Assembly: GCA_030749415.1 (NCBI GenBank)
Contig: JASMKC010000023.1
Span: forward strand, 2,833-66,832
DNA from: Myxococcota bacterium
GTDB lineage: Bacteria; Myxococcota_A; UBA9160; SMWR01
Direction of reading: 5' to 3'
Length of the DNA: 64,000 nucleotides
Part shown: one piece after another, positions 1-64,000 of the stretch
Numbering within the stretch: the first letter of the stretch is position 1
How the letters are laid out: each line of letters starts with the position of its first letter
The notes under the pieces: model-generated
Told to the model about the DNA's origin: nothing
What the model saw: only the letters and a program-made list of their open reading frames with translations
Databases searched by the model: none
Translations under genes and position numbers: made by a program

Positions 1-4
1 GCCC

Positions 5-658
5 ATGATCGAGATGGTGGCGAAGCGCGTTGCGGACCCGATGATTCGCGAGGCCTTGGAGCTGCAGTCTTTCGAGGAGACACGCCACGCGCGTCTGATG
101 GACTACATGATCAAGCTCTATGATCTTCCCGCCGAGGATCCGAAGGACTTCAGCAGCCCGGATCCTCTCACGGAGTTCATCGACTTCGGCTTCGAAGAGT
201 GCCTCGATTCCTTCGGCGGCTTCGGTCTCTTCGAACTCGTTCGTCAGTCTAAACTCCTCCCGGAGTCCCTGCTCGAGATCTTCGAGAACGTGATGCGCGA
301 GGAGTCCCATCACATCGTCTTCTTCACCAACTGGTACGCCCATCGCGAGACGGCCAGCGGCTTCTCGAACCGGCTATTGCTGCCACCGCGGATCGCGTGG
401 TACTACGCGAGGGCGCTTCTCAAGATTCGGGACCTGGTGAAGGTCGATGACGCGGAGCCGGGTGCGGCCTTCATCGTCACCGGCGCGCGGGACTTCACCG
501 ACAGCCTCACGCCAAGACTCGTTCTCGAGACCTGCGTCGCGGAGAACGAACGGCGCCTGGCAGGCTTCGATCGCCGCCTGCTGATGCCGACCTTCGTTCC
601 GCGGCTGGCGCGCGTGGCGCGCCGCGCGCTCAGTCTCGTCCCCGGACGCGGCGCCTGA
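5..658 (+). CDS. ferritin-like di-iron protein (probable di-iron oxygenase); may be 5'-truncated by the window edge
   Basis: The ORF reaches the window start. It has two EXXH motifs (FEETRH, MREESHH) spaced as in di-iron carboxylate proteins. Confidence 0.6.
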   Translation: MIEMVAKRVADPMIREALELQSFEETRHARLMDYMIKLYDLPAEDPKDFSSPDPLTEFIDFGFEECLDSFGGFGLFELVRQSKLLPESLLEIFENVMREESHHIVFFTNWYAHRETASGFSNRLLLPPRIAWYYARALLKIRDLVKVDDAEPGAAFIVTGARDFTDSLTPRLVLETCVAENERRLAGFDRRLLMPTFVPRLARVARRALSLVPGRGA

Positions 659-837
659 GCCACGCCCCCGAGCGCGTGATCGGCATAGTCACGCGTTCTG
701 CCCCTGCCAATTCTGTGTCCTGGACGGCGGTCCAGACCGGTATTGGTATCGGCCTGTTTGCCGTTCTCGTGACCGGTTGTTCGATGGAGGCGGCGTCCGT
801 GCCGTACAATGGCAGCGGGAGACGAGGAATTCAGACG

Positions 838-1179
838 ATGACACCCGAACAAGTTGCTGAGACCTACTTTTCACGAATGCGTGCGCACGATATGAGCGTG
901 GTCGATCTATTCCACGAGGACGCCGTGTTGTTGGGCCTCGGTATGCGCGTGTCGGGCCGCCAGGCGATCCGGGAGTTCTACGCGAAGGCGATCGAAGCGG
1001 GTGGGCCGCAGCCCAGATCGGCCGGTCCGCTGATGACGGACGGTCGCCGCGTGGCTGCAGAAGTCTACATCGACCTGTCCAACGGCTCGATCGTGCACGC
1101 CGTAGACATCTTCCACGTCGAGGATGGCCGCATCCGCATGCTCAACTACTTCATCGCCGATGAGCCCGCCGCGCAGTAG
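838..1179 (+). CDS. SnoaL/NTF2-like small protein
   Basis: ATG at 838 (MTPEQVAETYFSRM...). About 113 aa with a SnoaL-like pattern (...AVDIFHVEDGRIRMLNYF). The upstream part of ORF 676.. looks non-coding. Confidence 0.55.
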   Translation: MTPEQVAETYFSRMRAHDMSVVDLFHEDAVLLGLGMRVSGRQAIREFYAKAIEAGGPQPRSAGPLMTDGRRVAAEVYIDLSNGSIVHAVDIFHVEDGRIRMLNYFIADEPAAQ

Positions 1180-1304
1180 CGTTCCGGCGTTCAGTGCTAC
1201 AGCGATGAGTGGCGTCAGCCGGTCTGCTCGTTCCGGTCCTTCGGGACCACGGGTGGGGCGCAATGGTGGCTGCTAGACTCCGCCCCTCATCTGGGAGGGC
1301 CGTG

Positions 1305-2462
1305 ATGAAATTCTCCCTGATCTACGAAGCGCAGACGGTGGACGCGTCCCGACGGGGCGATCACAAGGTCTACGAGGAGATGGTCGAGCAGTGTCTGCTG
1401 GCCGAGAAGATGGGCTTCGACGTGATCTGGGCAGTCGAGCACACTTCGCTCACCAACTACGCCCACATGAGCGCCCCGGAAACCTTCCTCGCCTTCCTCG
1501 CCGGCAAGACCGAGCGCATCCACCTCGGGCACGGCGTCGTGTGTCTGCCGCCGGCGATGAATCATCCGATCAAGGTGGCCGAGCGCATCGCCACGCTCGA
1601 CATCCTCTCCAAGGGACGCCTCCACTTCGGTGTCGGCAAGGGCGGAAGCCAGCAGGAGGCGGGTGCCTTCGGCTACGACCTCGAAACGCTCCAGCCTCAG
1701 ATCGACGAGTCGATGTACCTGATTCCGAAGATGTTCGTGCAAGACGAAATCGAGCACGACGGCGAGTACATGAAGATCCCGCGCCGGCCCGTCCACCCGA
1801 AACCCTACCAAGACCCCCACCCGCCCATGTATCTGGCCTGCACGAGGACGGATTCGCTGGAGTGGGCGGGCGGCCGCGGCATGGGGGCCCTGGTGCTCGG
1901 CTTCGGTGGGCCCGAGGAGGTGGCCAAGAAGAACGATTTCTATCGGAAGTCGTGGGCGAATCGCAAGCCGGAGGATCAGGTCGGCTACCGCCCGATCGAG
2001 CACCTTGCGGTCTTGTGTCCGGCAATCGTCCTGGAGGACGGGCAGCAAGCCCGGAAGATCGGAATTCGCGGGCAGCGCTATTTCATGGAGTCGCTGGCGT
2101 ACTGGTACACAGGTGGCCCCCGACCCGATCACACGCTGTGGGGGGACGACGATCTGATGGTGACGCAGACGACGGGCGAGACGATCATCCGCTCTCGCTG
2201 GGCCTCTGAGGAACTCGTCGTCGATTTCAGCGATCCGGCGCTGTCGATGATGAACCCGAACCACGCCTACGGGACTGTCGAGGATTGCATCGGCTACGTC
2301 ACCCGACTGGTGGAGGCCGGCGCCGACGAGATCCTCTTCGTCTGCCAGATGGGCACCGTCCCGCAGTGGGCGCAATTGGAGACGATCCGCAACATCGGCG
2401 AGCAGGTCATTCCGCACTTCGGAGGCCAGAGCGCCGAGTCGGTGGGGGATACGGGCGCCTGA
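1305..2462 (+). CDS. LLM-class (luciferase-like) flavin-dependent oxidoreductase
   Basis: ATG 1305 is preceded by GGGAGGG. Motifs: MKFSLIYE, GFDVIWAVEH, LDILSKGRLHFGVGKG. Confidence 0.85.
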   Translation: MKFSLIYEAQTVDASRRGDHKVYEEMVEQCLLAEKMGFDVIWAVEHTSLTNYAHMSAPETFLAFLAGKTERIHLGHGVVCLPPAMNHPIKVAERIATLDILSKGRLHFGVGKGGSQQEAGAFGYDLETLQPQIDESMYLIPKMFVQDEIEHDGEYMKIPRRPVHPKPYQDPHPPMYLACTRTDSLEWAGGRGMGALVLGFGGPEEVAKKNDFYRKSWANRKPEDQVGYRPIEHLAVLCPAIVLEDGQQARKIGIRGQRYFMESLAYWYTGGPRPDHTLWGDDDLMVTQTTGETIIRSRWASEELVVDFSDPALSMMNPNHAYGTVEDCIGYVTRLVEAGADEILFVCQMGTVPQWAQLETIRNIGEQVIPHFGGQSAESVGDTGA

Positions 2463-2739
2463 GCGCTTTGCGCTGAACACGACCGGCGCGCGCCTCTCCG
2501 AGGTTGCGCGACGTGACCTCTCCTCCCTTGCCAGCGGCGAACTGCCACGTTGCATCGAGATCGAGCACGGCGGGGCCCTCGAGGCGGGGCTCGATGCCCT
2601 TACCCGGCACGCTTGTTTTCGCGTTATCTTCGCCTACGCTCTGCTTTCCCCAGCGCGCTCCTTCTCCGGACGACTCGGACCGGGGCCCTTCCCGGTAAGG
2701 GGACGGCGGTGGGGAGACGAGACGGAGGCCCGGGTTCGA

Positions 2740-4980
2740 ATGACCTCAACCCCGCTGGACGCGTCGAACGGACCGCGTAGCGCGCGAAGCCACCTGCAGT
2801 CTCCCCACTCCTCCGATCCGCTCCCTTCGCCCTCCCAACTCCACCTCCGGGGGCTCAACGCGGCGCAGCGCCTCGCGGTCGTGCACGGCACCGAGGCCGA
2901 TACCGCTGCTGCCAACGCCGCCCAGTCCACCAGCAGCGAAGCCGGGGGGATCGAGCCCGAAGCCGAGGCGCTGCTGATCATTGCGGGCGCGGGCTCGGGC
3001 AAGACCAACACGCTGGCGCATCGCGTCGCGCACCTGGTTCTGAGCGGTGCCGACCCGCGGCGCATCCTGATGCTCACGTTCACGCGCAGGGCGGCGGCCG
3101 AGATGACGCGGCGTTCACAGCGCATCTGTGCTGCTGCCCTGGCCTGCGCCGCTTCCGAGAATCAAGGGAGCCGGGGAGTTACCAGGCGACACAGCAACCC
3201 TGCCCAGTCGATCCAGTGGTCGGGCACGTTCCATGGCATCGCCAACCGGCTGCTCCGCCTGCACGCCGGGGCGGTTGGTCTCGACCCGTCCTTCACGGTG
3301 CTCGACCGCTCTGACTCGTCAGACCTGCTCGATCTGCTCCGCAACGAACTGGGCTTCGCCCAGAAGTCCTCCCGCTTCCCGCGAAAGGCGACCTGCCTTT
3401 CTATCTACTCACACGCCGTCAACTCTCAGTGCTCGGTCGAAGACAGTCTGAAGCGCGGCTTCCCGTGGTGCGAGTCATGGGCCGATGAACTCCGTGAGCT
3501 CTTTGGTGCCTATGTCGCGAGCAAGCAGAAGCAGAACGTGCTCGACTACGACGACCTGATTCTCTACTGGTATTACCTGATGGCCGAAGAGGCCATTGCA
3601 CCGGAGGTGCGCCGCCGCTTCGATCACGTTCTCGTCGACGAGTACCAGGACACCAATGCGCTGCAGGCCGGCATCCTGCTGGGCCTCAAGCCCGATGGTT
3701 GCGGGCTGACCGTCGTCGGAGACGATGCCCAGTCGATCTATTCCTTCCGGGCTGCCAGCATCCGCAACATCCTCGATTTTCCGCAGCACTTCACGCGGCC
3801 AGCGCGGGTGGTGACGCTCGAGCAGAACTACCGCTCCACGCAGCCCATCCTGGCGGCCTGCAACGCGGTGATCGACCTGGCGGAGGAGCACTTCAGCAAG
3901 CGCCTCTACTCGCTCCGCGAGTCGCAACAGAAGCCAATCCTCATCAGCGTCGAAGACGAAGCCTGCCAGGTCGACTACGTGGTCGAGCAGATCCTCGAAC
4001 AGCGGGAGGCGGGGATCGACCTCAAGAAACAGGCCGTCCTGATGCGGACCTCACACCACAGCGACGCGCTCGAGGTCGAGTTGTCGCGACGCAACATCCC
4101 GTTCGTGAAGTTTGGCGGCCTCAAGTTCCTGGAGGCCGCGCACGTCAAGGATTTGCTGTGTGTACTGCGTTGGGTCGAGAACCCACGCGATCGTGTAGCG
4201 GGGTTCCGGGTGCTGCAGATCCTTCCCGGTGTCGGACCCCGCAGGGCCCGCGGCGCCATCGAGCACCTCACACGGGGTGCCTTTTCGCTGCGCTCGCTGG
4301 CGGGTTTTCGAGTGCCGGCCGCCGCCGCACAGGATTGGCTGCCGATGTGCGATGTCCTTTGCGAGCTTGGCGAGGCGGACTGGCAGGGTCAGGTGGGGCT
4401 CGCGCGCCGTTGGTACCAACCCCATCTCGAGCGACTCTACGATGCGCCGCACGTGCGGACGGTCGACCTCGAGCAACTCGAGCAGATCTCGGGCGGCTAC
4501 CCGAGCCGCGAGCGCTTCCTCACGGAGCTCACGCTGGATCCCCCCGATGCGAGTGGCGATGAAGCCGGCCCGCCCCTGCGCGACGAGGATTACCTCATCC
4601 TGTCGACCATCCACTCGGCGAAGGGGCAGGAGTGGGATGTCGTCTACCTCCTCAACGCGGCCGACGGCTGCATTCCCTCCGATATGGCAACCGGCACGCC
4701 CGAAGACATCGAAGAGGAGCGCAGGCTCTTGTATGTGGCGATGACGCGTGCAAAGGAAAGGCTCCACCTCCTGCACCCGCTGCGCTTCTTCACGCGACAG
4801 CAGCACCGCCACGGCGACAGCCACGTCTACGCCCCGCGCAGCCGATTCCTGCCCGACTCGGTGCTTCCGTACTTCGAGCGCCAGACTCACGGTCGCCTCC
4901 TGCCGACCGACGGCGCCGCAAAAGCACAGGACTGCAGCGTCGACGTGGGCGCGAAGCTCCGAAACATGTGGGTCCGCTGA
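2740..4980 (+). CDS. UvrD/Rep/PcrA-family SF1 DNA helicase
   Basis: Walker A IIAGAGSGKTNT, motif II VDEYQDTN, QNYRST, and VAMTRAKERL near the C-terminus. Confidence 0.9.
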   Translation: MTSTPLDASNGPRSARSHLQSPHSSDPLPSPSQLHLRGLNAAQRLAVVHGTEADTAAANAAQSTSSEAGGIEPEAEALLIIAGAGSGKTNTLAHRVAHLVLSGADPRRILMLTFTRRAAAEMTRRSQRICAAALACAASENQGSRGVTRRHSNPAQSIQWSGTFHGIANRLLRLHAGAVGLDPSFTVLDRSDSSDLLDLLRNELGFAQKSSRFPRKATCLSIYSHAVNSQCSVEDSLKRGFPWCESWADELRELFGAYVASKQKQNVLDYDDLILYWYYLMAEEAIAPEVRRRFDHVLVDEYQDTNALQAGILLGLKPDGCGLTVVGDDAQSIYSFRAASIRNILDFPQHFTRPARVVTLEQNYRSTQPILAACNAVIDLAEEHFSKRLYSLRESQQKPILISVEDEACQVDYVVEQILEQREAGIDLKKQAVLMRTSHHSDALEVELSRRNIPFVKFGGLKFLEAAHVKDLLCVLRWVENPRDRVAGFRVLQILPGVGPRRARGAIEHLTRGAFSLRSLAGFRVPAAAAQDWLPMCDVLCELGEADWQGQVGLARRWYQPHLERLYDAPHVRTVDLEQLEQISGGYPSRERFLTELTLDPPDASGDEAGPPLRDEDYLILSTIHSAKGQEWDVVYLLNAADGCIPSDMATGTPEDIEEERRLLYVAMTRAKERLHLLHPLRFFTRQQHRHGDSHVYAPRSRFLPDSVLPYFERQTHGRLLPTDGAAKAQDCSVDVGAKLRNMWVR

Positions 4981-5185
4981 GGCGGCGAGTCCAGCGGCTT
5001 TCACGGCCGGTGCGATCTTCACGAGGCCCCGTCGAGCGGAACCCTCGAGGAAGACCGAGAGCCAGACGGATGTTTCAGGACAGCCGCAAGCCACGTGCCA
5101 TCTCTGGCCTACGTGATTCCGTGTCCTTTCGGTCGTCGCGGCACGTGGGTGCCCGAAGTGCCATCAGCAGCCGCCCACCAGGGCG

Positions 5186-6691
5186 TCAGAAGGACACGAC
5201 CATTTCGATGTAGCTGTAGTCGAGATTCCTGGTGGTGAAGTTCGCATTCACGATCCCCTGGCCGAAGCCGTGGCCGTAGTAGCCGTAGAACTTCACGTTG
5301 CGGTTGGGCTTCCAGGTGAGCGCCACGTCGAGCAGGTAGGCCCCCTCGTTGCAGCCGTGTGTCGGCATGCCGCCGAAGCCGAAGAAGGTGTCGCTGGTGG
5401 CGCCGCTTCCGAAGTAGGCCAAGTCGGCACTTTCGTTGGCCCGCAGCCAGTGCCCCGCGACCATGATGCTGAGGGTCGGGTGTGGGAACAGGTAGCCCTG
5501 CAGGAATACGTCCTGGTTGTTCATCATGTTGTAGAACGGTGTCCGGGCGTAAAGGCGGCAGGTGGGCAGCATCTGGAAGAAGCTGTCGTGGTCGCCGTCG
5601 TTGGGGTCCGAGTCGCCCGAGCCGCGGGTGATGCCGGCGCGCAGCCACGGCTTGCCGTAGAACTCGGGGAACTGATAGCCGAACTCCGCGGTCCAGGCCC
5701 AGGCGCTGTGGTCGAGCTGCTGCCAGTCTCCGAACTGATAGACACCCCAGAAGAGCGCGTCGCCGCGACCGGGCCCGAATTCCTCGACGTGGACGAAGTT
5801 GCCGCCGATGGTGTTGATGTCGAGGCTTTTCCCCACCGAGGCCTCGCGCACCGGCAGCGGCCGGTTGTCGAGCACCACGATGTCGCGGCTGTCGTTGTAG
5901 TGGTAGTAGAAGAGCCGCCCGACCGATCGCGGCAGCCAGTCGGAGTCGGGCAGGTTGAGCGAGGCGCCGATCACGTGGATGTCGGTGATCTCCTCGTTCG
6001 CGTCGATTTCGAAGCCGCCGTAGGTGGGCATGAAGCCAGCCACCGTGACGTTGATGTTCTCGTTCTCGTACTGGATCTTGCCGCCGTCGAAGCTGCGACC
6101 GACCATCGTGTACTCGAAGTTGCCGATCAACCTCTCCTGGATCCGGTTGCCCAAGAGGAACCTGAGTGCCGGGTTGTCGACCTCGGCGATCGCCTGCATA
6201 CCGTCTGAGTAGGGAATGCGGCCTCCCATGATCGAGAAGCCATCGAGGGTGTCCCAGCCGCGGATGTGCGCCCAGCCGTTGCGCAGGATCGACGCCTGCT
6301 GGAAGGTGTCGCTGGTATTCGCGAAGTAAAGGCCGCCCGGTCCGGGGCCTCCCGACGGCAGGCCGTCGAGCAGAGTGTGCTGGAACTGCGCGAAGACCTG
6401 GACAGGGCCCTTGGCCACGCCCACTCCGAACTTGAAGCGGTTGCCGAGGAAATTGTCTCTGTTGTCCCGGGCCGACGAGGTGGGCGGTGGCTTCCACCAG
6501 TTGATGAACTCGCCGCGAATCTGGTTGCTGATCGAGAAGGTGACCGTGGAGTCCCACGGGCCGTTGAAGGCCAGGGGTGGGACCTCGTAGTCCTTGAAGC
6601 TGAATTCGGTGGGCTCGGCTGCTGCAATGAGCGGGACCAGGAGCCCGAGAGTGAGGCCGATCCAGGTTGTGCGTCGGATGGCTCTTCCCAT
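5186..6691 (-). CDS. outer-membrane beta-barrel porin, alginate-export (AlgE-like) family candidate
   Basis: ATG at 6691 gives the signal peptide MGRAIRRTTWIGLTLGLLVPLIAAAEP. The sequence is aromatic/Gly-rich with an alternating pattern and ends in the OMP-type terminus ...YIEMVVSF. Confidence 0.7.
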   Translation of the reverse strand: MGRAIRRTTWIGLTLGLLVPLIAAAEPTEFSFKDYEVPPLAFNGPWDSTVTFSISNQIRGEFINWWKPPPTSSARDNRDNFLGNRFKFGVGVAKGPVQVFAQFQHTLLDGLPSGGPGPGGLYFANTSDTFQQASILRNGWAHIRGWDTLDGFSIMGGRIPYSDGMQAIAEVDNPALRFLLGNRIQERLIGNFEYTMVGRSFDGGKIQYENENINVTVAGFMPTYGGFEIDANEEITDIHVIGASLNLPDSDWLPRSVGRLFYYHYNDSRDIVVLDNRPLPVREASVGKSLDINTIGGNFVHVEEFGPGRGDALFWGVYQFGDWQQLDHSAWAWTAEFGYQFPEFYGKPWLRAGITRGSGDSDPNDGDHDSFFQMLPTCRLYARTPFYNMMNNQDVFLQGYLFPHPTLSIMVAGHWLRANESADLAYFGSGATSDTFFGFGGMPTHGCNEGAYLLDVALTWKPNRNVKFYGYYGHGFGQGIVNANFTTRNLDYSYIEMVVSF

Positions 6692-6774
6692 TCCCCTGTT
6701 TTTCTTCCCCTTGCCCGCCGCGTCACGCGCCGGACGCACCCCGGGTGCAAGAGTGGTCTGGAAACCTCCCGACC

Positions 6775-7080
6775 TCAAGTGGCCCGGGGTGGGGCGGCGT
6801 GCTCGCGCTCCTGCTCCTCCAGAAACGAGAGGGCTCCTCCCGGAGCATGTCGGAGTCGGGATACTCGATGATCGTCGCACGGTCGTGCAGACAGCGGCAG
6901 GGTGACGTCGAGGATCGTTCCCCAGCACGCGCCAGAGACGTTCGCCATCATCACCACCCGGTTGGCGAGAAAGAATGCCACGCCGGTGTCACAGCAAGCA
7001 ACGCAGCTGGTAGGCTTTGCCTTGTCCCCGGCCACATCGACGCCTTTGGCGGTAACGGAAGTTTCGCCGTAGCTTGCCAT
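6775..7080 (-). CDS. hypothetical small Cys-containing protein (start uncertain; the ORF extends to 7257)
   Basis: It is the only protein-like frame in the lower-GC gap upstream of the porin, on the same strand with its stop 84 nt before the porin start. I recognise no family. Confidence 0.25.
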   Translation of the reverse strand: MASYGETSVTAKGVDVAGDKAKPTSCVACCDTGVAFFLANRVVMMANVSGACWGTILDVTLPLSARPCDDHRVSRLRHAPGGALSFLEEQEREHAAPPRAT

Positions 7081-7289
7081 CGGCAGCGTGAAGATCTGGA
7101 CGAGTGCAGCGAGAGAGTTCGGTTCGTTGAGCACGACTTCCCTGTCCGGTAACACGATGAGTGAAGTCTCACTCTGGAACCCAGTCCTAACAATAGGGGC
7201 ATACCCTATTGCACGGTATCCCCTTTCGTGTTCTACCTGAAAACATGAGCTGGACACGCATCAACTCGTTGTTTTCGTGCTGATAATGC

Positions 7290-8501
7290 GTGAGGAATGA
7301 CATGGATGTCGACACTCGGAATCTGACGGTTCGCTATCTCGCTGTTCTTGCGATCATCGGCCTTGTGTCGATGGTCGGTCAGGGCCTGTTGAACCATCGA
7401 CTGGCCCAGCAGCAGGAGGTCTCGGCCCGCATCAATGGCGCGGGTCGCCAACGCATGCTCAGTCAACGCTTGGGGCATTTGCTTCTGCGTTCCCCGGCGG
7501 AAGCGGTCGTGTTGGAGGCCGTGCTCGAGGAGTGGGTGGCCACACATTCTGCATTGGTCAGCCAACCGAACTCGATGGGTGTGTTCGGCAGCAACAATAC
7601 GGACATGCAACGTCGCATCGACGACCTGATTCCGTCTTTTTCAGCTCTGGAACAGGCGGTATTGGCACGGGATATTCCGGCGTTCTTCGAGGAAGAGAGC
7701 AGGTATTTGGAGCGAATGGATGCCGTGGTTCTCCAGTTGGAGGCCGAGGATCAATTGCGTGTGATTCGGCTTCGCAGGGCTTCGTTTGCCGCATTGGCTT
7801 TTTTGTTGGGTTTGTTGGTGTGGTCCGGATGGTTCATTTTCGCGCCAGCGGTGAGAGATCTCAGGCAGTCGATGATCCGACGGCGTGAAGCGGAAGATGC
7901 TCTGGTGGAGGTCGCGAGTCTGGAGCGAAGACGGATCGGTCAAGTATTGCACGACGAGCTGGGTTCCCGCCTGGCTGGGGTGTCGTTGCTCGCCCGCTCG
8001 GGAGCGCCGGGGGGCACCCTTGCGGACGAGGTGGACAGGGCTTTGGTGATCATTCGTGGGTTGGGTCAGGGTCTCAATCCGGAGACTGAACTGGTCGATG
8101 GCTTGGGCCCAGGTCTCGAACAACTGGTCGAGCGTTCCCGCCTCTTGAACGACGGTGAAGTCGATGCACATATCGACATCACCTGTAGACCGAAGAACGA
8201 TGTTGCGTTGAACCTGTTTTGTATTGCCCAGGAGATGCTCTGGAATGCGGTGCAGCATGCCGAAGCAGATTTGGTGGGCTTGCAGTTCACCTGCCACCAT
8301 GATGGTTGCACATTGGCGGTATGGGACACGGGAAAGGGCTTCGATCCCGATGCGACCGATGCCAGGCGCATGGGGTTGGCCATCATCTACTCACGGGCTC
8401 GCCGAATCGGAGCGGGGCTCAAGCTGGATTCGAAGATAGGCAAGGGCACGCGGGTGGTGTGCACCCTGCATGCCAAAGGCCTCGAGGCAGATTCATGTTG
8501 A
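7290..8501 (+). CDS. sensor histidine kinase, NarX/NarQ-like periplasmic sensor (PilJ-type N-domain) plus HisKA_3/HATPase
   Basis: GTG start. P-box-like RINGAGRQRMLSQRL between two TM segments; H-box HDELGSRLAGV; DTGKGF and GLAIIYSRA ATPase motifs. Confidence 0.85.
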   Translation: MRNDMDVDTRNLTVRYLAVLAIIGLVSMVGQGLLNHRLAQQQEVSARINGAGRQRMLSQRLGHLLLRSPAEAVVLEAVLEEWVATHSALVSQPNSMGVFGSNNTDMQRRIDDLIPSFSALEQAVLARDIPAFFEEESRYLERMDAVVLQLEAEDQLRVIRLRRASFAALAFLLGLLVWSGWFIFAPAVRDLRQSMIRRREAEDALVEVASLERRRIGQVLHDELGSRLAGVSLLARSGAPGGTLADEVDRALVIIRGLGQGLNPETELVDGLGPGLEQLVERSRLLNDGEVDAHIDITCRPKNDVALNLFCIAQEMLWNAVQHAEADLVGLQFTCHHDGCTLAVWDTGKGFDPDATDARRMGLAIIYSRARRIGAGLKLDSKIGKGTRVVCTLHAKGLEADSC

Positions 8502-9124
8502 GTGTCTTCGTGGTCGACGATCACCCGGTGTTTCGTCTCGGGCTGAGCCATTTACTCGAGGCGAGTGGCATTCATGTCTGTGGCGAGGCCGATTCGGTGG
8601 AGTCGGCGCTCAGTCAGATCGACGAGGCCAAGGCCGATGTGATTATCGTCGATATGAGTTTGCCCGATGGTAGTGGTGTCCGATTGTTGAACGAACTTCA
8701 GGGGCGGCCCAAAGCGCCGCCGGCCCTGGTGGTGTCCATGCACGATGAATCGGTCTACGCCCGCCGTGCGATGGAGGCCGGGGCCCGAGGGTATGTACCC
8801 AAAGCGGATGTCTCGAGCCGAATTGTTCAGGCAGTCAAGGATGTGAGCCGGGGGAGGCTGGCCATCAGCGACCAGGTTCGCAGAAGTCTGTTCGTGACCG
8901 ATGGCTTCAACGCCGATGTCACCACTTACCTCGATCGCTTGTCCGACCGCGAACTCGAGATTTTCAACTTGGTGGGGCAGGCCACAGCGACCAAGAGCAT
9001 TGCCACGACGTTGGGGATCAGCACCAAGACGGTGGAGGCTCATCAGGCCAAGATCAAGACAAAGCTTGGCATTGCCTCGATGGCGGAGTTGATTCGGGCT
9101 GCAGCGATCTGGAGCAGCGAATGA
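8495..9124 (+). CDS. NarL/FixJ (LuxR-type HTH) response regulator
   Basis: The ATG overlaps the kinase stop (ATGTTGA). REC motifs VFVVDDHP and IIVDMSLPDGSG. C-terminal LSDRELEIF...TVEAHQAKIKTKLG. Confidence 0.9.
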   Translation: MLSVFVVDDHPVFRLGLSHLLEASGIHVCGEADSVESALSQIDEAKADVIIVDMSLPDGSGVRLLNELQGRPKAPPALVVSMHDESVYARRAMEAGARGYVPKADVSSRIVQAVKDVSRGRLAISDQVRRSLFVTDGFNADVTTYLDRLSDRELEIFNLVGQATATKSIATTLGISTKTVEAHQAKIKTKLGIASMAELIRAAAIWSSE

Positions 9125-9345
9125 GTCTCGTCCTCACCGGCGGCGATGCGGGGTGTCGAGGCGATCCAAAAAAGTAGGCCCACGTCTCGGCCCGATGGGT
9201 CCGCGCTGCCTGCGGATATCGACCGGTCCAAACTGACCCTGGTGGTGGGTTGAGACCGGGAGAATTCTCGCGAGAATGTGTGACGGATCGGGGCTGGACC
9301 TCCCGGCGATGCCCGACGAAGTTGCTCGCCAGGCAGCTCGAAGGA

Positions 9346-9981
9346 TCAGCCCGAACGAGCGGTGATCCTGTTTCGCACGAAGAGGCTGATGAGCCCCACG
9401 GCGAGCAGCACGCCCAATGCGGGCCACAGCCAGGCGGGCATGTCACCCGCAAGCTCGATGCCCTTCGCGGGCAAGACCACGTGGACGACGGTCGCCGGAG
9501 CCAGCACGATCGCCGAACCGATGAGATAGTTGCGCGTGGAGACCGCAGAGACCCCGACCAGGATGTCTACGGCCGGGTTGATCCAAAGAAGGAGTCGCAG
9601 CAGCACGACGGTCCGCAGCGGGTGCTGCTCGAGGCGCTCTTCGTACCGGCGCAGCCTCGCGGGAATGCGATCGGCCGCCCACTCGCGACCGAGTCGCCTG
9701 GCCGCCGCGTAGAAGAGCAGGCTCGGAACGGCGCTCGCGATGGCCGAGTACAGGATCGCAAGGGGGATGGGCCAGAGACTTCCCGACAGCCAGATCGGTG
9801 GTCCGGCTAGCATCACGGGGAAGAGAAGGAGGACGAGGCCGACGAAGGCCAGCGGCCCCGCTGCACCGGCGTCGTCCACCATGACTCGGAGCCGATCGGG
9901 ATCCGAGAGCTCGGCCAGGGTGCCCATCCACCAGAGCCAGCCCAGAAGAGCCGCCGCAGCACAAAGGAGCACCCACTTCAC
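9346..9981 (-). CDS. TVP38/TMEM64 (DedA/SNARE-associated-like) membrane protein
   Basis: Multi-TM protein containing RLLLWINPAVDILVGVSAVSTRNYLIGS. A GTG at 9981 is the plausible start; the ORF extends to 10083. Confidence 0.6.
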   Translation of the reverse strand: MKWVLLCAAAALLGWLWWMGTLAELSDPDRLRVMVDDAGAAGPLAFVGLVLLLFPVMLAGPPIWLSGSLWPIPLAILYSAIASAVPSLLFYAAARRLGREWAADRIPARLRRYEERLEQHPLRTVVLLRLLLWINPAVDILVGVSAVSTRNYLIGSAIVLAPATVVHVVLPAKGIELAGDMPAWLWPALGVLLAVGLISLFVRNRITARSG

Positions 9982-10076
9982 ACGCGACCTCCCGCACACC
10001 CTTACACGGCCCGAACGAAGCGCAGGGCCCGAGGCGGTGGTGATGATACGCTGTTGTATGCCAGGAAGGGCGCATG

Positions 10077-10344
10077 GGAGCATCGGAAGTTCAAGCTGCG
10101 TTTTCGCAGTGTCCGATCAGTAGAGATTCCGTCCAATGGGGAGCGTGGAGGGGATCCGGCCCCAACACGGGGCAGCTCGCGCTCGCAGCTCCCACGCGCG
10201 TTCGAAGTAGCAGAAGCCGCGAGTGAAACTGGAATCGGACGGAGTCTCTATCCGCAGTTGAAGTTCGACAAGAGCAGGTCGTCTCCGGCTGTCGTCGGCG
10301 TAAGCCTCGAAGATGAACGGACCGGCTGTCGCTGCCGTGCACCG
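10077..10344 (+). repeat. full-length composite copy of the interspersed element (5' module 10077-10171 plus 3' module 10172-10344)
   Basis: The 5' part matches six other copies (consensus gagCAtaGGAAGTTCAAGCTGCGTTTTCGCTGGGTCCGATCAGCAGACATTCTGTCCAATGGGGACCGGGGAGGGGATCCGGCCCCAACACGGGG). The 3' part matches 11938-12116. Confidence 0.85.
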
Positions 10345-10412
10345 GCTTCTGGAGCCTAATTGTTTCATTTCCTGTCATTCCTGAAGTCTGACTCCATACA
10401 AATGGTTCAAAA

Positions 10413-10865
10413 ATGTTACTGGCCTGTGACGCCGGTTGTACTTTTTCTGTAATCATGGATGAACGTATCGAAGTCGGTGGCTTCATGGAACCAACTTGCC
10501 GAAAGCTGTTCCGCCCGATCCTTTCTACTCTTCCGCTTGCTGTCTTCGTGCGCATGCCGCCGAACACTGGTGCCAGGTTCGTCCTGACGCAAGCCGCACA
10601 GCCCGACTCGAACCAGGCGGACTCCCAGTTCGGTGCTACAGCAGCGGGGGTCGGCGATCTCAATGGAGACGGATTCGAAGACTTCGTCGTCGGGGCGCCG
10701 TACTGCGACTCGGAGGAGGTGGATGAGGGTGCGGCCTTCGTCTACCTGGGGACCTGTCGGGCGCAAACGGTCCCGGCCGCGGGTCCCCTCGTGTGGGCGT
10801 TGCTCTCGGCCCTACTGGCCACCGCCGGCCTTCGGCGCGTCCGGACCCGCACGAGCCGCCCCTAG
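10413..10865 (+). CDS. small FG-GAP-repeat protein with a C-terminal sorting-signal-like tail (possibly a gene remnant)
   Basis: FG-GAP signature GDLNGDGFEDFVVGAP. The C-terminus VPAAGPLVWALLSALLATAGLRRVRTR is a motif, then a TM segment, then a basic cluster. Confidence 0.35.
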   Translation: MLLACDAGCTFSVIMDERIEVGGFMEPTCRKLFRPILSTLPLAVFVRMPPNTGARFVLTQAAQPDSNQADSQFGATAAGVGDLNGDGFEDFVVGAPYCDSEEVDEGAAFVYLGTCRAQTVPAAGPLVWALLSALLATAGLRRVRTRTSRP

Positions 10866-11215
10866 GGTCCAGCTGGTTCGGGCGGGTTCGAGGAAAGGGT
10901 GGGGCAGCCCTCGCCGGTGACAGTCGTGCGCCTGCGAACCGGGCTTGTCGTCGCAGCGCCGACCCTCCCGGCCCGGTTGTCGCGGAGTCACCGGCCGAGG
11001 GGCTCCCCGGCGACTCCTGAGCCGAAGCACACGCCGTGAACACTTCCCCCCTCCGACGTTGGCGCCCCAGGGCAATGCAGGGGAGCGACCGAAACCTGGA
11101 GGGGTGGCGCTGGGATACCTTCTGATGTGACGAGGTGTTCTGGTCCCGGCCGCAGGGCGCTGCCGGCAGTTGAGTTTCTGTGCGCCGGACAGCGTGATGC
11201 GAGTCTTGTGGTCCG

Positions 11216-11370
11216 ATGACGCTCCAATTCTGGTTCAAATTCGGGAGTACTTATTCCTACCCGGCTGCCGTGCGGATCAAAGCCCTCACAGTGGACCCAG
11301 GTGTGACCGTCGCCTGGTGGCCACTTCCTAGGCACGAGGCCGGTCTGGATTTTCAACCCACCGATTCGCC
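11216..11370 (+). pseudogene. N-terminal fragment of a DsbA-like 2-hydroxychromene-2-carboxylate isomerase
   Basis: MTLQFWFKFGSTYSYPAAVRIKAL...VAWWP resembles the N-terminus of the intact paralog at 59214-59816 (IRFYFSFRSPYAWIAAERI). The similarity is lost after about 50 aa. Confidence 0.4.
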
Positions 11371-11412
11371 CGTTTGGCGAGCCGTGGTCGACACCCTGAG
11401 CAGGAGATTCAA

Positions 11413-11997
11413 TTGGCGCAAAGATACAGTGAACTGATCGATGCACATATTCGTTTCATCGAAGCACAGAAGATCTTCTTTACCGGTTCGGCGGCCAGCG
11501 AAGGCAGGGTCAACGTCTCACCCAAGGGCCACGACAGCCTGAGCGTGCTGTCACCCAACCAGCTGGTGTGGCTCAATTTCACCGGCAGCGGTAACGAGAC
11601 CGCCGCGCATCTGCTCGACTGCAATCGCATGACGCTGATGTGGTGTGCTTTCGAGCGCAAGCCGCAGATCTTGCGAGTCTATGGCAGTGCAGAGGCCGTC
11701 CATCCCCGCGACGAGCGGTGGGAGGAATTCGCTGAGATCATTCCCGCTTCGCTGGGTGCCCGTCAGTACTTTCTGGTGAATATCGATCTGGTGCAGACTT
11801 CGTGCGGGTATGCGGTGCCGCTATTCGAATACCAGGAAGACCGTGACGTGTTGACGCGGTGGACGGACAAGCGCGGGCCGGACGGCATCCGGGAGTACTG
11901 GGAACAGGAGAACGCCACCAGCCTGGATGGTGCACCTACGGGGATTGTCGCGCTCGAAGCTCCCACGCACGTTCGAAGTAGCAGAAACCGCCAGTAA
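11413..11997 (+). CDS. pyridoxamine 5'-phosphate oxidase-family (FMN-binding split-barrel) protein
   Basis: TTG 11413 lies 6 nt after AGGAG (alternative TTG at 11374). Motifs: FFTGSAASEGRVNVSPKG, NFTGSGNETAAHL, DLVQTSCGYAVP. The last ~20 codons and the stop lie inside repeat copy B. Confidence 0.8.
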   Translation: MAQRYSELIDAHIRFIEAQKIFFTGSAASEGRVNVSPKGHDSLSVLSPNQLVWLNFTGSGNETAAHLLDCNRMTLMWCAFERKPQILRVYGSAEAVHPRDERWEEFAEIIPASLGARQYFLVNIDLVQTSCGYAVPLFEYQEDRDVLTRWTDKRGPDGIREYWEQENATSLDGAPTGIVALEAPTHVRSSRNRQ

Positions 11998-12116
11998 AAC
12001 CGGAATCGGACGGGGCCACTATCCGCTGTTGAAGTTCGGCAGGAGCAGGCCGTCTCCGGCTGTCGTCGGCGCGAGGCTCGAAGAGGAAGGACTGGCTGCC
12101 GCTGCCCGTGCACCGG
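11938..12116 (+). repeat. stand-alone copy of the 3' module of the interspersed element
   Basis: It aligns over its full length with 10166-10344. Conserved blocks: gctcccacgc, cgttcgaagtagcagaa, ggaatcggacgg, gttgaagttcg, cgtctccggctgtcgtcggcg, gtgcaccgg. Confidence 0.85.
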
Positions 12117-12288
12117 AAAGGGGGACGCCCCCCTCTCGACCACGGTGCGCTCCTCACCGCCCCTTCATCGCAACACGGTGCGCTCCTCACTCCGAGGCTC
12201 GGGTCTGTTTCTCATGCTGAGCTCTGGTTGGTTTCTCATTCCGAGCCCTGGTAGCACGAGGCCTTCTGGGTGCCGACGCGTTCGCGTT

Positions 12289-12924
12289 TCATTTCAGCCC
12301 AAGCGATGCCGCCCACGCCTCGAGTCCGTTCACTCGCTCGAGGTCGAGGTGGACGATCAGCTCGAGCTCTTCGTGGGGGCTCGCGATCAGCCCGAACGCG
12401 ATGGTCGGAACTTCCACCTCGAAGGCTTCGAACGTGGTCTCGAGATGCCCCTTCACGTACCGCCCCCCAGCCTGCTCGACCAGCTCGAGCGGGAAGTCGA
12501 TCGGATAGTCCCTGCCGCCGAGGGTCAGCGTTCCAGACAGCACGAAGTGCCCCCGGTCGACGTCTGCGCGGAGCGACTCGGCATCGAGCGGGCTCGACGT
12601 GAAGAGAAGATCCGGCTGGACCTTCGCACCCAGCAGGTCCGACACGGTCCTGTTCCGCATGATGTTGCCGGACTTGAAGCTCTTTGCCGGCACGGTTACC
12701 ACGATTCTCGGCTCGCTCCCCGCCGCTGTCTTCATCAACGAGGCCGTCACATCGCAGCTCCGGCCGATCACCTCGACGTCCATGCCGAAGAACATGTCCT
12801 TGGTGGTCCGGTAGGCGACGCAATGATCCTTTGCGCCGAAGACCTGCTCGTCCGACGCTGCGAGCGCGAGCGGGCCGAGAAGAGCGGCAACGATCACCGC
12901 GGCAGTAAGAGTGTAGCGATGCAT
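12289..12924 (-). CDS. secreted YceI-like protein (candidate)
   Basis: Signal peptide MHRYTLTAAVIVAALLGPLALAAS. SGTLTLGGRDYPIDFPLEL resembles the YceI GxLTLxG motif. Confidence 0.55.
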   Translation of the reverse strand: MHRYTLTAAVIVAALLGPLALAASDEQVFGAKDHCVAYRTTKDMFFGMDVEVIGRSCDVTASLMKTAAGSEPRIVVTVPAKSFKSGNIMRNRTVSDLLGAKVQPDLLFTSSPLDAESLRADVDRGHFVLSGTLTLGGRDYPIDFPLELVEQAGGRYVKGHLETTFEAFEVEVPTIAFGLIASPHEELELIVHLDLERVNGLEAWAASLGLK

Positions 12925-13072
12925 GGATCTCCAACCTTTGAAACGCTTCTTCCGAGGGCCCGGGCTTGCTTTGCAGGAGCGATTGATCTGCCCCGGTTGT
13001 CGTACCGGGTCCTATGTCACCCCAGCAGCGGCAGCCGGCCGGAGCGTATTGTACTCCCGCTGCCGCCGCAGC

Positions 13073-13177
13073 CCTCGGAATCCGTTCTCTCCGGCGCCGC
13101 CCTCTCCGGCAGCGGCCTCGGAATTCGCCCTCTCCGGCGGCGGCAGCCTCAGAATCCGCCCTCTCCGGCGGCGGCCG
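13073..13177. repeat. tandem repeat of about 31 bp, roughly 3 copies (core CCTCGGAATYCGCCCTCTCCGGCGGCGG)
   Basis: Units at 13073-13115 (with an internal partial duplication), 13116-13146 and 13147-13177. It lies 150-250 nt upstream of the yceI-like start. Confidence 0.8.
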
Positions 13178-13233
13178 CTTACCGGGTGCCGATGTGAGTC
13201 CGTCCGGGGGAGGCGGAGTGGCTGGCCCGCGTC

Positions 13234-14763
13234 TCAGCGTCCGTCGACGAGTTCCGCCAACGCGCGCGCTTCGAAGCGAGCGTAGAGCTTCGGCGCGAGT
13301 TCTCCCCAGCGCAGCGCGCCCTCGCTCTCGTCGGCCGCACCGAGCGCCTCGGTGAGCTCGCGCGCGTCGTCTGCGGCGAGGTGGTCGCCGAGGCCCAGCT
13401 CGAGGAACGACCGCTCGCGGCCCTTCACGCCGAACTTCAGCAGGTCGCCAAACGCCTGCATGAGCAGCAGTGTGTACGGTCCCTCCCAGGTCTCGAGGAT
13501 GGCGGCGTCGCGCCAGAGTCGGGGCAGGGCGCAGAAGCGTTCCTCGATGCCGTTGCCGCCGAAGACCATCATGGCTTCGTAGACGTGGTTGGGGACGCGC
13601 CGGGTCGTCACCGCCTTTGCGATGCTCACCAGTACCCGCGCCCAGAGCGCGCGGTCTTCGTCGTCTGGCCGGACGAGGCTATGCGTCCATGCATCGACCG
13701 TTGCGAAAGCGCCGGCCTCCGTGCGATCGGCACCGTCGGACAAGCGGCGCAACGATTCGCCCAGCAGGGGATGCTCGGCGATGCGGCGGCCGAAGGCCCG
13801 GCGGAAGCCCGCATAGGCATGCGCCTCACGAGTCGCACGTCGCGCAAAGCCCGCCGCAGCGACGATGTTGTGGATACGACTCGTGACGAGCACCGTCGCC
13901 ACCGTGTTCTTGAGTCCGCTGTCCACTGCGCCGACCGGCCACCCGATGGCACCCTCGAGATCGAGTTCGGCAGTGGGCAGCGCGCGGGTGCCGAGCTTGT
14001 CCTTCAGGCGCAGGATGCGGTGGCCGTTCGGCGCACCCTCCCAGAGCCGAGGCACGCAGAAAAGCCCGATACCCCGATGCCCCGCCGGCCCGCCGGCCAC
14101 GCGGCCGGTGACGAGCCAGTAGTCGGCGGTGCAGTTCGAGCAGAACCACTTCTGTCCCGAGAGCGCCCAGAGGCCGTCGCGCAGCGGCTCGGCTCGCAGG
14201 GCGTTGGTCGCCGCGTCGCTCCCGCCCTGGACCTCGGTGACGAACTGGGCGCCGTGCACCCACTGCTCGACGGTCGATTTCTCGAGCTCTTCGATAGCGA
14301 CGCGGCTGCGTGCATCGCTCGTGCCGTAGGTTCGCAGCGCCCGGATCAGCCCATCGGTGCAGGCCGTGCTGCACGCCGTGCCGGCCTCGCCGTTCTGGTT
14401 GATGAGGTAGACGGCGGCGTAGCGCGCGCGCTCGTCGAGCTCGGCCCTCCAGATACCCGATCCGTGGATCTCGGCGAGGCTCTGCCGGGTTGCGGCGGGC
14501 AGCACGACCTCGCTACTCGCACGGTTGTACGGGCCGCGTTCGGCCACGAACGGCAGGTTTTCCCGGTGCTCGACGGCGTCGGCGCGCTCGCGCAGCTGCC
14601 CGGCTGCCGCAGCGCCGAAGCCTCGCAGCCAGTCCGTCGTCGCGGTGTCGAGGCGTGAGCGATCGAGCCAGGCCCGGAGCAGGGCGTCTTGCTCGAACCA
14701 GTTGCCGCCGAGTTCGCTCAGGTAGTCGTCGAAGACGTAGCCGGTCGGGGAGGAGTGGTCCAT
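13234..14763 (-). CDS. acyl-CoA dehydrogenase family protein, AidB-like
   Basis: ATG 14763 (MDHSSPTGYVFDDY...). Motifs: KWFCSNCTADYWLV, ILETWEGPYTLLLMQA. Confidence 0.8.
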   Translation of the reverse strand: MDHSSPTGYVFDDYLSELGGNWFEQDALLRAWLDRSRLDTATTDWLRGFGAAAAGQLRERADAVEHRENLPFVAERGPYNRASSEVVLPAATRQSLAEIHGSGIWRAELDERARYAAVYLINQNGEAGTACSTACTDGLIRALRTYGTSDARSRVAIEELEKSTVEQWVHGAQFVTEVQGGSDAATNALRAEPLRDGLWALSGQKWFCSNCTADYWLVTGRVAGGPAGHRGIGLFCVPRLWEGAPNGHRILRLKDKLGTRALPTAELDLEGAIGWPVGAVDSGLKNTVATVLVTSRIHNIVAAAGFARRATREAHAYAGFRRAFGRRIAEHPLLGESLRRLSDGADRTEAGAFATVDAWTHSLVRPDDEDRALWARVLVSIAKAVTTRRVPNHVYEAMMVFGGNGIEERFCALPRLWRDAAILETWEGPYTLLLMQAFGDLLKFGVKGRERSFLELGLGDHLAADDARELTEALGAADESEGALRWGELAPKLYARFEARALAELVDGR

Positions 14764-15037
14764 TGTCGGCCTCTCGTGAGATACCGGACGCGGAAGGCGC
14801 GCCCGGTCGCACCACGGAGTGTCACGGGTCGCCATTCACCGTGCAAACGGGACGTATGGAGCACGTGCCTTCGTTGCGAAGCGGCTGTCGGCACGTGAGG
14901 CCAGCGCGGTCGGGCGCTGGTCCCGGGGCAATGAGGCGCCGCACCTCGCCTCGTCTTCCGCGTGGACGCCAAGCGGCCCCGGACGCAGATCGGCTCGCGG
15001 CGCGCCCGGACTGACTTCGATCGCGCCTGGTCGGACG

Positions 15038-15096
15038 GAGCATAGGAAGTCCGAGCTGCGTTTTCCCTGGGTCCGATCAACAGGGGGTGCGATTCC
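15038..15096 (+). repeat. truncated or divergent copy of the interspersed 5' module
   Basis: gagcataggaagtccgagctgcgttttccctgggtccgatca..., then diverges. Confidence 0.7.
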
Positions 15097-15102
15097 ACGC
15101 TC

Positions 15103-15516
15103 TCACCGTGTCAACAGCTCGACGAGCGCACAGAAGCGTGCCTCGGTGAGCGCGAGGAGCCAGCCCTCTATCTCGATCGTCCGTCCGGCCTCGAAATCTT
15201 CGCGCACTTGGATGCGCAGCTGCTCCGCCGCAGCGTCCGGATCGATTCCCCGCCACGCGCTCGAGGAGAAGAGTGCCGCCGAAAGCGCAGCCTCGCTGCG
15301 TTCTTCGGGAACCGCCGCGAGGTAGGCGGCACCGATCAGCCGCAACGCATCGGGGTCGGAGGCGATGCCCTTCAGCTCGAGAGCGAACTCCGCGTCCCCT
15401 GTTGCGCTGCCGACGGATTCCCGTCGCCCCAGCCACAACGCGATACCGCCTCCGGCGGCCACCACCCCCAATGCCATGAGGACCCCGCGGCGGGTGACCC
15501 CGCCCTCGGGTCTCAC
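15103..15516 (-). CDS. Tat-signal small subunit partnered with the GMC oxidoreductase (gluconate 2-dehydrogenase subunit-3-like)
   Basis: The GTG start overlaps the GMC stop (GTGA). Twin-arginine motif VTRRGVLMALGVVAAGGG. Confidence 0.65.
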   Translation of the reverse strand: MRPEGGVTRRGVLMALGVVAAGGGIALWLGRRESVGSATGDAEFALELKGIASDPDALRLIGAAYLAAVPEERSEAALSAALFSSSAWRGIDPDAAAEQLRIQVREDFEAGRTIEIEGWLLALTEARFCALVELLTR

Positions 15517-17006
15517 GAGAAGATCTCCGACTTCAGGTGGTCGGCGAGTCGAATCGCCAGTGCCACGATGGTGAGAGTCGGATTGACGAGGCCGGCGGTG
15601 GGGAAGACCGAGCTGCCCGCTACGTAGAGGTTCGAGACTCCGTGAACCCGCGCGTTCGCATCGACGACCCCTTGCCTGGGATCCTCGTGCATCCGCGTCG
15701 TGCCGATGTGGTGGGAGCTGAAGGACATGCGGGTCCATGGGCCATCCAGGGCGAGCTGGACCTTCACGCGCCCCCGCAGCGACCGCCCCAGCTCCGTTGC
15801 GAACACCTCGAGAGAGCGGATGGCAGCTTTGCGGTCGTTCTCGGTCAGGTCCCAGTGCAGACGCGTTCGCGGCATCCCCAGCGCATCCACTTCAGCGCTC
15901 AGCGAGATGCGGTTGCTCGGGTCGGGGAGCGGCTCGAGGTTGATGCTGAGCCCTCCGAAATACCGCGTCTTCTTGCCGGTCGCCGAGAAATCGCGCACGA
16001 CGGAGCCCACCGAGCGCATCAGCGGGCCGATTCCGGCCTCTCGAAGCGGCAGCAGGCCGAATCCGTTGTTGGGCAGACGGTGCTGCCTCTGGGTCGCATC
16101 GGAGAGCACGATCCGGCCCTGGGTGACGCGCCCCGTGAGCGCATCGCGGGCCGGCGGCCAGGTGTACAGCGCGACGTCTCCTGGCGCTGCGTCCAGTACG
16201 ACATGCGCGACGCCGGTCTGCCGATACCAATGATCCATGAAGAAGCGTCCCACCAGGTCTGCGGAATTTCCGATCCCATTCGGCTGGACTCGATTCGAGG
16301 CGAGCAGAAGGCGCGCATTCTCGATTCCACCCGCGGCGAGGACGTAGGTGCGTGCTGCGACGCGGAAGTGGTTTCCGGAGAGGGTCGCCACGCGCACCCA
16401 CTCGATGTGCTTCGAAGCGGGGTCGCTGCGCAGCTCCGTTGCGTTGCCGCGCAGGAAGACCTCGACGTTCGTCGCAGCTTTGAGCTCCGGGCCGTGAACG
16501 GGCCCGAAGCGTGTCGGCGGACTGTACTGTTTTACAATCGTTTTGATCTCGTTTCCCGGCCCGAAATCGAGCTGCCTGCGCGCGGCATCCGGCGGATCGA
16601 ATGGGCCGAGCTGGAGGATTGGCCGCGCGCGCTCGTAGTAGGGGTCGAGGTGCTCTCGATCGAACGGCCATCCGCTGTGGGGAATCCAGCTCCGCTGCTC
16701 GAAATCGATGGGTGCCAGTCGTCCGCACAGGCCCGCCCAGTGATTGGTCGTGCCGCCGAAGAAGCGCAGACGCGATGTCGAGAGGTAGTCGCTCTCGGCC
16801 GGGAGGTATCCCCCAGCCACGCTTCCCCGGTAGAGGGCCTGCGTGGCTGCGCTCGCCGCGATGTCGCCGCTCTCGATGAGGGCGACCTTCGCACCGCCGT
16901 TCGACAACTCGCACGCGAGAGTGATCCCCGCGGCGCCGCCACCGATGATGCAGACGTCCCGCTCGATCAGTTGGTTCTTCGCGACCTTCCGGGCGTCCCG
17001 AAACAT
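15513..17006 (-). CDS. GMC-family FAD oxidoreductase
   Basis: ATG 17006 follows GGAGG. Motifs: CIIGGGAAGITLACELS, HHIGTTRMHEDPRQGVVD, NLYVAGSSVFPTAG. Confidence 0.9.
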   Translation of the reverse strand: MFRDARKVAKNQLIERDVCIIGGGAAGITLACELSNGGAKVALIESGDIAASAATQALYRGSVAGGYLPAESDYLSTSRLRFFGGTTNHWAGLCGRLAPIDFEQRSWIPHSGWPFDREHLDPYYERARPILQLGPFDPPDAARRQLDFGPGNEIKTIVKQYSPPTRFGPVHGPELKAATNVEVFLRGNATELRSDPASKHIEWVRVATLSGNHFRVAARTYVLAAGGIENARLLLASNRVQPNGIGNSADLVGRFFMDHWYRQTGVAHVVLDAAPGDVALYTWPPARDALTGRVTQGRIVLSDATQRQHRLPNNGFGLLPLREAGIGPLMRSVGSVVRDFSATGKKTRYFGGLSINLEPLPDPSNRISLSAEVDALGMPRTRLHWDLTENDRKAAIRSLEVFATELGRSLRGRVKVQLALDGPWTRMSFSSHHIGTTRMHEDPRQGVVDANARVHGVSNLYVAGSSVFPTAGLVNPTLTIVALAIRLADHLKSEIFS

Positions 17007-17521
17007 CGTGCCTCCGCGGGCTTGCGTGCAGCGTAGCATTCGTTCCCCGGCGCCAGGCGGGGTGACGGCGGTCCGGGAACGACGCCAAGCCCGGTCAATT
17101 CGTCGGAAGAACCAGGCGCGAGACCGAATACGACGGGAATACGGGCGCCGTGGTGACGCACCGGAGCCTTCGAATTCGGGTGGGCCGCGCCTTGCTCGTA
17201 GCTCGCTCGAGCAAGCTGGAGCGCGCCGGCTTTTCAGAGCTGCGCTCCGCCAGGCTCATCCCGGGAAGTGTGATGTTTGGCATTGTGGCCCGAGCGACGG
17301 GCACGGCCGCCGGTTGACGCCCTCGGCCGGCCAAGTTCCGCCTCGATTCCAGCAAGCGGTGAAACGCGCGCAGATGGCGGAGCGGAGCGTTCGCCCGGAA
17401 GTGGTGCTCTAGAGGGAAGGGCGCGACGAAGAGCTTCTCCCGCCACCGGACGAGAACGCGCTGTGGTCGCGTGGGTGCTCACGGGGCACGTCGCCCCGAT
17501 CCGGTCGTGCGCCTGCGACTC

Positions 17522-17616
17522 GAGGCACAGGAAGCTCAGGCTGTGTTTTCGCTAGGTCCGCTAAGTAGAAATTCTGTCCCATGGAGACGGGGGAGGGGAC
17601 CTGGCTCCAAGACGGG
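17522..17616 (+). repeat. copy of the interspersed 5' module
   Basis: gaggcacaggaagctcaggctgtgttttcgctaggtccgctaagtagaaattctgtcccatggagacgggggaggggacctggctccaagacggg. Confidence 0.8.
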
Positions 17617-17621
17617 ACCAG

Positions 17622-17730
17622 GCACTTTTTGCCGGGTGCGTCCTCTCGGGTCACGACGCGGCGGCGCACACCGCACTTTTTGCCGGGTGCGTCCGCTCGG
17701 GTCACGACGCGGCGGTACACACCGCACTGT
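17622..17730. repeat. 51-bp tandem repeat, 2.1 copies
   Basis: Units at 17622-17672 and 17673-17723 differ at 2-3 positions. A partial third unit runs 17724-17730. The repeat starts 6 nt after the interspersed-element copy. Confidence 0.9.
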
Positions 17731-17866
17731 TCCCCAAGTGGGGCAGGTTTGGACACGGGTCGGCGGAAAATGACCGATTCCCAGATGCGGGCAGGTCAGC
17801 CGGGATGCGGACCTCTCGAACGGCCACGCGAGAAGGGCTACGCTGAGCCAGCCAGGAGGACCCAGT

Positions 17867-18841
17867 ATGGCGTCGATCTTCAGCTACTCGAATCCGCCGA
17901 TCCAACTCGACAACGTGATCGAGGATCTCGACGCAGTCGTCGGGCTGCTCGAGCGCAACGCCCCCTACACCCCGCTGGGAGGCTGGTTCCGGCCGGACCA
18001 CGACGGGCAAGACGCGACGAGTCCCATGTGGTTCCAGAAGACCTGGATGGGTGCGGAGGTCGACGTGGAGGGCTCCGAGCTCTTCGTCGGGCACGAGCGC
18101 GTGCAAGAGGCGGTACGCCAGTTCTACGGCGCAGAAGTCGTGGTTCCGCATACGCTCTTCGTGAACCTGATGGCCGCGATTCCGGAGTGTGGCCCGGTGC
18201 ACACCGACAACCCGCTGTTTCGCGGTCGCGACCGCATGAATACGCCGATGCTGCTGTTGCGCACGATGTTCTGGTCGAGGCTCTTCGATGAGTGGGCGAC
18301 GAAGCAGGCGACATCGATCTGGTGGATGAACGACGTCGAGGGCGGCGGGATCGCGTACTGGCCGGAGGGTCCGGAGAAGCCGCCGCAGCGCCACGTGGGC
18401 GCGATGGCCAACACGTCGCTCGTCGGCGACAACCACGGCATGTTCCATCAGGTGGAGCCGGTGGGGCCCTTCCTCGACGAGCCGCTTCTCGTGAGCACGG
18501 CGGCCGAGTTGGCACCCGCGAGCGATGGCAGCGGGGATTGGGTCGTGATGGACCGCGGTGTAGAGGCCTACCGCGCGCCCCTCGACAAGATCCGGGTGAG
18601 CGTGCTCTGGAAGTCCCACGTCTTCTCCACCGAGGAGGAGCGGCGCCGCGTCGAGAACGACACCCTCTCGTTCGACGACGTGGCGCGGATCTTCAACGAA
18701 GACCTCGCGAAGCACGGAAAGGATTTCCGTTTCGACATCAGCCGGGTCGACGACCCCGACTTCATCGCCGAGCTTCGGAACATCTACCCCGAGCCCGTGC
18801 CGATCGGCACCCGCACGAGCGTATTCGACGTCTACAGCTGA
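17867..18841 (+). CDS. hypothetical protein; possible non-haem Fe(II) oxygenase-like fold
   Basis: Clean 324-aa ORF with coding-like composition. It has HxD (VHTDNP) and a downstream His (GDNHGMFHQV). I recognise no family with certainty. Confidence 0.6.
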   Translation: MASIFSYSNPPIQLDNVIEDLDAVVGLLERNAPYTPLGGWFRPDHDGQDATSPMWFQKTWMGAEVDVEGSELFVGHERVQEAVRQFYGAEVVVPHTLFVNLMAAIPECGPVHTDNPLFRGRDRMNTPMLLLRTMFWSRLFDEWATKQATSIWWMNDVEGGGIAYWPEGPEKPPQRHVGAMANTSLVGDNHGMFHQVEPVGPFLDEPLLVSTAAELAPASDGSGDWVVMDRGVEAYRAPLDKIRVSVLWKSHVFSTEEERRRVENDTLSFDDVARIFNEDLAKHGKDFRFDISRVDDPDFIAELRNIYPEPVPIGTRTSVFDVYS

Positions 18842-18889
18842 GTCCGGCAGCAGGGCTGCGGCGCGAGCGACCGATCGAGGCTCGCGTTA

Positions 18890-20218
18890 CTACTTGCCCA
18901 CCAGATGCTCGAATGCATCTTCGAAAATCGTCAATCCTTCTTCGAGATGACTATCCGGGATCGTCAACGCGGGCAAGAACCGGATGACGTTTCCACGAAT
19001 GCCGCATGACAAAATGAGCAGACCCCTTTTCGCAGCCTCTGCGACCAGGCCCTTGGCAAGACCGGGATCCGGTTGCTCTGGATTGCCATTCTGCACCAAC
19101 TCCACCGCAACCATTGCGCCCCGTTCCGATCGAACCTCGCCGATGATCTCCGGATGAAGCGACTGCATCTCCCGCAGCTTCTCCCCCATGCGAACTCCGA
19201 TCCGATTGGCTGCAGCGAGCAGATTTTCCTCCACAATCACATCGATCACAGCGAGTGCGGCTTCACATCCCACTGGCGAACCAGCATAGGTGCCCCCAAG
19301 CCCTCCAACTAGCGGCGCGTCCATGATCTCAGCAATTCCGACCACGGCTGCGATCGGGAAGCCACCCCCCAATCCCTTCGCAACGGCCACGATATCCGGC
19401 TCGATATCGGCATACTCGCTGCAAAAGAATCGCCCGCTCCGAGCGAAACCCGACTGGACCTCATCGGCAATCAGGACAATTCCGTGGTCATCACAGATTT
19501 GGCGCAACCCGCGAAGGAATTCGGGTGGAGCTGGGTAGAAGCCTCCCTCTCCCTGCACGGGCTCGACAATGATTGCAGCCACGTCGGCTACGGGAATATC
19601 CACTTTGAAGAGCATCCGAAGTGCTTTCAGAGAATCGTTGACTGAGATCCCGTGATAAGCGATCGGAAAAGGAATATGAAATACATCACCCGGAAATGGC
19701 CCGAATAGGTTCTTGTATGGCTCGACCTTCCCTGTCAGGCCCATCGCCAAGAGCGTTCGCCCATGAAAACCCCCGTGAAAAGCAATGATTCCCCGTCGGC
19801 CGGTATGAGCGCGAGCGATCTTCACAGTATTCTCGACAGCTTCTGCGCCGGTCGTTACGAAAATTGCCTTTTTTGAACGATCACCGGGCGCCAACTGGCC
19901 GAGCTTCTCGGCAAGCCTCACCGCCGAGGCATACGGAGTGACCATTACGCATGAGTGAGTAAACCGTTCAATTTGTTCGACCATCGCCTCCTTCACCCGG
20001 GGATGCACATGGCCGGTGTTGCACACCGCGATCCCGGCTGCGAAATCAACATATCGATTTCCCTCGATATCCCATACTTCCGCATTCCTGGCGCGATCGA
20101 TATAGATCGGCAAGGAATTGCCCTGCCCGCGCGCGATGGCCTGCTCCTTTCTAAGCTGCCATTGCTCATTTCTGAGCGGCATGGCATCAGCTGAGGTGTC
20201 GCGATGCAGACGACTCAT
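18890..20218 (-). CDS. gabT: 4-aminobutyrate--2-oxoglutarate transaminase (class III aminotransferase)
   Basis: Similar along its whole length to E. coli GabT as I recall it (AIARGQG.., GIAVCNTGHVHP, FHGGFHGRT, IADEVQSGFARSGRFF, GLGGTYAGSP). ATG 20218 lies 8 nt after GGAGGA. Confidence 0.9.
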   Translation of the reverse strand: MSRLHRDTSADAMPLRNEQWQLRKEQAIARGQGNSLPIYIDRARNAEVWDIEGNRYVDFAAGIAVCNTGHVHPRVKEAMVEQIERFTHSCVMVTPYASAVRLAEKLGQLAPGDRSKKAIFVTTGAEAVENTVKIARAHTGRRGIIAFHGGFHGRTLLAMGLTGKVEPYKNLFGPFPGDVFHIPFPIAYHGISVNDSLKALRMLFKVDIPVADVAAIIVEPVQGEGGFYPAPPEFLRGLRQICDDHGIVLIADEVQSGFARSGRFFCSEYADIEPDIVAVAKGLGGGFPIAAVVGIAEIMDAPLVGGLGGTYAGSPVGCEAALAVIDVIVEENLLAAANRIGVRMGEKLREMQSLHPEIIGEVRSERGAMVAVELVQNGNPEQPDPGLAKGLVAEAAKRGLLILSCGIRGNVIRFLPALTIPDSHLEEGLTIFEDAFEHLVGK

Positions 20219-20425
20219 TGGTCGATTCCTCCAGAGCATATGTATTTGATCTCGAGTTAGTCATCGAGGCTTGTGTGTTCTCAGTATCCGTCCGAGATGT
20301 CGATGGCGCCGATCGAAGGGCTCACCGACGGTCTCTATGCTGCTTCTCTCCACACGTATCGATGCTGAAGGCCGCCGACTCGAGGCAATCCGACGACTTG
20401 GGCACGGATGACGGCCGAGACTCGG

Positions 20426-20501
20426 GAGCATAGGAAGTCCAAGCTGCCTTGTCCCTGGGTCTGAGGAGTAGATATTCCGTTCGATAGGGATCGGGGAGGG
20501 G
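20426..20501 (+). repeat. copy of the interspersed 5' module (divergent)
   Basis: gagcataggaagtccaagctgccttgtccctgggtctgaggagtagatattccgttcgatagggatcggggagggg. Confidence 0.75.
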
Positions 20502-20859
20502 CATGTCGCTTTTCGCCGTCTCATTTCATTCCGCCGATCGTTTGCTGATAACGGTCTCGGGGCTCGGGTTGTGTTTTCAGTCTGCTCGAGATCGACAGTG
20601 TCGGTATACATTTCGATGGAGAAATGCGTCCGAACTTGTCCATGCGTACTCGCAGATGCCCGGTTGGTGCGCTCCGGCCGTCGCTCCCCTCCGCGCCCAT
20701 CGTCGGGAGGGGCTTGAAAGACCGGACTCCTTTCTCTGATTCTATTGGACAGGATGTCTACTATTTGGACCCAGGGAAAGGCTATTTTGTGTATATGGCG
20801 ATATCGAGAATGGACTGGTTCTTCAATTCTTCAATGGCGACACATCCGTTGATATTCAA

Positions 20860-21504
20860 TTCTAGTTTTGCACTCGGGGCGGCAGCGGGCTCCACCGTCA
20901 TCTGTGCGAACCGGATCCTGGAAGATCGTTGCACTCCCGATCTGGGAGCTCTTCGAGATGGCCACCGAGAGCGCCTTCTCCGGTGAGTTCGTGGCCCAGG
21001 TGAAGCACCTCGACAAGCAGTCGGCGATCTTTGGGATCACCGCCGCGCTCCGAGAGCCGCTCTACGACTAGAAGTTCTTCGTGCTCACCGACGGAGAGCG
21101 CTGCGGCTTCCCGATTTCCGGGTTCATGGCGAGTAATGTCACGCCCAGCCTGGCACCGAAGGACGGCCACCTCTTCGAAGTCTGCTGTCAAATGCGACTT
21201 CGAGATCGATGACGATCGGGCACGGCTTCGGAAGACGCTCGAGCTACTCGAAGAAGATCTCGAAGCGATGTTTCCGGGCTGGCGGGAGCCGGTGGTCTGG
21301 AAGAAGTCCTACTTCCACTGGGAGGAGCCGGCGCGAAACGCCGGAGGCGCCGGTGTCTTCCGCTCGGCATCCGAGGCGCCCGATGTGGAGGGACTCTACT
21401 TTGCCGGCGACACGGTGGCCTCGCGTGTGTTGCCCGGCCTCGAGTGTGCCGCTGATTCCGCCATGCTCTGCGCGAAGGAGATTCTCGGAACGCTACCCTC
21501 GTAG
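20860..21504 (+). pseudogene. decayed C-terminal part of a CrtI-like FAD oxidoreductase
   Basis: CrtI-like segments (IVALPIWELFEM..., FFVLTDGERCGFPISGFMASNVTPSLAPKDGHLFEV, ...GLYFAGDTVASRVLPGLECAADSAMLCAKEIL) are interrupted by an in-frame TAG (21069-21071) and a frame change near 21180-21195. The N-terminal FAD domain is missing. Confidence 0.65.
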
Positions 21505-21760
21505 CGGCCGCCGCGCGCGCTCCGGATGGAGGGCTGGGAAGTGCCAGACGTCGTTGACTCCCACACCCTGGTTTCGAGCTGCCTATGGGTTTCAGCCCGC
21601 TCTCGATGTCCCCTGTTGCCCCTTGTGAAATCAGGCGCCCCACAGCAGAGCTTCCCGGGTTTCTCGTAGGGGAACGGTCGGGCTGATGGTCTACAAAAGT
21701 CCGGGCACATGCCCGATTCCGGGAGCATGGGGACGGCGCCGGCCGACGCGGGGGTACACG

Positions 21761-23611
21761 CTACTCCCCGGAGGTGGCGAAGCGGATCTCCAGCCCCTTC
21801 ATCCCGCCGTCGGCCCGGCAATCCTCCAATATCTGCATGAACTCCCCCGGCTCGCCGAAGAAGAAGCCGTTCTGGCGGCTCATCTTTCCGGGCTTGCCCT
21901 CGTTGTTGTAGTAGCTGGGCGTGCAGGTCTGCATGAAGTCGCCGGTTTTGGCTGCCAGGCTCAGAACTGCTTCGACCCACTCGTTCTCGGCCTCTTCCGA
22001 GACCTCCAGTGACTCGACGCCCTGATCGAGGGCACGCTTGACGATGAAGGCGATGTGTTTGGCCGTATCGCCGAGCCCGTGCGTGAAGTTCACGGCGAAG
22101 CCGGACTGGACGATGCTCATGATGAAGAAGCAGTTCGGGAAGCCGCGCGAGTGCATGCCGTGCAGCGTACGCGTGCCGTCCGCCCATCGTTCCGTCAGGG
22201 TCTTTCCGTCGCGTCCGATGATCTCGTACCCGCCGCGCCGCGTGTAGTCGGTCCCCACCTCGAAGCCGGAGGCGTAGATCAGGCAGTCCACCTCGTACTC
22301 CTTGCCGTCGACCACGACGCCCTTGCTCGTGACGCGTTCCACACCCTTTCCCTTCGTGTCCACGAGGGTGACGTTGTCGCGGTTGAAGGTAGGCAGGTAC
22401 TCGTTGTGGATGCAGGGTCGCTTGCAGAACTGGCGGTAGTAAGGCTTGAGTGCCTCTGCCGTCGCTTCGTCTTCGACGACCGCATCCACGCGGGTGCGGA
22501 TCTGCTCCATCTTCTCGAAGTCCGCCAGTTCGATCTGCTTCTCCAGGACCTCGGGCGACAGGTCCGGCGAGACCGACTTCTGGATATTCGCGGCGAGATT
22601 TCGGATGATGTCGGTCCAGTTGTCGCTCACCAGATCTTCTTCCTGGTAGCCCCCCGCTGTGAGGATCTGGAAGTTGTCCATTCTCTTCTGGTGCCAGCCG
22701 GGCTCCAGGTTCTGCACCCACTTGGGGTCGGTGGGTTCGTTTTCCTTCAGGTCGACCGACGACGGCGTTCGCTGGAAGACGTACAGCTGCTCCGCCGCCT
22801 CGCCCAGGTGCGGCACGCACTGCACCGCAGTTGCACCGGTACCGATGATGCCGACGCGCTTGCCGTGCAGCCCGGTCAGGTTCCCATCCGAATCCCCACC
22901 GGTGTAAGCGTAGTCCCAGCGGCTGGCGTGGAATGAGTGCCCCTCGAAATTCTCGATCCCGGGGATCCCGGGCAGCTTCGGGTGGTTCAGCACCCCGAGC
23001 GCCATGCACACGTAGTGCGCTCGCATGCAATCGCCGCGGTTGGTCGAGATGATCCAGCGCGAGGTTTCCTCGTCCCAGCGTATCTCCGTCACCTTGGTCT
23101 GGAAGCAGACGTCCCGGTAGAGGTCGTACTTTCGGCCGATCCGCTGGCAGTGCTCGAGGATCTCGGCGCCGGTGGCGTACTTCTGTTCGGGCATGTAGCC
23201 GGTCTCTTCGAGCAGCGGCAGGTAGATGTAGGACTCGATGTCGCAGGCGATGCCCGGATAGCGGTTCCAGTACCAGGTTCCACCGAAGTCGCCGGCGCTG
23301 TCGATGATGCGGATGCCCTCGATGCCTTCGTCGCGCAGCCGCGCGCCGGCCAGAAGCCCGCCAAACCCGCCCCCGATGATCGCCACCTCGACCTCGTCGG
23401 TCAGCGGCTCACGGGTGAAGCCGGGTTCGACGTAGGGATCTTCGAGGTAATTCGAAAACTCACCCTTGAGTTCGAGGTATTGCTCGTTGGCGTCTTCGCG
23501 GAGGCGCTTGCGCCGCTCCTCTTCGTATTTCGCACGCAGCACCTCTGCGTCGAATTCGGGTGCATCTGCCGCCGGAGTATTCTCAGTTGAATCGCGGGTC
23601 TCGGTTGCCAT
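21761..23611 (-). CDS. Baeyer-Villiger (type I flavin) monooxygenase
   Basis: ATG 23611. Motifs: VAIIGGGFGGLLAG, FGGTWYWNRYPG, the BVMO fingerprint FEGHSFHASRWD, and GIIGTGATAVQ. Confidence 0.9.
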   Translation of the reverse strand: MATETRDSTENTPAADAPEFDAEVLRAKYEEERRKRLREDANEQYLELKGEFSNYLEDPYVEPGFTREPLTDEVEVAIIGGGFGGLLAGARLRDEGIEGIRIIDSAGDFGGTWYWNRYPGIACDIESYIYLPLLEETGYMPEQKYATGAEILEHCQRIGRKYDLYRDVCFQTKVTEIRWDEETSRWIISTNRGDCMRAHYVCMALGVLNHPKLPGIPGIENFEGHSFHASRWDYAYTGGDSDGNLTGLHGKRVGIIGTGATAVQCVPHLGEAAEQLYVFQRTPSSVDLKENEPTDPKWVQNLEPGWHQKRMDNFQILTAGGYQEEDLVSDNWTDIIRNLAANIQKSVSPDLSPEVLEKQIELADFEKMEQIRTRVDAVVEDEATAEALKPYYRQFCKRPCIHNEYLPTFNRDNVTLVDTKGKGVERVTSKGVVVDGKEYEVDCLIYASGFEVGTDYTRRGGYEIIGRDGKTLTERWADGTRTLHGMHSRGFPNCFFIMSIVQSGFAVNFTHGLGDTAKHIAFIVKRALDQGVESLEVSEEAENEWVEAVLSLAAKTGDFMQTCTPSYYNNEGKPGKMSRQNGFFFGEPGEFMQILEDCRADGGMKGLEIRFATSGE

Positions 23612-23862
23612 GGTCCCTGCCTGCTCGTTTCTGCTAGTCGAGCGAAATGCCCTGCACGTCCTGGGGATTCTACTGAACTGTAGAGGATTTGGTTCCAAGA
23701 ATTCACCGGTCCAGAATCCACCGGCCGGCGACCAGCGGGCGCAACACGCGAGCCGAGGCGGAACGCCCCATTCATCCAATGCCTTTCCAGGATCCCCACC
23801 TGTCGATGAATCTTGCCCGTACGCGCACTGAATCGTTGGCCACGGCAGAAGGGGCAGGTTCT

Positions 23863-24705
23863 CTATTTCTCGAAGAGCATCAGCATCGAAGAGGTGAAGA
23901 AGGCGAGTGCCCCGGCGGCGGTCATGCCCACCGATGTGAGGGCCGACCATTCCGAGGGAGAAAGGAAGACCACCAGGGTGAGAATGGCCGAGCCCATGAA
24001 GAGGATGCATCCCCAGAAGTTGACGATCGTGATGGATGACTGCAGAGATCGTCGTGGCCAGAAAATGATGTGGTGGTTGAATTCCACGACCCCGAAGGTG
24101 CCGGAGATCAGGAAGAGGATCGATCCTGCGAGGTCCGGCATTCCAATACCGATGAGTTCGGCTCCGAGTGTCTGGCTGAGAAATGCATCAAAGGTGTTGA
24201 AGTTGAAGAAAATGGTGCCAACGAACTGAGAGAAGACGACCCAGAAATCCATCCGGTCGGGCTGCCAGGCCCACCAGCGCCAGGGCCTCGAGACCCATTG
24301 GAGATGAATATCATCGCTATTGTTGATCGATTGAACGTACTGAAGGTAAGCGGCCAGCGTGAAGAAGATGGATCCGATGAAGTAGGTCAGGCTCTGCGTG
24401 AAGACTGAACCGAGGTTCAAGAGGCTGAGTAGCGCCGCAATGAAGAATAGACTGGCGCCGATGATGAACCGAATGGCGATGGGCCGGTTCAAGTGCCGGG
24501 TCAGGCTCTCCACTTCGGTGCGGGTTGCATTCGTGAGGGGGCCGAGGCCCTTTCGGTGCCGGCGTGCATTCCACAGGATGTGCCGGCCTGCTTCATCGAT
24601 CAATTCCAACTCGGTGATGAACCGACCGAGCGCCCTTATTCCCTTGCGTTCCCAACTGTCGGGATGGTCGGGGAAGTCATATGATGCGAATTGCTCTGTC
24701 CCCAA
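23863..24705 (-). CDS. hypothetical integral membrane protein
   Basis: 280-aa ORF with about 6 hydrophobic segments, in a lower-GC stretch. No family recognised. Confidence 0.55.
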   Translation of the reverse strand: MGTEQFASYDFPDHPDSWERKGIRALGRFITELELIDEAGRHILWNARRHRKGLGPLTNATRTEVESLTRHLNRPIAIRFIIGASLFFIAALLSLLNLGSVFTQSLTYFIGSIFFTLAAYLQYVQSINNSDDIHLQWVSRPWRWWAWQPDRMDFWVVFSQFVGTIFFNFNTFDAFLSQTLGAELIGIGMPDLAGSILFLISGTFGVVEFNHHIIFWPRRSLQSSITIVNFWGCILFMGSAILTLVVFLSPSEWSALTSVGMTAAGALAFFTSSMLMLFEK

Positions 24706-24964
24706 AATCCCCTACGGCTCCTTTCGATCAAAATCATCAACGGATGGGTACCGGTGAACTTCAAACCTTCCCACGCAAAAAGTCATTGGTGTGCATGGTA
24801 TCCATATATTCCTTCCACTCCGCCCGCTGGCCTCGGCCTGCTCTCGATGTCCTTTGACCGATATCATGCGAGTCCAAGGGTGTAGAATGGGTTTTTGAAC
24901 TTCCAATCCGCTGCGCACCTTACCAAAGGCTGATGAGACGAATCCCGTTGTCGAGAGGCACACC

Positions 24965-26650
24965 ATGAGCGCGACGCGTGGTCTTGCGGCCCTGTGCTCC
25001 ACCCTGGGCTTCGTGCTGGGTTTCGCCGCAGTGGTTTCAGCGGATGAAGTCGGGCAGAAACTCGTTCGCCTGGAGCCCGAGGCGCCCGTCAAGCTCAGGC
25101 CAGGCAAGCAGCTCGAAGAAGAACCCTTGTACGGCGTCTACTACGACCGGCGCGAGCCCTCCTTTTATACGGGTTTTGCACCCCGCTCCCAGGATCCGAA
25201 CCGGGTGCATCTTCAGGTCGGTCGGGGCAATCAACTGCGCATCACAGCGGTTTTGTCTGAAGAGGTGATTTCCGGCTACGCGCGTGATCTGCTCACCCGT
25301 CGGCAGACCTATCGCGATCTGATCGCCAAGCGGCGAGTCGTCCTTACACAGAACACGGGCTTCGAAGAATTTGAAAATACGACCGAAGAGATCGACCTGG
25401 AAGAACTCGTCGCCGACGAGGTGAAACTGTCGCCATCGGAACTGATGGAACGCAACCTTGAACTGATGGAGCGTCTGAATCCGGGACGCATCTTCCGCGT
25501 CGACATACCCGTAGACCAACTCGTGCGGCGCTGGGCTTCCCATCTGCGGCCGGTGGACCGTGAAAAGCTGTCGCGCGATCGGGAACTCGAACTCGTGAAC
25601 CTCATGCTGCCCACGCGTCTCTGGATCGCGAAGCTCTCACCCCAGAACAAGCGCGCGCTGCGGGAGCTCATCGCCGTGACGCCCCAGGGAGAAACTCTCG
25701 ACCCGGACGCTCTCGACGAGCTGCGTCCGCGCTTCCTGGCCTTCTTCCAGAAAATGTCGAAGGGCCTTTACCCGGAGCGTGACGGCAGCATCCGGTTCGT
25801 AGAGTTCACCGCCATCCATCCCATCGGGACCTTCAACGATTACACCGATTTCAACGGCGAGAAGATTCCCCTGTATCCGACGCCGGGCCGGAGGGCCCTG
25901 ACCACCCACCAGCGCACCCAGACGGTGGACCATATTCCCACCAAGCTCTCCTATAGCTATTTCCCATGGCTTCCTTACATGCATGTGGGCGATACGCTTC
26001 ACAACTCATTCCACACGCTCTGGTGGCCCATGCCCGCCAACGGGCCGGAATTCCTTCCGCCGGAGTGGCAGGAGGTGGATCGCGGCAGCCGGGATGGGGA
26101 ACCCTTTGAGAACCTGTGGCTGCTGTCGCGTGGCCCCATGTCGAGCGGTTGCACCCACCTGAATGCCGGGCACATCTCCGAATTGCGCCAGTTGATGCCC
26201 TCGGATACCCAGAAGCTCTATGAGATCGATGTCTTCCTCAATCGTTCCTACGACTACGACGTCTTCGACATAGACGGCGATCTGGAACCGGAGGTGATGG
26301 GGGTCAAGTACTACATCGCCTACTCGCTGCGGAACAAGCGGCCGAACCGACTTCGAGCGCGCAACGAGCGTCACGCCTTCTACAAATGGCTGTATGCTGG
26401 AAGCGATATTCGTTTCGATCCGAACACGGACCGGGTCTGGTTCGCAAAGGTTCAGGACGGGCGATTCGTCGAGCGCACAGCAAAAAAGGGCCGCATCTAC
26501 CGCGACCTTCCTCTCTATGAAGCTGAATACCAGCCGGAACGGATTCAGTTCTATCGGCCGCGGAGCATCGAATTCGTCCGAGAGCTCCGAAAAGTGGCCC
26601 TCGAGCATCCGTTCGACGGTATGCCTCCGTCCAGGTCGCCAGCGGAATGA
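24965..26650 (+). CDS. secreted hypothetical protein with an L,D-transpeptidase (YkuD)-like Cys motif
   Basis: Signal peptide MSATRGLAALCSTLGFVLGFAAVVSA. The C-terminal half has FHTLWW...SRGPMSSGCTHLNAGHISEL, resembling H...S-x-G-C-[IT]-[RH]. Confidence 0.7.
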   Translation: MSATRGLAALCSTLGFVLGFAAVVSADEVGQKLVRLEPEAPVKLRPGKQLEEEPLYGVYYDRREPSFYTGFAPRSQDPNRVHLQVGRGNQLRITAVLSEEVISGYARDLLTRRQTYRDLIAKRRVVLTQNTGFEEFENTTEEIDLEELVADEVKLSPSELMERNLELMERLNPGRIFRVDIPVDQLVRRWASHLRPVDREKLSRDRELELVNLMLPTRLWIAKLSPQNKRALRELIAVTPQGETLDPDALDELRPRFLAFFQKMSKGLYPERDGSIRFVEFTAIHPIGTFNDYTDFNGEKIPLYPTPGRRALTTHQRTQTVDHIPTKLSYSYFPWLPYMHVGDTLHNSFHTLWWPMPANGPEFLPPEWQEVDRGSRDGEPFENLWLLSRGPMSSGCTHLNAGHISELRQLMPSDTQKLYEIDVFLNRSYDYDVFDIDGDLEPEVMGVKYYIAYSLRNKRPNRLRARNERHAFYKWLYAGSDIRFDPNTDRVWFAKVQDGRFVERTAKKGRIYRDLPLYEAEYQPERIQFYRPRSIEFVRELRKVALEHPFDGMPPSRSPAE

Positions 26651-26677
26651 TCTCCGCGGGCTCGCTGTTCGGGTGAG

Positions 26678-26750
26678 GAGGCATAGGAAGTTCGAGTTGC
26701 ATTTCCTCTTGGGTCCGATGAGTCGACATTCTGTCCAATAGAGGCAGGCC
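26678..26750 (+). repeat. copy of the interspersed 5' module
   Basis: gaggcataggaagttcgagttgcatttcctcttgggtccgatgagtcgacattctgtccaataga..., starting 28 nt after the upstream stop codon. Confidence 0.8.
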
Positions 26751-26967
26751 AGCGGATCAACTCCCGGTTCAGGCCAAACTCGCGCTGCTCGAGCAGCCCA
26801 GGCGGCGTATCAGCACCCGCACGCGCCGCAATATTCAATATCCAGGCGTCTGCACGCACAGGTGAGATTTCAGTGTTCCTTCGGGCGGTTGCCAACCCGC
26901 CCCCCCGTGAGTTATGACGTTGGATGAATATCAGAGTTTCAGTGGCTAACTAGTTAGGCGGTACCAG

Positions 26968-27558
26968 GTGAGCACACTTCCTCTGAAGGTCTGTCTGAGC
27001 TGCCACGCCGAGTACGTCCATACGGCAACTCGGTGCAAAGACTGCGACGCTGAGCTGCACGTAGTAGAAGACTCCCGGCCGGCCGAAGGCTCCATCCTGC
27101 CCGATCCAGCGGGGCTCTCTGGCTTGGTTCGCGGTGGACCATGGGAACTCGAGCGGATTGCACGAGCACTCTCGGAGGCCGGAATCCCCAGCCGAATCGA
27201 CAGCTTCCCTCCGGGAGAGCCGATTGAGAGTGCCGGTCGGCTCAGAGGCAACTCGGGACACGGACTCGACCTCTGCGTCTACGTGCTTCCAGAACATTCT
27301 GATCGCGCCCACCAGACCCTCGAACAGCACCGAGCGGCAACGCTACCCGGTACGCCGGAAGCAGGCGCCGTTGGGGTTCAACTCGAAACCTGTCCCGCGT
27401 GCGGCACCCCGTTTGGGGCCGGTGCGAAGTCCTGCTCAGATTGTGGGCTTCAATTCCCCGCGGCAGTCTACCTCTGCGAGTGTGGGTCTGAGGTAGCCGC
27501 CGATGACGAAGCATGTCCAGGCTGCGGCACGCCTCTTAGCGAGGAGGGTGTAGCCTAG
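26968..27558 (+). CDS. zinc-ribbon domain protein (hypothetical)
   Basis: GTG start. Four CxxC pairs: CLSC..CKDC; CPAC..CSDC; CECG..CPGC. Confidence 0.5.
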   Translation: MSTLPLKVCLSCHAEYVHTATRCKDCDAELHVVEDSRPAEGSILPDPAGLSGLVRGGPWELERIARALSEAGIPSRIDSFPPGEPIESAGRLRGNSGHGLDLCVYVLPEHSDRAHQTLEQHRAATLPGTPEAGAVGVQLETCPACGTPFGAGAKSCSDCGLQFPAAVYLCECGSEVAADDEACPGCGTPLSEEGVA

Positions 27559-27858
27559 GAAGGCGCTGCAGCTGACCAGGCCAACACGCATTCGAATCCA
27601 CTTTGGAGCGTCTGGCACCAAAACTCGGGCGCTTCGGGCCACCATAAGCGGTGGGTCCGAAAGCTGGGCGCCCGGTCCGTTGGGCAGCCGAAAAAGTGGA
27701 TGGAATGGGGGAAGATGAGGCGCTTCAATCCCGGCGGCAGGTCGCCGCTGTCTGCTCAGTCCGTTGGGCGGCTGGACTCACCGAGAAACGTGGACTTCGC
27801 AGAAGCATCCTACGTGCGGCTTCCGTCGCTTCGAGAGCATCCCTAGAGGGTCGAGTGG

Positions 27859-29550
27859 TCAGCTGCTGCGCAGCACGACACCGGCGGACTCACCCTGGAA
27901 CTCTCCGTCCTTCATGAAGACCCGGCCGTTCACGAGCGTGTAGTCGTAGCCCGAGGCCTTCTGGATGAAGCGATAGGCGCCGGCGGGCAGGTCGCCGGTG
28001 TACTTGGGCAGGTGCACCCGCAACTCATCCAGGTCGATCACGTTGATGTCCGCGAACGCACCTTCACGCAGCACACCGCGGTCCCGGATGCCCAGAAACT
28101 CCGCCGGCTCTGACGTGAGCTTCTGGATCCCCCGGCCCAGCGACATCAGGCCGCGCTCGTGGATCCAGTAGCGCAGGAAGAAGGTCGAGAAGCTCGTGTC
28201 GCAGATCTGTCCCACGTGCGCACCGGAATCGGCCAGGCCCAGCATCATGTCGGGGTCGTCCAGCATCTGGCCCACCACCTCGATGTCGTAGTTGGCGAAT
28301 GGGAAGATGAAGCACGCCTGCCCGTCGGTCTCGAGGACGATGTCGATGAACGCATCGGCAGGCGTCACGCCGCGGCGCTTGGCGATCGCCCAGAGGCTGT
28401 CGTCCTCGCTGAAGTCGTAGCGGGCGTTGCCGTCCTCGACGACCAACTGGTGGATCTGCGAGAGCTGTGCCTCGCTGGTGGAGGCGTTCCCGTCGCGGGC
28501 GAGCGCGGCGCGACGCTCCGGATCGCGCAGGGCGGCGAGACGCTCCTCGATGTCGAGCTTCCCGAGGGCCATCCACTCGAGGCTCTGCTGGAAGGGGGTG
28601 ACGTTTTGCAGCCCCACGACGACACCAACCGCGCGCACCTCGGTCTGCGGCCTGAGCTTCGCGCCCTCCGCGTTCGCCGCAGCGATCTGGTCGAGGAGTT
28701 CTCGGTACAACTTCGGGTTGTCGCGAATCTGAACCACCGCGAAGGTGAAGGCGCAACCGGTCTCGGACGAGATCCGACGCATCATCTCTACGTCGCGCTG
28801 CTGCGGCTCGGCGTCGCCGCTCTCGATCGCGGACACCCAGCCGTAGATGCCGTGCCCCGCTTCTTTGATCACCTTGCCGAAAGCCATCAACTCGTCGAGG
28901 TTCGCAAAGGTCCCGGGCACTTTGCGACCATCCGACGTGGAGTGGACCAGCGAACGCGATGTCGAGAAGCCGAACGCACCATCGTTCATCGCGCCGCGCA
29001 CCGCCTCACACATCATGGAGAGTTCTGCATCGTTCGGATCGGCGCTCTCATCCATGCTGCGCTCGCCCATGGCGAGGTAGCGAACGGCCGTGTGGCCCAC
29101 GAGAGAAGCCACGTTGATCCCCATCGGGAGCGATTCGAGGGTGTCGAGGTAGGCCCCGAAGCTTCCACCGGTGAAGCGGTTGCCCTCGAGGATCGCCTCG
29201 GCCGGGATGTCTTCGACGAACTCGAGCAGCTTGACGAGGACGCCGGCCTCGTCGGGCCTGACGGGAGCCAGACTCAAACCGCAATTGCCGTTGAGCATGG
29301 TCGTGATGCCGTGGTAGCAGGGCGGAGAAGCCTTCGGATCCCACATCACCTGGGCATCCATGTGGGCGTGGAGGTCCACGAAGCCCGGCGTCACGATCTT
29401 GCCCGTCGCGTCGATGGTGAGCGCCGCGTCGCCGGATACATCGTCGATCGCAGCGATGCGATCCCCCTGAATCGCCAGATCGGCGCGCCGCGGCTCGCTG
29501 CCGGTTCCATCGACGATCTCGCCGCCCCGAATGATCACGTCATACGTCAT
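27859..29550 (-). CDS. D-aminoacylase / N-acyl-D-amino-acid deacylase-family amidohydrolase
   Basis: ATG 29550 (MTYDVIIRGGEIVDGTG). The metal motif TPGFVDLHAHMD is present, and the length fits the family. Confidence 0.8.
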   Translation of the reverse strand: MTYDVIIRGGEIVDGTGSEPRRADLAIQGDRIAAIDDVSGDAALTIDATGKIVTPGFVDLHAHMDAQVMWDPKASPPCYHGITTMLNGNCGLSLAPVRPDEAGVLVKLLEFVEDIPAEAILEGNRFTGGSFGAYLDTLESLPMGINVASLVGHTAVRYLAMGERSMDESADPNDAELSMMCEAVRGAMNDGAFGFSTSRSLVHSTSDGRKVPGTFANLDELMAFGKVIKEAGHGIYGWVSAIESGDAEPQQRDVEMMRRISSETGCAFTFAVVQIRDNPKLYRELLDQIAAANAEGAKLRPQTEVRAVGVVVGLQNVTPFQQSLEWMALGKLDIEERLAALRDPERRAALARDGNASTSEAQLSQIHQLVVEDGNARYDFSEDDSLWAIAKRRGVTPADAFIDIVLETDGQACFIFPFANYDIEVVGQMLDDPDMMLGLADSGAHVGQICDTSFSTFFLRYWIHERGLMSLGRGIQKLTSEPAEFLGIRDRGVLREGAFADINVIDLDELRVHLPKYTGDLPAGAYRFIQKASGYDYTLVNGRVFMKDGEFQGESAGVVLRSS

Positions 29551-29792
29551 GAGAATGGGCCTTCCCCTCGCACGTTGCCTTCGAGGCCGAACGGGCCGTG
29601 GCGTGGTGCAGTTGTTTCTTCGAAACCCCGCGCTGCGCAACGCAGCCAATATGCGGTACGGCCCCGGTAACGGGCACCTTTGTCGGCTCTTAGTATATCA
29701 TCCAAACCCGGAATTTGGTTCCTTCCAGTGTTCACAGCGTGCCGGCTGCCCGCGCTCGAGCGGGACAGCGTCGAAACGCAAAGGAGACCACC

Positions 29793-30971
29793 GTGAGCGT
29801 CACCCCCGCCCTCCCCGACATCGACTTCGCCCATGCCGAGGCGCCCAACCTCCACGACCTGCTCGACGAAGTCCGCAAGCTCGGCCCGGTGGTGCCCGTC
29901 CTCTACCACGGCGAGATCACGTACCTGATCAACGCCCACGAGGAGCTTCGGCAGGCCTTCGCGGACGAAGAGCATTTCGCCTCGTCCGCCGCCTATCGGG
30001 TGCACTCAGAACCCAGCATGGGACGAACGCTGCAGGTGATGGAAGGCGACGAGCACCGGATCAATCGCCTGCTCGTCGCGCATCCGTTCCTGCCCTCCCG
30101 GGTCAAGCGCTACGTCGAGGGCTGCATCACCGAAGAGGCCACGAAGCGACTCGACGCCCTCGAAGGCAAGCGCGAGATCGAGATGGTCGCAGGCTTCACC
30201 CGTCCCTTCCCCTTCTCCGTCATCACCCGCTTGCTGGGGCTGCCCGTCCACGACGAGGCCCTGTTCCTGGAATGGGCCATCAAGATCATCGACTATCCCT
30301 GGGATCCGGAAGGGGCGCTGCGCGCACGTCATGGCTTTCAGGACTACGTGCGTCCGCTGCTAAAGCAGCGACGCGAGGATCCCTCGGACGATGTGCTCTC
30401 CCTGCTCGCAACCAGCGAGATCGAGGGACAACGCCTGACGGACGACGAGATCTTCGCCTTCTGCCTGCTGCTCTTCCCCGCCGGCTCGGACACTGCCTAC
30501 AAGAATCTCGGGAGCCTGCTCACCGCCATTCTCTCCACACCGGGCATGCGGGAACGGGTCTTCGAGAGCAGCCAGGCACGCGAGGCCCTCGTGCTCGAGG
30601 GCCTGCGCTGGCAGCCTCCGACCGCGCTGCTGCCGCGCCGCTGCAGCGCCGACACGGAGCTGGGCGGCGTGAAGCTCGAGGCCGGCACACCGGTGATCTT
30701 CGGCGTCACGGCCGCCAACAATGATCCCGCCGTCTTCCCCGAGCCACGCCGCTTCGATCCGGATCGGCCCAACCTGAACCAGCATCTCGCCTTCGGTCAC
30801 GGTGAGCACTTCTGCCTCGGCTCCCACCTGGCACGACGAGAGCTCGAGACCGCGATCAAGCTCATCTTCGAGCGATTCCCGGAGATGGAACTCATCCCCG
30901 AACGCCCGGTGGAGTTCATCGGATGCGTGCTGCGGGGGCCGCGTGATGTCTGGGTGCGGCCGACACCCTGA
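29793..30971 (+). CDS. cytochrome P450
   Basis: GTG 29793 lies 5 nt after AGGAGA. I-helix FPAGSDTA, EGLRWQPP (ExxR), haem loop FGHGEHFCLGSHLA. Confidence 0.9.
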   Translation: MSVTPALPDIDFAHAEAPNLHDLLDEVRKLGPVVPVLYHGEITYLINAHEELRQAFADEEHFASSAAYRVHSEPSMGRTLQVMEGDEHRINRLLVAHPFLPSRVKRYVEGCITEEATKRLDALEGKREIEMVAGFTRPFPFSVITRLLGLPVHDEALFLEWAIKIIDYPWDPEGALRARHGFQDYVRPLLKQRREDPSDDVLSLLATSEIEGQRLTDDEIFAFCLLLFPAGSDTAYKNLGSLLTAILSTPGMRERVFESSQAREALVLEGLRWQPPTALLPRRCSADTELGGVKLEAGTPVIFGVTAANNDPAVFPEPRRFDPDRPNLNQHLAFGHGEHFCLGSHLARRELETAIKLIFERFPEMELIPERPVEFIGCVLRGPRDVWVRPTP

Positions 30972-31056
30972 CTCTGCTGGTGGATCCGGACGCGCACGAC
31001 GCGACACCGGAAGCATCGAGAGTGCGGACCGGCGTTTCGTCCACGAGCGCTGCGAA

Positions 31057-31479
31057 CTAGCGGTCGCAGGATCCGAGTCGGCGGTAGGCCCCCACGATCG
31101 TCTGTGAATCATCGAAGAAGACAAAATCGCATCGGGAGACGACTCGATGCTCTTTCCGGCTGCCGACGTGGAGCCGCACGTCGTACTCATCGAAGCCCAC
31201 TACCAGTGGCGCACGCTTCTGCCCCAGCGCATCCAGCGCCCCCTCCGGCAGCCTCGTCTGGGCCGTACCTGTCGTCTCGGAGCCGGACTTGAGCCAGATT
31301 GTTCGGATCAGTTCGTTGTTCTGTGGTGAACTGGAGATCGCTGCAACAGATCGCGATGCTCCCCGAGGATAGGTTGCGTCGAGCCAGTGTTGGTGCTTCA
31401 GACCTGCGCAGTTGATGCTCGCCGCGATCAGAAACGTGCCAAAGAGGAGCCGAGAGGCAGCCTTTCGTTTCGAGGGCAT
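31057..31479 (-). CDS. hypothetical lipoprotein or secreted protein
   Basis: MPSKRKAASRLLFGTFLIAASINCAG looks like a signal or lipobox. It abuts the antiporter stop (alternative GTG start at 31488). Confidence 0.45.
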   Translation of the reverse strand: MPSKRKAASRLLFGTFLIAASINCAGLKHQHWLDATYPRGASRSVAAISSSPQNNELIRTIWLKSGSETTGTAQTRLPEGALDALGQKRAPLVVGFDEYDVRLHVGSRKEHRVVSRCDFVFFDDSQTIVGAYRRLGSCDR

Positions 31480-31488
31480 GCGATCCAC

Positions 31489-32928
31489 CTAGATCTTGAT
31501 GTTGCCAGTCGCGAAGAGGAAGACCGCGACGACCATGAGGATGACGATTGTGCCCGCAAGCCAGGCATCCCGTCCTGCAAAGAGCTCTCGCATCGAGAGC
31601 TCTTTATGAGCCATGTGATACAGCGGCATCCCCAGCCCAAAAAATACCACAGACATCAGGAGAAAGCTGGGTCCGGCGGCGAATAGCAACCAGATCGCGT
31701 AGAAGGTGCCCACGGTTCCGGTGACGTGAGACCAGCGCTGGCTCTCTGGGCCGCGGATGGGGAAGTGCCCACTGATACTGAGCTTCCAGAGGAACGCACA
31801 GCTAGTGAGGTAGGGAGGCAACACCATCACACCCGTGATGCTGAGCAGAAAAAGCCACGCGTTGTCCGACAGCAGCACCACGAATATCGCCAACTGCATG
31901 ATGATGCTCGACAGCCACAGTGCAGCGGCGGGTGCTCCGTGCTTGTTCTCACCCGCAACCCACTTCGGAAAGACACCGTCGGTAGCCGCCGTATGAGGCA
32001 CCTCGGCCACCAGAATCGTCCAGGCGAGCCACGCGGAGAGCAGTGCGATCAGGACACCGATGTTGACGAATACCGCACCCCAATACCCCACGATGTGCTG
32101 GAGCAGATAGGCCGTAGAGGGTGTCGTGAGCGCAGCCAGCTCCTTCTGGTGAAGGACGCCAAAAGGCAAGACCGAGAGAAAGACGTAGATCACCAAGCAG
32201 GAAAAGAGGCCGATCAAGGTCGACTGACCGACCAGTTTCGGTGTTCTGGCGTGCCGTCCGATCACGACCGCCCCTTCGATGCCAATGAAGGCCCAGAGCG
32301 TCACGAGCATCGTGCTCTTCACCTGCGACAAGATGCTGCCGAGGTGTTCTTCCTGTCCCCAGAAGTCGAACTGAAACGTGTCCCATTTGAAAGCGATCGC
32401 CGAGGCCAGGACGATGACCACCAAGGGGACGAGCTTCGCGACCGTTCCCACGACGTTGAGTGCAGCGGCGCCGGAGATTCCCCGAAGCACGAAGAAGTGC
32501 ATCGTCCAGATCAGGGCCGAGCCTCCAATGACAGATGGCAGGTTCTTGCCGTCGCCGAATACCGGGAAGAAGAAGGACAGCGTGTCCATGATGAGCACGG
32601 CGAACGCAACGTTTCCGAATGCTGCGCTGAGCCAGTAGCCCCATGCCATCTCGAATCCGACGAAGCGACCGAATGCCTCACGAGAATATTCGTATATGCC
32701 GGAGGTGAGGTCGGGTCGCTTGTCGCTCAGGCTCCGGAACGTATTGGCCAGGGAGTACATGCCGATCCCGGTGATCAGCCAAGCGATCAGGACCGCACCG
32801 AGGGCGGTGGCCGCCGTCATGTTGGAGGGCAGATCGAAGATCCCGCCGCCGATCATGGAGCTGACCACGATCGCAACGAGACCGGTCAGGCCAAGTTTCT
32901 TGTCGTTTCCTTTACGCTCGTTTGCCAT
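31489..32928 (-). CDS. basic amino acid/polyamine antiporter (APA family; ArcD/AdiC/PotE/CadB-like)
   Basis: N-terminus KKLGLTGLVAIVVSSMIGGGIFDLPSNM, about 12 TM segments, 479 aa. Confidence 0.85.
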   Translation of the reverse strand: MANERKGNDKKLGLTGLVAIVVSSMIGGGIFDLPSNMTAATALGAVLIAWLITGIGMYSLANTFRSLSDKRPDLTSGIYEYSREAFGRFVGFEMAWGYWLSAAFGNVAFAVLIMDTLSFFFPVFGDGKNLPSVIGGSALIWTMHFFVLRGISGAAALNVVGTVAKLVPLVVIVLASAIAFKWDTFQFDFWGQEEHLGSILSQVKSTMLVTLWAFIGIEGAVVIGRHARTPKLVGQSTLIGLFSCLVIYVFLSVLPFGVLHQKELAALTTPSTAYLLQHIVGYWGAVFVNIGVLIALLSAWLAWTILVAEVPHTAATDGVFPKWVAGENKHGAPAAALWLSSIIMQLAIFVVLLSDNAWLFLLSITGVMVLPPYLTSCAFLWKLSISGHFPIRGPESQRWSHVTGTVGTFYAIWLLFAAGPSFLLMSVVFFGLGMPLYHMAHKELSMRELFAGRDAWLAGTIVILMVVAVFLFATGNIKI

Positions 32929-32968
32929 CAGGTGACAACCGATCGGTGACTAGTGCGCCAAGTGACGA

Positions 32969-35269
32969 TCACGAGGTGCACATGACGTGGTACTTCCCGT
33001 CGATGACCTCGGCGCCCTCGGTCTCGTGTTCGAAGCTTGGGAAGCGCTCATCCCAGGTCTGAAGTGCCCGGAGGTAGCCGATCTGAGGGCTCTCCTGGTT
33101 TCCAAAATTCTCTCCCGACATCAGCATCGGAATTCCCGGCGGATAGGGGATGACTCCATTCGCCGCCGTCCGGCCGGCCAGGTCCTCGACGGACACCTTC
33201 TCGATCTGGTTCGAGACAATGGAGTTGTAGGCTTCACGATGGGTCATGTCGGGTGTGGGCAGCGTCGAGTAGGCCTTGTTCAGCAGGTCGCCGGGACGCT
33301 CTTCCTTCAGGTACTGGAACATCTCATCGCCCAGCTCTCGAATTCCGAGATTTGCGTATCGGTCCGGGTGCCTGGCGGCCAGATCCGGCAGCACTTCTTC
33401 GATGCGATCGTTGGCATCGTAGTGCCGCTTGAAGGAGAGGAGATTGGTCAGAAGGGTTCCCCATTTCCCCTTGGTCACGCCGATCGAGAAGATGAACATG
33501 ATCTGAAAGTCCGTTACGCGTGTGGGAACGATCCCGAAGCGGGTGAAGTAGGCGTTGACGAGCGCGGCGGGCACACCGCGCTCGAGCAGTTGCCCATCTT
33601 GGCCCATTCCCGGGGAGAGAAGGCTGACCTTGATCGGGTCGAGCATGCACCAGTCGGGGGCAATTCCATCGAAGCCGTGCCAGGTGTCCTCGGGGCGCAT
33701 GATCCATGCGTCCTGGCCCTTGGTCAGGAGTTCGCGCGGGGCATCGGCGAACTCGTAGACCTGGCCGTCGGCCGGGTCGGTCACCGAATCTGCATTCCAG
33801 GGCTTGAAGAACCAGTCGCCCGACGCGGCGAGTTGCCGCTCCATCCGTGCGACCGTTTGCCGGAAATCGACCGCCTCGTCGATGACTTCCTGGGTGAGCG
33901 ATCGGCCCCCGGGTCCGTCCATCATCGCGCTGGCGATATCGTTGGATGCGATGATGGCGTAGAGCGGCGAGGTCGTGGCGTGCATCATGTAGGCCTGGTT
34001 GAAGCGATCGTGGTCGACCGAGCCTGCACCGTCTCGGATATGGATGTACGAGGCTTGGGAGAGGGCGGCGAGGAGCTTGTGACTCGAGTGTGTCGCGAAG
34101 ACTGTCGGGCCGGTGTGGTCCGCAGGATTTCCCCGCATGGCGTAATGATCCGCGTACATCGGGTTGAATCGAGCGTATCCGTACCACGCTTCGTCGAAGT
34201 GAATCCTGTCACAGCTAGCCTGTAGGAGTTCCTGAGCGCGAGCTGCGTTGTAGCAAAGCCCGTCGTAGGTACAGTTGGTGACGACTGAGTAGACCGGCTT
34301 CGTCTGCTCGAGCGAGTTCGTCAGAGGGCTTTCGGCTGTCTTTCTGCGAAGTGCATCAGCGCTCATCTCTTCAGGGGGGATGGGCCCGATGATTCCGTAG
34401 CGGTTGCGGGTCGGAATCAAGTAGATGGGTCTCGCGCCGGTCAGGATGAGGCCTTGCTCGATGGACTTGTGACAGTTGCGATCAGCCACGACGAGATCGT
34501 CCTCTTTCATGCAAGCCTGCATGATGGTTCGGTTCGAACCCGAGGTGCCGACCACGACCGAGTAGGAGCGGTCCGCTCCGAAAACACGCGCGGCGTAGGC
34601 CTCGCTGTCGGCGACTGGACCGCTGTGGTCGAGGAGAGAGCCAAGCTGGCCGCGCTCGATGCCCATATCTGTACGGAACAGGTTCTCTCCGTAGAAATCG
34701 AAGAAGAGGCGCCCGGGGGGCAGCTTGGTGAAGGCGACTCCACCCTGGTGGCCCGGGGCGGACCAGGAATACTCTCGAACTTGGGAGTATTCGCCGAGGG
34801 CTTTGGCAAAGGGTGGCAGGAGCTGAGCGCGGTAGCGCTTCATTGCAGCGATCACTCTGCCTGCTACGAAATCTGCGGTGTCCTCGAGAAGCCAGACGTA
34901 CTCATCGACGAGTTCGGCGACTTCAAGGCTCAGGCCCCGCATCACTCCTTCGCGATCGGCCACGAGGAAAGCAGGAACCGCTGCATGCCGTTCGCGAAGC
35001 TTCTCGAGCAGTGCTCGAGCCTGCGCATGCGACGCCTCGTCATCGCGGCCGAGGTCCCAGTTCAGGAGGACGCCGCTGAGAGCTGCATCGGAGATGACGA
35101 CGGCCGCGCCGTCCCGGGTCGACAGCGCTCGCACGACATCGACGTTCCGCGCTTCGAGTTCGCGCGCCAGATCCTCTGCGGAACGTCCGAGGCTCGTGTC
35201 CAGGTGGGCCAAGCCGTCGTCCACGATCAGAGCTCGGAGTCGAATCGGCTTGTAGGTCGGATCGATCAT
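32969..35269 (-). CDS. large PLP-dependent Orn/Lys/Arg decarboxylase (AdiA/SpeF/CadA family, with N-terminal wing domain)
   Basis: ATG 35269. Motifs: VVGTSGSNRTIM, and the PLP-Lys region THSSHKLLAALSQASYIHIRDG. 766 aa. Confidence 0.9.
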   Translation of the reverse strand: MIDPTYKPIRLRALIVDDGLAHLDTSLGRSAEDLARELEARNVDVVRALSTRDGAAVVISDAALSGVLLNWDLGRDDEASHAQARALLEKLRERHAAVPAFLVADREGVMRGLSLEVAELVDEYVWLLEDTADFVAGRVIAAMKRYRAQLLPPFAKALGEYSQVREYSWSAPGHQGGVAFTKLPPGRLFFDFYGENLFRTDMGIERGQLGSLLDHSGPVADSEAYAARVFGADRSYSVVVGTSGSNRTIMQACMKEDDLVVADRNCHKSIEQGLILTGARPIYLIPTRNRYGIIGPIPPEEMSADALRRKTAESPLTNSLEQTKPVYSVVTNCTYDGLCYNAARAQELLQASCDRIHFDEAWYGYARFNPMYADHYAMRGNPADHTGPTVFATHSSHKLLAALSQASYIHIRDGAGSVDHDRFNQAYMMHATTSPLYAIIASNDIASAMMDGPGGRSLTQEVIDEAVDFRQTVARMERQLAASGDWFFKPWNADSVTDPADGQVYEFADAPRELLTKGQDAWIMRPEDTWHGFDGIAPDWCMLDPIKVSLLSPGMGQDGQLLERGVPAALVNAYFTRFGIVPTRVTDFQIMFIFSIGVTKGKWGTLLTNLLSFKRHYDANDRIEEVLPDLAARHPDRYANLGIRELGDEMFQYLKEERPGDLLNKAYSTLPTPDMTHREAYNSIVSNQIEKVSVEDLAGRTAANGVIPYPPGIPMLMSGENFGNQESPQIGYLRALQTWDERFPSFEHETEGAEVIDGKYHVMCTS

Positions 35270-35291
35270 GAAGTGTCCACTCCTTGCCGAG

Positions 35292-36782
35292 TCACCAATT
35301 GAGGCGGGACTCACCGCTCAGGTGCCAGGAAAGCGTGAATTGAAGGCGGTTATTCAGACCGCTGCGACTTGTGTTGTTGGAGGCGGCGCTCCCACGCGTG
35401 ATCTGTCGGTTGCCGAACAGGTACTCCACGCCGATATCCAGGGGTGGGATGGGGCTCCAGATCAGGTTCGCCGAGACGTAGTGTGCACGCTTGTAGATGC
35501 CCTGGTCTTCAACCGGTTGGAAGGAAGGATCGATGAATTCGGTATCAGCCCAGGTGTAGCCGTAGGTCGCCGTCGAGCGCAGCGCCTCGCGCCAGAAGTG
35601 CGTGTAGACGGCCCAGAAGGAAGCAGCCCTCACGGGTCGCAGGCTGGGGTTGGACACCGATATGGGAGCGGCGTCGAGGCCCTGGCCCTGGAGATCGTCG
35701 ATGTACGCCCCGAGCGCCTGACCACCGACCGCGCCCAGCGCGAAGCTGTCTTTTCCGGTCGTGGGCAAATAGATCTGGAGGGTGAGTCCCCAGCCGTCCA
35801 CGCTCTCGCGCATGCCGTTTCCGCTCACTTCGAGGTGGCGGTAGAGGCCCTGGAGCCAGATCGCGGTTCCGCGCGCATTCTCGTACGCGAGCCCACCGAC
35901 GACCGAGGGAACCCGATTTAGATCGTTGAATTGTGTGTCGGGAAGGGTGATGTCGCCCGGCTCATCCTCTATGCCGATGAGTAGATACAGATTCTCTGGT
36001 GAGCCGATCAGCTGATGTATCGGCACCTTCAGCCGGGCTTGGATTGGCCGGTTCTCCGGGATTGCGTTGGGGCCCTCGAAGTCGAGTGTGTGCGGGATCG
36101 TCGCTCTATTCAGAAAAAGCGTGTAGTCCAGGCCCGCTTCCAGCCAGCCCCAGCGCCCATACAGCTGGTAGACCTGGAAGGGCGCGATGCCCGTGATCTT
36201 TCCGGTCAGGTTGAACTTGGTAAAGACCTCGAAGTCACCCCAGGGCGTGGGCATTTGGAGCCAACCGTCGAGGTGACTCTGCTGGATGCTCAAACCGGTC
36301 CGGTTGTCGCGATTTGCTGCGGCGGAGCCACGCACCGGGATATTGGCCGTTACGAACCAGTTCTCGAATCCGCTTCCGGGTGTGAGGCCCACCGAATTGA
36401 AGTCGTGAATGGTGTCGAGCTGGACGGTCGTACTGAAGCCAACTCGGACAGACTTCCAAAAGGGGTTCGCTGGAGCTGGGTGTTGACTCCCGAGCCCATA
36501 GACGTCCGACCCGGAAGCATCCGAGGTGTCTGCGGCTGGATCGGAGACGCTCTCCTGGATCTCCGGAGCCTTCGGTGCCTCTCTCGAGGATCCCACTGTT
36601 TCGATCGAAGCCACATTCGGCTCGTCTTTCGAAGCAATCTCCGCTTCGAGCTGCTCGACCCGCGCTTCCAGGCGTTGAACGGCTTCTCGCAGGCTATCGA
36701 TTTCGGCAACCGACGTGTTCTCGCCCGAAGCCGTCATCGCGGGGATGAGGAAGATGAGGAGAAAGAGAAGCACGCCTCGCAA
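35292..36782 (-). CDS. outer-membrane porin with an N-terminal coiled coil (DcaP-like candidate)
   Basis: Signal peptide (M)RGVLLFLLIFLIPAMTASG if TTG 36782 is the start (the ORF extends to 36914). Coiled coil EIDSLREAVQRLEARVEQLEAEI. Beta-barrel-like C-terminus ending ...ESRLNW. Confidence 0.65.
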   Translation of the reverse strand: MRGVLLFLLIFLIPAMTASGENTSVAEIDSLREAVQRLEARVEQLEAEIASKDEPNVASIETVGSSREAPKAPEIQESVSDPAADTSDASGSDVYGLGSQHPAPANPFWKSVRVGFSTTVQLDTIHDFNSVGLTPGSGFENWFVTANIPVRGSAAANRDNRTGLSIQQSHLDGWLQMPTPWGDFEVFTKFNLTGKITGIAPFQVYQLYGRWGWLEAGLDYTLFLNRATIPHTLDFEGPNAIPENRPIQARLKVPIHQLIGSPENLYLLIGIEDEPGDITLPDTQFNDLNRVPSVVGGLAYENARGTAIWLQGLYRHLEVSGNGMRESVDGWGLTLQIYLPTTGKDSFALGAVGGQALGAYIDDLQGQGLDAAPISVSNPSLRPVRAASFWAVYTHFWREALRSTATYGYTWADTEFIDPSFQPVEDQGIYKRAHYVSANLIWSPIPPLDIGVEYLFGNRQITRGSAASNNTSRSGLNNRLQFTLSWHLSGESRLNW

Positions 36783-37194
36783 CGAGGCCCGACCAGCCAG
36801 CGATCGGACTCCGCTCTTGCTGCTGGTTGCTCCCGGCCACGGGTTCGCTTTAGTAATCGGACTGGAATTCGTTGCCAAGGCCCCCTCGCCAGGCTCCCCG
36901 CAACCGCTGCGCACGCTCGAAGGTGTCGCGCAACGACGATACCCTGTTCCGCGTAGGTTATCGAAAGAAAAAATGCGCGGAGCCTCGGGGAGCCGGCAAT
37001 CGGGAGTTCGGGGGGGGCTGCCCGAGCAGCCGCCGTGGGCGTTCGATCAGACCCCGCGCGACGGTGACGACCCGGCATAGCCCCGACCCACACCGAAAAC
37101 ACCGGGCTGCCGCGGCCACACGCAAGAACCCCAACGCGATCTCAACCCCACGGGCCACCCCAGCACTCGCAGTCCGCCCGGTACGGGCCGAGGT

Positions 37195-37575
37195 TTACTC
37201 CCCCAGCCCTCGAATCTCTTTTACCGTGACCGTGACCGCATTCTGGATCGGGGGCAGCTTGAGCCCTTTCTCCTCGATGGCCGCTGCCAGCCGATCGTAG
37301 ACGGGACCGTCCTGCGCGAGTTCGGCCGTGCCCTTGAATTGAAAGCCCTGGAATTTTTCGGGACGACAGACGTAGACAGCCACCCGCTGATTCTGCTCGA
37401 GGTTGGCTCTCGATCCCGGGCTCATGATGTCGGCAAAAGCCAGGTGGTCTTCATCCAGAACCATGATGGAGCCCTTCGGGCTCACATTGGGCTCGCCGTC
37501 GCTCGAAGCGGTTGCCACGTAGCAAAGGCCCACTTCCTCGATGAAACTCTTGTGTTCGTCTTCGATCAATCCCAT
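37195..37575 (-). CDS. pyridoxamine 5'-phosphate oxidase-family small flavoprotein
   Basis: CYVATASSDGEPNVSPKGS and the 126-aa length fit the split-barrel family. Confidence 0.7.
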   Translation of the reverse strand: MGLIEDEHKSFIEEVGLCYVATASSDGEPNVSPKGSIMVLDEDHLAFADIMSPGSRANLEQNQRVAVYVCRPEKFQGFQFKGTAELAQDGPVYDRLAAAIEEKGLKLPPIQNAVTVTVKEIRGLGE

Positions 37576-37915
37576 TGTCGCTCTCCTTGGATGGGGGTTA
37601 GTCGGAGTGGTCTCATGGCTTAGTGCAAGGATTCATCCAGCATCCAGAGTGCCATCGGCCGCAGGAAAAAGAGACATCCAATTGTCCATGGGAGCCTGCC
37701 GTCGCGATCGTTGCTGGAGGAACTGGACACGGTGATCGCGAAGAGCGGAGCCCAGAGGTCGATTTGATTCGACATCCAAACATAGAGAAAAAACGCCTAC
37801 ACGGCTTGGCTCCGACGACAGGTCGATGCATCTACGCCTGTCGAGCCTTGAATGTTCCAATCGGATTGCGGCAAGCCGTTCTGTGCGCTAGTGCATTCAT
37901 CGAGGGGTTCGACCG

Positions 37916-39793
37916 TTGTTTGACGATTCCGGTTCATTGTCCGAGTCGCTGATGCGCGACGTCTTCGAAGCTGCACCCGACGCGATACTCGTCGTGGATG
38001 AGGACGGCAGGATCTTGCTGTGTAACGAGCGCGCGACCGTGCTCTCCGGCTATACGCGCGACGAGTTACTCGCACTGAACGTTGATCTGCTGGTGCCAGA
38101 ACGGGTGCGGAGCGCGCACACGTCTCACCGGGCCGCGTACACCAGGGCGCCCACGCCGCGGGTTATGGCGGGCGACATTGGCCTGCGAGCGCTGCGCAAG
38201 GATGGGAGCGAGTTCAGCGCAGAGATCTGTCTGAGTCCGCTCGGCCACAGCAATCGGCCGCTGTTCATGGCCGCGGTCCGAGACATCACGGAACGCCGGC
38301 ACCAGGAGTCGCGGCTCAGCGGTCTTCTCGAAGCCACACCGGACGCGATTATCATCGTGAATGCCGACGGCAAGATAATCACCGTCAACGGTGCCGTATC
38401 CCGGGTGTTTGGCTACGAGAGCGGAGAGCTGGTCGGCCAGTCGATGTCCGTACTGGTTCCGGACGACGCCCGCGCAGAACACAGCCGCCACCGGCGGGGA
38501 TATTTCGATGCTCCACATCCGCGACCAATGAGCGCCAGCCCCAATCTGCGGGCCCAGCACAAAGACGGACGGGTCTTTCCCGCTGAGATCAGCTTGAATC
38601 CGATCAATACTCACGACGGCATACTGACGGTCGCCGCCGTTCGCGACGTCACAGAGCAACGAAGGCTGGAGCGGCAGGTCGCCGTCAGTGAGCGCCTCGA
38701 TTCGCTCGGTCGACTCGCAAGCGCAGTTGCGCACGAGATCAACAACCCGCTGACCTACGTCATGTCCAATCTCGATTTCCTGGCCGACGAGGTTGGGACT
38801 CGAGGGGGAGGCGATGGTGACCCCGAAGAGATCGAAGAGATCATCGAGGACGCGAGGCAGGGGGCCGAGCGGGTCCGTCGTATCGTCAGCGGCTTGCGGA
38901 ACTTCTCTCGTTCCGACAACGAACGCACCGAAAGAGTCGATGTCCGCAGGATCCTCGACCTGTCGTGCAAGATCGCGGCAGACGAGATCCAGCATCGCGC
39001 GCGGCTGATCGAAGCGTATGGGGATATGCCCAAGGTAGACGCCAACGAGACCCAGCTCAGCCATGTCTTCGTCAACCTGCTGGTCAACGCCGCTCACGCG
39101 TTCGAAGGCACAGCCCGTGAGGACAACGAGATCCGGATCAGCTCTGGTGTCGACGAGAACCACGTGATCGTGTCTGTTCAGGACAACGGCCGCGGTATCC
39201 CGGTTGAGCTGATCGACGAGATATTTCAACCGTTCGTGACGACCAGACGCGTCGAGGGCGGCAGCGGGCTCGGCCTTCCGATAAGCCAAAACATCATCCA
39301 GGGGTACGGTGGTCAGATCAACGTCGAGTCCCGGTCGGGCGAAGGGAGCACGTTCAGCGTCGTATTGCCCATTGCGGTCGGCGAGGATGAGCCCACTGCA
39401 CCTGAGGGGACCGCTGCCACGCCACGTCGGGCAAAGGTCATGCTCGTCGACGACGAGCCGATGGTCGCAAGTGCAATTGCGCGACTTCTCGCAAAGTGGC
39501 ACGACGTCGAGGTATGCAACAGCGCGGACGCTGCACTGAAACAGCTCGAGGCAGAGGAATTCGACATCATCCTCTGCGACGTGATGATGCCCGGCACGGC
39601 ACCTCGCGAGCTCCACGAGCAGATTTCCCAGGTGCGGCCCAAACTCGCCGAGAACATGCTCTACCTGAGCGGCGGTGCGTTCACCGAGGACGCCAAAGCA
39701 TTCCTCGTGTCCATACCGCACCGATGCCTCGCCAAGCCCGTCGAGATCCGGGATCTGCTCGACGCGATCGAAAACTCCATCGCCGCTCGTTAG
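37916..39793 (+). CDS. hybrid sensor histidine kinase (PAS-PAS-HisKA-HATPase-REC)
   Basis: Two PAS cores (ILVVDEDGRILLCNE, IIIVNADGKIITVNG), H-box AHEINNPLTYV, DNGRGIP, GSGLGLPISQ, and REC VMLVDDEP...ILCDVMMPG. TTG 37916 or ATG 37952 is the start. Confidence 0.9.
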   Translation: MFDDSGSLSESLMRDVFEAAPDAILVVDEDGRILLCNERATVLSGYTRDELLALNVDLLVPERVRSAHTSHRAAYTRAPTPRVMAGDIGLRALRKDGSEFSAEICLSPLGHSNRPLFMAAVRDITERRHQESRLSGLLEATPDAIIIVNADGKIITVNGAVSRVFGYESGELVGQSMSVLVPDDARAEHSRHRRGYFDAPHPRPMSASPNLRAQHKDGRVFPAEISLNPINTHDGILTVAAVRDVTEQRRLERQVAVSERLDSLGRLASAVAHEINNPLTYVMSNLDFLADEVGTRGGGDGDPEEIEEIIEDARQGAERVRRIVSGLRNFSRSDNERTERVDVRRILDLSCKIAADEIQHRARLIEAYGDMPKVDANETQLSHVFVNLLVNAAHAFEGTAREDNEIRISSGVDENHVIVSVQDNGRGIPVELIDEIFQPFVTTRRVEGGSGLGLPISQNIIQGYGGQINVESRSGEGSTFSVVLPIAVGEDEPTAPEGTAATPRRAKVMLVDDEPMVASAIARLLAKWHDVEVCNSADAALKQLEAEEFDIILCDVMMPGTAPRELHEQISQVRPKLAENMLYLSGGAFTEDAKAFLVSIPHRCLAKPVEIRDLLDAIENSIAAR

Positions 39794-40105
39794 GGTGTCT
39801 TCATTGTCCGGCGTTGCTGCGGTTACCCGCAACGGTTGCCCGCGGGTCTCGTTGTGCGAGGCGGTCGCGTAGACCGAGGAGGTCGCCCCCTCGGACCCTC
39901 ACAGATCCGGACGTATGCGACGGATCCACCCTATGAACGGAATAGCTGGATCTTGTAGAGATCCAGCGTCTGTGCATGCCTTCAGCTACGGACTGCCGCA
40001 GTTTGTCGTACCAGTCTTCGAGTTGGTGTACCCACCAGTGAGCCTGACCCCTCGGTGGGTTCGGTCTGGTGCCTTTTTCTCAGCCCGGTGAACACAGTGC
40101 CGGGG

Positions 40106-40744
40106 CTAGGCGACGCCCAGCAGGTCCCTGGCGAGGGTGACGCCGTCCTTCGCCTGCGCGCCCCAGCCATCTGCCCCCTCTTTCTCTGCCCACGCTTTCG
40201 TCGTGACGGCACCGCCGACGATGACCGGGTACTTCTCGCGCACTTCGAGCTCCTTCAATATGCCGATGAGCTCGGTGAACTTCTCCATCGCGGGAGCGAA
40301 GACCACGGACACGGCGATCATGTCCGCTCCCTCCTTCTCGGCGGTCTCGTAGAAGTCGAACGGCGAGTTCTTCTCGCCGATGTCGATGACGTCGAAGCCT
40401 CCGATCGAGAGCAGGGTGCTCACCAGGTTCTTTCCGATGTTGTGCTGGCTGAGCATGGTTCCGAGTACGATCTTCTTGTCGTGCTTGGCGCTCTGGCCTT
40501 CGGGGAAGGCCTCCTGGATGAGGGGGATGCAGGCCTTGGCAGTGACGCCGCCCTTGACGAGATCCAGGACGATCGCCTGCTTGGCGGCAAATCGATCCCC
40601 CACTTCGGTGAGGCCGTCCATGATGCCAGATTCCAGGATCTCCATCGGGTCGAGGCCGGCGGCGAGCAGCTCGCGGGTCATCTCCGCTGCCTCTTCCGGC
40701 TTGGTCTCGCTCACCAGCCGTCTCAGGTCTTCGATCGTCGGCAT
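40106..40744 (-). CDS. corrinoid (B12-binding) protein with an atypical Co-ligand motif
   Basis: ATG 40744 follows GGAGGAG. It has a B12-cap plus Rossmann-like layout (KIVLGTMLSQHNIGKNLV...DVIDIG...ADMIAVSV...VIVGGA). SQHNIG (40433-40450) stands where DxHxxG is expected. Confidence 0.8.
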   Translation of the reverse strand: MPTIEDLRRLVSETKPEEAAEMTRELLAAGLDPMEILESGIMDGLTEVGDRFAAKQAIVLDLVKGGVTAKACIPLIQEAFPEGQSAKHDKKIVLGTMLSQHNIGKNLVSTLLSIGGFDVIDIGEKNSPFDFYETAEKEGADMIAVSVVFAPAMEKFTELIGILKELEVREKYPVIVGGAVTTKAWAEKEGADGWGAQAKDGVTLARDLLGVA

Positions 40745-40791
40745 TGCTTCTCCTCCCGGGGAGCTTGGGCCCGCCCCGTGGATCGTGGGCG

Positions 40792-42147
40792 TTAGTCGTC
40801 CCACGACGGGTAGTCGAGGCCCCACTCCTTGAAGATCCGTGTGAACTTCTTGTAATGGTCGACGAATTCCGGAATGGGCCTCAGCGTACTCATGTCGTAC
40901 AGCTTGTCGATCGTGGCCGCGGGCGGCGCCGGTGCACATTCGGCGGCGTTGGCCTTCTTGATGATCTCGATGCCTTCGCGCGGGCTGAGTGCGGCCGCCG
41001 CACGAGACAGCTCACCAGCCCAGCGGGCCTCCAGCCCGGTCGACCCTCCGGACAGCCACGTCGCTTCCATTCCCGAGATGCACGCATTGATGATGCAGAC
41101 GGCTGTGCCGTACCAGGAGCTGTCGCTCATGGGTCCACTGGGGTCGGCGGTGCCTCCCATCGTCAGCCATGGCAGCCGGAGATTCTGCTCAGCCGCAAGG
41201 GCAGCAGCCGAGTTGCTCCATGTGATGTCGTTTCCCGAGTAGACGCCGTGGACCGATACCGACATCCCCTGGGTGAGCGTCCCGCCCGAGTAGGCGAGCA
41301 TGCCCAGGGTATGCGCGATGATCTCGATCGCGCCTTGTTCGGGACCGGTCAGGTAGGCGTACAGCGTGGGAGAGGAGCTCATCCACGGCTCGAGTCCTTG
41401 CTGCTCCGCGAAGAAGGTGAGATTGAAGCGGTCGTAGTTGACCCGCATGTCCATCAAGATCTGGACGGGAAGCGTGCAGTTGTACTTGTTGTAGAGGCCC
41501 GAGTTGAACGTGCTCATCAGGGTAATGGGCGTCGTGGCACTCATCGGGATGCCGAAGAAGAGACCGGGCCGGCCCGCCCATGTCGCCACGTCGTTCATGA
41601 TCCGGGCTTCCGTCAGGCAGACGAGCGTGTGCGCGGGGGTCTCCGCGATGTTCTTCGTCTTGCCGACGCCGAAGAGCGGCAGCGGAAACACGCCATCGCA
41701 GGTGGGTTCCCGAACGACGGTCAGGGCATGGGCCCGGTAGATATCGACATCCCTCGTGATCGTGCCCGCGGGAGGCCAACAGTAGGGGTGCTTTGCATCA
41801 CCCGGCGCCCTGGGAGTGAGCCTGATCTCGTCCCGACCCTGCCCGAACGTGACCTCGTGTCTCGCTGTGGCGATGGCTTCCTTGATCTCTTCCTCGGTGA
41901 ACTTGATGATTCGTTTCGTGTCCTGGCAATAGAGCCCGAGCTCGAGCAGGAGCTCCATGCCGGCCTGGAAGACGGCATCCGCCATGTCCGGGTCGGCCAT
42001 GACCGGCTCGTCGGGATCGGCTTCGATCTTGTACTTGGCCTGAACGGACGCGAGAACGGACGGGAGTAACTCGGTTTCGAACTTCTCCTCCGCCATGATT
42101 GGCCCGGTGGTCGACCGCTGAATCGCTTCCCAGAAAAGCCTACCCAT
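40792..42147 (-). CDS. MtmB-family (monomethylamine methyltransferase-like) protein, non-pyrrolysine
   Basis: Blocks match my recollection of archaeal MtmB: AGMELLLELGLYCQDTKRIIKFTEEEI, WAGRPG, GLEARWAGELSRA. The 451-codon ORF has no in-frame TAG. Confidence 0.75.
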   Translation of the reverse strand: MGRLFWEAIQRSTTGPIMAEEKFETELLPSVLASVQAKYKIEADPDEPVMADPDMADAVFQAGMELLLELGLYCQDTKRIIKFTEEEIKEAIATARHEVTFGQGRDEIRLTPRAPGDAKHPYCWPPAGTITRDVDIYRAHALTVVREPTCDGVFPLPLFGVGKTKNIAETPAHTLVCLTEARIMNDVATWAGRPGLFFGIPMSATTPITLMSTFNSGLYNKYNCTLPVQILMDMRVNYDRFNLTFFAEQQGLEPWMSSSPTLYAYLTGPEQGAIEIIAHTLGMLAYSGGTLTQGMSVSVHGVYSGNDITWSNSAAALAAEQNLRLPWLTMGGTADPSGPMSDSSWYGTAVCIINACISGMEATWLSGGSTGLEARWAGELSRAAAALSPREGIEIIKKANAAECAPAPPAATIDKLYDMSTLRPIPEFVDHYKKFTRIFKEWGLDYPSWDD

Positions 42148-42192
42148 GGTTCTGACCCTTGAATGTCAGTGGTTGCTGCGAGACGGTGATGC

Positions 42193-43161
42193 CTAACCCT
42201 GCTCGTAGCATTCGCTCTCGCGAATGGAGCGCATCAGCGCTGCACATTCCTGCCCGATGTACCGCATGTGTTGAGACGAGAGCCACGGCATGATGTCTAT
42301 GATGTACCAGGAGAGGTCTTCTGGATTTGTGAAGGTCTCCTCCCATTGAATCGCACTCGCGTCGTGGTTGAGAAGCATCGCCCTGGCCTTGCCGCCGTCG
42401 TTTCCGAACAGGAAGATGCCCGAGGCGTCTTCCTGAAGGGGCAGGGGGCGTTTGAACGATTCGTCCAACACGCGCAGTGCGCTGGCCCAATCGCGATCGC
42501 AGAGATGAGCCGAGTGGATGACGAAGGTCGCGCTCCCCACGTCGATGCCGAGCCGTGCGGCGGCCTCCCGCTGCAGGCGAGTGAGCGACAGCGCCTCGAG
42601 CGGCCAAGCCGCGTAGACGTCCATGCTGCGAATCACGAACGAGCCGAATAGCGCACCTTCGATGACGTTGAAGGTGGCGGAGAGGATCGACGGCGTATTC
42701 TGAGGCGAGCCCATCTCCTGCGGGTCGATCAGCACCAGCGTGCCCGAGCGCGTGTCGTGGGATTGTTTCAGTCGCTCGATCGCCGCGTCGAACTGGCTGA
42801 GCCCGTTCCAGTCGTGCAGGCGCTGGCCGAGCGCCGGGCCCGAGTCGCCGGTGGGAGACGTGGACGTGAACCGTCGGTAGTGCTCGTCGACGTCGGCGCC
42901 ACTGAGGTCGAGGTAAGGCGCGAGTTCCTCCTCCTCGGCGGCTAGCTGGATCGTCACGATCGCGTTCAATGCCTCGGCGATCCTGTCGCCCTGGCCGGTC
43001 GTCTTGTCGGTGCCGATCCGCATGACCAGATTGAGGAGCTGCAGCCAGCCGTCCGCCACGTCGTTGCTGAACATGGGAAAGGTGGTCTTGCGAGAGAGGA
43101 AGCGTTTGCGTTCCGGAATCTGCTCCATTTCGTTTCTCCCGATCACCGGCTTCGACGGCAT
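42193..43161 (-). CDS. thymidylate-synthase-fold protein lacking the catalytic Cys, with a C-terminal extension
   Basis: ThyA-like order of motifs: LGQRLHDW, HDTRSGTLVLIDP, TPSILSATFNV (in place of PCH), VIRSMDVYAAWPLEA (RSxD), VIHSAHLCDRD. About 90 extra C-terminal aa. Confidence 0.6.
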   Translation of the reverse strand: MPSKPVIGRNEMEQIPERKRFLSRKTTFPMFSNDVADGWLQLLNLVMRIGTDKTTGQGDRIAEALNAIVTIQLAAEEEELAPYLDLSGADVDEHYRRFTSTSPTGDSGPALGQRLHDWNGLSQFDAAIERLKQSHDTRSGTLVLIDPQEMGSPQNTPSILSATFNVIEGALFGSFVIRSMDVYAAWPLEALSLTRLQREAAARLGIDVGSATFVIHSAHLCDRDWASALRVLDESFKRPLPLQEDASGIFLFGNDGGKARAMLLNHDASAIQWEETFTNPEDLSWYIIDIMPWLSSQHMRYIGQECAALMRSIRESECYEQG

Positions 43162-43167
43162 CGCGCT

Positions 43168-43827
43168 TTAGCGGTTGGGGGCGCAGAAGGTGCGAATGAA
43201 CTGACTCTCGAGTCGTTGCAGGATGACTTCGTGCGGGGTCTCGCCGCCGTGCTCGAGCCAGTAGGCGAGCTCCACTTGCTTGAGTGCCAGCATCTTGCGC
43301 ACCAGCAGGTCGGGGTCCTCGTCGACGTAGATCCCCTCCGCGATGCCGCGGGCAAATAGGTCCCGGGGAATCGGGACGCCTTGCTTCCAGATCTCGCTCT
43401 CGCCCGCCGACTTCGGGAAGCCGGACGCCCAGCCGTAGCCGTCGCGACAGCACATGCGCAGGAAGTCGGGCCTCTCGAGGAAGTAGGCGGCCCCCCGCTT
43501 GAGAACGGAGAGATGGCTCTCGAGTGTGTCCGAGTGGGCGTCTCGCGCCTCGCGGATGCAATCCAGGAACTCGCGCATGCGCGTCCGGTGGATGCTGTTG
43601 AAGAGCGACTCCTTGCCATCGATCACCCCGTAGAGCGTGCCCAGCGAGATGCCGGCTTCGGCCGCGATCTCGCGCATGCGGGAGCGATCTGCCCCCTTCT
43701 GGGCGAAGACGCGCTCGGCGGCTTCGGTGATGACCTGCTGGTAGAGGGTGCGACGCTCCTCTTTCATCCGGCGCTGGATGGCGCTGGGGCGGGTGCGGCG
43801 CGCGCTCTGGCGGTCGGGAGAGGGCAT
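43168..43827 (-). CDS. TetR-family transcriptional regulator
   Basis: HTH region AAERVFAQKGADRSRMREIAAEAGISLGTLYGVI. Its stop is 6 nt before the next gene. Confidence 0.85.
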   Translation of the reverse strand: MPSPDRQSARRTRPSAIQRRMKEERRTLYQQVITEAAERVFAQKGADRSRMREIAAEAGISLGTLYGVIDGKESLFNSIHRTRMREFLDCIREARDAHSDTLESHLSVLKRGAAYFLERPDFLRMCCRDGYGWASGFPKSAGESEIWKQGVPIPRDLFARGIAEGIYVDEDPDLLVRKMLALKQVELAYWLEHGGETPHEVILQRLESQFIRTFCAPNR

Positions 43828-43839
43828 GTCTGGTAACCA

Positions 43840-43861
43840 CTATTCTATTAAATCAGAATAG
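43840..43861. promoter_or_regulatory. candidate TetR operator palindrome
   Basis: CTATTCT-attaaatc-AGAATAG (7-bp arms) in an AT-rich stretch, 13 nt upstream of the tetR start. Confidence 0.4.
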
Positions 43862-43941
43862 CGGTTTCAAGCAGCATGGGATGTGCCGCGATGCCGGTGC
43901 CCGCGGGCGAAATGCTGTGGCGGCCTCGAGTGGTGCCGGAT

Positions 43942-44440
43942 TCACTGTGTTATTCGGACGCCGTCCTCGTCTTCGGAGCGCACCCAGACGCCCACGAACT
44001 CGAGTTCCGGGTGCCCCAGGATCGCGCGCAACGCGAAGGCTCCGACGTTTCCCGTACTCCGCTGGATCACGCGGTAGCTCGCGGGCGTCTCCTTCCAGAC
44101 CAGGCGCATGATCTCGAGCTGCTCGTCCAGCCGGCGGCCGCGCTCCTCGTGTGGGATCCCGAAGGCTTCGTACTCCTCGGCCTGCCAGCTGCCGATCGGA
44201 AGGATCGTCACGCGACCCCCGGAGACGAGGTCGAGGGTCGCCCACTGCTTGGCGTTCAGGAGCGGGTGACGCAGTGGTGCGAGCGTCGCAGCCGCGTTCA
44301 ATCGAATCGTCTTCGTCACCGCGGCGATCGCCGACAGCATCACGATCTGGCTCGGCATGTGCTGGTCCGGTGCCGCGCCTGCTGGGTCGTGGCACCGAGG
44401 GTGCAAGAGTGCGATTTTGTCGCTGCGCGCAATGCGCGGG
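43942..44440 (-). pseudogene. chimeric remnant: internal LLM-oxidoreductase fragment fused in frame to the N-terminus of a Rossmann (DapB-like / amine-dehydrogenase-like) protein
   Basis: ...MLSAIAAVTKTIRLNAAATLAPLRHPLLNAKQWATLDLVSGGRVTILPIG... (LLM core) runs directly into VIQRSTGNVGAFALRAILGHPELEFVGVWV, followed by a stop. Neither part is full length. Confidence 0.5.
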
Positions 44441-44505
44441 AAAGGCTGCTTCAGGGGAGCGTGGCAATAGGACGCCTTTTCCCCGGCAGGCACGGGTGGG
44501 CAGAG

Positions 44506-45684
44506 ATGGAGAAAGCACGGACGGTCGATCTCGCGTTCGCCGAGCTGCCCGGTCACGAGATGTTCGAGCTCCTCGAGGAGCTGCGGGGCGATGGTCCGCT
44601 GGCCCGCGCGACGTTCGCCGGTGCGCCCTGCTTTCTCACCACCACCCACGGCCTTCTGCTCGAGGGCTTCATCGACGCCGCGAAGTTCCCGCCGGCCCGC
44701 CTCTACCAGAACAGCATCGCCCGGGTGATCGGCCCCAACTTCCAGTCGATGGAAGGGGCCAGGCACACCCTGTACCGGCGGCTCGCCACCCCGGCATTTC
44801 GCTCGCGGGCAGTGGAACGCTACGAGCGCGAGGGGATGGCGGAGCTGGCTCACGAGCTGCTGGAGCGTCTGGACGGGCGCGGCGAGGCCGATCTCGCGAG
44901 TGCGTTCACGCACCGCTTCCCGTTCCTGGTGCTCTGCCGCCTGGTCGGGATTCCCCGGGACCGGGAAGACGAGTTCCACCAATGGGCGGCGGAGATGGTG
45001 ACTCCGCCAAACGTGCCGCTCGAGGTCTGCCGCCGCGCCGCCGCCGAGTTCACGCGCTACCTCGCGCCCACCTTGGCCGAGCGCCGCCGCGAGCCCCGCA
45101 GCGACGTGATCTCCGAACTGATCGCCGCCGAGGTGGAGGGACGCCACCTCACGGACGAGGAGATCTCCTCCCACGTGAAGCTCATGTTTTCCGCCGGTGC
45201 AACGACGACGTGCGATGGCATCGGAAACCTGCTGCACGCATTGCTCTCACACTCCGGCGCCTGGGAGCAGGTGGTCGACGATCCCTCCGTCCGCGCCACG
45301 GCCGTTCACGAGTCGCTGCGGTGGCAGACGCCGGTGCCCAACCTTCCACGCATCTCGGCCGAGGAGACCGTCGAGTTCGGCGGAAGGGAGATCCCGCCGA
45401 AGAGCTTCGTCCTCTTCAGCATGGCGTCGGCGAATCGGGATCCCGCGGTCTACGACGATCCCCACCGCTTCGACCCGGCCCGCAGCTCGCGCGATATCCT
45501 GAGTTTCGGGCGTGGCGAGCGCTCCTGTCCCGGCATGCACCTGGCGAAGAAGGAACTCTCGATCGCCCTCGACGTGCTGATCGACCGTTTCCCGAAGCTG
45601 CGGCTGCAGGGCGACCCCCAGGCCTCGGCTCCGACCGGTGCCATCATCCGCGGTCCGAAGACCCTGCCCGTCGCACTCCAGTAG
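44506..45684 (+). CDS. cytochrome P450
   Basis: ATG 44506. I-helix FSAGATTT, ESLRWQTP (ExxR), haem loop FGRGERSCPGMHLA. Confidence 0.9.
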   Translation: MEKARTVDLAFAELPGHEMFELLEELRGDGPLARATFAGAPCFLTTTHGLLLEGFIDAAKFPPARLYQNSIARVIGPNFQSMEGARHTLYRRLATPAFRSRAVERYEREGMAELAHELLERLDGRGEADLASAFTHRFPFLVLCRLVGIPRDREDEFHQWAAEMVTPPNVPLEVCRRAAAEFTRYLAPTLAERRREPRSDVISELIAAEVEGRHLTDEEISSHVKLMFSAGATTTCDGIGNLLHALLSHSGAWEQVVDDPSVRATAVHESLRWQTPVPNLPRISAEETVEFGGREIPPKSFVLFSMASANRDPAVYDDPHRFDPARSSRDILSFGRGERSCPGMHLAKKELSIALDVLIDRFPKLRLQGDPQASAPTGAIIRGPKTLPVALQ

Positions 45685-45764
45685 GGTCGCACCGGCGAGT
45701 GGGGCCGAGCGTTCGGCGGCAGACGAGCCTGCCTCGCCCGGCCTGCCCCGGGGACCCGTCAGGT

Positions 45765-45904
45765 GAGCGCAGGAAGTTCAAGCGTTGGTCCCGCGACGGC
45801 GAGTACGGGAACAGCGACGGCGAGTACGGGAAGTTCAAGCTGCGTTTTCGCTGGGTCCGATCAGCAGACATTCTGTCCAATGGGGACCGGGTCCCAACAC
45901 GGGG
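45765..45904 (+). repeat. interspersed 5' module (45822-45904) preceded by a partial duplicate of its own 5' end (45765-45793) and a 17-bp local duplication
   Basis: gagcgcaggaagttcaagcgttggtcccg, then cgacggcgagtacggga twice (45794-45810, 45815-45831), then agttcaagctgcgttttcgctgggtccgatcagcagacattctgtccaatggggaccgggtcccaacacgggg. Confidence 0.8.
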
Positions 45905-46097
45905 CGGTGATGTTTTCGACCGCGGTGATGCTTCTCAACCTCGAGGCGCCGCCGCCGCTCGTGCCGGATGCGGCCTCCCCGGAATCCCGCGGGCCCGACT
46001 CGAAGCCGCGGCCGCACGCCGCCGGATAGCGCTACGTTGACGGATCCGGCAGGAGGAGGCTCGGCAGCCATGTCAGGAGGCGCAGAGGCGGCAGGCC

Positions 46098-46350
46098 GGC
46101 TCGACTGCATCTTCGTCAACGCCGGAATCGGCGGTGCGCCATCGGCTAGGTCATCGATAGCGGGGCGGAAGACTGGGACTTCACTTTCGGTGTCCTGGTC
46201 CGCGGCGCCTTCCCGGGCATCGAGCACGTGTCCCAGGGCATGCAGGCCCAAGGCGGGGGGGGGCGCGAGCATCAACACGGCATCGGTCGCGGGTGTGACC
46301 GGCGTCTGCCCGCCCGTCGACGGCGGCCTCACGAGTCTCGGCGTCGACAT
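46098..46350 (+). pseudogene. decayed short-chain dehydrogenase/reductase (SDR)
   Basis: SDR motifs sit in two different frames: LDCIFVNAGIGG and GGGASINTASVAG in one, EDWDFTFGVLVRGAFPGIEHVSQGMQAQGGGG in another. The frames join at a G9 run (46255-46263). The N-terminal Rossmann region and the YxxxK region are missing. VDGGLT follows directly. Confidence 0.55.
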
Positions 46351-46463
46351 CCGCCGGACCATGGGCCGGGACGAAGCCGCCGCCTCGCCCCTCGCGGGCA
46401 TCACGGCCATCGACTACGGCAGCACCGGCGCGCCGCCCAAGATCCGGCCCGGAAGTAGCCGCT

Positions 46464-47108
46464 TTGAGCGCTGAAGACCGCAAGCTGATCGACGCAATCG
46501 TCGGAATGCGTGAGCAGGAGGCCGTCGAGCTCGCGACCGCGCGACTCGAGGCCGCCGGCGAGCCCCTCGAGATCCTGGATCTCTGCAAGCAGGCGATGGA
46601 CGTCGTCGGCCGGAATTTCGAAGAGGGTGAGTTCTTCATCCCCGAGCTGGTGATGGCCGGCGAGATCCTCTCGCAGATTTCGGCCGTGGTGAAGCCGCAC
46701 ATCGCGGTGGGCGCCAAGGCGCCGGGAGAGCGGCGAGCAACGGTACTGCTCGGCACTGTGCACGGAGACATCCACGACATCGGCAAGAACATCGTGGGCT
46801 TCATGCTCGATGTGAACGACTTCGAGGTCTGCGACCTGGGCGTCGATGTCACGCCGGAGCGCTTCATCGAGGCGATCGAGCGGCATGCCCCCGACGTGGT
46901 TGCGCTGAGCGGCTTCCTGACGCTCTCTTTCGGCTCGATGAAGCGCACCATCGAGGCGATCGCAGAGGCCGGGCTTCGCGACGACGTGAAGATCATGATC
47001 GGCGGCGGCCAGGTGGACGAGGCGATCCTCGAGTTCACCGGCGCCGATTCCTTTGGCGCCAATGCGATGAGCGCAGTCAATCTCTGCCGGCAGTGGGCGG
47101 ACGCGTGA
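46464..47108 (+). CDS. corrinoid (B12-binding) protein, canonical
   Basis: Cap domain FEEGEFFIPELVMAG. Canonical GTVHGDIHDIGKNIV. DVVALSGFLT and IMIGGG also present. TTG start. Confidence 0.9.
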   Translation: MSAEDRKLIDAIVGMREQEAVELATARLEAAGEPLEILDLCKQAMDVVGRNFEEGEFFIPELVMAGEILSQISAVVKPHIAVGAKAPGERRATVLLGTVHGDIHDIGKNIVGFMLDVNDFEVCDLGVDVTPERFIEAIERHAPDVVALSGFLTLSFGSMKRTIEAIAEAGLRDDVKIMIGGGQVDEAILEFTGADSFGANAMSAVNLCRQWADA

Positions 47109-48355
47109 ACGAGACCGGCACCGAACTCTTCGAGGAACGCTCGCAGCGGATTCGAGACGCCGTCGAGCTACGGGAGCCCGATCGCGTTCCCTTCTCCACG
47201 ATCTGGCACTTCTGGCCGGCGCGTTACGCCGGGATGACCTGCCGGGAGGCAATGTACGAGTACGATCGCTACAGCGCCGCGATGCGCAAGGCCGTGCTCG
47301 ATCTCGAGCCCGACTCCTTCGCGTTCATGCAGCCCGCCGTGAGCCTCGGGCCGGCGTTCGAGCAGCTGGGTTTCCGCATGCTCGAGTGGCCCGGTCATGG
47401 TGTCGATTCGGATTCCACGTACCAGTACATCGACCGCGAGTACATGAAGGCGGACGAGTACGACGACTTCCTCTTCGATCCCACGGGCTTCTTCCTGAGG
47501 AAGTACCTGCCGAGAGTCGCCGACGCCTTCGAGGGGTTCGCGGGCTTTCCGGACTTCCCCGCCTCTCCCTACTTTGGGCTCGTGCACGCGGCACCTGCGT
47601 TCGCGACGCCCGGGATGGCCGAGAGCTTCGAGCGGCTGGCGGGCGCCGGGCGGGAGATGATGCAGATGGTCGGGTCGGGCCTGCCGGTGGTCCAGGAGCT
47701 GGCCGAGCTCGGCTTCCCCACGGTCTTCGGCGGCTTCTCCATGGCGCCCTACGACTACATTGCCGACTACATGCGCGGCTCTCGCGGCGCCATGCTCGAC
47801 ATGTTCCGCCATGAAGAGAAGATGATCGCGGCGATCGAGAAGGCGCGCGCCATCATCGTTCGAGGCACGATCGAGCGCCCCTCCCCACTCCCCTCGAAGA
47901 CCGTGTTCATTCCGCTCCACTGGGGACTCGACGGATTCATGTCGGATGAGCAGTTTGCCAAGTTCTACTGGCCGCAGCTGCGCGAACTCCTGACGGCACT
48001 CATCGACGCCGATCTGACCCCGCTGGTGCTCTGGGAGGGGAACTGCGAATCTCGCCTCGAGAGAATTGCGGATATCCCGCCCGGCAAGGCCATCTACTTC
48101 TTCGAGCGCACCGATCCCTTCAAGGCGAAGGCTGTACTCGGCGACACCGTTTGCCTGCGGGGCTTTGTGCCGGCATCGATCCTGACTACCGGCAAGCCCG
48201 CCGAGGTCGAGGACTACTGCAAGCGGCTGATCGATGGCTGCGCGCCCGGGGGTGGGCTGATCGTCGATGGCTCGATCGGCATCCCCGACGACGCGCGGAT
48301 CGAGAACGTCTTTGCGATGCGCGACGCCGTCTGGAACTACGGACAGGCCCGGTAG
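47105..48355 (+). CDS. uroporphyrinogen-decarboxylase (UroD/MtaA/CmuA)-family corrinoid methyltransferase
   Basis: The GTG overlaps the upstream stop (GTGA). UroD-family TIM-barrel-like pattern over 416 aa (DRVPFST..., VFIPLHWGLDGF, GGGLIVDGSIGIP). Sits in a corrinoid operon. Confidence 0.75.
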   Translation: MNETGTELFEERSQRIRDAVELREPDRVPFSTIWHFWPARYAGMTCREAMYEYDRYSAAMRKAVLDLEPDSFAFMQPAVSLGPAFEQLGFRMLEWPGHGVDSDSTYQYIDREYMKADEYDDFLFDPTGFFLRKYLPRVADAFEGFAGFPDFPASPYFGLVHAAPAFATPGMAESFERLAGAGREMMQMVGSGLPVVQELAELGFPTVFGGFSMAPYDYIADYMRGSRGAMLDMFRHEEKMIAAIEKARAIIVRGTIERPSPLPSKTVFIPLHWGLDGFMSDEQFAKFYWPQLRELLTALIDADLTPLVLWEGNCESRLERIADIPPGKAIYFFERTDPFKAKAVLGDTVCLRGFVPASILTTGKPAEVEDYCKRLIDGCAPGGGLIVDGSIGIPDDARIENVFAMRDAVWNYGQAR

Positions 48356-48420
48356 CCGCACGTGACCGTGCACTCCTTGGCGAATCGGCGGACCCAGAGC
48401 GGGGAGCGAAAGGAGAACCG

Positions 48421-49131
48421 GTGCCGGTCGTGAGCGACGTCCCGCTCGAGATCTCGCTGGCCGAGCTGAAACGGCTGCGCACGCTCCACGGAAAGGACGG
48501 GCTGCACCCACGGCTTCGCGCGCTGCTTCCGGAGATCCTCGCCGAGGCGGTCGGGCAGAAGGTGCTCCAGCCCGCGGTCGCCTGGGAGTCGCGACGCCTT
48601 CTGGAAGCGACCGGCACTCGCGTTCGACTCGCCGGCGGGCCGGAGCTGGCGCGGGCGAAGGCCGTCGTCGAGTTGCTGGGTGAAGCGGACGAACTCGTCG
48701 CGGCGGTCGGCAGCATCGGCCCGGAACTCGATCTCATGGCTCGTGACTGGTCTGCGAGCGGACGTGAGCTGGACGCCTTCGTGCTCGGTGAGATCGGCAA
48801 TCTGGCCATCGGAAAGCTCGCCGATCGCATGCCGGAGATCATCTCGGAGTGGGCTGCCGGCCGCGGACTCGAAGCGAGCGGCGCACTCAGTCCGGGTGGA
48901 ACCGGAGTCGATCTCTCCGACCAGCGCGTCGTGGTCGAGCTTGCGAACGCCCAGCGAATCGGCGTCGATCTCACCAGCGGCCAAATGCTCGTACCGCTCA
49001 AGTCGATGTCCCTGTTGATTGGCCTGGGGCACGGGCTCCCGACGTGGACCCACGCGCAGGCGTGTGATCTCTGCGCTTCGCGCGAGCACTGTCGCCTGCG
49101 CCGGTCGAACTCGGAGCCCGCCGTCGCGTAG
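48421..49131 (+). CDS. MetH activation-domain-like protein (B12 methyltransferase reactivation/accessory)
   Basis: GTG 48421 follows AGGAGA. SPGGTGVDLSDQRVVVELANAQRIGVDLTSGQMLVPLKSMSLLIGLG matches the activation-domain core pattern. C-terminal CDLCASREHC. Confidence 0.6.
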   Translation: MPVVSDVPLEISLAELKRLRTLHGKDGLHPRLRALLPEILAEAVGQKVLQPAVAWESRRLLEATGTRVRLAGGPELARAKAVVELLGEADELVAAVGSIGPELDLMARDWSASGRELDAFVLGEIGNLAIGKLADRMPEIISEWAAGRGLEASGALSPGGTGVDLSDQRVVVELANAQRIGVDLTSGQMLVPLKSMSLLIGLGHGLPTWTHAQACDLCASREHCRLRRSNSEPAVA

Positions 49132-49157
49132 CGGGGGTCTGGCATTATGGTCACACG

Positions 49158-50672
49158 GTGAACGACCCGGTCCGGATCGACCTGCACCCCCTGGGTCGCA
49201 GCATTCAGGTGGAGCGAGGCACCAGCCTGCGCGATGTCCTCTACGCCTATGGCGTCGAGTTCCCGTGTGGAGGACAGGGGCGCTGCCGGCGCTGCCGGGT
49301 CCAGCTGCTGGAGGGCACGCTGCCCATCGGCGTCGAGGAGAGCGCCATCCTCTCCGACCGCGAGAAGGAGGAGGGCTGGCGGCTGGCCTGCCGCTGCCGG
49401 GTGGAGGCGCCGGTCACGCTGCAGGTGGAGCAGTTCCGGGCCCCGATTCTGGTGGATCACACGCCCTTCGCCTTCCAGCCGCGACCGGGCCATGGCGTGG
49501 CCGTGGACCTGGGGACCACCACCCTGGTGGCGCAGCTCCTCGATCTCGAGACCGGCAGGGTGCTGGCGGCCCAGACCGCACTCAACCCCCAGGGCGTCTC
49601 CGGCAGCGACATCATGCACCGCATCCAGTTCGCCCTGAACGAAGACGGGCGCAAGCAGCTGATGCAGCTGGTGCGCGACGCCGTGGCCGGGCTGGTGCGC
49701 CGCGCGGTGGCGAGCGCAGGGCTCCGCAGCGCCCCGTTGGAGACGCTGGTGCTGGTGGGAAATACGGCGATGCACCACCTCTTCTGCGGGCTTGACGTAG
49801 CGCCGTTGGCCGCCGTCCCGTTCGAGTCCGAGAGGATCGGCCTCCAGGAGTTCCGGGCCGACGAGATCGGCTGGCAGCTTCGGGGCAACCCGCGGATCCG
49901 CTTCCTGCCCTGTCTGGGAGGCTTCGTGGGCAGCGACCTGCTGGCCGGCGTGCTCGCCACCCGCCTGCACGAGCGCGATGAGCTCGCGGTGCTCGTAGAC
50001 CTGGGAACCAACGGCGAGATCGTGGCGGGGAATGCGCAGCGCATGCTCTGCACCTCCACCGCGGCGGGTCCCGCCTTCGAGGCCGGCGGAATCGAGATGG
50101 GAATGCAGGCCACGACCGGCGCCATCGACGGGGTGACGGCGGGCAACGGCGTCCTGGAGTGCCGCGTGCTGGGCGGCGGCGAGGCGCGCGGAATCTGTGG
50201 CAGCGGGTTGGTGGACGCGGTGGCCGCCGGCCTGGACCTGGGCTGGATCGAGCCCGGCGGTCGGCTTGCGGACGGCCGCAAGATTCTCCAGTTGGACGGC
50301 AGCGTGCATTTGACCCAGGGCGATATCCGCCAGTTGCAGCTGGCCAAGGGAGCCATCGCCGCGGGACTGAAAATCCTCCTCGAGCGCCTGGGCGCGGCAG
50401 CCGGGACCGCACCCCGGGTGAACCTGGCCGGGGCGTTCGGAAACTACGTGAACCGCGACAGCGCCCGGCGCATCGGCCTGCTCGACTACCCCGGCGCGAA
50501 CGTGGAGCCCGTGGGGAATACGGCGCTGCTAGGCGCGAAGTTGGCGCTATTCGCACCGGAGCGGGAGGCCCAGGAGATCTCGCAGCTGAGCGCGCGCATC
50601 GAGCACGTCTCGCTGGCGGCGGATCCGAGCTTCCAGAACGTCTTCATCGGCGAGTTGCGCTTCCCCGGCTGA
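49158..50672 (+). CDS. RACo-type reductive activator of corrinoid proteins (2Fe-2S ferredoxin plus ASKHA ATPase)
   Basis: N-terminal CGGQGRCRRC...C cluster. ASKHA motifs AVDLGTTTLVAQL and VLVDLGTNGEIV. ICGSGL also present. Confidence 0.85.
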   Translation: MNDPVRIDLHPLGRSIQVERGTSLRDVLYAYGVEFPCGGQGRCRRCRVQLLEGTLPIGVEESAILSDREKEEGWRLACRCRVEAPVTLQVEQFRAPILVDHTPFAFQPRPGHGVAVDLGTTTLVAQLLDLETGRVLAAQTALNPQGVSGSDIMHRIQFALNEDGRKQLMQLVRDAVAGLVRRAVASAGLRSAPLETLVLVGNTAMHHLFCGLDVAPLAAVPFESERIGLQEFRADEIGWQLRGNPRIRFLPCLGGFVGSDLLAGVLATRLHERDELAVLVDLGTNGEIVAGNAQRMLCTSTAAGPAFEAGGIEMGMQATTGAIDGVTAGNGVLECRVLGGGEARGICGSGLVDAVAAGLDLGWIEPGGRLADGRKILQLDGSVHLTQGDIRQLQLAKGAIAAGLKILLERLGAAAGTAPRVNLAGAFGNYVNRDSARRIGLLDYPGANVEPVGNTALLGAKLALFAPEREAQEISQLSARIEHVSLAADPSFQNVFIGELRFPG

Positions 50673-50716
50673 ACACCCGCAAACTCGAGTCGCGCAGCCG
50701 TACTCGAGCAACGCCT

Positions 50717-50810
50717 GAGCACCGGAAGCCCGAGCCGCGTTTCCCCGGGGTCCGGTCAGCAGACATTCTGTCCAATAGGGACCGGGGAGGGGATCCGGCC
50801 CAATACGAGG
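50717..50810 (+). repeat. copy of the interspersed 5' module
   Basis: gagcaccggaagcccgagccgcgtttccccggggtccggtcagcagacattctgtccaatagggaccggggaggggatccggcccaatacgagg, starting 45 nt after the upstream stop. Confidence 0.85.
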
Positions 50811-50865
50811 AGCAAGGGCATTTCAACCCCGAGGCGGGTAATCGATCGGACGTTCGGCGGGTCTC

Positions 50866-51432
50866 TCAGCGGGTCGAGGTGAGAGCCGCCACGATTGCGG
50901 CGGCGAGCTGCTCTGCCAGCTGCTTCTCGGCGCGCACCAGTGCCGCATAGCCCTCGCTCTCGAGCGGTATCGACCGCGCAAAGCGGTACTCCGTCGGGGC
51001 CGAGGCTGCACCCGACGTGATCTGGAAGCTCGCCACCAGCACTGCGTTGCCGGACATCGTGCCGTGAAACTGCTCCACGAAGACATCGACGCTCCGCTCC
51101 CACTGCGGCACCGAGCGGGTCACCATGCCGACCTCTTCGCCGAGTGCGTCAGCGATGGCGGCGCGCAGGAAGAGGGTCAACCCAACGTCGAGTGGCTCGG
51201 CCCATAAATGACTCCGTGCCGGACGCACCTCGTTCTCTGTGGTTTCGACCGCGAGGCCGGGCTGATTGAGATAGGCGGCGACCAGAACTCGACGCAGCCC
51301 AACGCGCGACCTGCTGGGGAGCACCTCTGCGGAGGGTGGGGCGTCGTAGCGGAGCAGGTACTCGGTCTTCGGGGGCGGCGCGCTGGCGCACGCCACCGCA
51401 AATACCAGCAGCAATCCGGGGACAGCTCTCAT
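50866..51432 (-). CDS. pqiC: PqiC/YmbA-like lipoprotein
   Basis: Lipobox LLVFAVAC. The start overlaps the pqiB stop (ATGA). It is the third gene of a pqi-type operon. Confidence 0.7.
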   Translation of the reverse strand: MRAVPGLLLVFAVACASAPPPKTEYLLRYDAPPSAEVLPSRSRVGLRRVLVAAYLNQPGLAVETTENEVRPARSHLWAEPLDVGLTLFLRAAIADALGEEVGMVTRSVPQWERSVDVFVEQFHGTMSGNAVLVASFQITSGAASAPTEYRFARSIPLESEGYAALVRAEKQLAEQLAAAIVAALTSTR

Positions 51433-53015
51433 TGGTTCCCCGCAGGCGGTATGAGGTCCGGCGAAACTCGGTGAGCGAAGATGAGTGAGTTCGGCTGTTC
51501 GTTCAGAGTGATCGCGAGCTCGCGGATGCTCTCTAGTGAGTGATCCAACCCGACCAGGGCGGCCAGCAGTTGTCCCTGCAGAGCGGAGTCCCCAGAAATA
51601 CTGTCGAGTGTCTGGCGCACGTTGGCCAGCGTGGCTTCGAGAGCAACGGGAAGCTCTTGCATCGATTCACTCGCGAGCAATCGATCGGCACTCCCGATCG
51701 CATCGCTGGCCGAGCTGGCCAACTGCTCGAGCGGCAGGTCGTTCAGCTTCGCGAGCAGATTCGAAACCTGGTATTCGAGGCCCTCGAGACCGGAGGGAAG
51801 CGTCGGAATCGTCTGCCGACCGGCGTAGCTCCCCAGTGCCGAACCCGCTTCGCGCTCGTGGATGTCGAGTGCGATGTATTTGCTCCCAGTGATGAGGCTC
51901 CCGGTCGCGAGGCTGGCGTGCATGCCGAGCGCAACGGAATTCTTGATGGCTTTTCGCATCTGGGCAGCGCCCGCTTTGTTGTCCGGCAAGAGCATCCGCC
52001 CCGGTTGGATCGTAATCAGAACGGGAATGGGTTCACCCGCACCTGAAATCGACAGCTCGTTTATCAGGATGTCTTCGACTCTACCGATCCGAAGGCCTCG
52101 GTAGTCTACCGGAGCTCCCGCCTTCAAACCTCGAATCGACTGGTCGAAACGAACGATGTACTCGAGCCCCACTCGGTAGGGATGCCGATTCATGCTCGCA
52201 TGATCGGGATAGAGATCGAAGGAGGCACCGTTTGAAACGGGTTCACCCGCCGGGACGCCCGTCGGCGCCCCGAAGCTCACCCCGCCGATCAAGAGCGTCA
52301 ACAGGGAGCCTGTTTCGATCTGGATACCGTCGGCTGTGGCGTTGAAGGAAATGCCGCTGGTGTTCCAGAAACGCGTCGAGCTGTTTATCAGCTGCTGGTA
52401 GTTTTCCTCGATGAAGACCGAGTACTGCATTTTTCCGGTCTCCACGTCGAACCTGGCGCTTTCGATGCGCCCGACGCGGAAGCCCTTGTGAAGAATGGGG
52501 TCGCCCGCGCTCACGGAGCCCGCCTTGTCTCCGATCAACTCGATCTTCAATCCGGGTGTTCCGGCCGGTGTGACGGGAGGCTCCGCCAGACCGACAAAGG
52601 AACTCCTCCTGCCCGGCGCATTGCCCGGTGAGAGTTGGATGTAGCCACCCGAAAGCAATGTGGAGATCCCCGACACCCCGCTGGTTCCGAGTCTTGCGGT
52701 CACCACCCAGAATTCGGTGTCTTCTCGGAGCAGCGGCTCGGTTTCCTTGTCGAGCCGCGCCTTCACGACGATGCTCTTCAAGTCTTCGCCGAGGCCCACG
52801 CTCTCGACCAGTCCGACGACTACGTCGAGAACCTTCACTTTGGTCTTTCCCGGCTCGATCCCGCTCGCGGTGGGGAACTCGATTTCGATCTTGGGCCCCT
52901 GGTTCTGGTAGGTGTAGATCAACATCCAGAAACCCAGCAACAGGGCAACCACCGGTACGATCCATATCGGTGAGATGCGCCTGCGTTCGGTCACCCTGGG
53001 CTTTGCATCAGTCAT
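51429..53015 (-). CDS. pqiB: PqiB-like multi-MCE-domain intermembrane transport protein
   Basis: N-terminal TM segment (ISPIWIVPVVALLLGFWM) followed by repeated MCE-like segments, 528 aa. Overlaps pqiA by 8 nt. Confidence 0.85.
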   Translation of the reverse strand: MTDAKPRVTERRRISPIWIVPVVALLLGFWMLIYTYQNQGPKIEIEFPTASGIEPGKTKVKVLDVVVGLVESVGLGEDLKSIVVKARLDKETEPLLREDTEFWVVTARLGTSGVSGISTLLSGGYIQLSPGNAPGRRSSFVGLAEPPVTPAGTPGLKIELIGDKAGSVSAGDPILHKGFRVGRIESARFDVETGKMQYSVFIEENYQQLINSSTRFWNTSGISFNATADGIQIETGSLLTLLIGGVSFGAPTGVPAGEPVSNGASFDLYPDHASMNRHPYRVGLEYIVRFDQSIRGLKAGAPVDYRGLRIGRVEDILINELSISGAGEPIPVLITIQPGRMLLPDNKAGAAQMRKAIKNSVALGMHASLATGSLITGSKYIALDIHEREAGSALGSYAGRQTIPTLPSGLEGLEYQVSNLLAKLNDLPLEQLASSASDAIGSADRLLASESMQELPVALEATLANVRQTLDSISGDSALQGQLLAALVGLDHSLESIRELAITLNEQPNSLIFAHRVSPDLIPPAGNQ

Positions 53016-53631
53016 GCGTTCTCTCCTCCTGGTCCCAGATCAGTCGTGGATCGAAGGCCTCGGCGGCTAGCATCGTGACGATTACCATCGCTCCGAAAGC
53101 GAGCGCGGCGGGTCCCGGCGTGATGACGAGCAAGCCGCCCAACTGAATCAGGGCGACGAGCACCGAGACCACGAAGACGTCGGTCATCGACCATTTCCCG
53201 ATCAGTTCCGTCACGCGGTAGATTCGAGTTCTCTGACGATGCGCCACCCCGTGCGAGCCCGAGATGCTCCAGGAAAGCCACGTCAAGGCGAATAGCTTGA
53301 CGATGGGAACGACCACGCTGGCGACGAAGATGACAGCCGCGATCGGGTACGAGCCGTGATGGATGAGAAGAAGGATGCCGCCGATGATCGTGCTCTCGGT
53401 GATGTTCCCCAGTTGGTTGGTGCTCATGATGGGCAGAACATTGGCCGGGATGTAGAGCAATGCTGCAGTGATCGTGAGCGCGATCGTCCTCTGTCTGCTG
53501 TCCGGAAGCCGGGTGTGAAGCGAGGCCCCACAGAGTCCGCAGGAATGTGCCGTGTTCGAACTCAGCTTCAGGCAGACGTGGCAGCAGGCAAGACCCCTGG
53601 ACGCCGCCGTCTCGGGAGAGGGCGACGTCAC
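53008..53631 (-). CDS. pqiA: PqiA-family membrane protein, second half-size paralog
   Basis: The GTG overlaps the upstream stop (GTGA). Motifs CHVC...CGLC followed by TM segments. Confidence 0.8.
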   Translation of the reverse strand: MTSPSPETAASRGLACCHVCLKLSSNTAHSCGLCGASLHTRLPDSRQRTIALTITAALLYIPANVLPIMSTNQLGNITESTIIGGILLLIHHGSYPIAAVIFVASVVVPIVKLFALTWLSWSISGSHGVAHRQRTRIYRVTELIGKWSMTDVFVVSVLVALIQLGGLLVITPGPAALAFGAMVIVTMLAAEAFDPRLIWDQEERTHD

Positions 53632-54239
53632 GCCTGACACGCTTCGATTTCCCGCCAGAGCTGGAAGCGATCGAGGCTGCCGATCGCTGCGATGAAGCAG
53701 AGAACGAAGCCGATATAGGCCCAGAAGGAGATGCCGATGATGACGGTCGCCATCGCTCCGATCTTCACCAGGCTGACGAGCACGCCGATGATGAAGACTT
53801 CCACCATGTTCCACGGATTGAGAGCAAAGAGAAGCCGCCCAGTCGGCACCAGCCAGGAAGACCGGGAGCGACGCCGCAGCGGCACCAGCAGTGCAATCAT
53901 CGTCACGAGCATCACAGCGGGGAGAACGGCGATGGGTAGCAGCACCATCCCCGCCAACACCGCGTACCCGTCTCGGTAAAGCTCGGCACCCGCGCGCGGG
54001 ATCGTCATGACCTTCTCCAGCCCGCTGGCGTGAAGCTCGAGAAAGGGAAAGCTGTTCGCCATCGCAAGCAGTACGGCGGCCGCGAGGGCGAAGGAGAGCG
54101 CGCGGTTCGTTGCTCCATCGTCTTGCGAGGTGAGGAATCGGTCGCAGCGCGGGCAACGCGCCCGCTGGCCGGACTCGAGGCCATCGAGTTCGAGCAGCAG
54201 GTCGCACTCGGGGCAGGCGTTACGCTGAACCTCCAGCAC
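53628..54239 (-). CDS. pqiA: PqiA-family membrane protein, first half-size paralog
   Basis: GTG start. Motifs CPEC...CPRC followed by 4 TM segments. Confidence 0.8.
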   Translation of the reverse strand: MLEVQRNACPECDLLLELDGLESGQRARCPRCDRFLTSQDDGATNRALSFALAAAVLLAMANSFPFLELHASGLEKVMTIPRAGAELYRDGYAVLAGMVLLPIAVLPAVMLVTMIALLVPLRRRSRSSWLVPTGRLLFALNPWNMVEVFIIGVLVSLVKIGAMATVIIGISFWAYIGFVLCFIAAIGSLDRFQLWREIEACQA

Positions 54240-54317
54240 GGGGGGAGCGTACTGCGAAACCCGCGGGCTTCCAGTTCATGCCAATGAGAATGTGCGAAGG
54301 TGCAGCCGGGTCCCGGA

Positions 54318-54689
54318 TCACCCGTTGTAGATCGAGTCGCCTTCCGCTGTCTCGGAAGAAAGCCTCGGGCGCAGCCTGAAGGCAGCGCCCAGTCCGAGCA
54401 GGGCCGCCAGCAGCAGGACCACACTACCCGGCGAGAGCACGGGCACTCCCGGCGCATCCGAACCGGCCGTGCCGAACTGGAGTGCCAGCTTGCCCTTGTC
54501 CCCGACGAAGGGGTCGCTGGTGCCACCGGCGATCAGATCGGCGAAGCCATCGCCGTTGAAATCGCTGCAGGCAACGGTGATTCCCATGAAGTCCCCGAAA
54601 AGGTCGTCGTCCTCAACGGCGATCGAGCCGCCCGCTCCGATCACGGTGGTGACCGGGGCGGTCGGGGTCACGGCGAGGTCGATGGTCAT
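54318..54689 (-). CDS. FG-GAP-repeat fragment with a C-terminal sorting-signal-like tail (probably a remnant)
   Basis: CSDFNGDGFADLIAGG, then GVPVLSPGSVVLLLAALLGLGAAFRLRPR. It has no signal peptide and begins 19 nt after the desaturase stop. Confidence 0.35.
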   Translation of the reverse strand: MTIDLAVTPTAPVTTVIGAGGSIAVEDDDLFGDFMGITVACSDFNGDGFADLIAGGTSDPFVGDKGKLALQFGTAGSDAPGVPVLSPGSVVLLLAALLGLGAAFRLRPRLSSETAEGDSIYNG

Positions 54690-54707
54690 GGGTGGGGCGC
54701 GTCGGCC

Positions 54708-55610
54708 CTACGCGGGCACCGTCTTCGCGAAGAGCTGCCGGTAGCCGTTCGGGAACTCGGTCTCTGCGTAGATTCCCTTCGACTCCAGGAAGTGGTGGAA
54801 CGCCGGCAGGTGGTAGCAGGGGACGTTCGCCTGGAAGTGGTGCTCCAGGTGGTAGTTGAGGTGGAACGGGGCGACGAAGAGCTTCTCCCACCAGCGAACC
54901 AGGGTGGTGCGGGTGTTCATTCGGGGGTCGAGGTCGAAGAGGTCCGGTACGGCGCCGTGCTCGGCCACCTGCCGCAGACGGGCGATTAGCATGTAGGAGG
55001 TCAGGTAGGCGGCGGGCCACATCGCGTAGAGCAGACCCTCACCGAACGCGTGAAGCACGGCGAACATGGCACCGTTCACGATCGCGTGACCGGCCAGGGC
55101 GTTGCCGTTCCAGGGCGCCTTCGCGAGTTCGGTGCGACCGCGCCGCCAGGCGGCGCGCAGGGCCTTCCAGCCCGTCCGCCCCGTGAGGTCGCGAACAATC
55201 TTGCGGTGCAAGCTCTCCTTCGTGATCGGATAGGCCTGGTAGTTGGGGAGGTCGGGGTCCTTCCGGGTGCCCGCGAACGCGTGATGCTTCTGATGGCCGG
55301 CCGCGTAGCGGTGCACGTCGGACAGGATCGGGTAGGCGCACAGCCACTGGCCGATGACGGCGTTTGCCCGGTCGCCCGGGAACAGCGCCCGGTGGCCGCA
55401 GTCGTGCATCAAGGCGGCGAACGCGAGCTGACGCCCACCGAGCAGCGCAATCCCCACGAGGATCGTGAGCGGGTTCGTCCACGCGGCGACCCCGCAGAAG
55501 ATCGCCGCGATGAACGCCCAGTTGAAGGCGACGTAGCCGATTGCCTTCGATTGGCTTCGCTCCGTGAAGGGGGCGAGTTCTTCTCGGGTCGCGACGTCCG
55601 TGATCTTCAT
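54708..55610 (-). CDS. membrane fatty-acid desaturase-family protein
   Basis: His boxes HDCGH, HQKHH and HLEHH, with TM segments. Confidence 0.85.
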   Translation of the reverse strand: MKITDVATREELAPFTERSQSKAIGYVAFNWAFIAAIFCGVAAWTNPLTILVGIALLGGRQLAFAALMHDCGHRALFPGDRANAVIGQWLCAYPILSDVHRYAAGHQKHHAFAGTRKDPDLPNYQAYPITKESLHRKIVRDLTGRTGWKALRAAWRRGRTELAKAPWNGNALAGHAIVNGAMFAVLHAFGEGLLYAMWPAAYLTSYMLIARLRQVAEHGAVPDLFDLDPRMNTRTTLVRWWEKLFVAPFHLNYHLEHHFQANVPCYHLPAFHHFLESKGIYAETEFPNGYRQLFAKTVPA

Positions 55611-55669
55611 CTCGCTCTCCTCTCTCCCCGTCGGCTCGATCTACTAGGCGGATCCGACGGCTAGGTTCG

Positions 55670-56545
55670 TCAGGCTGGCTCCGACGCAGCGGCGAGGCCT
55701 CCGACGTCTGCAGGGCTTCTCTCGAGTTCGACCGACTCCCCCGCCCAGGTCTTCCAGCAGTTTCGGCCGATGCGGTCGTAGCGTCGCATCTCGTCCACCA
55801 ACGCACGCCGACTCCTGGTGTCGACGATCGGCTCCGGAAGCAGGGGGTCGAGCACGATCTGGCGGACGGCTTCGCCCCCCAGCCGGAACGACTCCGCCAT
55901 GGCCTCCGCTTCGGGCAGCGAGGGCAGTCGCCTGGCGCTCGCCTCGAGTTGCACGCGGATCTCCGCGTAGCCGGTCTCGAGGGCCGCTGTGTCCCACAAC
56001 GAACGGGCCCGGGCGTCGGTGTCCGGATCGAGGCAGGACAGCTCGAAGACGATCGGTGCCGGCGCAACCCCGAGTGCTGCCAGGCGCTGACGCAGGGCGG
56101 TGGCGCCACCCACGAGATTGTCGGGCCGAACCCGAAGCGTCGGAGCCAGGGCCTCGAAGCCCAGCAGCCGCAGGGCTCGCTCGCGGGTGCGCACCGCCTT
56201 TCGGTCGCCGCGGGGCAGGCCGCTCGTCTCCACGCCGACCCAGGCCCCGCCCCATTCGCTCACGCCCTGCTCGATGGATCGCCAGGACCTGACCTCACGG
56301 TTGACGGGCTCGGCGGCCGGGCTCAGCCGGTAGAGCCCGCGCTCGTCCGACTCCACGAGCCCGCGGGCTCGCAGCCGCGCGAGGGCGACGCGCATGCTGT
56401 TCTCACCGATGCCGAGAATGGCCGCGGCGCGCACCAGCGCTCCAACTGTTACCGGGAATCGAGCCGGCACGGTGGACAGCAGGTCGATGGCGAGGCTCTT
56501 GGCAGAGAGGCGGGAGCTGGGCAGTTGATACGGTGAGTTGGGCAT
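55670..56545 (-). CDS. PaaX-family transcriptional regulator
   Basis: N-terminal winged-helix region (LVRAAAILGIGENSMRVALARLRARGLV) plus a PaaX-type C-terminal domain of matching length. Confidence 0.65.
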   Translation of the reverse strand: MPNSPYQLPSSRLSAKSLAIDLLSTVPARFPVTVGALVRAAAILGIGENSMRVALARLRARGLVESDERGLYRLSPAAEPVNREVRSWRSIEQGVSEWGGAWVGVETSGLPRGDRKAVRTRERALRLLGFEALAPTLRVRPDNLVGGATALRQRLAALGVAPAPIVFELSCLDPDTDARARSLWDTAALETGYAEIRVQLEASARRLPSLPEAEAMAESFRLGGEAVRQIVLDPLLPEPIVDTRSRRALVDEMRRYDRIGRNCWKTWAGESVELERSPADVGGLAAASEPA

Positions 56546-56551
56546 GCCGTC

Positions 56552-56576
56552 GATCTCTGTTATTACACTAGAGATC
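56552..56576. promoter_or_regulatory. perfect 7-bp inverted repeat immediately upstream of the paaX-like start
   Basis: GATCTCT-gttattacact-AGAGATC in an AT-rich stretch, 7 nt from the ATG at 56545. Confidence 0.3.
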
Positions 56577-56619
56577 TACATACCACAATATATGAAATGT
56601 TTTTGCCTCTGTGGGGCGC

Positions 56620-58314
56620 TCAGTGGCTCTCGCGCCAGGGGTCCCAGGCCTCATCGAGCTCCGGGAGCAGGTCCCGGTCGCCGAATACGCGTCCCGCCAG
56701 GACCGCCTTCAGCAGGTCGGCCTCCAGAATCTCACCGGCCGTGGCCACGCCGCCTCGCATTACCCCGGCGATTCCGGGTCCCGAGGGCGTGCTGGCTCCG
56801 CACAGGAAGAGGCCGGGAATCTCGGTGCGCGGCCCCACGCGCAGGGGACCCGCCTGGTTGCAGGACATCTCGATCCCGTAGGAGGTGCCACCCGTGGAAC
56901 GCGTGAAGCGCTCCTGGCTCACGGGGGTTGCCGCCTCTTTCCAGGCGATGTGCTCGCGCAGATCGGGGATCACGAGCTGGGCGGCGTCGATGAGATGCTC
57001 CATCACGTCCGTCTTGCGCCGGCGGTATTCGGGGTCGCGGTGATAGCGACCGCCCTCGGCCGGACCCTGCTCCACGTTCCAGATCGAGTAGCTGCGCGGC
57101 ACCAGGGTCATGATCTGCAGGTTCGTGAAGCCCTCGGGCGCGAGCCGGGTGCAGGTCGGGTCCTTCAGGCTCGCCGCCGTCACGTAGGCCATGGCGTCTT
57201 CCGAGATCTTGTCGGCGTCGAGGTCATCGTAGACCGCCTCGATGTCGTAGTTGCCCCAGATGAAGTGGTTGCTGTTGGGCATGCCACGGGCGCGGAGGTC
57301 GACGTCGAGACCCACGTAGACGCAGAAGAGGGGCATGGCCATGCGAAGGGACTCGATTCGTTCGGCCGTTTCCGGGCAGAGGTGCTCGCGTCCCACCAGT
57401 TCGGCGAACGTCCGCTTCACGTCTGCGTTGGAGACGACGACCGGGGCATCGATCTCCTGGGGCGCGCGGCTCTTCTTGCCCGCGACGACCCCGACGACGC
57501 GGCCGTCCTCGATGCGGATCCGGTGGACGGGGCTCTGGGTGCGCACCTCCCCGCCGTAGGCCCGGATCGCCTCGATGAGCCTGCCCGCAATCACCTGCCC
57601 CCCGCCCTCGGGATAGCAGGCGCCGCGCAGGAAGTGATCGGCGAGCCCGGCCGCCATTGCGACCGGTGTGTCGGAGGGGCGCACCGCGTAGCAGCCCTGC
57701 TCGCCCAGGATCACCGCGGCGGCGCGATGCGAGAGCCCTTTCTCGGTGAAGAGTTCGGTCACCGGCCGCAGCCCCCACTCCAAGAAGCCCGGCGCTTCTT
57801 CCGCGACATCTTCCATGGCGATCTCTTCGCGCTGCAGGTCGCGCCCGGCCCGAGCCACATCCTGCATCACGTCGAGGACCGACGTGAGCGCATCGCGCTC
57901 GGCCGGGAATGTCTCGAGCAGCCGGGCCCGGTAGCGATCCCAACCGAATGGAACCCGGAACGAGAGATCCGGGAAGTGCAGGGTGGAGTAGCCATCCGAA
58001 TCGAGCGGACGGAACACCACGCGCTCGGCGAGGCCCAGTCCCCCGAGAACCGCCGTGATCACACCGTCGCGGCCGCACTCGCCGATGTAATGGATGCCTA
58101 CGTCGAACTCGTACTCGCGACCCTTGTGCTTGCGCCGGAACACCTGGGAGTTGCCACCCGCCACGTAGTGCGCTTCCAGAACCAGGGTGCGCCGACCGGC
58201 GGCGCAGAGATATGCGGCCGTCGCCAGCCCGCCGAGTCCCGATCCGATTACAATGGCGTCCCAGCTCTCGCGTTCGTCACGCTTGACATCGGTCACACGA
58301 TCCTCCGTTCCCAT
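56620..58314 (-). CDS. CrtI-like (phytoene desaturase-family) NAD(P)/FAD oxidoreductase
   Basis: ATG 58314. Motifs DAIVIGSGLGGLATAAYL and C-terminal GLFLCGASTPSGPGIAGVMRGG. Confidence 0.85.
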   Translation of the reverse strand: MGTEDRVTDVKRDERESWDAIVIGSGLGGLATAAYLCAAGRRTLVLEAHYVAGGNSQVFRRKHKGREYEFDVGIHYIGECGRDGVITAVLGGLGLAERVVFRPLDSDGYSTLHFPDLSFRVPFGWDRYRARLLETFPAERDALTSVLDVMQDVARAGRDLQREEIAMEDVAEEAPGFLEWGLRPVTELFTEKGLSHRAAAVILGEQGCYAVRPSDTPVAMAAGLADHFLRGACYPEGGGQVIAGRLIEAIRAYGGEVRTQSPVHRIRIEDGRVVGVVAGKKSRAPQEIDAPVVVSNADVKRTFAELVGREHLCPETAERIESLRMAMPLFCVYVGLDVDLRARGMPNSNHFIWGNYDIEAVYDDLDADKISEDAMAYVTAASLKDPTCTRLAPEGFTNLQIMTLVPRSYSIWNVEQGPAEGGRYHRDPEYRRRKTDVMEHLIDAAQLVIPDLREHIAWKEAATPVSQERFTRSTGGTSYGIEMSCNQAGPLRVGPRTEIPGLFLCGASTPSGPGIAGVMRGGVATAGEILEADLLKAVLAGRVFGDRDLLPELDEAWDPWRESH

Positions 58315-58463
58315 TCTGTTCACCAGGAGCGAGCAGCGTGCCACGCTTCGGTCCGAAGGGTACACCCCGCGCTTCGCGGCTTGGAAGTTCGAGCCAGGTT
58401 TCAATGCCAAACTTTACCAGAGGCCGCTTGAAACCAGCCGCCGAGGTCCGCCGCAGCACCGCG

Positions 58464-59102
58464 TTAGACGGTGGACGGCTCGTTCTCCGCATGAAGCCTG
58501 GGCAGGAATTCTGCGAGATAGCTCATCTCCTCGTGACAGTGCTTGACGAGGCCTTCGCCCGCGGAATCTGGAAAGAGTCTGCGTCGAGATTCTGCGTCCG
58601 GAGCGAGTTCTGGAGGATCGAAGTCTCCCAGCCAGAAGCGGCTGCGCATTTCACAGCCATAGTCTGTGTCTCGGCAGAGATGAATGAGGTGACCTGCCCA
58701 GATCGAAGAGCCCAGCGGGCCCACGCGTGCGCACACGGCAGCTGTCACACCGGCTTCCGAGAATCTCGACACGTCTAGATATTCGGCAGGATCGCGGAAG
58801 TGAATTCTGAGCTTCTGAAGCACTCCTCCGATGTATTCGTGAACGTGATGAGTTCCTCCGATGAAGTTTCTGCTGCCGACCTCGTCGATCCATTCGCACC
58901 AGACATGATCTTTGGGGTGCCACCATCTGTACTGTTCGGTTGTTTCGAGGAAGTCGAACCACCATTCGACCATATGTCCCGCGCATCCGAACATCGTGGT
59001 CCAATTTGCAACATGGAGTTGACCATCGGAAAGACGCTTGTATCCCGATTCGAAGTCAAGATAGCCTGGGTCCAAGAGCTGGTTTGCTTCCGCGAGTTCC
59101 AA
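58464..59102 (-). CDS. hypothetical protein (His/Trp-rich; possibly a metal-dependent hydrolase of the DAPG-hydrolase/PhlG type)
   Basis: TTG 59102 lies 5 nt after GGGGAG. Clean 212-aa ORF with WWHPKDH and GGTHHVHEY. The family call is tentative. Confidence 0.55.
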   Translation of the reverse strand: MELAEANQLLDPGYLDFESGYKRLSDGQLHVANWTTMFGCAGHMVEWWFDFLETTEQYRWWHPKDHVWCEWIDEVGSRNFIGGTHHVHEYIGGVLQKLRIHFRDPAEYLDVSRFSEAGVTAAVCARVGPLGSSIWAGHLIHLCRDTDYGCEMRSRFWLGDFDPPELAPDAESRRRLFPDSAGEGLVKHCHEEMSYLAEFLPRLHAENEPSTV

Positions 59103-59213
59103 GAAATCTCCCCACCGTCTAACGGATTGCTACTCAGCTGCGGACAGCAGCGCTGCCGAAGGCTACCAGGCTTGGATTGGAATGTACCATTGGCTACCAG
59201 CTGCAGTGATTTG

Positions 59214-59816
59214 TTATGTGGAGCGGGTGACCTTGCGCTGGACCGCAGCCTTCAGGTGGTGCATCCGGTCCTGGCCCCAGTAGAGCTTGCCCGCAAAGAT
59301 AAAGGATGGAACTCCGAATACTCCGTCCTGCTCACCGGCCCGCCGCCAGCCTCGGCCTGCCTCTTTGCGGAGCACCTCGGAGTGCGCGTCGGCAAGGACC
59401 TGCGAAGCATCCGTTCCTGCCGCCTCGGCTGCTCGGGCGAGGACCGAGTCGTCACCGAGGTCGGCGCCCTCTGCGAACCGCTGGCGGAATAGCGCGAGAG
59501 TCAACGGGAGCCACTGGCCGCGGTGGATGGCAGCCAGCGCAGCTGCGTGGGACAGGGACCAATCACAGTCTAGAACGCGCGGGAATTGCACCGTGAGCGA
59601 GTAGTCCCGGGCTAGGCGTCGCACGTCTTGCACGAGGAAGGCGAGCTTTGCCTCGAGGCTACTGGGATCGTTTGGAAACTGCTCGGGCGTCGGGAAGACG
59701 GGAACCGGTTCGACTCCCACATCGAGATCTGCGAGTTCCGCCTCGATCCGTTCGGCCGCGATCCAGGCATAGGGGCTTCGGAAGCTGAAGTAAAAACGAA
59801 TACTGGTCTGGCTCAT
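59214..59816 (-). CDS. DsbA-like 2-hydroxychromene-2-carboxylate isomerase-family protein
   Basis: ATG 59816. Motifs IRFYFSFRSPYAW and GVFGVPSFIFAGKLYWGQDR. Confidence 0.8.
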   Translation of the reverse strand: MSQTSIRFYFSFRSPYAWIAAERIEAELADLDVGVEPVPVFPTPEQFPNDPSSLEAKLAFLVQDVRRLARDYSLTVQFPRVLDCDWSLSHAAALAAIHRGQWLPLTLALFRQRFAEGADLGDDSVLARAAEAAGTDASQVLADAHSEVLRKEAGRGWRRAGEQDGVFGVPSFIFAGKLYWGQDRMHHLKAAVQRKVTRST

Positions 59817-60009
59817 GGGACGAACTCGTACGCGGGCCGTTAGCCTCCCGCCACCCAACGGACCGGGCGCTCGGCGGCGAGCCGCAGCACCTCCGCGGCT
59901 CGCTGGAAGCGCAAGAGTTGCAAAGCCCGGAGGCTACCAGGACTCGGCTGGAATGCACCGTGGCTCGTGCCTTGCAGCGCCTGGTCAAGCAGCCGATTCG
60001 CGGAGCCGC

Positions 60010-60846
60010 TCAAGGCGTGGCCTTTGGCGCCAACACGCGAATGCAGTCGATCTCCATCTGGGCCGCAGGTGGTGTGGTGTGATCGGGAAGACCTGCGAAC
60101 TGGCCGCCGGCTGCGAGAGCCACATTCAAGTACATGGGAACTTGGGGAATGTGCTCGGTAGCGCTGTGCCGTTGGCTGCTATCGACGAACCAATTGATCT
60201 CGTTCGGCGTCCACTCGATCGCGAATGTGTGCATGCCAGCCGAGAAGTCGGGTCCTGAGAAACTTCCCGTGTGGAAGCGGAACTGGCCTGGCGCCTCGAG
60301 CCAATGGTGGCTCATATGAACGCGATCGGGTTCGCTCCCGCGGATCTCGAGAACGTCGATCTCTGGGGGCCACTCAAGGGATTCGGGAAGCAGCCAGACC
60401 GCGGGCCATAGGCCCTGTCCTTTGGGGACGTGAGCCCGGACTTCGACTCGACCATATTTGAAGGAGAACTTTCCGTGCGTGGTGACAGTCCCCGAAGCGA
60501 AGGGAAGCGTCTGCCCGTGGTAGAGAGTAGGGGTCTTGGTGAGCGAGATTCGGAGAATGCCGTCTTCGACGGAAATCGCCTCCGCCACGTATCCCTGCTG
60601 CTCCCAGTTGATGATCCGGTTCCGAGGATTTTGGGTATTCCACCGGGACGAATCCAGCTGAGCAGCCTGGAAGCAGTCCTCGAACAAGACTGGACGAACG
60701 TCGGCAGACTCTGCGCCGCTTAGCGTGGGCAATAGTGCTGAGGCCACGATGAAGATCTTCGCAAACGCCTCGCCGCAGCGAAGCCAGGCGTCGAGATCGC
60801 GCAGGATCTCGTCCGAGTCATCCTCGAGGGTGTCCCAGCGTGTCAC
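60010..60846 (-). CDS. glycoside hydrolase family 16 (beta-glucanase/laminarinase-like)
   Basis: Catalytic EIDVLE motif; GLWPAVWLLP also present. GTG 60846, 8 nt after GGGGAG, avoids overlap with the SDR gene. The ORF extends to 60918. Confidence 0.8.
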   Translation of the reverse strand: MTRWDTLEDDSDEILRDLDAWLRCGEAFAKIFIVASALLPTLSGAESADVRPVLFEDCFQAAQLDSSRWNTQNPRNRIINWEQQGYVAEAISVEDGILRISLTKTPTLYHGQTLPFASGTVTTHGKFSFKYGRVEVRAHVPKGQGLWPAVWLLPESLEWPPEIDVLEIRGSEPDRVHMSHHWLEAPGQFRFHTGSFSGPDFSAGMHTFAIEWTPNEINWFVDSSQRHSATEHIPQVPMYLNVALAAGGQFAGLPDHTTPPAAQMEIDCIRVLAPKATP

Positions 60847-60886
60847 GTCGCTCGCTCCCCCGTTGCAGCGGGTCGTCCGTCGCCTT

Positions 60887-61690
60887 TCAGTCGAGATCGA
60901 AGGCCGCCAGGATCTCATTGGCCCTCGCCTCGAAGCCCAGCTTCATGTCCGCGTGGGGCAGGATGTAGAAGTCGCCGCGCTTGATGCCGCGAATGACGCG
61001 CTCGGCGATCACCGCTGGCTCCGTCGCGTTCGCGAGCATCTGGGCCATGAATTCGTTGGGCTCCTCCGGGCCGGAGCCCAGCTCGGCCGGTCGATTGCGA
61101 TGCCCCTCGTGCAGGCGGGTCTTCACGAACGAAGGGCAGACGACCGAGACGCCGATTCCGGCCGGCGCCAGCTCTCCGCGCAGGGTCTCGGAGATTCCGA
61201 CGACCGCGTACTTCGTCGCGGTGTAGATCCCCACCGTCGGCAATGCGATCAGCCCCGCGATCGAAGCAGTGTTCACGACGTGGCCCCCCTCCCCCTGCTC
61301 CTTGATCCTGGGGACGAGGGCCTGGATGCCGTGGACGACGCCCATCAGGTTGACGCCGAGGCACCACTTCCAGTCCTCGGGTGTGGTCTCGTCGATTGCA
61401 TCGGCGGGAGCGACGCCCGCGTTGTTGCACAGGATATGCACCTTGCCGAAGGCCTCGATGGCAGCATCGGCAGCCGCCATGACGGACCCGCGGTCTGACA
61501 CGTCGCACTGCACGCCGATCACCTCGGCGCCCGAGGCGAGGAGATCTCCCTCGGCCTTCTCGAGTGCCTCGGCTTCGATGTCGGCGAGCACGATCCTCGC
61601 TCCCTCCTTCGCGAAGCCCTCGGCCAGGGCCAGGCCGATACCCGATGCCCCACCCGTCACGAACGCGACCCGTCCAGCCAGATCTTCCAT
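60887..61690 (-). CDS. SDR-family oxidoreductase
   Basis: VTGGASGIGLA, NNAG and YTATKYAV (YxxxK). Confidence 0.9.
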   Translation of the reverse strand: MEDLAGRVAFVTGGASGIGLALAEGFAKEGARIVLADIEAEALEKAEGDLLASGAEVIGVQCDVSDRGSVMAAADAAIEAFGKVHILCNNAGVAPADAIDETTPEDWKWCLGVNLMGVVHGIQALVPRIKEQGEGGHVVNTASIAGLIALPTVGIYTATKYAVVGISETLRGELAPAGIGVSVVCPSFVKTRLHEGHRNRPAELGSGPEEPNEFMAQMLANATEPAVIAERVIRGIKRGDFYILPHADMKLGFEARANEILAAFDLD

Positions 61691-61851
61691 TCCTGTTTTC
61701 TAGCCCCCTGCCCGAGTTTTTGCCGAGCATAGCGCCGTGCCGCCGCACTGTGGAATTCGCTCGGCCGCGCATGTCGAGGCCTATGTTACGTTCGGGTGCT
61801 TCAGATCGGGGCGCGTTCTCGGTGCCGGACCCGGCTCAGGAGATGACCAGG

Positions 61852-63816
61852 ATGTTCGAGCACCTCTTCACCCCGGTCCACATCGGAAAGATGAAGGTCA
61901 AGAACCGCATCGGACTTCCCCCCATGACGGTGGGATACGGCACGGCCGATGCGACTCTTACCGACCGGCATCGCGCGTACTACGAAGCCAGGGCAAAGGG
62001 CGGTGCCGGACTCATCGTGACCGAGGCCGCGGCCGTCAACGCCAACCGCAAGTACGGGCTCTATCCCCTCGGCCTCTACGAAGACGAGCAGATTCCGAGT
62101 TGGGCGAAGCTGGCGGAGGCGGTGCATCCCCACGGGACGAAGGTCGGAGTCCAGCTGATGGATCCCGGTCCCGAGTCCATCCAGATGCTCACCGGAATCC
62201 AGCCGGTCGGCCCCTCTGCGGTGGTCGGCCGCAGCCACTTCCGCTCGCTGCCCAGGGAGATGACCACCGGCGAGGTCGAGGCCGTGGTGGAGGACTTCGC
62301 CCGGGCGGTGCGCCGCGCGCGAGATGCGGGTCTCGATTGCGTCCAGATCCACGCCGCCCATGGTTATGCGATGGTGGGCTCCTTCCTCTCCCCATTCTTC
62401 AACAAGCGAACCGATCGCTATGGGGGCTCGCTCGAGGGCCGACTGCAGATCCTGCTCGAGATCATCGACGCCACCCGGGCGGAGGTCGGTCCCGACTTCC
62501 CCATCATGCTGCGCATGTCGGGGGACGAGCGCCGCGCGGGCGGACGCTCTTTGCAGGAAACCCAGTTCATCGTACGCATGCTGGTGGAAGCGGGCGTCGA
62601 CGGGTTGGAGGTCTCCGGCGGCGCGATTCCCACGGTCTTCTATGCCGTCGTGCCTCCCCAGGGCACGGAGCTGGCTCCGAACGCGAACTTCGCCAGGGCG
62701 ATCAAAGAGGTGGTGGACATCCCGATTCTCTGCGTCGGGCGCATCAATACGCCGAGGTTGGCGGAGTTCGTCATCGCCACGGGGAGGGCGGACCTCGTCT
62801 CCATGGGACGGGCGCTCAACGCCGATCCCGACATGCCCAACAAGGCCGCCGAGGGCCGGTTGGACGAGGTCAGGCCCTGTGTGGGCTGCAACGAGGGCTG
62901 CATCAGCGCCGTCATGAAGGGGCTGCCCGCCGGCTGCATCATCAATACGTCGGCCGGCAAGGAGATCGAGGGCCCCCTGGTTCCGGCCGAGCAATCGAAG
63001 CGCGTGCTCGTGGCGGGCGGCGGCCCCGCCGGCCTCGAGGCGGCGCGCGTCGCCGCAGTTCGCGGGCACGATGTCACCCTGTGCGAGCGAAGCGAGAAGC
63101 TCGGCGGTCAAGTGAACCTCGCCAGCGTTGCGCCCTTCAAGCAGGAAGTCAGCCAGGTCGTGGGCTACCTCTCGCGAGAGGTGGAGAAGGCCGGGGTGAA
63201 GGTTGAACTGGGCAAAGAGGTGACAGCCTCGCTGGTCGACGAACTCGCGCCCGACGTCGTGATCCTGGCTACGGGCGCCACGCCGCTGCGCCCCGCCAGC
63301 ATCCCGGGAATCGATGGCGAGAAGGTCGTGAGCGCCTGGGACGTGCTGGCCGGCAAGTCCGAAGCTGCGCTGGCCAGCAACGTCCTGATCATCGGCGGCG
63401 GCCTGGTTGCCTGCGAGTTGGCGGACTTTCTGGCCGACACTCACGACAATACGGGCGCCATGCCCACCGAGGTGACGATGCTCGAGATGCAGCCCCTGAT
63501 GGCGATGCAGAGCGTCTTCGAGATACGTCACCTGCTGATGAAGAGACTGCACGAAAAGGGCGTGCAGATGATCAACGGCGCCACGGTCAACAGGATCCTG
63601 GAGGATGGCGCCGTCTACACCACTGGCGACGGAGGGGAAGAGACCATTCGCGGCGCCGAGTACGTGATCCTCGCCATGGGCTCCCAGCCCAACGACGAAC
63701 TCTCGGCCAAGCTCGAGGCGATGGCCCCGGAGGTCCACGTGATCGGAGACGCGAAGCAGATCGCCAGGATCCTCGAGGCAACCTCGGCCGCGGCGGAACT
63801 CGCGCGCCAGATCTAG
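61852..63816 (+). CDS. Old-Yellow-Enzyme-type NADH:flavin oxidoreductase fused to an FAD/NAD(P) domain (2,4-dienoyl-CoA reductase FadH-like)
   Basis: ATG 61852 lies 9 nt after AGGAG. Motifs: NRIGLPPMT, DCVQIHAAHGYAM, Fe-S motif CVGCNEGC, VLVAGGGPAGLEAA. Confidence 0.9.
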   Translation: MFEHLFTPVHIGKMKVKNRIGLPPMTVGYGTADATLTDRHRAYYEARAKGGAGLIVTEAAAVNANRKYGLYPLGLYEDEQIPSWAKLAEAVHPHGTKVGVQLMDPGPESIQMLTGIQPVGPSAVVGRSHFRSLPREMTTGEVEAVVEDFARAVRRARDAGLDCVQIHAAHGYAMVGSFLSPFFNKRTDRYGGSLEGRLQILLEIIDATRAEVGPDFPIMLRMSGDERRAGGRSLQETQFIVRMLVEAGVDGLEVSGGAIPTVFYAVVPPQGTELAPNANFARAIKEVVDIPILCVGRINTPRLAEFVIATGRADLVSMGRALNADPDMPNKAAEGRLDEVRPCVGCNEGCISAVMKGLPAGCIINTSAGKEIEGPLVPAEQSKRVLVAGGGPAGLEAARVAAVRGHDVTLCERSEKLGGQVNLASVAPFKQEVSQVVGYLSREVEKAGVKVELGKEVTASLVDELAPDVVILATGATPLRPASIPGIDGEKVVSAWDVLAGKSEAALASNVLIIGGGLVACELADFLADTHDNTGAMPTEVTMLEMQPLMAMQSVFEIRHLLMKRLHEKGVQMINGATVNRILEDGAVYTTGDGGEETIRGAEYVILAMGSQPNDELSAKLEAMAPEVHVIGDAKQIARILEATSAAAELARQI

Positions 63817-64000
63817 CCATTCGAATGCGCGCGCCTCGGCAGGGGCTCGACCACGACACCGGAGTGACTCCAGCTATCGCAGACACCGACCGCAGCCGAT
63901 CTCTCTCTCGCTCGACCGGAGCTCACTGGTGCTCGACTCCAGAGACGGTTGCACACCCGCCGCCGAGCGGCCGGAATTTCCATCGGCTCCACAACCCAGG

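Follow-up and report, generated by a model that had tools for sequence, protein, structure and literature searches.

In aerobic marine Roseobacters such as Ruegeria pomeroyi, MtgB, MtgC, MtgD, and MtgE carry out glycine-betaine demethylation and methionine synthesis (PMC12478193). In the methanogen Methanococcoides methylutens, MtqB, MtqC, and MtqA form a tetramethylammonium/choline:CoM system. MtqB, which demethylates tetramethylammonium and choline, is the only characterised non-pyrrolysine homologue of MtmB (PMC13044021). Type 1 mlp clusters require at least the paralogues Mlp2 and Mlp3 and were found only in obligate anaerobes (Kountz and Balskus, PMC10418091). Here, we consider positions 40106 to 50672 of a 64,000-nt stretch of DNA from a Myxococcota bacterium, the whole of which is called the window below. 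The region is two independent corrinoid methyl-transfer modules, and one of them encodes a ThyA-like protein that is a candidate methyl-corrinoid:pterin methyltransferase (MT2).

Nine genes are present, with coding-type GC3 values of 0.72 to 0.90. Gene calling and Pfam reproduced the order, coordinates, and domain calls of the initial annotation throughout, and profile HMMs agreed with each family that it had named. The minus-strand module is a quartet that opens with tetR (43168..43827), which encodes a TetR-family regulator (TetR_N, 43.9 bits). A promoter-like site (TTGAAA, 17 nt, TAGAAT; 43830..43871, minus strand) ends 14 nt before the tetR ATG and is the only such site in 39.9-46.5 kb (shuffles gave a mean of 0.5). 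It is overlapped by an inverted repeat with 17-nt arms, a candidate TetR operator. In most loci, as here, tetR lies upstream of the other three genes, the triad. The gaps within the quartet are the 6, 45, and 47 nt described earlier, although the ATG at 43128, preceded by GGGAGA and chosen by one gene caller, is the likely start of the second gene and would make the first gap 39 nt.

The third gene (40792..42147, minus strand) encodes a 451-aa MtmB-like protein, presumably the substrate:corrinoid methyltransferase (MT1), which matches PF05369 over its full length (156 bits) and Methanosarcina barkeri MtmB (PDB 1L2Q) at an E value of 1.7e-31. The earlier description of this protein as a non-pyrrolysine relative is borne out, as the gene has no internal stop codon or in-frame TAG and Pyl202 of 1L2Q aligns with the Gly of GLFFGIP. 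That Gly and the aromatic residue before it are kept in all MtmB-like loci and in the sister clade discussed below. The last gene (40106..40744, minus strand) encodes CoP1, a 212-aa corrinoid protein that serves as the methyl carrier of the quartet and has the Pfam domains B12-binding_2 and B12-binding; its NCBIfam matches are MtbC/MtgC-like (~119 bits) and fall under the cutoffs. CoP1 had been called atypical, and rightly: SQHNIG (SxHxxG type) replaces DxHxxG and is invariant in 31 of 31 loci.

About 65 independent loci contain the quartet. They come from metagenome-assembled genomes of uncultured bacteria, many of them marine or from sediments (Gammaproteobacteria, Binatia, Myxococcota, and Dehalococcoidia), with unrelated flanks and a patchy distribution that resembles horizontal transfer. 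When the ThyA-like protein was the query, an MtmB-like gene and a corrinoid protein gene were adjacent in all 22 of the GTDB loci that had enough sequence to judge. When the MtmB-like protein was the query, a ThyA-like gene was adjacent in 41 of 65 metagenome loci (41 of 42 informative ones, with 18 contigs too short to judge and one clear exception). Apart from tetR, no partner other than the ThyA-like gene is conserved. Relative to the nearest relative, dN/dS is 0.11-0.28 across the four genes. Searchable literature yielded no description of the quartet system, and the judgment that this combination matches no characterised system holds.

The ThyA-like protein (42193..43161, minus strand; 311 aa from the likely start and 322 aa at most) combines a Thymidylat_synt domain (34.4 bits) with a C-terminal PF14251 domain, PterinBD-DUF4346 (33.3 bits), and scores 88 bits, under the cutoff, against NCBIfam TIGR03283. 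Its fold is that of ThyA, MilA, and dCMP hydroxylase (Foldseek E ~1e-12). The position of the former catalytic Cys146 is unconstrained (S, D, A, or G), Arg127 has become Ser, and Asn177 has become Glu or Gln; Arg166, Ser167, and the folate-contacting Asp169 are retained, as is, in part, Arg126. Judged by its sequence, the protein descends from three-domain thymidylate synthases and is not a thymidylate synthase itself; the relatives that keep the Cys lie beside dCTP deaminase or near ribonucleotide reductase. Conservation of the phosphate-binding residues Arg166, Ser167, and partly Arg126 suggests that binding of a phosphorylated ligand may persist. Homologues are mostly longer, at 460-480 aa, with an additional MtrA-like N-domain, which the window copy lacks. 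This domain has been lost at least four times independently, and at least four lineages maintain short forms. Conservation along the protein is strongest in the PF14251 domain, where dozens of residues are invariant; taken in isolation (AF2 pLDDT 90), this domain gave no match by fold at E < 1e-3 and none by sequence in the PDB. Because dN/dS of the gene is 0.22 relative to the copy in L024 (range, 0.18-0.28), the protein is under purifying selection and functional.

A function is suggested by the sister clade, whose MtmB-like genes are 47-49% identical and have neither a ThyA-like gene nor a UroD homologue nearby. In the three sister loci scanned with Pfam, the neighbors are instead a corrinoid protein gene and an MtrH-family gene (PF02007, 268-296 bits), so that MtrH is swapped for the ThyA-like protein between the two clades. 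Moreover, a tblastn scan of ~0.93 Mb of loci with two PF00809 queries (E <= 1e-3) gave no hit in any quartet locus, and neither tblastn nor Pfam analysis of the cluster genes and 30 further open reading frames revealed a PF00809, MtrH, S-methyl_trans, or MTHFR gene in the 64-kb window. The initial annotation was correct that a canonical pterin-binding or Zn/CoM-type methyltransferase is absent, and these scans revealed no canonical pterin methyltransferase near the strongly co-conserved quartet. The annotation had therefore left the terminal acceptor step unassigned, without drawing on the ThyA-fold protein, which is a specific candidate for that step.

Owing to its PF14251 domain, its loss of thymidylate synthase catalytic residues, and its occupation of the MtrH-family place, we give an even chance to the idea that the ThyA-like protein takes over from the pterin methyltransferase and transfers a methyl group from Co(III) to tetrahydrofolate. 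The quartet would then be complete in itself, with its own TetR as the probable repressor. The MtmB-like TIM barrel would take the methyl group from a donor, quaternary and other methylated amines being the likeliest candidates (MtqB sets a precedent), and pass it to Co(I) on the dedicated CoP1. The ThyA-derived protein, devoid of the nucleophile and uracil-recognition residues, would stand in for an MtrH- or MeTr-type enzyme and transfer the methyl group from methyl-Co(III) to tetrahydrofolate. The resulting methyl-tetrahydrofolate could feed the methionine/SAM cycle or undergo oxidation via MTHFR. In this scheme, the enzymatic activities are all inferred, as are the identities of donor and acceptor and the way in which the methyl group moves. 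The role is weakened by the architecture of thymidylate synthase, in which the N5/C11 face of the folate points into the dUMP pocket, a space too small for a corrin ring. If the proposal is true, the ThyA-like protein may be a new kind of enzyme that passes methyl groups to folate.

A canonical MT2 could also be encoded elsewhere in quartet-bearing genomes. It is possible, though in our view unlikely, that the ThyA-like protein is only an accessory, such as a folate- or nucleotide-binding regulator, a scaffold, or a factor that protects or reactivates the corrinoid protein, and that methyl-Co(III) is discharged by an enzyme encoded at a distance, e.g., a MetH pterin module, an MtgD-like protein, or a homocysteine S-methyltransferase. 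The partly degenerate active site, with its freely varying nucleophile position, is compatible with such a role; the retained phosphate-binding residues would suit ligand sensing, and repeated loss of the N-domain indicates that at least that part is dispensable. The Ruegeria components are likewise scattered across the genome (PMC12478193). In L043, a homocysteine S-methyltransferase gene (S-methyl_trans) sits beside the quartet, in the order LLM, S-methyl_trans, tetR, and its product could accept the methyl group directly; however, this is 1 of ~90 loci. The status of the ThyA-like gene as sole conserved partner apart from tetR and its positional substitution for MtrH also argue against an accessory, and the concentration of invariant residues in PF14251 fits catalysis or tight ligand binding better.

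Our preferred reading, transfer to tetrahydrofolate, must also be weighed against flow in reverse, as in a split methionine synthase whose ThyA-like component binds methyl-tetrahydrofolate as the donor, whose corrinoid protein carries the methyl group, and whose acceptor (homocysteine or an amine) is bound by the MtmB-like barrel. Such an arrangement would fit several neighborhoods. MTHFR occurs near the quartet in L019 and L011, and MetK with SAH hydrolase in L019, L032, L076, L101, and L106; in L076, MetK and SAH hydrolase flank the triad, while in L101 and L106 it comes after SAH hydrolase and MetK, and in L019 after SAH hydrolase, MTHFR, and MetK. Cys150 and a CxxxC pair near 351-356, conserved specifically in the MtmB-like clade, could be cited in its favor, as could the proposed bidirectionality of MtgD in Ruegeria (PMC12478193). 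Nevertheless, we regard this reading as improbable. The extra Cys residues are not kept in the sister clade, and the TetR repressor and patchy distribution are signs of a catabolic unit that is inducible. Tandem paralogues of the MtmB-like gene (L019 and L075) are typical of substrate-specific donor methyltransferases, and a SAM or B12 riboswitch was looked for and none is present. For the characterised members of the MtmB family, MtmB and MtqB, the substrate is the methyl donor (PMC13044021).

The plus-strand operon, module 2, begins with CoP2 (46464..47108), a 214-aa corrinoid protein by Pfam with a canonical DIHDIG motif and pyl_corrinoid/MtgC-like NCBIfam matches. Its gene overlaps, through the GTGA noted earlier, that of a 416-aa UroD-family protein (47105..48355; PF01208, 53 bits), presumably the substrate:corrinoid methyltransferase. 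A 236-aa protein, p236 (48421..49131), has a C-terminal CxxCx5C motif and no significant Pfam match (PF02965 at E 0.38); a profile of four p236 orthologues matches the Thermotoga maritima methionine synthase activation-domain protein (PDB 1J6R) at E 2.7e-8, in support of its description as MetH-activation-like. The operon closes with RACo, a 504-aa reductive activase of corrinoid proteins (49158..50672; Fer2, Raco_middle, and RACo_C_ter), which is AcsV-like in NCBIfam at 297 bits, under the cutoff. Homologues of the UroD protein number more than 3800, mostly in aerobic Proteobacteria, the CoP/UroD/p236/RACo cluster is conserved in three other loci, and the operon is a copy of a widespread aerobic-proteobacterial module. 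The more distant copies L041 and L042 lie near VanA-type or Amidohydro_2 aromatic-catabolism genes and add a PF00809 methyltransferase and MTHFR; module 2 of the window has either lost this pair or never had it. Its RACo/activation-like pair probably keeps the corrinoid proteins of both modules reduced.

The operons had initially been taken, by implication, as one system with the P450 between them, and this grouping does not hold, since essentially every other quartet locus is devoid of the UroD/RACo operon and the UroD operon belongs to its own, very abundant family. We see little prospect for the related idea that both operons and the P450 form one pathway sharing carriers, activase, and the ThyA-like acceptor enzyme. 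The genes do lie next to each other; module 2 is short of a pterin methyltransferase and MTHFR, and the quartet has no activase of its own, which module 2 supplies. RACo and a p236 homologue lie directly beside the quartet in L032. Yet UroD and CoP2 are never near the quartet in ~90 other loci, and the closest relative of module 2, L040, is paired with an S-methyl_trans gene and not with a ThyA-like one. Direct repeats of 70 nt (45822..45891 and 50717..50786, plus strand; 84% identical, the only 2 matches in the window where 0 were expected) bracket the plus-strand operon, and, together with pseudogene debris on both sides, they suggest a recent juxtaposition.

The P450 itself (about 44506..45684, plus strand; 392 aa; PF00067, 105 bits) is divergent from tetR. 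In the clustered set, 5 of 28 loci have a P450 near the quartet, and a later scan added L053; identities are 28-38%, and the P450 is not a conserved partner. Between tetR and the P450 lies the remnant of a TIGR03619-type F420/LLM oxidoreductase gene (44074..44373, minus strand; Pfam Bac_luciferase) that covers residues 72-171 of 312 and is 93% identical to the full-length LLM of L018; the NCBIfam TIGR03619 scores are 171-177 bits, above the cutoff. Such LLM genes adjoin the quartet in other lineages. A frameshifted remnant between the P450 and CoP2 (46040..46460, plus strand), read from the sequence and its ORF translations, reads like a short-chain dehydrogenase gene, and a 191-aa antisense ORF in that region has no Pfam match. 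The flanks are oxygenase rich, as had been said, with the LLM, an FMO/BVMO-like protein, and a second P450. An aerobic setting for corrinoid demethylation has become less unusual with the description of MtgBCDE (PMC12478193). The window quartet is the most eroded version, without the LLM 3' end, the ThyA-like N-domain, and, as judged relative to L043, the S-methyl_trans gene; that it is a decaying remnant without function is nonetheless very improbable, because all nine ORFs are intact, the quartet genes show low dN/dS, short ThyA-like forms persist in several lineages, and many metagenome assemblies contain identical copies, with 142 blocks listed in the index.

Like MtgBCDE, the quartet combines corrinoid-dependent methyl transfer in aerobic marine bacteria with a donor-specific TIM-barrel methyltransferase and a small corrinoid protein. 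In line with our preferred reading, the accessory genes near it in other loci mirror those of Ruegeria (PMC12478193): besides MetK and SAH hydrolase, there are recurring links to MTHFR (MetF2), to a RamA/RACo-type activase, and to an S-methyl_trans protein that binds homocysteine. However, its donor enzyme belongs to the MtmB (PF05369) and not the MttB/MtgB family, its corrinoid protein is of the SxHxxG type, and its genes are tightly clustered under a TetR regulator; instead of the pterin-binding MtgD (MetH module 1 type), the ThyA-derived/PF14251 protein is the invariant third gene. With MtqBCA, the quartet shares a non-pyrrolysine MtmB homologue and an adjacent corrinoid protein, a likeness at the level of protein family; whereas the methanogen system uses a UroD-family CoM methylase as the acceptor enzyme, the quartet is bacterial and has no CoM-type enzyme.

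The plus-strand operon resembles cobalamin-dependent O-demethylase-type clusters (UroD-type MT1, corrinoid protein, RACo, and MeTr-type MT2) in its corrinoid protein, UroD-family MT1, and RACo, and differs in its lack of MT2 and MTHFR, in the extra MetH-activation-like protein with CxxCx5C, and in its aerobic Proteobacteria-like hosts. Unlike type 1 mlp clusters, the window has a single UroD gene, of a different, aerobe-associated family. Canonical bacterial three-component systems whose methylcorrinoid:tetrahydrofolate methyltransferase is of the MtrH family or MeTr type (e.g., MtgBCA of Desulfitobacterium and the MtqA-dependent systems of Eubacterium limosum) follow the same logic as the quartet, from MT1 to corrinoid protein to MT2. 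The sister clade has exactly this layout, with the PF02007 gene as MT2; in the window clade, a ThyA-derived protein takes the place of a PF02007 or PF00809 gene. Finally, three-domain ThyA proteins (MtrA-like, ThyA, and PF14251), known from DPANN archaea and uncultured genomes, with one context resembling a reduced bacterial genome, have the same fold and domain order and the same Arg166, Ser167, and Asp169. The quartet protein departs from them in losing Cys146, Arg127, Asn177, and often the N-domain, and its context is corrinoid methyl transfer, not nucleotide metabolism.

Four genes on the minus strand of the window form a compact quartet. Pfam assigned a TetR regulator (43168-43827), a ThyA-like protein that joins a Thymidylat_synt domain to a PF14251 "PterinBD-DUF4346" domain (42193-43161), a full-length MtmB-family protein (40792-42147; 156 bits), and the corrinoid protein CoP1, with B12-binding_2/B12-binding domains (40106-40744). 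The plus strand carries a P450 gene (about 44506-45684), the corrinoid protein CoP2 (46464-47108), a URO-D family protein (47105-48355), a 236-aa MetH-activation-like protein recognized through a profile match to PDB 1J6R (48421-49131), and a RACo activase (49158-50672). The family names that the initial annotation had given to the TetR, ThyA-like, MtmB-like, CoP1, CoP2, UroD, and RACo proteins were all upheld by Pfam, and its intergenic gaps of 6, 45, and 47 nt and its GTGA overlap were reproduced from the window sequence. GC content in the window is 0.58 to 0.69, and one coding frame per described gene was picked by codon-position GC. For the ThyA-like gene, an ATG at 43128 with GGGAGA in front is the more likely start, rather than the 43161 end.

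A sigma-70-like promoter (TTGAAA, 17 nt, TAGAAT) ends 14 nt upstream of the tetR ATG and is overlapped by an inverted repeat with 17-nt arms (the palindrome at 43830-43871), an arrangement consistent with tetR autorepression through this predicted site. An Rfam E-value scan of 39.5 to 51.5 kb gave no match to a cobalamin or other riboswitch. The same contig recurs in many metagenome assemblies, and its neighboring genes, which encode MlaD, PqiA, and porin-like proteins, suggest that the host is Gram-negative. Further amine-related proteins encoded in the window are an Orn/Lys/Arg decarboxylase with an amino acid permease (32969-35314, minus strand), a flavin amine oxidase (56620-58410, minus strand), and an OYE plus Pyr_redox_2 flavoenzyme (61564-63816, plus strand), none with an established tie to the cluster. 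The last of these was considered as a trimethylamine dehydrogenase and rejected; its nearest NCBIfam models are BaiCD/FadH-like, and it falls below their cutoffs.

Conservation of the quartet was surveyed in both directions. Scanning GTDB species genomes with a ThyA-like profile yielded 25 loci, all from MAGs, labeled Gammaproteobacteria (including Steroidobacteraceae and Halieaceae), Binatia, Myxococcota, "Deltaproteobacteria," Dehalococcoidia, and one "Spirochaetaceae" bin. In each of the 22 loci that are long enough to judge, the ThyA-like, MtmB-like, and corrinoid protein genes are adjacent, usually with TetR upstream, and the flanks of the loci are unrelated to each other. A reciprocal scan of metagenome contigs with an MtmB-like profile yielded 65 loci, of which 41 have an adjacent ThyA-like gene and 18 lie on contigs that are too short; one clear exception, L056, has no ThyA-like gene, no corrinoid protein, and only a stub of TetR. 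The two scans agree, and the grouping first noticed in a single genome is thereby borne out. The P450 was rejected as a conserved partner by the same survey. A 150-aa protein without a Pfam or NCBIfam match adjoins the quartet in several lineages (L018:10121-10573, L012:7843-8316, L043:6175-6627, L024:6862-7146, L080, and L088). At L104:4001-7506, the matches to all three genes are broken into several frame-shifted pieces; the triad there is either pseudogenized or poorly assembled.

The MtmB-like protein matches PF05369 (monomethylamine methyltransferase) over positions 4 to 450 of 450 (156.3 bits; cutoff, 25) and PDB 1L2Q with an E value of 1.7e-31. It had been read as a non-pyrrolysine MtmB, and this reading stands: the gene contains no internal stop codon, and Pyl202 of Methanosarcina barkeri aligns with Gly199, which is invariant across the clade. 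In quartet loci, the gene adjoins that of the corrinoid protein. The aromatic residues preceding the glycine are FF, FL, or WF. MtqB, which acts on tetramethylammonium and choline and whose clade is marked by conserved Met/Cys and aromatic pocket residues, is the one non-Pyl MtmB with a demonstrated function, and the function of the others has been described as unknown (PMC13044021). Because pyrrolysine has been lost, aromatic residues precede the glycine, and MtqB offers a precedent (PMC13044021), our best guess is that the donor would be a quaternary or methylated amine.

Additional features of this family were observed. The window protein (40792-42147, minus strand) has clade-specific, nearly invariant cysteines, Cys150 and a CxxxC pair in the region of residues 351-356, which might make up a metal or redox site. 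M. barkeri MtmB lacks them, as do some members of a sister clade of non-Pyl MtmB homologues that have no ThyA-like gene. A clade-wide Zn(Cys)3 site was rejected since the cysteines are not kept in that sister clade. Also, tandem MtmB-like duplicates occur at L019:9462-16411 and L075:2559-5386, and the L019 locus, from Binatia, encodes a third, distant homologue (29% identity) that has a corrinoid protein and a TetR to itself; this pattern suggests that substrates have diversified. Earlier mention of MtmB-type genes in Binatia does not go beyond annotation (PMC11264602).

The ThyA-like protein scores 34.4 bits against PF00303 (cutoff, 24.3) and 88 bits against TIGR03283, below the cutoff of 174.55. 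An AF2 model of a long homologue, P0006 (pLDDT 82), matches thymidylate synthases, the CMP hydroxymethylase MilA, and a phage dCMP hydroxylase in Foldseek at E values of about 1e-12. Catalytic residues of thymidylate synthase (Escherichia coli numbering) have been lost in the MtmB-linked clade. The position of Cys146 is Ser in the window and S, D, A, G, or others across the clade, and is thus unconstrained; Arg127 is replaced by Ser, Asn177 by Glu or Gln, and Arg126 is only partly kept, so the dUMP-recognition set (Asn177 and the Arg126/Arg127 pair) is lacking. Arg166, Ser167, and Asp169 are retained, and the kept phosphate-binding residues suggest that the protein may still bind a ligand with a phosphate group. 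Across the clade, the PF14251 domain hardly varies. With a dN/dS of 0.22 against its closest relative, the protein is a functional, neofunctionalized former thymidylate synthase.

Most homologues are 460 to 480 aa long and carry an extra, MtrA-related N-terminal domain (PF04208, up to 28.9 bits; PDB 5L8X, E value of 5e-6). This domain is absent from the window, where weak antisense matches at 51184-51309 were put down to chance, and a neighbor-joining tree indicates that it was lost independently at least four times. Cobamide binding by the N-domain was rejected, as a 2-residue deletion covers the stretch in which MtrA has its "GH," the His of which ligates the cobalt there.

The lineage of the protein can be traced to a larger three-domain family. 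When 1.84 billion representatives were searched with a profile, 176 proteins matched at E values of <1e-30, and among the matches listed, full-length relatives mostly span all three domains (MtrA-like, ThyA, and PF14251). About 170 further representatives come from DPANN archaea and other uncultured genomes, and the DPANN relatives include proteins annotated as thymidylate synthase. Outside the MtmB-linked clade, these proteins retain the full ThyA catalytic set (Pro-Cys146, Arg126/127, Arg166-Ser167, Asp169, and Asn177), with Cys146 kept in 24 of 24 three-domain relatives; two of them, P0134 (L036:3918-5408) and P0163 (L038:7001-8422), are encoded next to a dCTP deaminase or near a ribonucleotide reductase. 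By these signatures, the three-domain relatives are ordinary thymidylate synthases with two unexplained extra domains. No description of the three-domain architecture was found, nor any paper mentioning PF14251 or DUF4346. A PF14251 profile had no match among PDB sequences (best E value, 0.23), and the domain modeled alone with AF2 (pLDDT 90) had no Foldseek PDB match at E values of <1e-3; its top fold matches are ribosome assembly factors and ASKHA subdomains, with low TM-scores. The pterin binding implied by the Pfam name thus found no backing in the literature, in sequence, or in fold.

What might such a protein do beside a methyltransferase and a corrinoid carrier? The sister clade, found by the metagenome scan, consists of non-Pyl MtmB homologues with 47 to 49% identity and has neither a ThyA-like gene nor a UroD homologue nearby. 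In three of its loci (L089, L091, and L093), Pfam shows the corrinoid protein gene flanked by an MtrH-family gene (PF02007, 268 to 296 bits) and a gene for an FAD-binding flavoprotein, and PF02007 was seen in sister-clade loci only. These clusters span L089:760-5362, L091:603-5350, and L093:318-5350, and the flavoprotein is of the FAD_binding_2 type. MtrH-family enzymes are the canonical methylcorrinoid:pterin methyltransferases (the Mtr complex and the bacterial MtgA/MtqA type). Given the sister-clade layout, the two clades share a donor-side methyltransferase and carrier, with the third gene encoding MtrH in one and the ThyA-like protein in the other.

A canonical alternative was sought in both the window and the quartet loci. 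Pfam and tblastn found no PF00809, MtrH, S-methyl_trans, or MTHFR gene in the whole 64 kb, in keeping with the initial annotation, which had seen no canonical pterin-binding methyltransferase in the two operons. Likewise, none of the quartet loci yielded a homologue to tblastn with two PF00809 proteins (E values of ≤1e-3), in a scan that covered about 0.93 Mb of loci. Genes near the quartet elsewhere encode MTHFR (L019 and L011), SAM synthetase with SAH hydrolase (L019, L032, L076, L101, and L106), a homocysteine S-methyltransferase (L043; PF02574, 213 bits), and RACo with a homologue of the 236-aa protein (L032). Moreover, ThyA is by ancestry a folate-binding fold, and the folate-contacting Asp169 is retained. 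Because of the sister-clade swap, the lack of a canonical alternative at the quartet loci, the accessory genes, and the folate-binding ancestry, the ThyA-like protein may move the methyl group from methyl-Co(III) to tetrahydrofolate, a role for which we consider the case evenly balanced. A caveat is that genuine thymidylate synthases turn the folate toward a small nucleotide pocket, where a corrin would fit poorly. Slightly less probable, in our judgment, is the broader proposal that the ThyA-derived/PF14251 protein represents an unrecognized class of methylcobamide:tetrahydrofolate methyltransferase that arose from a three-domain ThyA and displaced the MtrH type in one clade of non-pyrrolysine MtmB systems, with which widespread uncultured, probably aerobic, marine and sediment bacteria would harvest methyl groups from methylated amines.

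Four other readings were weighed. One gives the ThyA-like protein an accessory role, against which stands the exchange of MtrH for the ThyA-like gene between the clades. Another has methyl transfer running in reverse or in the methionine synthase direction, which the SAM synthetase and SAH hydrolase genes near some quartets (L019, L076, L101, and L106) would suit.

A third reading unites both operons in a single joint pathway, as the initial annotation implied in having them together supply the parts. Both corrinoid proteins contain B12-binding_2 and B12-binding domains; CoP2 has the cobalt-ligand His-on motif DxHxxG as DIHDIG, and CoP1, described at the outset as atypical, indeed reads SQHNIG in 31 of 31 loci, with His and Gly kept and Asp replaced by Ser. 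RACo has Fer2 (42.8 bits), Raco_middle (153.7 bits), and RACo_C_ter (205.5 bits) domains. The MetH-activation-like assignment of the 236-aa protein was supported by a four-orthologue profile, which matched PDB 1J6R, the Thermotoga MetH activation-domain protein, at an E value of 2.7e-8; as a single sequence, it reaches only 0.38 against PF02965 and has no significant Pfam match. Its C-terminal CxxCx5C motif (48421-49131, plus strand) is invariant among orthologues and is a possible metal or Fe-S site; we know of no such motif in the classical MetH activation domain. The UroD-family protein scores 53 bits against PF01208, and the position expected to hold the HxC of the Zn motif (His-x-Cys ... 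Cys) of MtaA/MtbA-type enzymes reads, by eye, "PLHWG." A type 1 mlp cluster, which needs at least the UroD paralogues Mlp2 and Mlp3, was rejected since only one UroD-family gene is present.

The survey makes the joint pathway unlikely, because the quartet recurs without the UroD/RACo operon: UroD and CoP2 were never near it in the GTDB loci scanned, and RACo only once (L032). The plus-strand operon has more than 3,800 homologues, largely in Rhodospirillales, Betaproteobacteria, and other aerobes, and the order CoP, UroD, activation-like protein of about 220 to 240 aa, and RACo is kept in three of three other loci examined. Its closest relative, L040 (77% identity), has an S-methyl_trans gene instead of the extra PF00809 pterin methyltransferase and MTHFR of two more distant copies, L041 and L042, which lie near VanA-type or Amidohydro_2 genes. 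By these neighborhoods, the plus-strand operon is a different family and a module separate from the quartet. A 70-nt direct repeat (45822-45891 and 50717-50786; 84% identity) brackets it, shortly after the P450 stop and shortly after the RACo stop; the repeat has a hairpin-like core, no Rfam match, and no further copy within the window. Pseudogene debris, an LLM fragment and an apparent SDR fragment, flanks the operon on both sides, and together repeat and debris are signs of a recent juxtaposition of the two modules. The P450-CoP2 spacer (45685-46463) is 780 nt long in the window, 864 nt in L002, and 922 nt in L001, copies that are otherwise near-identical; it holds a 19-nt unit repeated at 21-nt spacing (45793-45832) and, at about 46040-46460, a stretch that resembles the frameshifted remains of a short-chain dehydrogenase gene.

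The fourth reading, decay, draws on erosion of the window copy relative to its closest long-form relative, L043, whose MtmB-like protein is 87% identical. The order in L043 is LLM, S-methyl_trans, tetR, long ThyA-like gene, MtmB-like gene, corrinoid protein, and 150-aa protein; in this stretch (L043:3-1653), the homocysteine S-methyltransferase gene lies between LLM and tetR. In the window, that gene and the 3' end of the LLM gene are deleted, and the ThyA-like gene is short of its N-domain. The window LLM spans residues 72 to 171 only (44074-44373, minus strand; 93% identical to the L018 LLM), and the quartets of L012, L018, L019, and L043 each have a full-length TIGR03619-type F420/LLM oxidoreductase with them. 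That oxidoreductase was considered as a Mer-like methylene-pterin reductase; it falls into TIGR03619 and resembles Mer at the family level only (E value of 1e-11). A dN/dS of 0.22 against the closest relative, with neighboring genes at 0.11 to 0.28, rules out a pseudogene for the short ThyA-like gene.

Should methyl transfer to tetrahydrofolate by the ThyA-like protein prove true, it would be a clear case of a nucleotide metabolism enzyme recruited into C1 transfer. It would also provide a functional context for a large clade of non-pyrrolysine MtmB homologues (of all non-Pyl MtmBs, only MtqB has had its function demonstrated so far) and would bear on methylated-amine and osmolyte turnover and on oceanic B12 demand. 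The hosts of the clade, Binatia, Myxococcota, Steroidobacteraceae/Halieaceae-like Gammaproteobacteria, and Dehalococcoidia, are uncultured lineages that are abundant in the sea and in sediments. Thymidylate synthases with three domains, as found in DPANN archaea and in further uncultured genomes, deserve study on their own account.

The initial annotation could match the quartet to no characterized system, and the literature agrees, in that no paper was found linking a thymidylate synthase-like or DUF4346 protein with corrinoid methyl transfer. The known acceptor-side enzymes in three-component corrinoid systems are pterin-binding TIM barrels (MeTr/MetH/MtrH) or UroD-type thiol methylases, and a ThyA-derived enzyme, if real, would be a third, unrelated solution. 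The system is a variant of the three-component corrinoid methyltransferase theme whose third component, if our assignment is right, is a new enzyme class. The Ruegeria MtgB/C/D/E system has MetF2, MtgE, RamA, and DUF1638 as helpers (PMC12478193), and the accessory genes of the quartet mirror them; however, the pterin-binding MtgD of that system never appears at quartet loci, whereas the ThyA-like protein always does.

Follow-up and report, generated by a model that had tools for sequence, protein, structure and literature searches.

Relatives of the methanogen methyltransferase MtmB that lack pyrrolysine (Pyl) are already known. EmtA of Denitratisoma, which is ~30% identical to MtmB and has no Pyl codon, methylates estradiol to androgen (2019/2020; bioRxiv 10.1101/714501; PMC7448270). 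AbeA, from the AbeA/AbeB/AbeC system of Phosphitispora sp. TUW77, demethylates 1-dehydrotestosterone (2025; PMC11912376) and shares 40-57% identity with EmtA. MtqB of Methanococcoides methylutens Q3c is a tetramethylammonium/choline methyltransferase from a family with a conserved Met/Cys/aromatic pocket; it works with a dedicated corrinoid protein and passes the methyl group to CoM via MtbA (2026; PMC13044021). The same concept, a Pyl-free paralog recruited to another substrate, is seen in the non-Pyl MttB superfamily (MtgB, MtcB, MtpB and MtyB), in which an MT1 is combined with a corrinoid protein, an MT2 and an activase. The protein described here belongs to a separate and widespread branch that is neither EmtA nor AbeA and probably not MtqB. 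The first-pass annotation had regarded non-Pyl MtmB relatives as essentially uncharacterised, which is outdated for the superfamily, where EmtA, AbeA and MtqB have functions, and correct for the substrate of this protein.

The features discussed below lie within one 64-kb stretch of DNA, here called the window.

40792..42147, minus strand: MtmB-superfamily methyltransferase without pyrrolysine, 451 aa, proposed substrate-specific MT1 (full-length PF05369, 1L2Q match, AlphaFold2/Foldseek)
41553-41551, minus strand: GGC codon for Gly199, standing where M. barkeri MtmB has its UAG/pyrrolysine-202 codon (alignment and codon read-out)
42193..43161, minus strand: thymidylate-synthase-fold and PterinBD-DUF4346 protein, 322 aa, proposed as the pterin/C1-side third component (Pfam, fold, synteny)
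43168..43827, minus strand: TetR-family regulator, first gene of the cluster (PF00440)
40106..40747, minus strand: cognate corrinoid protein with B12-binding_2 and B12-binding domains, 213 aa (PF02607, PF02310)
46464..48355, plus strand: second corrinoid protein with canonical GDIHDIGKN, overlapping a UROD/MtaA-like methyltransferase (domain search, motif)
49158..50672, plus strand: RACo-type reductive activator of corrinoid enzymes with Fer2, RACo middle and ASKHA C-terminal domains (domain search)

The gene at 40792..42147 encodes a protein of the MtmB TIM-barrel superfamily that is full length and contains no pyrrolysine. Its frame runs uninterrupted from an ATG start through 451 aa with no in-frame TAG, and the Pfam search matched PF05369 (MtmB) over profile positions 4-450 of 450 (E 1.5e-45; 156.3 bits, the curated cut-off being 25 bits). 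Methanosarcina MtmB (1L2Q/1NTH) was matched by phmmer across residues 11-444 (E 1.7e-31). The AlphaFold2 model (pLDDT 93.2, pTM 0.93) aligned in Foldseek with 1L2Q from M. barkeri at TM 0.89/0.88 and an rmsd of 2.9 Å over 460 columns. The next-best fold was MttB at a TM of ~0.55 at most; with TM values of 0.44-0.55 and 8-13% identity to MttB/MtgB structures, the MttB superfamily is distinct from the window protein. Because the profile, phmmer and fold matches are full length, the similarity reaches beyond a generic TIM-barrel segment. The first-pass annotation had described an uninterrupted MtmB homolog in a bacterium and quoted the peptides AGMELLLELGLYCQDTKRIIKFTEEEI, WAGRPG, GLEARWAGEL and AGRPGLFFGIPMS. 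That description stands: all four occur in the ORF, and the archaeal string given for comparison agrees with M. barkeri MtmB1 as deposited in the PDB. Shared with MtmB are the GRPG motif, which precedes Pyl in the archaeal protein, an N-terminal helix block and an adjacent corrinoid protein. The superfamily is large, with 642 clusters (50% identity) matching the window protein.

Alignment pairs the pyrrolysine X of AGRPGMGVXGP in MtmB with Gly199 of AGRPGLFFGIP in the window protein, so that a glycine codon, and, as had been remarked, no TAG, follows AGRPG. Glycine at this position is invariant or nearly so across the clade and is also found in EmtA and EmtA-like sequences. NCBI and JGI label close relatives as 'monomethylamine:corrinoid methyltransferase'; a genuine monomethylamine enzyme working without pyrrolysine would agree with those names, with PF05369 membership and with the small residual monomethylamine activity reported for MtqB (PMC13044021). 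Against this reading stand the clade-wide glycine, the identity to MtmB of 25% and the lack of a match to any NCBIfam equivalog model. The 64-kb window contains no tRNA genes of any kind, tRNA-Pyl included, and Pfam annotation of its ORFs shows no pyl genes. Pyrrolysine is moreover said to be essential for methylamine activation. We consider a monomethylamine methyltransferase very improbable. Since the methylamine-activating pyrrolysine is replaced by an invariant glycine, the substrate is probably a compound other than monomethylamine.

The MtmB-like gene is co-encoded with a B12-binding carrier protein in a four-gene, same-strand cluster ordered TetR, ThyA-like/DUF4346, MtmB-like and corrinoid protein, with gaps of 6, 45 and 44 bp. 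The corrinoid protein gene begins 44 bp past the MtmB-like stop, directly downstream; the first-pass annotation had named an adjacent corrinoid protein. Its product resembles MtbC/MtgC-type corrinoid proteins at scores under the curated cut-offs. In this protein the canonical DxHxxG is replaced by SQHNIGKN (SxHxxG), a motif present in every clade-associated corrinoid protein, whereas the EmtA and AbeA systems use a DxHxxG carrier. Like EmtA/EmtB and AbeA/AbeB, the locus combines a Pyl-free MtmB-superfamily MT1 with an MtmC-like corrinoid protein, and a RACo-type activase nearby is common to all of them. RACo also occurs close to the module in Denitratisoma, Binatia and one gammaproteobacterial MAG, and the window RACo probably reactivates the Co(II) corrinoid proteins of the island. 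Family and operon structure together make it highly likely that the MtmB-like protein is a corrinoid-dependent MT1 working with the adjacent carrier. The second corrinoid/UROD module is a neighbour whose tie to the MtmB-like operon is uncertain. EmtC found no match in the window, and EmtD gave weak tblastx matches alone, one to an LLM gene (1209-2462) and one to a fragment of LLM type. No Rfam matches, B12 riboswitches included, were obtained in the window.

The upstream partner sets the system apart from those described. In TUW77 the corresponding place is reportedly taken by the ~28-kDa AbeC and in methanogens by MtbA; the window protein is encoded in a bacterium with no methanogenesis context, and its partner is a ThyA-like/DUF4346 protein. 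The ThyA fold was assigned at a Foldseek probability of 1.0, with TM up to 0.80 to a dCMP hydroxylase, and the PterinBD-DUF4346 Pfam domain is present. Most relatives carry in addition an MtrA-like N-terminal domain, the family profile matching the MtrA structures 5LAA/5L8X at E about 1e-8; the window partner is a short form without it. No conserved equivalent of the ThyA catalytic cysteine was found in the partner, whereas His266, His298 and Cys306 are invariant and may form a metal site. A fold search with the three-domain form was dominated by ThyA matches and added nothing on the DUF4346 domain, and a literature search on DUF4346 returned nothing. We know of no ThyA-fold protein that acts on corrinoids. 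That the ThyA-like protein is the pterin-side partner of the MT1/carrier system is a plausible proposal, to which we give slightly less than an even chance.

Synteny supports treating these genes as a module. Among 31 non-redundant bacterial loci, the ThyA-like/DUF4346 partner accompanies the MtmB-like gene in 27 and the corrinoid protein does so in 28, and a TetR gene lies upstream in 16/31. Four of the five incomplete loci are fragmented or have no flanking sequence on the relevant side; the other (L023) has ~2.7 kb on each side, yet contains neither partner nor corrinoid protein. A reciprocal search from partner homologs retrieved two loci, both of which carry the MtmB-like gene and the corrinoid protein. 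Clade members come from MAGs of Myxococcota, Proteobacteria, Binatia and Dehalococcoidia, largely of marine or sedimentary origin, and Steroidobacteraceae MAGs are among the carriers of the module. More distant relatives, 41-46% identical, occur in a Bathyarchaeota MAG without the ThyA-like partner.

A phylogeny of Pyl and non-Pyl homologs, which the first-pass annotation had proposed, was built as a neighbour-joining tree on corrected p-distances from 147 sequences, with EmtA represented by a 240-aa fragment plus relatives. The tree groups the clade with EmtA and EmtA-like sequences and leaves M. barkeri MtmB outside, at 87-100% bootstrap with the partial EmtA; bit scores point the same way. 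The clade is itself separate from EmtA at 99-100% bootstrap. This placement bears on a reading of the protein as a quaternary-amine or other methylated-amine:corrinoid methyltransferase, parallel to the non-Pyl MttB proteins, that would pass methyl groups to tetrahydrofolate in marine osmolyte use. As MtqB shows, a Pyl-free homolog of MtmB can be a quaternary-amine demethylase (PMC13044021), the hosts live largely where osmolytes abound, and the Pyl-equivalent position is flanked by aromatic residues (WAG[KR]PGLFFG). However, MtqB branches near the Pyl-containing MtmBs, as placed by the tree legend of its paper, whereas the window clade falls on the EmtA-like side, and no recurring BCCT-type or betaine/choline transport or catabolic genes were seen near the module in the loci examined. 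We regard amine demethylation of this kind as quite unlikely.

A cultured representative of the clade is found in D. oestradiolicum. Its ortholog (P0108; DENOEST_v1_1155 by gene order) is 61% identical to the window protein, and this match had raised the suspicion that the window protein is itself an EmtA ortholog. That reading was dropped because true EmtA is 27% identical and DENOEST_v1_1155 is a paralog encoded upstream of emtABCD. The value of 27% spans 238 residues and uses EmtA recovered from the damaged supplement text of 10.1101/714501, in which the DNA contains frameshifts from that damage; a homolog search with the first 243 EmtA residues returned partial relatives alone, at ≤62% identity, and not EmtA itself. 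By gene order the ortholog lies ~10 kb upstream of emtABCD, inside an estradiol-induced island, and in the published proteome it and its two partners are strongly more abundant in estradiol-grown cells. No homolog of the induced module is listed for the estrogen degraders Denitratisoma DHT3 and Steroidobacter denitrificans, indicating that the module is not required for estrogen degradation. A CH3-THF:estradiol methyltransferase is disfavoured by published assays, in which N5-methyl-THF failed to support estradiol methylation in D. oestradiolicum extracts expected to contain the module proteins.

Further genes near the module also suggest breakdown of hydrophobic or steroid-type compounds, as does the presence of the module in Steroidobacteraceae MAGs. 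The window encodes P450s, LLM, BVMO, ACAD, a BaiCD-like gene and an MlaD/PqiA uptake system. A KstD-like gene lies upstream of the module in Denitratisoma, KstD-like and BaiCD-like genes flank the archaeal relatives, and another locus (L041) is surrounded by ChsH2-OB, thiolase, CoA-ligase and ECH genes. Genes outside the module differ greatly between loci, so for a steroid-like substrate this context is circumstantial evidence. The type 1 mlp gene cluster was considered and set aside, its paper (PMC10418091) making no mention of MtmB, P450, thymidylate or DUF4346. We favour a steroid-like or phenolic substrate tentatively, giving it less than an even chance. The weakly preferred candidates are hydrophobic cyclic enones, phenols and steroid-like compounds, on which the protein would act as EmtA and AbeA do, rather than amines.

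The same surroundings could be read as those of an enzyme that removes O- or S-methyl groups from methoxylated aromatics or steroids, or from methyl-sulfur compounds, an oxygen-independent route that would feed methyl-THF in nitrate-respiring or anaerobic bacteria. Three components plus an activase are the layout of known O-demethylase systems (PMC10989822). MtgB, the bathyarchaeial lignin O-demethylase of that study, is an MT1 of ~300 aa and unrelated. Carriers of the module include Dehalococcoidia as well as denitrifier-type genomes in which NapA adjoins it, and its TetR context is catabolic, with oxidoreductases of aromatic/hydrophobic type. A molybdopterin enzyme recurs near the module and is NapA in the closest relatives, from which we take it to mark lifestyle and not pathway; molybdoenzymes also accompany the Dehalococcoidia and Bathyarchaeota members. 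However, the nearest relatives with a characterised activity act through C-methyl chemistry, and none of the known O-demethylase MT1 proteins named in the papers covered here is an MtmB homolog. On balance, O- or S-demethylation appears unlikely.

The window gene has, in our estimate, about an even chance of encoding the substrate-binding MT1 of a three-component corrinoid methyl-transfer system whose substrate is not monomethylamine and is possibly steroid-like or phenolic. By analogy with its family and from the operon structure, the MT1 would move a methyl group between a small molecule and the downstream carrier, whose corrinoid would cycle between Co(I) and CH3-Co(III), and the nearby RACo would re-reduce accidentally oxidised Co(II). 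The strict synteny and domain content of the ThyA-fold/DUF4346 protein suggest it as the third component, which would stand in for the usual MT2 of MeTr/MtrH or UroD type and may link the methyl-corrinoid with tetrahydrofolate as the pterin C1 carrier. The TetR protein may make operon expression depend on the substrate or on a ligand related to it. A broader and speculative proposal is that these loci represent a new type of three-component system, in which a ThyA-fold/DUF4346 protein, ancestrally joined to an MtrA-like domain, replaces the MeTr/MtrH- or UroD-type MT2 and a Pyl-free MT1 performs carbon-methyl chemistry of the EmtA/AbeA kind on the rings of steroid-like, terpenoid or phenolic compounds. 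Such a type would extend widely through the Myxococcota, Proteobacteria, Binatia and Dehalococcoidia of marine water and sediments, with related MT1 proteins lacking the partner in Bathyarchaeota. Three features that went unnoticed in the first-pass annotation set the locus apart: its clade-specific ThyA-like/DUF4346 partner, a corrinoid protein with a variant motif, and an ortholog induced by estradiol.

Among methylamine methyltransferase relatives that lack Pyl, unexpected reactions have come to light repeatedly, such as the demethylation of betaine and of androgens, the methylation of estrogens and the use of tetramethylammonium. Members of the present clade are frequent among uncultured bacteria from marine and sediment habitats, and their automatic annotation as monomethylamine methyltransferase would lead to methylamine use being wrongly credited to these organisms. 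As a cultured and expressed representative exists in the estradiol-induced island of D. oestradiolicum, the function is directly testable. If the ThyA-fold/DUF4346 protein is indeed the pterin-side partner, it would bring a new protein fold into corrinoid methyl-transfer biochemistry and would assign a function to a DUF domain.

The open reading frame at 40792-42147 (-) runs unbroken for 451 codons from its start MGRLFWEAIQRS, and its translation contains all the peptides on which the first-pass annotation had based its proposal of an MtmB homolog lacking pyrrolysine (Pyl). Family membership was confirmed with the PF05369 profile, matched over positions 4-450 of 450 (E 1.5e-45, 156 bits; curated cut-off 25). 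The sequence of M. barkeri MtmB1 (1L2Q/1NTH) aligned to residues 11-444 (E 1.7e-31), and an AlphaFold2 model computed with 40 relatives as input (pLDDT 93.2, pTM 0.93) superposed on 1L2Q with TM scores of 0.89/0.88 and an rmsd of 2.9 Å over 460 columns, the second-best fold family, MttB/MtgB, reaching only 0.44-0.55. Since profile, PDB sequence and model all match along nearly the full length of the protein, the similarity is not limited to a generic barrel segment. No Pyl is present at the mapped position: in the PDB alignment, the X of AGRPGMGVXGP in MtmB lies opposite Gly199 of AGRPGLFFGIP, encoded by GGC (41553-41551, -). The protein is a Pyl-free MtmB homolog, as had been rightly recognised.

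Such a homolog is of a known kind with three characterised members, and the earlier view that non-Pyl MtmB relatives are essentially uncharacterised is outdated. The estradiol methyltransferase EmtA of Denitratisoma sp. DHT3 has ~30% identity to MtmB and lacks the Pyl codon (10.1101/714501; PMC7448270), the androgen demethylase AbeA of Phosphitispora sp. TUW77 catalyzes the reverse of the EmtA reaction, AbeB serving as carrier and AbeC as second methyltransferase (MT2) (PMC11912376), and MtqB of Methanococcoides methylutens takes methyl groups from tetramethylammonium and choline (PMC13044021). The MtqB authors point out that MtmBs without Pyl are not new and have been recognised for years, place MtqB near Pyl-MtmBs and present a tree in which most of the 1,061 members, with and without Pyl, are of unknown function (PMC13044021). 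In a dichloromethane-grown culture, the most induced protein was a Pyl-free member of the family (PMC9768040). As to priority, the 2026 paper presents MtqB as the first non-Pyl MtmB with demonstrated function (PMC13044021); EmtA was reported earlier (2019/2020) as a Pyl-less MtmB homolog needed for estrogen methylation (10.1101/714501).

The clade around the window protein is new: it is widespread, uncharacterised and wrongly annotated as monomethylamine methyltransferase, and with it come an unprecedented partner of thymidylate synthase (ThyA) fold and a variant corrinoid carrier protein (CoP). An exhaustive search matched 642 clusters at 50% identity. Close relatives form a dense set of 59-100% identity, all of ~450 residues, beyond which identity drops to 46% and 40% for two representatives and to 32% or less for the remainder. 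A scan of GTDB species representatives gave 35 loci, with bacterial hosts from Myxococcota, 'Deltaproteobacteria', Gammaproteobacteria (including Halieaceae and Steroidobacteraceae), Binatia and Dehalococcoidia (58-61%), and with one Bathyarchaeota genome holding five copies (41-46% identity). NCBI holds an identical 10.5-kb contig, and members of the 90% cluster are labelled Myxococcota or 'Deltaproteobacteria' MAGs, one TARA mesopelagic sequence among them. A neighbour-joining tree (147 sequences, 100 bootstraps) recovered the clade at 99-100%, and a split joining it with EmtA (entered as an N-terminal fragment), EmtA-like sequences and their relatives, without M. barkeri MtmB1, at 87-100%. 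Because the tree is a simple one and EmtA is fragmentary in it, it is indicative, not proof, of a sister relationship to EmtA and EmtA-like sequences; the latter share with the clade a glycine at the Pyl position. The D. oestradiolicum ortholog (P0108, 61% identity) was considered as EmtA itself and rejected, the EmtA gene printed in the supplement of 10.1101/714501 being only 27% identical to the query.

In the window, four minus-strand genes lie head to tail with spacers of 6, 45 and 44 bp:

43168-43827 (-), TetR regulator
42193-43161 (-), partner, thymidylate-synthase-like and PterinBD-DUF4346 domains, 322 aa
40792-42147 (-), MtmB-like methyltransferase, 451 aa
40106-40747 (-), corrinoid protein, B12-binding_2 and B12-binding domains, 213 aa

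A corrinoid carrier is thus co-encoded with the Pyl-free MtmB-fold protein, both belong with the partner to one conserved module, and a reductive activator of corrinoid enzymes (RACo) is found nearby. Of 31 non-redundant bacterial loci, 27 have the partner gene and 28 the CoP gene; among the five incomplete loci, four are fragmented or end on the relevant side, and L023 has ~2.7 kb on each side yet carries neither gene. Conversely, both loci retrieved in a reverse search from partner homologs (2/2) carry the MtmB-like and CoP genes. The order (TetR)-partner-MtmB-like-CoP holds in Proteobacteria, Myxococcota and related MAGs, the partner gene of Dehalococcoidia follows the CoP gene on the other strand, directly or a few kb downstream, and within 10 kb of the Bathyarchaeota relatives the partner is absent. 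All clade CoPs, from the window and from loci L001-L040, carry SQHNIGKN, with Ser replacing Asp of the DxHxxG His-ligand motif, unlike EmtB-like carriers and the second CoP of the window, which keep the canonical GDxH.

Most partner homologs are of a long form of ~465 aa (e.g. P0296) with an extra N-terminal domain, across which the family profile matches the solved MtrA structures 5LAA and 5L8X (E ~1e-8); the short form (~310-322 aa) of the window lineage and Denitratisoma lacks it. The central domain has a ThyA fold (Foldseek probability 1.0; TM up to 0.80, to dCMP hydroxylase), with CMP hydroxymethylase MilA as the nearest sequence and a match to the NCBIfam archaeal ThyA model (E 5.6e-25) under its cut-off. 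The column of the ThyA catalytic cysteine is variable (S/D/G/A/C), the equivalents of Arg166-Ser167-x-Asp169, Pro175, His207 and Tyr209 are retained, and Asn177 is replaced by Glu. Speculatively, the invariant His266, His298 and Cys306 of the DUF4346 domain could form a metal site.

Beside the operon, genes in the opposite direction encode a P450, a second CoP, a UROD/MtaA-like methyltransferase and a RACo-type activator. The divergent stretch 44521-50672 (+) forms a second corrinoid methyl-transfer module, made up of the P450 gene and these features:

46464-47108 (+), second CoP, canonical GDIHDIGKN
47093-48355 (+), UROD/MtaA-like methyltransferase, overlapping the second CoP gene
48337-49089 (-), unannotated 250-aa ORF
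49158-50672 (+), RACo-type reductive activator

An MlaD/PqiA-type cluster for uptake of lipids or hydrophobic compounds (50866-54239, -; ABC_trans_aux lipoprotein, three-MlaD-domain protein, PqiA) adjoins this island. The remaining oxidoreductases of the window, two P450s, a luciferase-like monooxygenase, an FMO/BVMO-like protein, a GMC oxidoreductase, an acyl-CoA dehydrogenase and a BaiCD-like Fe-S flavoenzyme, make a set typical of hydrophobic-substrate catabolism. A luciferase-like monooxygenase fragment between the TetR and P450 genes (~43942-44358, -; called as 138 aa on the identical NCBI contig) is weakly similar to EmtD by tblastx and is possibly a gene remnant. Directly on the 3' side of the CoP gene lie a PAS-PAS-HisKA-HATPase-receiver hybrid sensor kinase (37916-39793, +) and a PNPOx-like FMN protein (37195-37575, -), both kept on the identical NCBI contig and absent from most related loci. 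Searches of the 64-kb window for tRNAs and Rfam families gave zero matches, and it therefore contains neither tRNA-Pyl nor a B12 riboswitch.

A Binatia MAG locus (JAXLXM010000001.1, 612-634 kb) contains two tandem clade genes, RACo, an EmtB/EmtA-like pair, luciferase-like gene(s), AdoHcy hydrolase, MTHFR, MetK-like ORFs and a homocysteine S-methyltransferase domain protein, a layout resembling the estradiol-induced Denitratisoma island. Several of the copies on the Bathyarchaeota MAG OY970340.1 (L034-L036, L039, L040) have as neighbours a KstD-like flavoprotein, a BaiCD-like Fe-S flavoenzyme and an unclassified molybdopterin oxidoreductase; the best NCBIfam matches of the KstD-like protein, 3-ketosteroid Δ1-dehydrogenase and 4-oxocyclohexanecarboxylate 2-dehydrogenase, are both under cut-offs. 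One metagenomic locus places the module amid ChsH2-OB, thiolase, acyl-CoA ligase and enoyl-CoA hydratase genes. A 94% relative (L006) encodes the periplasmic nitrate reductase NapA, above the NCBIfam cut-off (2600-5566), a few kb from the module, and a Halieaceae MAG (L003, 1-1761) a molybdopterin oxidoreductase, taken as NapA, and a NapC/NirT-type cytochrome near it; such gene content suggests nitrate-respiring hosts. The window itself has no NapA at the corresponding position.

In D. oestradiolicum (LR778301.1, 1162246-1183622), the genes for TetR, partner, P0108, CoP, a DUF2889 protein, B12 salvage, RACo, adenosine kinase and TetR correspond one-to-one in order to DENOEST_v1_1153-1166 of Table S3 in PMC7448270, directly past which lie emtABCD (1167-1170). 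The reported log2 fold changes on estradiol versus acetate are 18.4 for the partner (1153), 23.2 for P0108 (1155) and 4.1 for the CoP (1156) (PMC7448270). These values show that the Denitratisoma module reaches the protein level and increases in step with the estrogen methylation island. The same table lists no homologs of the module for strain DHT3 or S. denitrificans, which limits the weight of this induction. It mislabels 1155 as 'phosphoribosylformylglycinamidine cyclo-ligase (PurM)' and labels 1153 'thymidylate synthase', an enzyme unmentioned in the main text (PMC7448270); it therefore seems that nobody has remarked on the response of this second MtmB-like module to estradiol.

By analogy with systems of substrate-side methyltransferase, CoP, MT2 and activase, the MtmB-like protein would bind the substrate and exchange methyl groups with the carrier-bound Co(I)/CH3-Co(III), RACo would repair the Co(II) corrinoid, and the partner would be the enzyme of the second half-reaction. 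Its predicted target is probably a pterin C1 carrier, because of its folate-enzyme fold, a domain whose Pfam name reflects an association with pterin-binding domains, and the ancestral MtrA-like domain. The reaction could run as demethylation feeding CH3-THF or as methylation of a phenol. In published assays, D. oestradiolicum extracts failed to methylate estradiol with N5-methyl-THF, which argues against a plain CH3-THF:estradiol methyltransferase, and the TetR gene and catabolic gene context favour a catabolic role. Monomethylamine, the substrate implied by current annotation, is very unlikely because an invariant glycine takes the place of its activating residue. Quaternary amines, to which the MtqB substrates belong, are improbable, and flanks are otherwise variable, with no recurring amine-specific gene among the examined loci; O- or S-methyl compounds are a slightly better, still unlikely, candidate class. 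We tentatively place the substrate in a steroid-like, cyclic enone or phenolic class, a possible assignment short of an even chance. The estradiol-induced Denitratisoma representative makes the function of the clade testable.

Follow-up and report, generated by a model that had tools for sequence, protein, structure and literature searches.

Corrinoid-dependent demethylation of methylated amines by the MttB/MtmB superfamily is increasingly recognised outside methanogens. The exit of the methyl group from the corrinoid protein is often unexplained where no MtgA/MtrH-type gene lies nearby.

MtqB, the only characterised non-pyrrolysine MtmB, accepts tetramethylammonium and choline as substrates and was reported in 2026 (PMC13044021). 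The MtqB-MtqC-MtqA system of Methanococcoides likewise joins a non-pyrrolysine MtmB homologue to a dedicated corrinoid protein; it is archaeal and anaerobic and has coenzyme M as its acceptor (PMC13044021), whereas the system described here is bacterial, belongs to an apparent aerobe, is TetR-regulated and includes a third component, here called X. In other related systems the acceptor side is served by the MtgA/MtrH family (PF02007; MtgA structure 6SJN), MtrH being homologous to MtgA, which in the glycine betaine system is the methyltransferase that binds methyl-tetrahydrofolate (PMC12774963). Members of this family occupy the same genomic position as X and presumably play the same role, but they are TIM barrels, while X has the alpha/beta fold of thymidylate synthase (ThyA), and its pterin role is one that we only infer. 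ThyA itself (E. coli, PF00303), MilA (5jnh/5b6d) and the dCMP hydroxymethylase of phage T4 share the fold and the motif order of X. Unlike ThyA, X lacks Cys146 and the Trp80/Trp83 loop, ends in a DUF4346 tail and is encoded in a corrinoid-methyltransferase operon. A literature search returned no relevant paper linking a thymidylate synthase or similar protein with corrinoid, MtrA or MtmB; the mlp gene cluster (PMC10418091, preprint) encodes UroD-type methyltransferases and is not the X cassette.

Gene order of the cassette and reading frame of X

The window, meaning the whole 64-kb stretch of DNA that was analysed, contains the following features.

43840..43870, minus strand: sigma-70-like promoter, TTGAAA-17-TAGAAT (consensus match only)
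43168..43827, minus strand: TetR-family regulator, gene 1 of the cassette (PF00440, E 2e-11)
42193..43128, minus strand: gene X, ThyA-fold pseudo-thymidylate synthase with DUF4346, 311 aa from Met12
40792..42147, minus strand: non-pyrrolysine MtmB homologue, 451 aa, no in-frame amber codon (PF05369, E 1.5e-45)
40106..40744, minus strand: cognate corrinoid protein, 212 aa, B12-binding_2 and B12-binding domains (PF02310, PF02607)
49158..50672, plus strand: RACo/RamA-type corrinoid reductive activase (PF14574, PF17651, Fer2)

The order tetR, X, non-pyrrolysine MtmB homologue, corrinoid protein is conserved, and the two genes between which the original prediction had placed X were both found by Pfam. 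The PF05369 match covers profile positions 4-450 of 450 in the MtmB homologue, which is presumed to be the substrate:corrinoid methyltransferase (MT1). The corrinoid protein reads SQHNIGKN at the canonical DxHxxG motif and is MtbC/MtgC-like by NCBIfam, at a score below cutoff. The activase gene belongs to a neighbouring second corrinoid gene set outside the conserved cassette, and its product is a possible trans-acting activator of the cassette. The window-lineage loci L001/L002 contain this gene set as well, and among the genome loci scanned only L033 gave a RACo-like match near the cassette. The window therefore holds all three components, namely an MT1, a corrinoid protein with His on its motif and a reductive activase. 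Many O2-dependent enzymes (P450s, monooxygenases, a desaturase) are also encoded by the window host.

A tetR gene lies upstream of X in 19/29 loci, and in most operon-type metagenome loci. The palindrome CTATTCT-N8-AGAATAG, itself a consensus match only, overlaps the promoter at 43840..43870 (minus strand) and is a candidate TetR operator; it also occurs upstream of tetR in L001-L004 and L008/L009.

The open frame of X reaches 43161 (42193-43161, minus strand) and would encode 322 aa. An SD-like GGGAGA stands 6 nt ahead of a second ATG at 43128, gene calls on identical contigs give 311 aa, the homologue P0001 agrees with Met12 as the start, and residues 1-10 have a pLDDT below 50 in the AlphaFold model; for these reasons Met12 is most likely the true start. 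The distance of 6 nt to tetR given previously is consequently right for the first ATG only, the gap being 39 nt when counted from Met12. X is under purifying selection (dN/dS 0.20-0.28; 0.22 for the N-truncated lineage pair, window versus L014), and many of its residues are invariant across a clade of 79 close homologues. X is a real, constrained gene; a decaying pseudogene was ruled out by the dN/dS of about 0.2, the many invariant residues and the confident structural model.

A decayed ThyA-like domain followed by DUF4346

Three features were located within X, with residues numbered in the 322-aa frame.

42457..43080, minus strand: ThyA-like domain, residues 28-235, catalytic residues decayed (hhalign, Foldseek)
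42688..42690, minus strand: codon of Ser158, equivalent of the ThyA nucleophile Cys146 (alignments; translation TPSI)
42199..42432, minus strand: PterinBD-DUF4346, residues 244-321, beta-beta-beta-alpha-alpha (Pfam PF14251, E 8.8e-8)

The relationship of X to ThyA is far beyond chance, and the fold assignment of the original prediction was upheld by Pfam PF00303 (E 1.7e-8), by hhalign, which aligned X with residues 87-246 of E. coli ThyA (probability 98.3%), and by Foldseek with the predicted structure. The AlphaFold (AF2) model, with a pLDDT of 91.9, gave MilA 5jnh as its best Foldseek match (E 1.5e-14), and AfhB 9iqu was matched with a TM of 0.82 normalised to the target; phmmer against PDB sequences also returned MilA (E 1.8e-9). 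Every NCBIfam thymidylate synthase equivalog scored X under its cutoff, including TIGR03283 (88 bits, cutoff 174.55) and TIGR03284 (24.8, cutoff 108.35).

All of the ThyA motif equivalences first proposed from the sequence alone were reproduced by hhalign. LGQRLHDW of X places L111 at ThyA Y94, DTRS aligns with D124-S-R126-R127, TPSI (checked by translation) with A-P-C146-H, RSMD with R166-S167-x-D169, and SAHLC with D205-T-H207-L-Y209; WPLE places E189 at N177. The window copy keeps the equivalents of R166, S167, D169 and H207, together with Arg126; Arg126 and Arg166 vary across the clade. Its substitutions include Asn177 to Glu189 and Arg127 to Ser139, and additionally Y94L and Y209C.

These losses extend well beyond the window. 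The Cys146 position is occupied by Cys in none of the 79 clade members (D19/G18/S10/A8/N8, with H and E also found) versus 51/51 distant relatives, and a Cys was seen at the nucleophile position in only 1 of about 40 loci examined. Asn177 has likewise been replaced throughout the clade (0/79; E53, D18) and is kept in 51/51 distant relatives, and Arg127 (0/79, Ser or Ala instead) is kept in 50/51. With Cys146, Asn177 and Arg127 all gone, X is predicted to be unable to act as a classical thymidylate synthase, as had been proposed. The Cys-to-Ser change on which that proposal was built fared less well: Ser158 does stand at the Cys146 position, but since the position is hypervariable and never Cys in the close homologues, the change itself is without meaning. 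A catalytic Ser in place of Cys was ruled out on the same ground.

Other parts of the pocket are retained to differing degrees, with R166 in 74/79, S167 in 68/79, R126 in 56/79 and Asp169 in 78/79 clade members; D169N occurs in L014 and L057, and L030 reads G/G/N at R166/S167/D169. The Trp80/Trp83 folate loop is missing from the whole X family, and the C-terminal tail that forms the carboxylate lid of ThyA has been replaced by DUF4346. The argument that a ThyA fold implies a folate pocket is weakened by the missing loop and by the decay of R166, S167 and D169 in some members. From these alignments the ThyA pocket of X appears to be decaying, and the constant parts of the protein are DUF4346 and an N-terminal segment.

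The approximately 90 extra C-terminal residues that had been pointed out were identified by HMM search as this DUF4346 domain, whose Pfam name refers to an association with pterin-binding proteins. The motif at its core, D..G.F ... H..Y.G.E ... Q, is invariant or nearly so in 130 sequences (at least 48/51 in distant relatives) and is represented in X by D245, G248, F250, H298, Y301, G303, E305 and Q321. Within the clade, D245, H266, H298, R300, E305, C306 and Q321 are each found in 79/79. W273 and R300 are common to the operon-type and Cys-retaining groups; H266, W285 and C306 are the DUF4346 invariants specific to the operon type, and these three and S161 turn invariant exactly in the subgroup without Cys146, Asn177 and Arg127. 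A zinc site of His266, His298 and Cys306 was considered and set aside, as C306 comes 8 residues after H298 on the same helix (about 12 A by helix geometry), which makes a shared metal unlikely. The DUF4346 profile had no match among PDB sequences, and a literature search on the domain found nothing relevant. JGI has named stand-alone DUF4346 copies dihydropteroate synthase or MtrA, for example, and one such copy adjoins an MtrA-MtrH-MetE-like cluster; the 150-aa gene upstream of the stand-alone copy in L041 is not MtrA-like.

Most X homologues bear an additional N-terminal domain, truly homologous to MtrA (E 4e-19 with the family profile), which has been lost in several branches and is absent from window X. 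The three-domain family (MtrA-like, ThyA and DUF4346) of DPANN archaea, Thermoproteota, CPR bacteria and some phages, together with the methanogen-type TIGR03283 proteins, are direct relatives of X at 21-36% identity. X and the three-domain family share the compact ThyA core and the DUF4346 core motif, and the MtrA-like domain is common to that family and most members of the X clade. The relatives keep Cys146, Asn177 and Arg126/127 (51/51; 50/51 for Arg127) and are not linked to MtmB; relative to them, window X has lost the catalytic residues and the N-terminal domain and gained S161, H266, W285 and C306. Thymidylate synthase annotations occur among the distant relatives, one of which is fused to a dCMP deaminase. 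MtrA is the subunit that binds corrinoid in the Mtr complex (5laa, 5l8x). Corrinoid binding through an MtrA-like domain was ruled out for window X, which lacks the domain, and a six-frame translation of the 64-kb window gave no MtrA-like remnant at E <= 1. It is also unlikely in the homologues: in the three-domain homologue P0172, His84 falls within a 2-residue deletion and Glu54 is changed to Val, and both take part in corrinoid binding in MtrA, His84 as the cobalt ligand (PMC4915002).

Linkage to corrinoid genes and exclusion of MtrH

The original prediction had offered co-occurrence with corrinoid genes in other genomes as a test of its reading, and that co-occurrence was found. In a genome scan with clade alignment A2, X was accompanied by an MtmB-like gene and a corrinoid protein gene in all 21 testable species-representative loci (Binatia, Myxococcota, Halieaceae, Steroidobacteraceae, Dehalococcoidia), and never stood without them; both genes also accompanied X in 5/5 metagenome contexts with unrelated flanks. 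Conversely, an MtmB-like gene of at least 64% identity was accompanied by X in 22/22 operon-type loci with upstream sequence. The one apparent exception, L060, was rejected as a chimeric or rearranged contig in which a response regulator fragment is joined to MtmB residue 54. Across 29 loci, only X, MtmB-like, corrinoid protein and TetR genes recur, and tetR is missing beside X in L023, L025, L035 and the Dehalococcoidia-type loci. The pairwise divergences of X and its partners correlate (r = 0.81-0.83; corrinoid protein r = 0.81), with mean pairwise identities of 58% for X vs 69% and 76% for the partners. The function of X is linked to that of the corrinoid genes, and the co-occurrence is essentially strict. 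In the MtmB group at 57-61% identity (Dehalococcoidia type), X keeps Cys146, Asn177 and Arg127, one such Cys-retaining copy being the L037 gene; here X either is convergent to the corrinoid gene or follows it, and 7/16 testable loci have no X. This arrangement and these absences indicate a looser link, and judging from its retained residues X may still be a nucleotide enzyme there.

The absence of a pterin-binding methyltransferase from the cluster, noted at the outset, was confirmed: no Pterin_bind or MtrH-type gene was found in the 64-kb window (Pfam on the ORFs scanned; tblastn) or beside any cassette locus (tblastn; Pfam on flanking genes), and X itself has no PF02007 or PF00809 TIM-barrel match. 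A sister MtmB subfamily, at 47-49% identity, has no X, and in 4/4 of its loci the immediate neighbour of the corrinoid protein gene belongs to the MtrH family (PF02007, E 1e-80 to 3e-88). X and MtrH were mutually exclusive in the loci examined, and an MtrH/MtgA-type enzyme in the sister subfamily is what one would see if X took the folate-side role. In all, 80 loci were sampled. The acceptor-side methyltransferase (MT2) for the cassette may also be encoded elsewhere in these genomes.

Possible roles of X

The original interpretation is partly supported by these results. Our leading reading, to which we give somewhat less than an even chance, is that X is a recruited pseudo-ThyA acting as the acceptor-side, probably tetrahydrofolate-side, partner of the system; we infer a catalytic role for X, on the acceptor side, with a pterin as the acceptor. 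X would be a functional, neofunctionalised descendant of the MtrA-like, ThyA and DUF4346 family, whose lineage shed the ThyA catalytic apparatus and, in the window lineage, the MtrA-like domain as well, and would now serve as the third structural gene of a TetR-controlled operon. The MtmB homologue would methylate the Co(I) corrinoid protein from a methylated amine, and X would dock the methyl-Co(III) form and deliver its methyl to an acceptor, the likeliest being N5 of tetrahydrofolate or another reduced pterin, in the part played by MtrH/MtgA-type TIM-barrel enzymes in related systems. More tentatively, X may be a ThyA-fold methyl-cob(III)amide:tetrahydropterin methyltransferase, an MT2 of a new structural class, which took the place of MtrH/MtgA in a non-pyrrolysine MtmB system widespread among bacteria; such an enzyme could have arisen by active-site migration, in which the ThyA pocket decayed and S161, H266, W285, C306 and the DUF4346 core became fixed. 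The Cys-retaining Dehalococcoidia-type intermediates beside MtmB and the corrinoid protein hint at an ancestral enzyme that coupled a corrinoid-borne methyl group directly to pyrimidine C5 methylation, an idea that we consider highly improbable.

It is unlikely that X is an acceptor-side methyltransferase with a non-pterin acceptor, such as a small anionic thiol or amine (homocysteine, CoM-like) or a cytosine-like or ammonium-bearing phospho-compound, bound in a remodelled nucleotide pocket or at a new DUF4346 site. The frequent retention of R166, S167 and R126 means that an anion site may persist, and the Asn177 position is acidic in 71/79 clade members; in dCMP hydroxymethylase, an Asp at the equivalent position selects cytosine. 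The new invariant Cys306, with His266, is confined to the Cys-less group, and one stand-alone DUF4346 adjoins a MetE-like homocysteine methyltransferase gene. The pocket residues nevertheless decay in several members, no thiol-activating zinc motif is evident, H298 and C306 are poorly placed to share a metal, and the pterin-side enzyme of the sister subfamily favours a pterin.

We give a similarly low probability to X being a non-catalytic pseudoenzyme, with the real MT2 encoded elsewhere. It could then be a chaperone or scaffold for the MtmB homologue and the corrinoid protein, or a subunit that confers specificity or protection, for instance by stabilising Co(I) in apparently aerobic hosts; the window host is rich in O2-dependent enzymes. 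A relaxed and variable old active site, faster evolution of X than of its partners, and an MtrA-like domain dispensable enough to be lost in several branches would all fit such a role. The charged and polar residues conserved in 79/79 (D245, H266, H298, R300, E305, C306, Q321) and the low dN/dS argue against it, however, and functional replacement accounts better for the mutual exclusivity of X and MtrH.

A ligand-sensing or regulatory partner of TetR, outside methyl-transfer chemistry, is very unlikely. The tetR gene is immediately upstream in most operon-type loci and the candidate operator overlaps the promoter, but TetR proteins have a ligand-binding domain of their own, and among testable genome loci X occurs in several without tetR and in none without MtmB and the corrinoid protein. 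Least credible is a pyrimidine-nucleotide C5-modifying enzyme (thymidylate synthase or hydroxymethylase) with corrinoid genes as mere neighbours: the best PDB matches are indeed MilA, a CMP hydroxymethylase, and a phage dCMP hydroxylase, the Dehalococcoidia-type relatives keep the catalytic set, and distant relatives bear thymidylate synthase annotations or a deaminase fusion, but the near-complete loss of the nucleophile and the loss of Asn177 and Arg127 in the operon-type group, with Y94L and Y209C besides in window X, and the strict operon linkage that it leaves unexplained bring this reading close to refuted for window X.

The cassette is compact, portable and TetR-regulated, and it is found in Binatia, Myxococcota, several gammaproteobacterial lineages and Dehalococcoidia. 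Genomes that are complete or nearly so also carry it (OZ245002.1, JAXLXM010000001.1, CAWGJT010000010.1). Many uncultured bacteria carry X as its fixed third partner, and X is the sole component of the cassette that lacks an explanation. A further caution from the findings is that 'thymidylate synthase' is the wrong annotation for hundreds of metagenomic proteins. If X is an acceptor-side enzyme, it would bring a new fold to cobalamin methyl-transfer chemistry, in a role never described for the ThyA fold, and would provide the first functional context for DUF4346. It would also trace the path of a core enzyme of nucleotide metabolism through a pseudoenzyme to a new enzyme, with the intermediates still extant.

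Fold and genomic setting of protein X

Protein X lies in a cassette, tetR - X - MtmB homologue - corrinoid protein, in which all genes share one strand and are separated by 39-47 nt. A second corrinoid gene set is divergent from the cassette and starts with a P450 and a 134-aa protein of no assigned family.

Features of the cassette and of the second corrinoid set
40106-40744, minus strand: cassette corrinoid protein
40792-42147, minus strand: MtmB homologue
42193-43161, minus strand: X, open frame of 322 aa
43840-43870, minus strand: palindrome CTATTCT-N8-AGAATAG
44506-50672, plus strand: whole second corrinoid set
46464-47108, plus strand: B12-binding corrinoid protein
47093-48355, plus strand: UroD/MtaA-like methyltransferase
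48421-49131, plus strand: 236-aa protein, no Pfam match
49158-50672, plus strand: RACo-type reductive activase

The third-position GC of X (0.83; window GC 63%) is typical of real genes. Met12 was taken as the start because GGGAGA stands at Shine-Dalgarno spacing before the second ATG (43128), gene callers on identical contigs start there (311 aa), the 97% identical homologue P0001 starts at Met12, and the AlphaFold2 model is disordered over residues 1-10. Pfam assigned a Thymidylat_synt domain to residues 103-234 (E 1.7e-8) and a PterinBD-DUF4346 domain to residues 244-321 (E 8.8e-8), in the numbering of the 322-aa frame. The top NCBIfam model, the methanogen-type thymidylate synthase TIGR03283, scored 88 bits, far under its cutoff of 174.55, and the CMP hydroxymethylase MilA was matched by phmmer against PDB at E 1.8e-9. 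Profile-profile alignment with hhalign placed residues 104-256 on E. coli ThyA 87-246 with 98.3% probability, using a ThyA sequence confirmed identical to PDB 1aob. This alignment bore out all the ThyA motif equivalences of the original prediction and, together with the translation, its serine at the Cys146 position, with Thr-Pro-Ser158-Ile aligned with Ala-Pro-Cys146-His. In Foldseek, the AlphaFold2 model (alignment of 130 sequences, mean pLDDT 91.9) matched ThyA structures by the dozen as well as MilA and a phage dCMP hydroxylase (E 1e-14 to 1e-11).

Immediately upstream of tetR is a sigma-70-like promoter whose -10 is overlapped by the palindrome, which, judged by sequence, is a candidate TetR operator; the palindrome also stands upstream of tetR in loci L001-L004 and in L008/L009, a cassette of GCA_024228115.1 that is 52% identical. 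The MtmB homologue matches the Pfam profile along its full length and has no in-frame stop, and is therefore a non-pyrrolysine form; among non-pyrrolysine MtmB proteins, MtqB is the only one characterised, and it demethylates tetramethylammonium and choline (PMC13044021). In the cassette corrinoid protein the motif is SQHNIGKN, with Ser at the Asp of the canonical DxHxxG, and the second corrinoid protein has the canonical DIHDIGKN. Downstream of the cassette, the window lineage has a PAS sensor kinase and a PNPOx-like gene and, past these two, a DcaP-like porin, a large Orn/Lys/Arg decarboxylase and an amino-acid permease (31489-36914, minus strand), a neighbourhood that is not conserved at other cassette loci and may hint at amine metabolism. 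The host is probably aerobic or facultative, since the window encodes several P450s, luciferase-like and flavin monooxygenases, a GMC oxidoreductase and a fatty-acid desaturase.

Conservation of the cassette

Scanning one genome per GTDB species yielded 24 X loci, from Binatia, Myxococcota, Halieaceae, Steroidobacteraceae, other Gammaproteobacteria, Dehalococcoidia and 'Deltaproteobacteria'. An MtmB homologue and a corrinoid protein adjoined X in all 21 loci with sufficient flank; the remaining three stop at a contig edge. Five metagenome backgrounds whose flanks are unrelated also contained the cassette. Among clustered flanking ORFs (29 loci), recurrence was confined to X, the MtmB homologue, the corrinoid protein and TetR, and a P450 was near the cassette in 5/29. 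X, MtmB and the corrinoid protein had correlated pairwise divergences (r = 0.81-0.83), and X is under purifying selection (dN/dS 0.20-0.28, versus 0.11-0.20 for the MtmB homologue). The Binatia locus L023 (8036-14925) carries two tandem MtmB homologues (66-68% identity) and the cognate corrinoid protein. Next come another corrinoid protein (35%) and a divergent MtmB homologue, the third at this locus (29%).

The reverse search, a metagenome scan with the MtmB alignment, gave 80 loci in four groups.

MtmB groups, by identity to the window MtmB
A, at least 64%: X immediately upstream, in 22/22 loci with upstream sequence
B, 57-61%: X follows the corrinoid gene in 9 loci, convergent or co-directional, and is missing from 7 with sufficient flank
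C, 47-49%: corrinoid gene adjoined by an MtrH-family gene; no X
D, 22-32%: corrinoid gene upstream, GntR regulators; no X

L060, the one group A locus that seemed to depart from this, is a chimeric contig. Group B, which is low-GC and Dehalococcoidia-like, weakens the universality of the X-MtmB link. The MtrH-family gene of group C (PF02007, E 1e-80 to 3e-88) directly adjoins the corrinoid gene in 4/4 loci (L086 260-4862; L089 103-4850; L090; L093), and tblastn with these MtrH proteins matched neither the window nor any other locus that carries X. MtrH is a homologue and the closest structural relative of MtgA, the methyl-tetrahydrofolate binder of the glycine betaine system (PMC12774963). FAD-dependent oxidoreductases lie close by in L089. 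In L068, a group B locus with MtmB and a corrinoid protein and without X, a weak 38-aa tblastn match to MtrH (5220-5333, 45% identity, E 5e-4) lies immediately after the corrinoid gene and may be either a remnant or a chance hit. In the Dehalococcoidales genome locus L037 (10127-14761, minus strand), the last genes of an operon are those for the MtmB homologue and corrinoid protein; its other products include DUF1638, a class I SAM methyltransferase, a metallo-beta-lactamase-fold protein, a radical SAM protein and a 506-aa protein without Pfam match.

The ThyA site, DUF4346 and the wider family

Residues of the ThyA site were compared between 79 close homologues (at least 50% identity) and 51 distant relatives.

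ThyA residues retained (close; distant)
Cys146: 0/79 (D19, G18, S10, A8, N8); 51/51
Asn177: 0/79 (E53, D18); 51/51
Arg127: 0/79 (S61, A13); 50/51
Arg126: 56/79; 51/51
Tyr94: 59/79; 51/51
His207: 54/79; 51/51
Tyr209: 51/79; 51/51
Arg166: 74/79; 51/51
Asp169: 78/79; 49/51

The window protein also carries Y94L and Y209C, and Arg166, Ser167 and Asp169 are themselves substituted in some X members. With these losses, X is most improbable as a residual nucleotide enzyme.

In DUF4346, D245, G248, F250, H298, Y301, G303, E305 and Q321 show no or almost no variation in close and distant groups alike, and the core motif recurs in 5/5 stand-alone DUF4346 proteins retrieved. The C-terminus of classical ThyA closes over the cofactor; the start of DUF4346 (RPLPL...) aligns by hhalign with the C-terminal strands of ThyA, and DUF4346 is therefore an elaboration of this cofactor-closing part. 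No solved structure (PDB) and no paper was found for DUF4346. On archaeal contig L044 (1361-4306), MtrA, MtrH and MetE-like (Meth_synt_2) genes are followed by a stand-alone 101-aa DUF4346 gene, an independent link of the domain with corrinoid/pterin methyl transfer. In protein P0500, an MtrA-like domain is joined directly to DUF4346 without the ThyA insert.

Homologues of X numbered 275 by word index, and 833 representatives at 50% clustering. Most are 460-480 aa, owing to an additional N-terminal domain of ~155 aa that is a true MtrA homologue (family profile matches to 5laa and 5l8x at E 4e-19) and lacks the cobalt ligand: in P0172, a three-domain representative, His84 falls in a 2-residue deletion and Glu54 is Val (residue roles from PMC4915002). 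The domain is absent from X, with no remnant found anywhere in the 64-kb window; domain-less forms are scattered over several branches of a neighbour-joining tree, and it is thus dispensable. Distant relatives (21-36% identity), named thymidylate synthase, occur in Micrarchaeia, Aenigmatarchaeota, Woesearchaeota, Thermoproteota and CPR bacteria. One of them, P0222, is a three-domain ThyA-like protein with a dCMP deaminase domain fused at its C-terminus; this fusion supports a genuine role in pyrimidine-nucleotide chemistry among Cys-retaining members of the superfamily. Of the Cys-retaining relatives examined, the nearest is P0130 (31% identity, three-domain), encoded on ~100 kb phage contigs (L038-L040). 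Its gene has a Mu F-like gene on one side and structural genes on the other, suggesting a phage enzyme for nucleotide modification that carries MtrA-like and DUF4346 modules.

Proposed role and recruitment of X

Corrinoid methyltransferase systems require a substrate-specific MT1, a corrinoid carrier and a methyl-unloading MT2. The MT1 and carrier of the cassette were identified by homology. We tentatively favor X as the acceptor-side component, which would most probably hand the methyl group to tetrahydrofolate, because it is the only other conserved structural gene of the cassette, Pfam scans and tblastn found no MtrH or Pterin_bind gene in the window, and the sister MtmB subfamily (group C) has, in the corresponding place, an MT2 of MtgA/MtrH type. 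We infer each step from conserved partner to catalytic, to acceptor side and to pterin. As caveats to this proposal, the canonical ThyA folate elements do not seem to be retained in X, group B loosens the link with MtmB, and an MT2 may be encoded remotely. A non-pterin acceptor is an unlikely alternative. Equally unlikely is a non-catalytic accessory subunit. A regulatory role together with TetR is very unlikely.

The history of X looks like stepwise recruitment. X of group B and Dehalococcoidia mostly retains Cys146, Asn177, Lys/Arg126-Arg127, Tyr94, His207 and Tyr209; the full catalytic set (Cys146, Asn177, Arg127, Tyr94, His207, Tyr209) occurs in Dehalococcoidia-type X of genome loci L026, L032 and L037 and metagenome loci L067, L074, L076, L079, L081, L085 and L099. 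These Cys-retaining proteins still adjoin an MtmB homologue and corrinoid gene, usually convergent, and may be bifunctional or ancestral intermediates. Group B/Dehalococcoidia X shares a clade signature that is not found in distant relatives (P29, D37, Q41, N44, N66, F164, F213, H216, D224, W273, R300). In group A X, the window included, the ThyA catalytic set is lost and S161, H266, W285 and C306 are fixed. A thymidylate-synthase-like gene would first have become associated with MtmB and the corrinoid protein; X would then have been drawn into the operon, its old active site freed from selection and a new residue set fixed, largely within DUF4346.

No paper was found that places ThyA-like proteins in a corrinoid system or that treats MtmB and thymidylate synthase jointly. 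Three-component corrinoid methyltransferase systems are known; the present one is such a system, and what is new is its thymidylate-synthase-derived third component.
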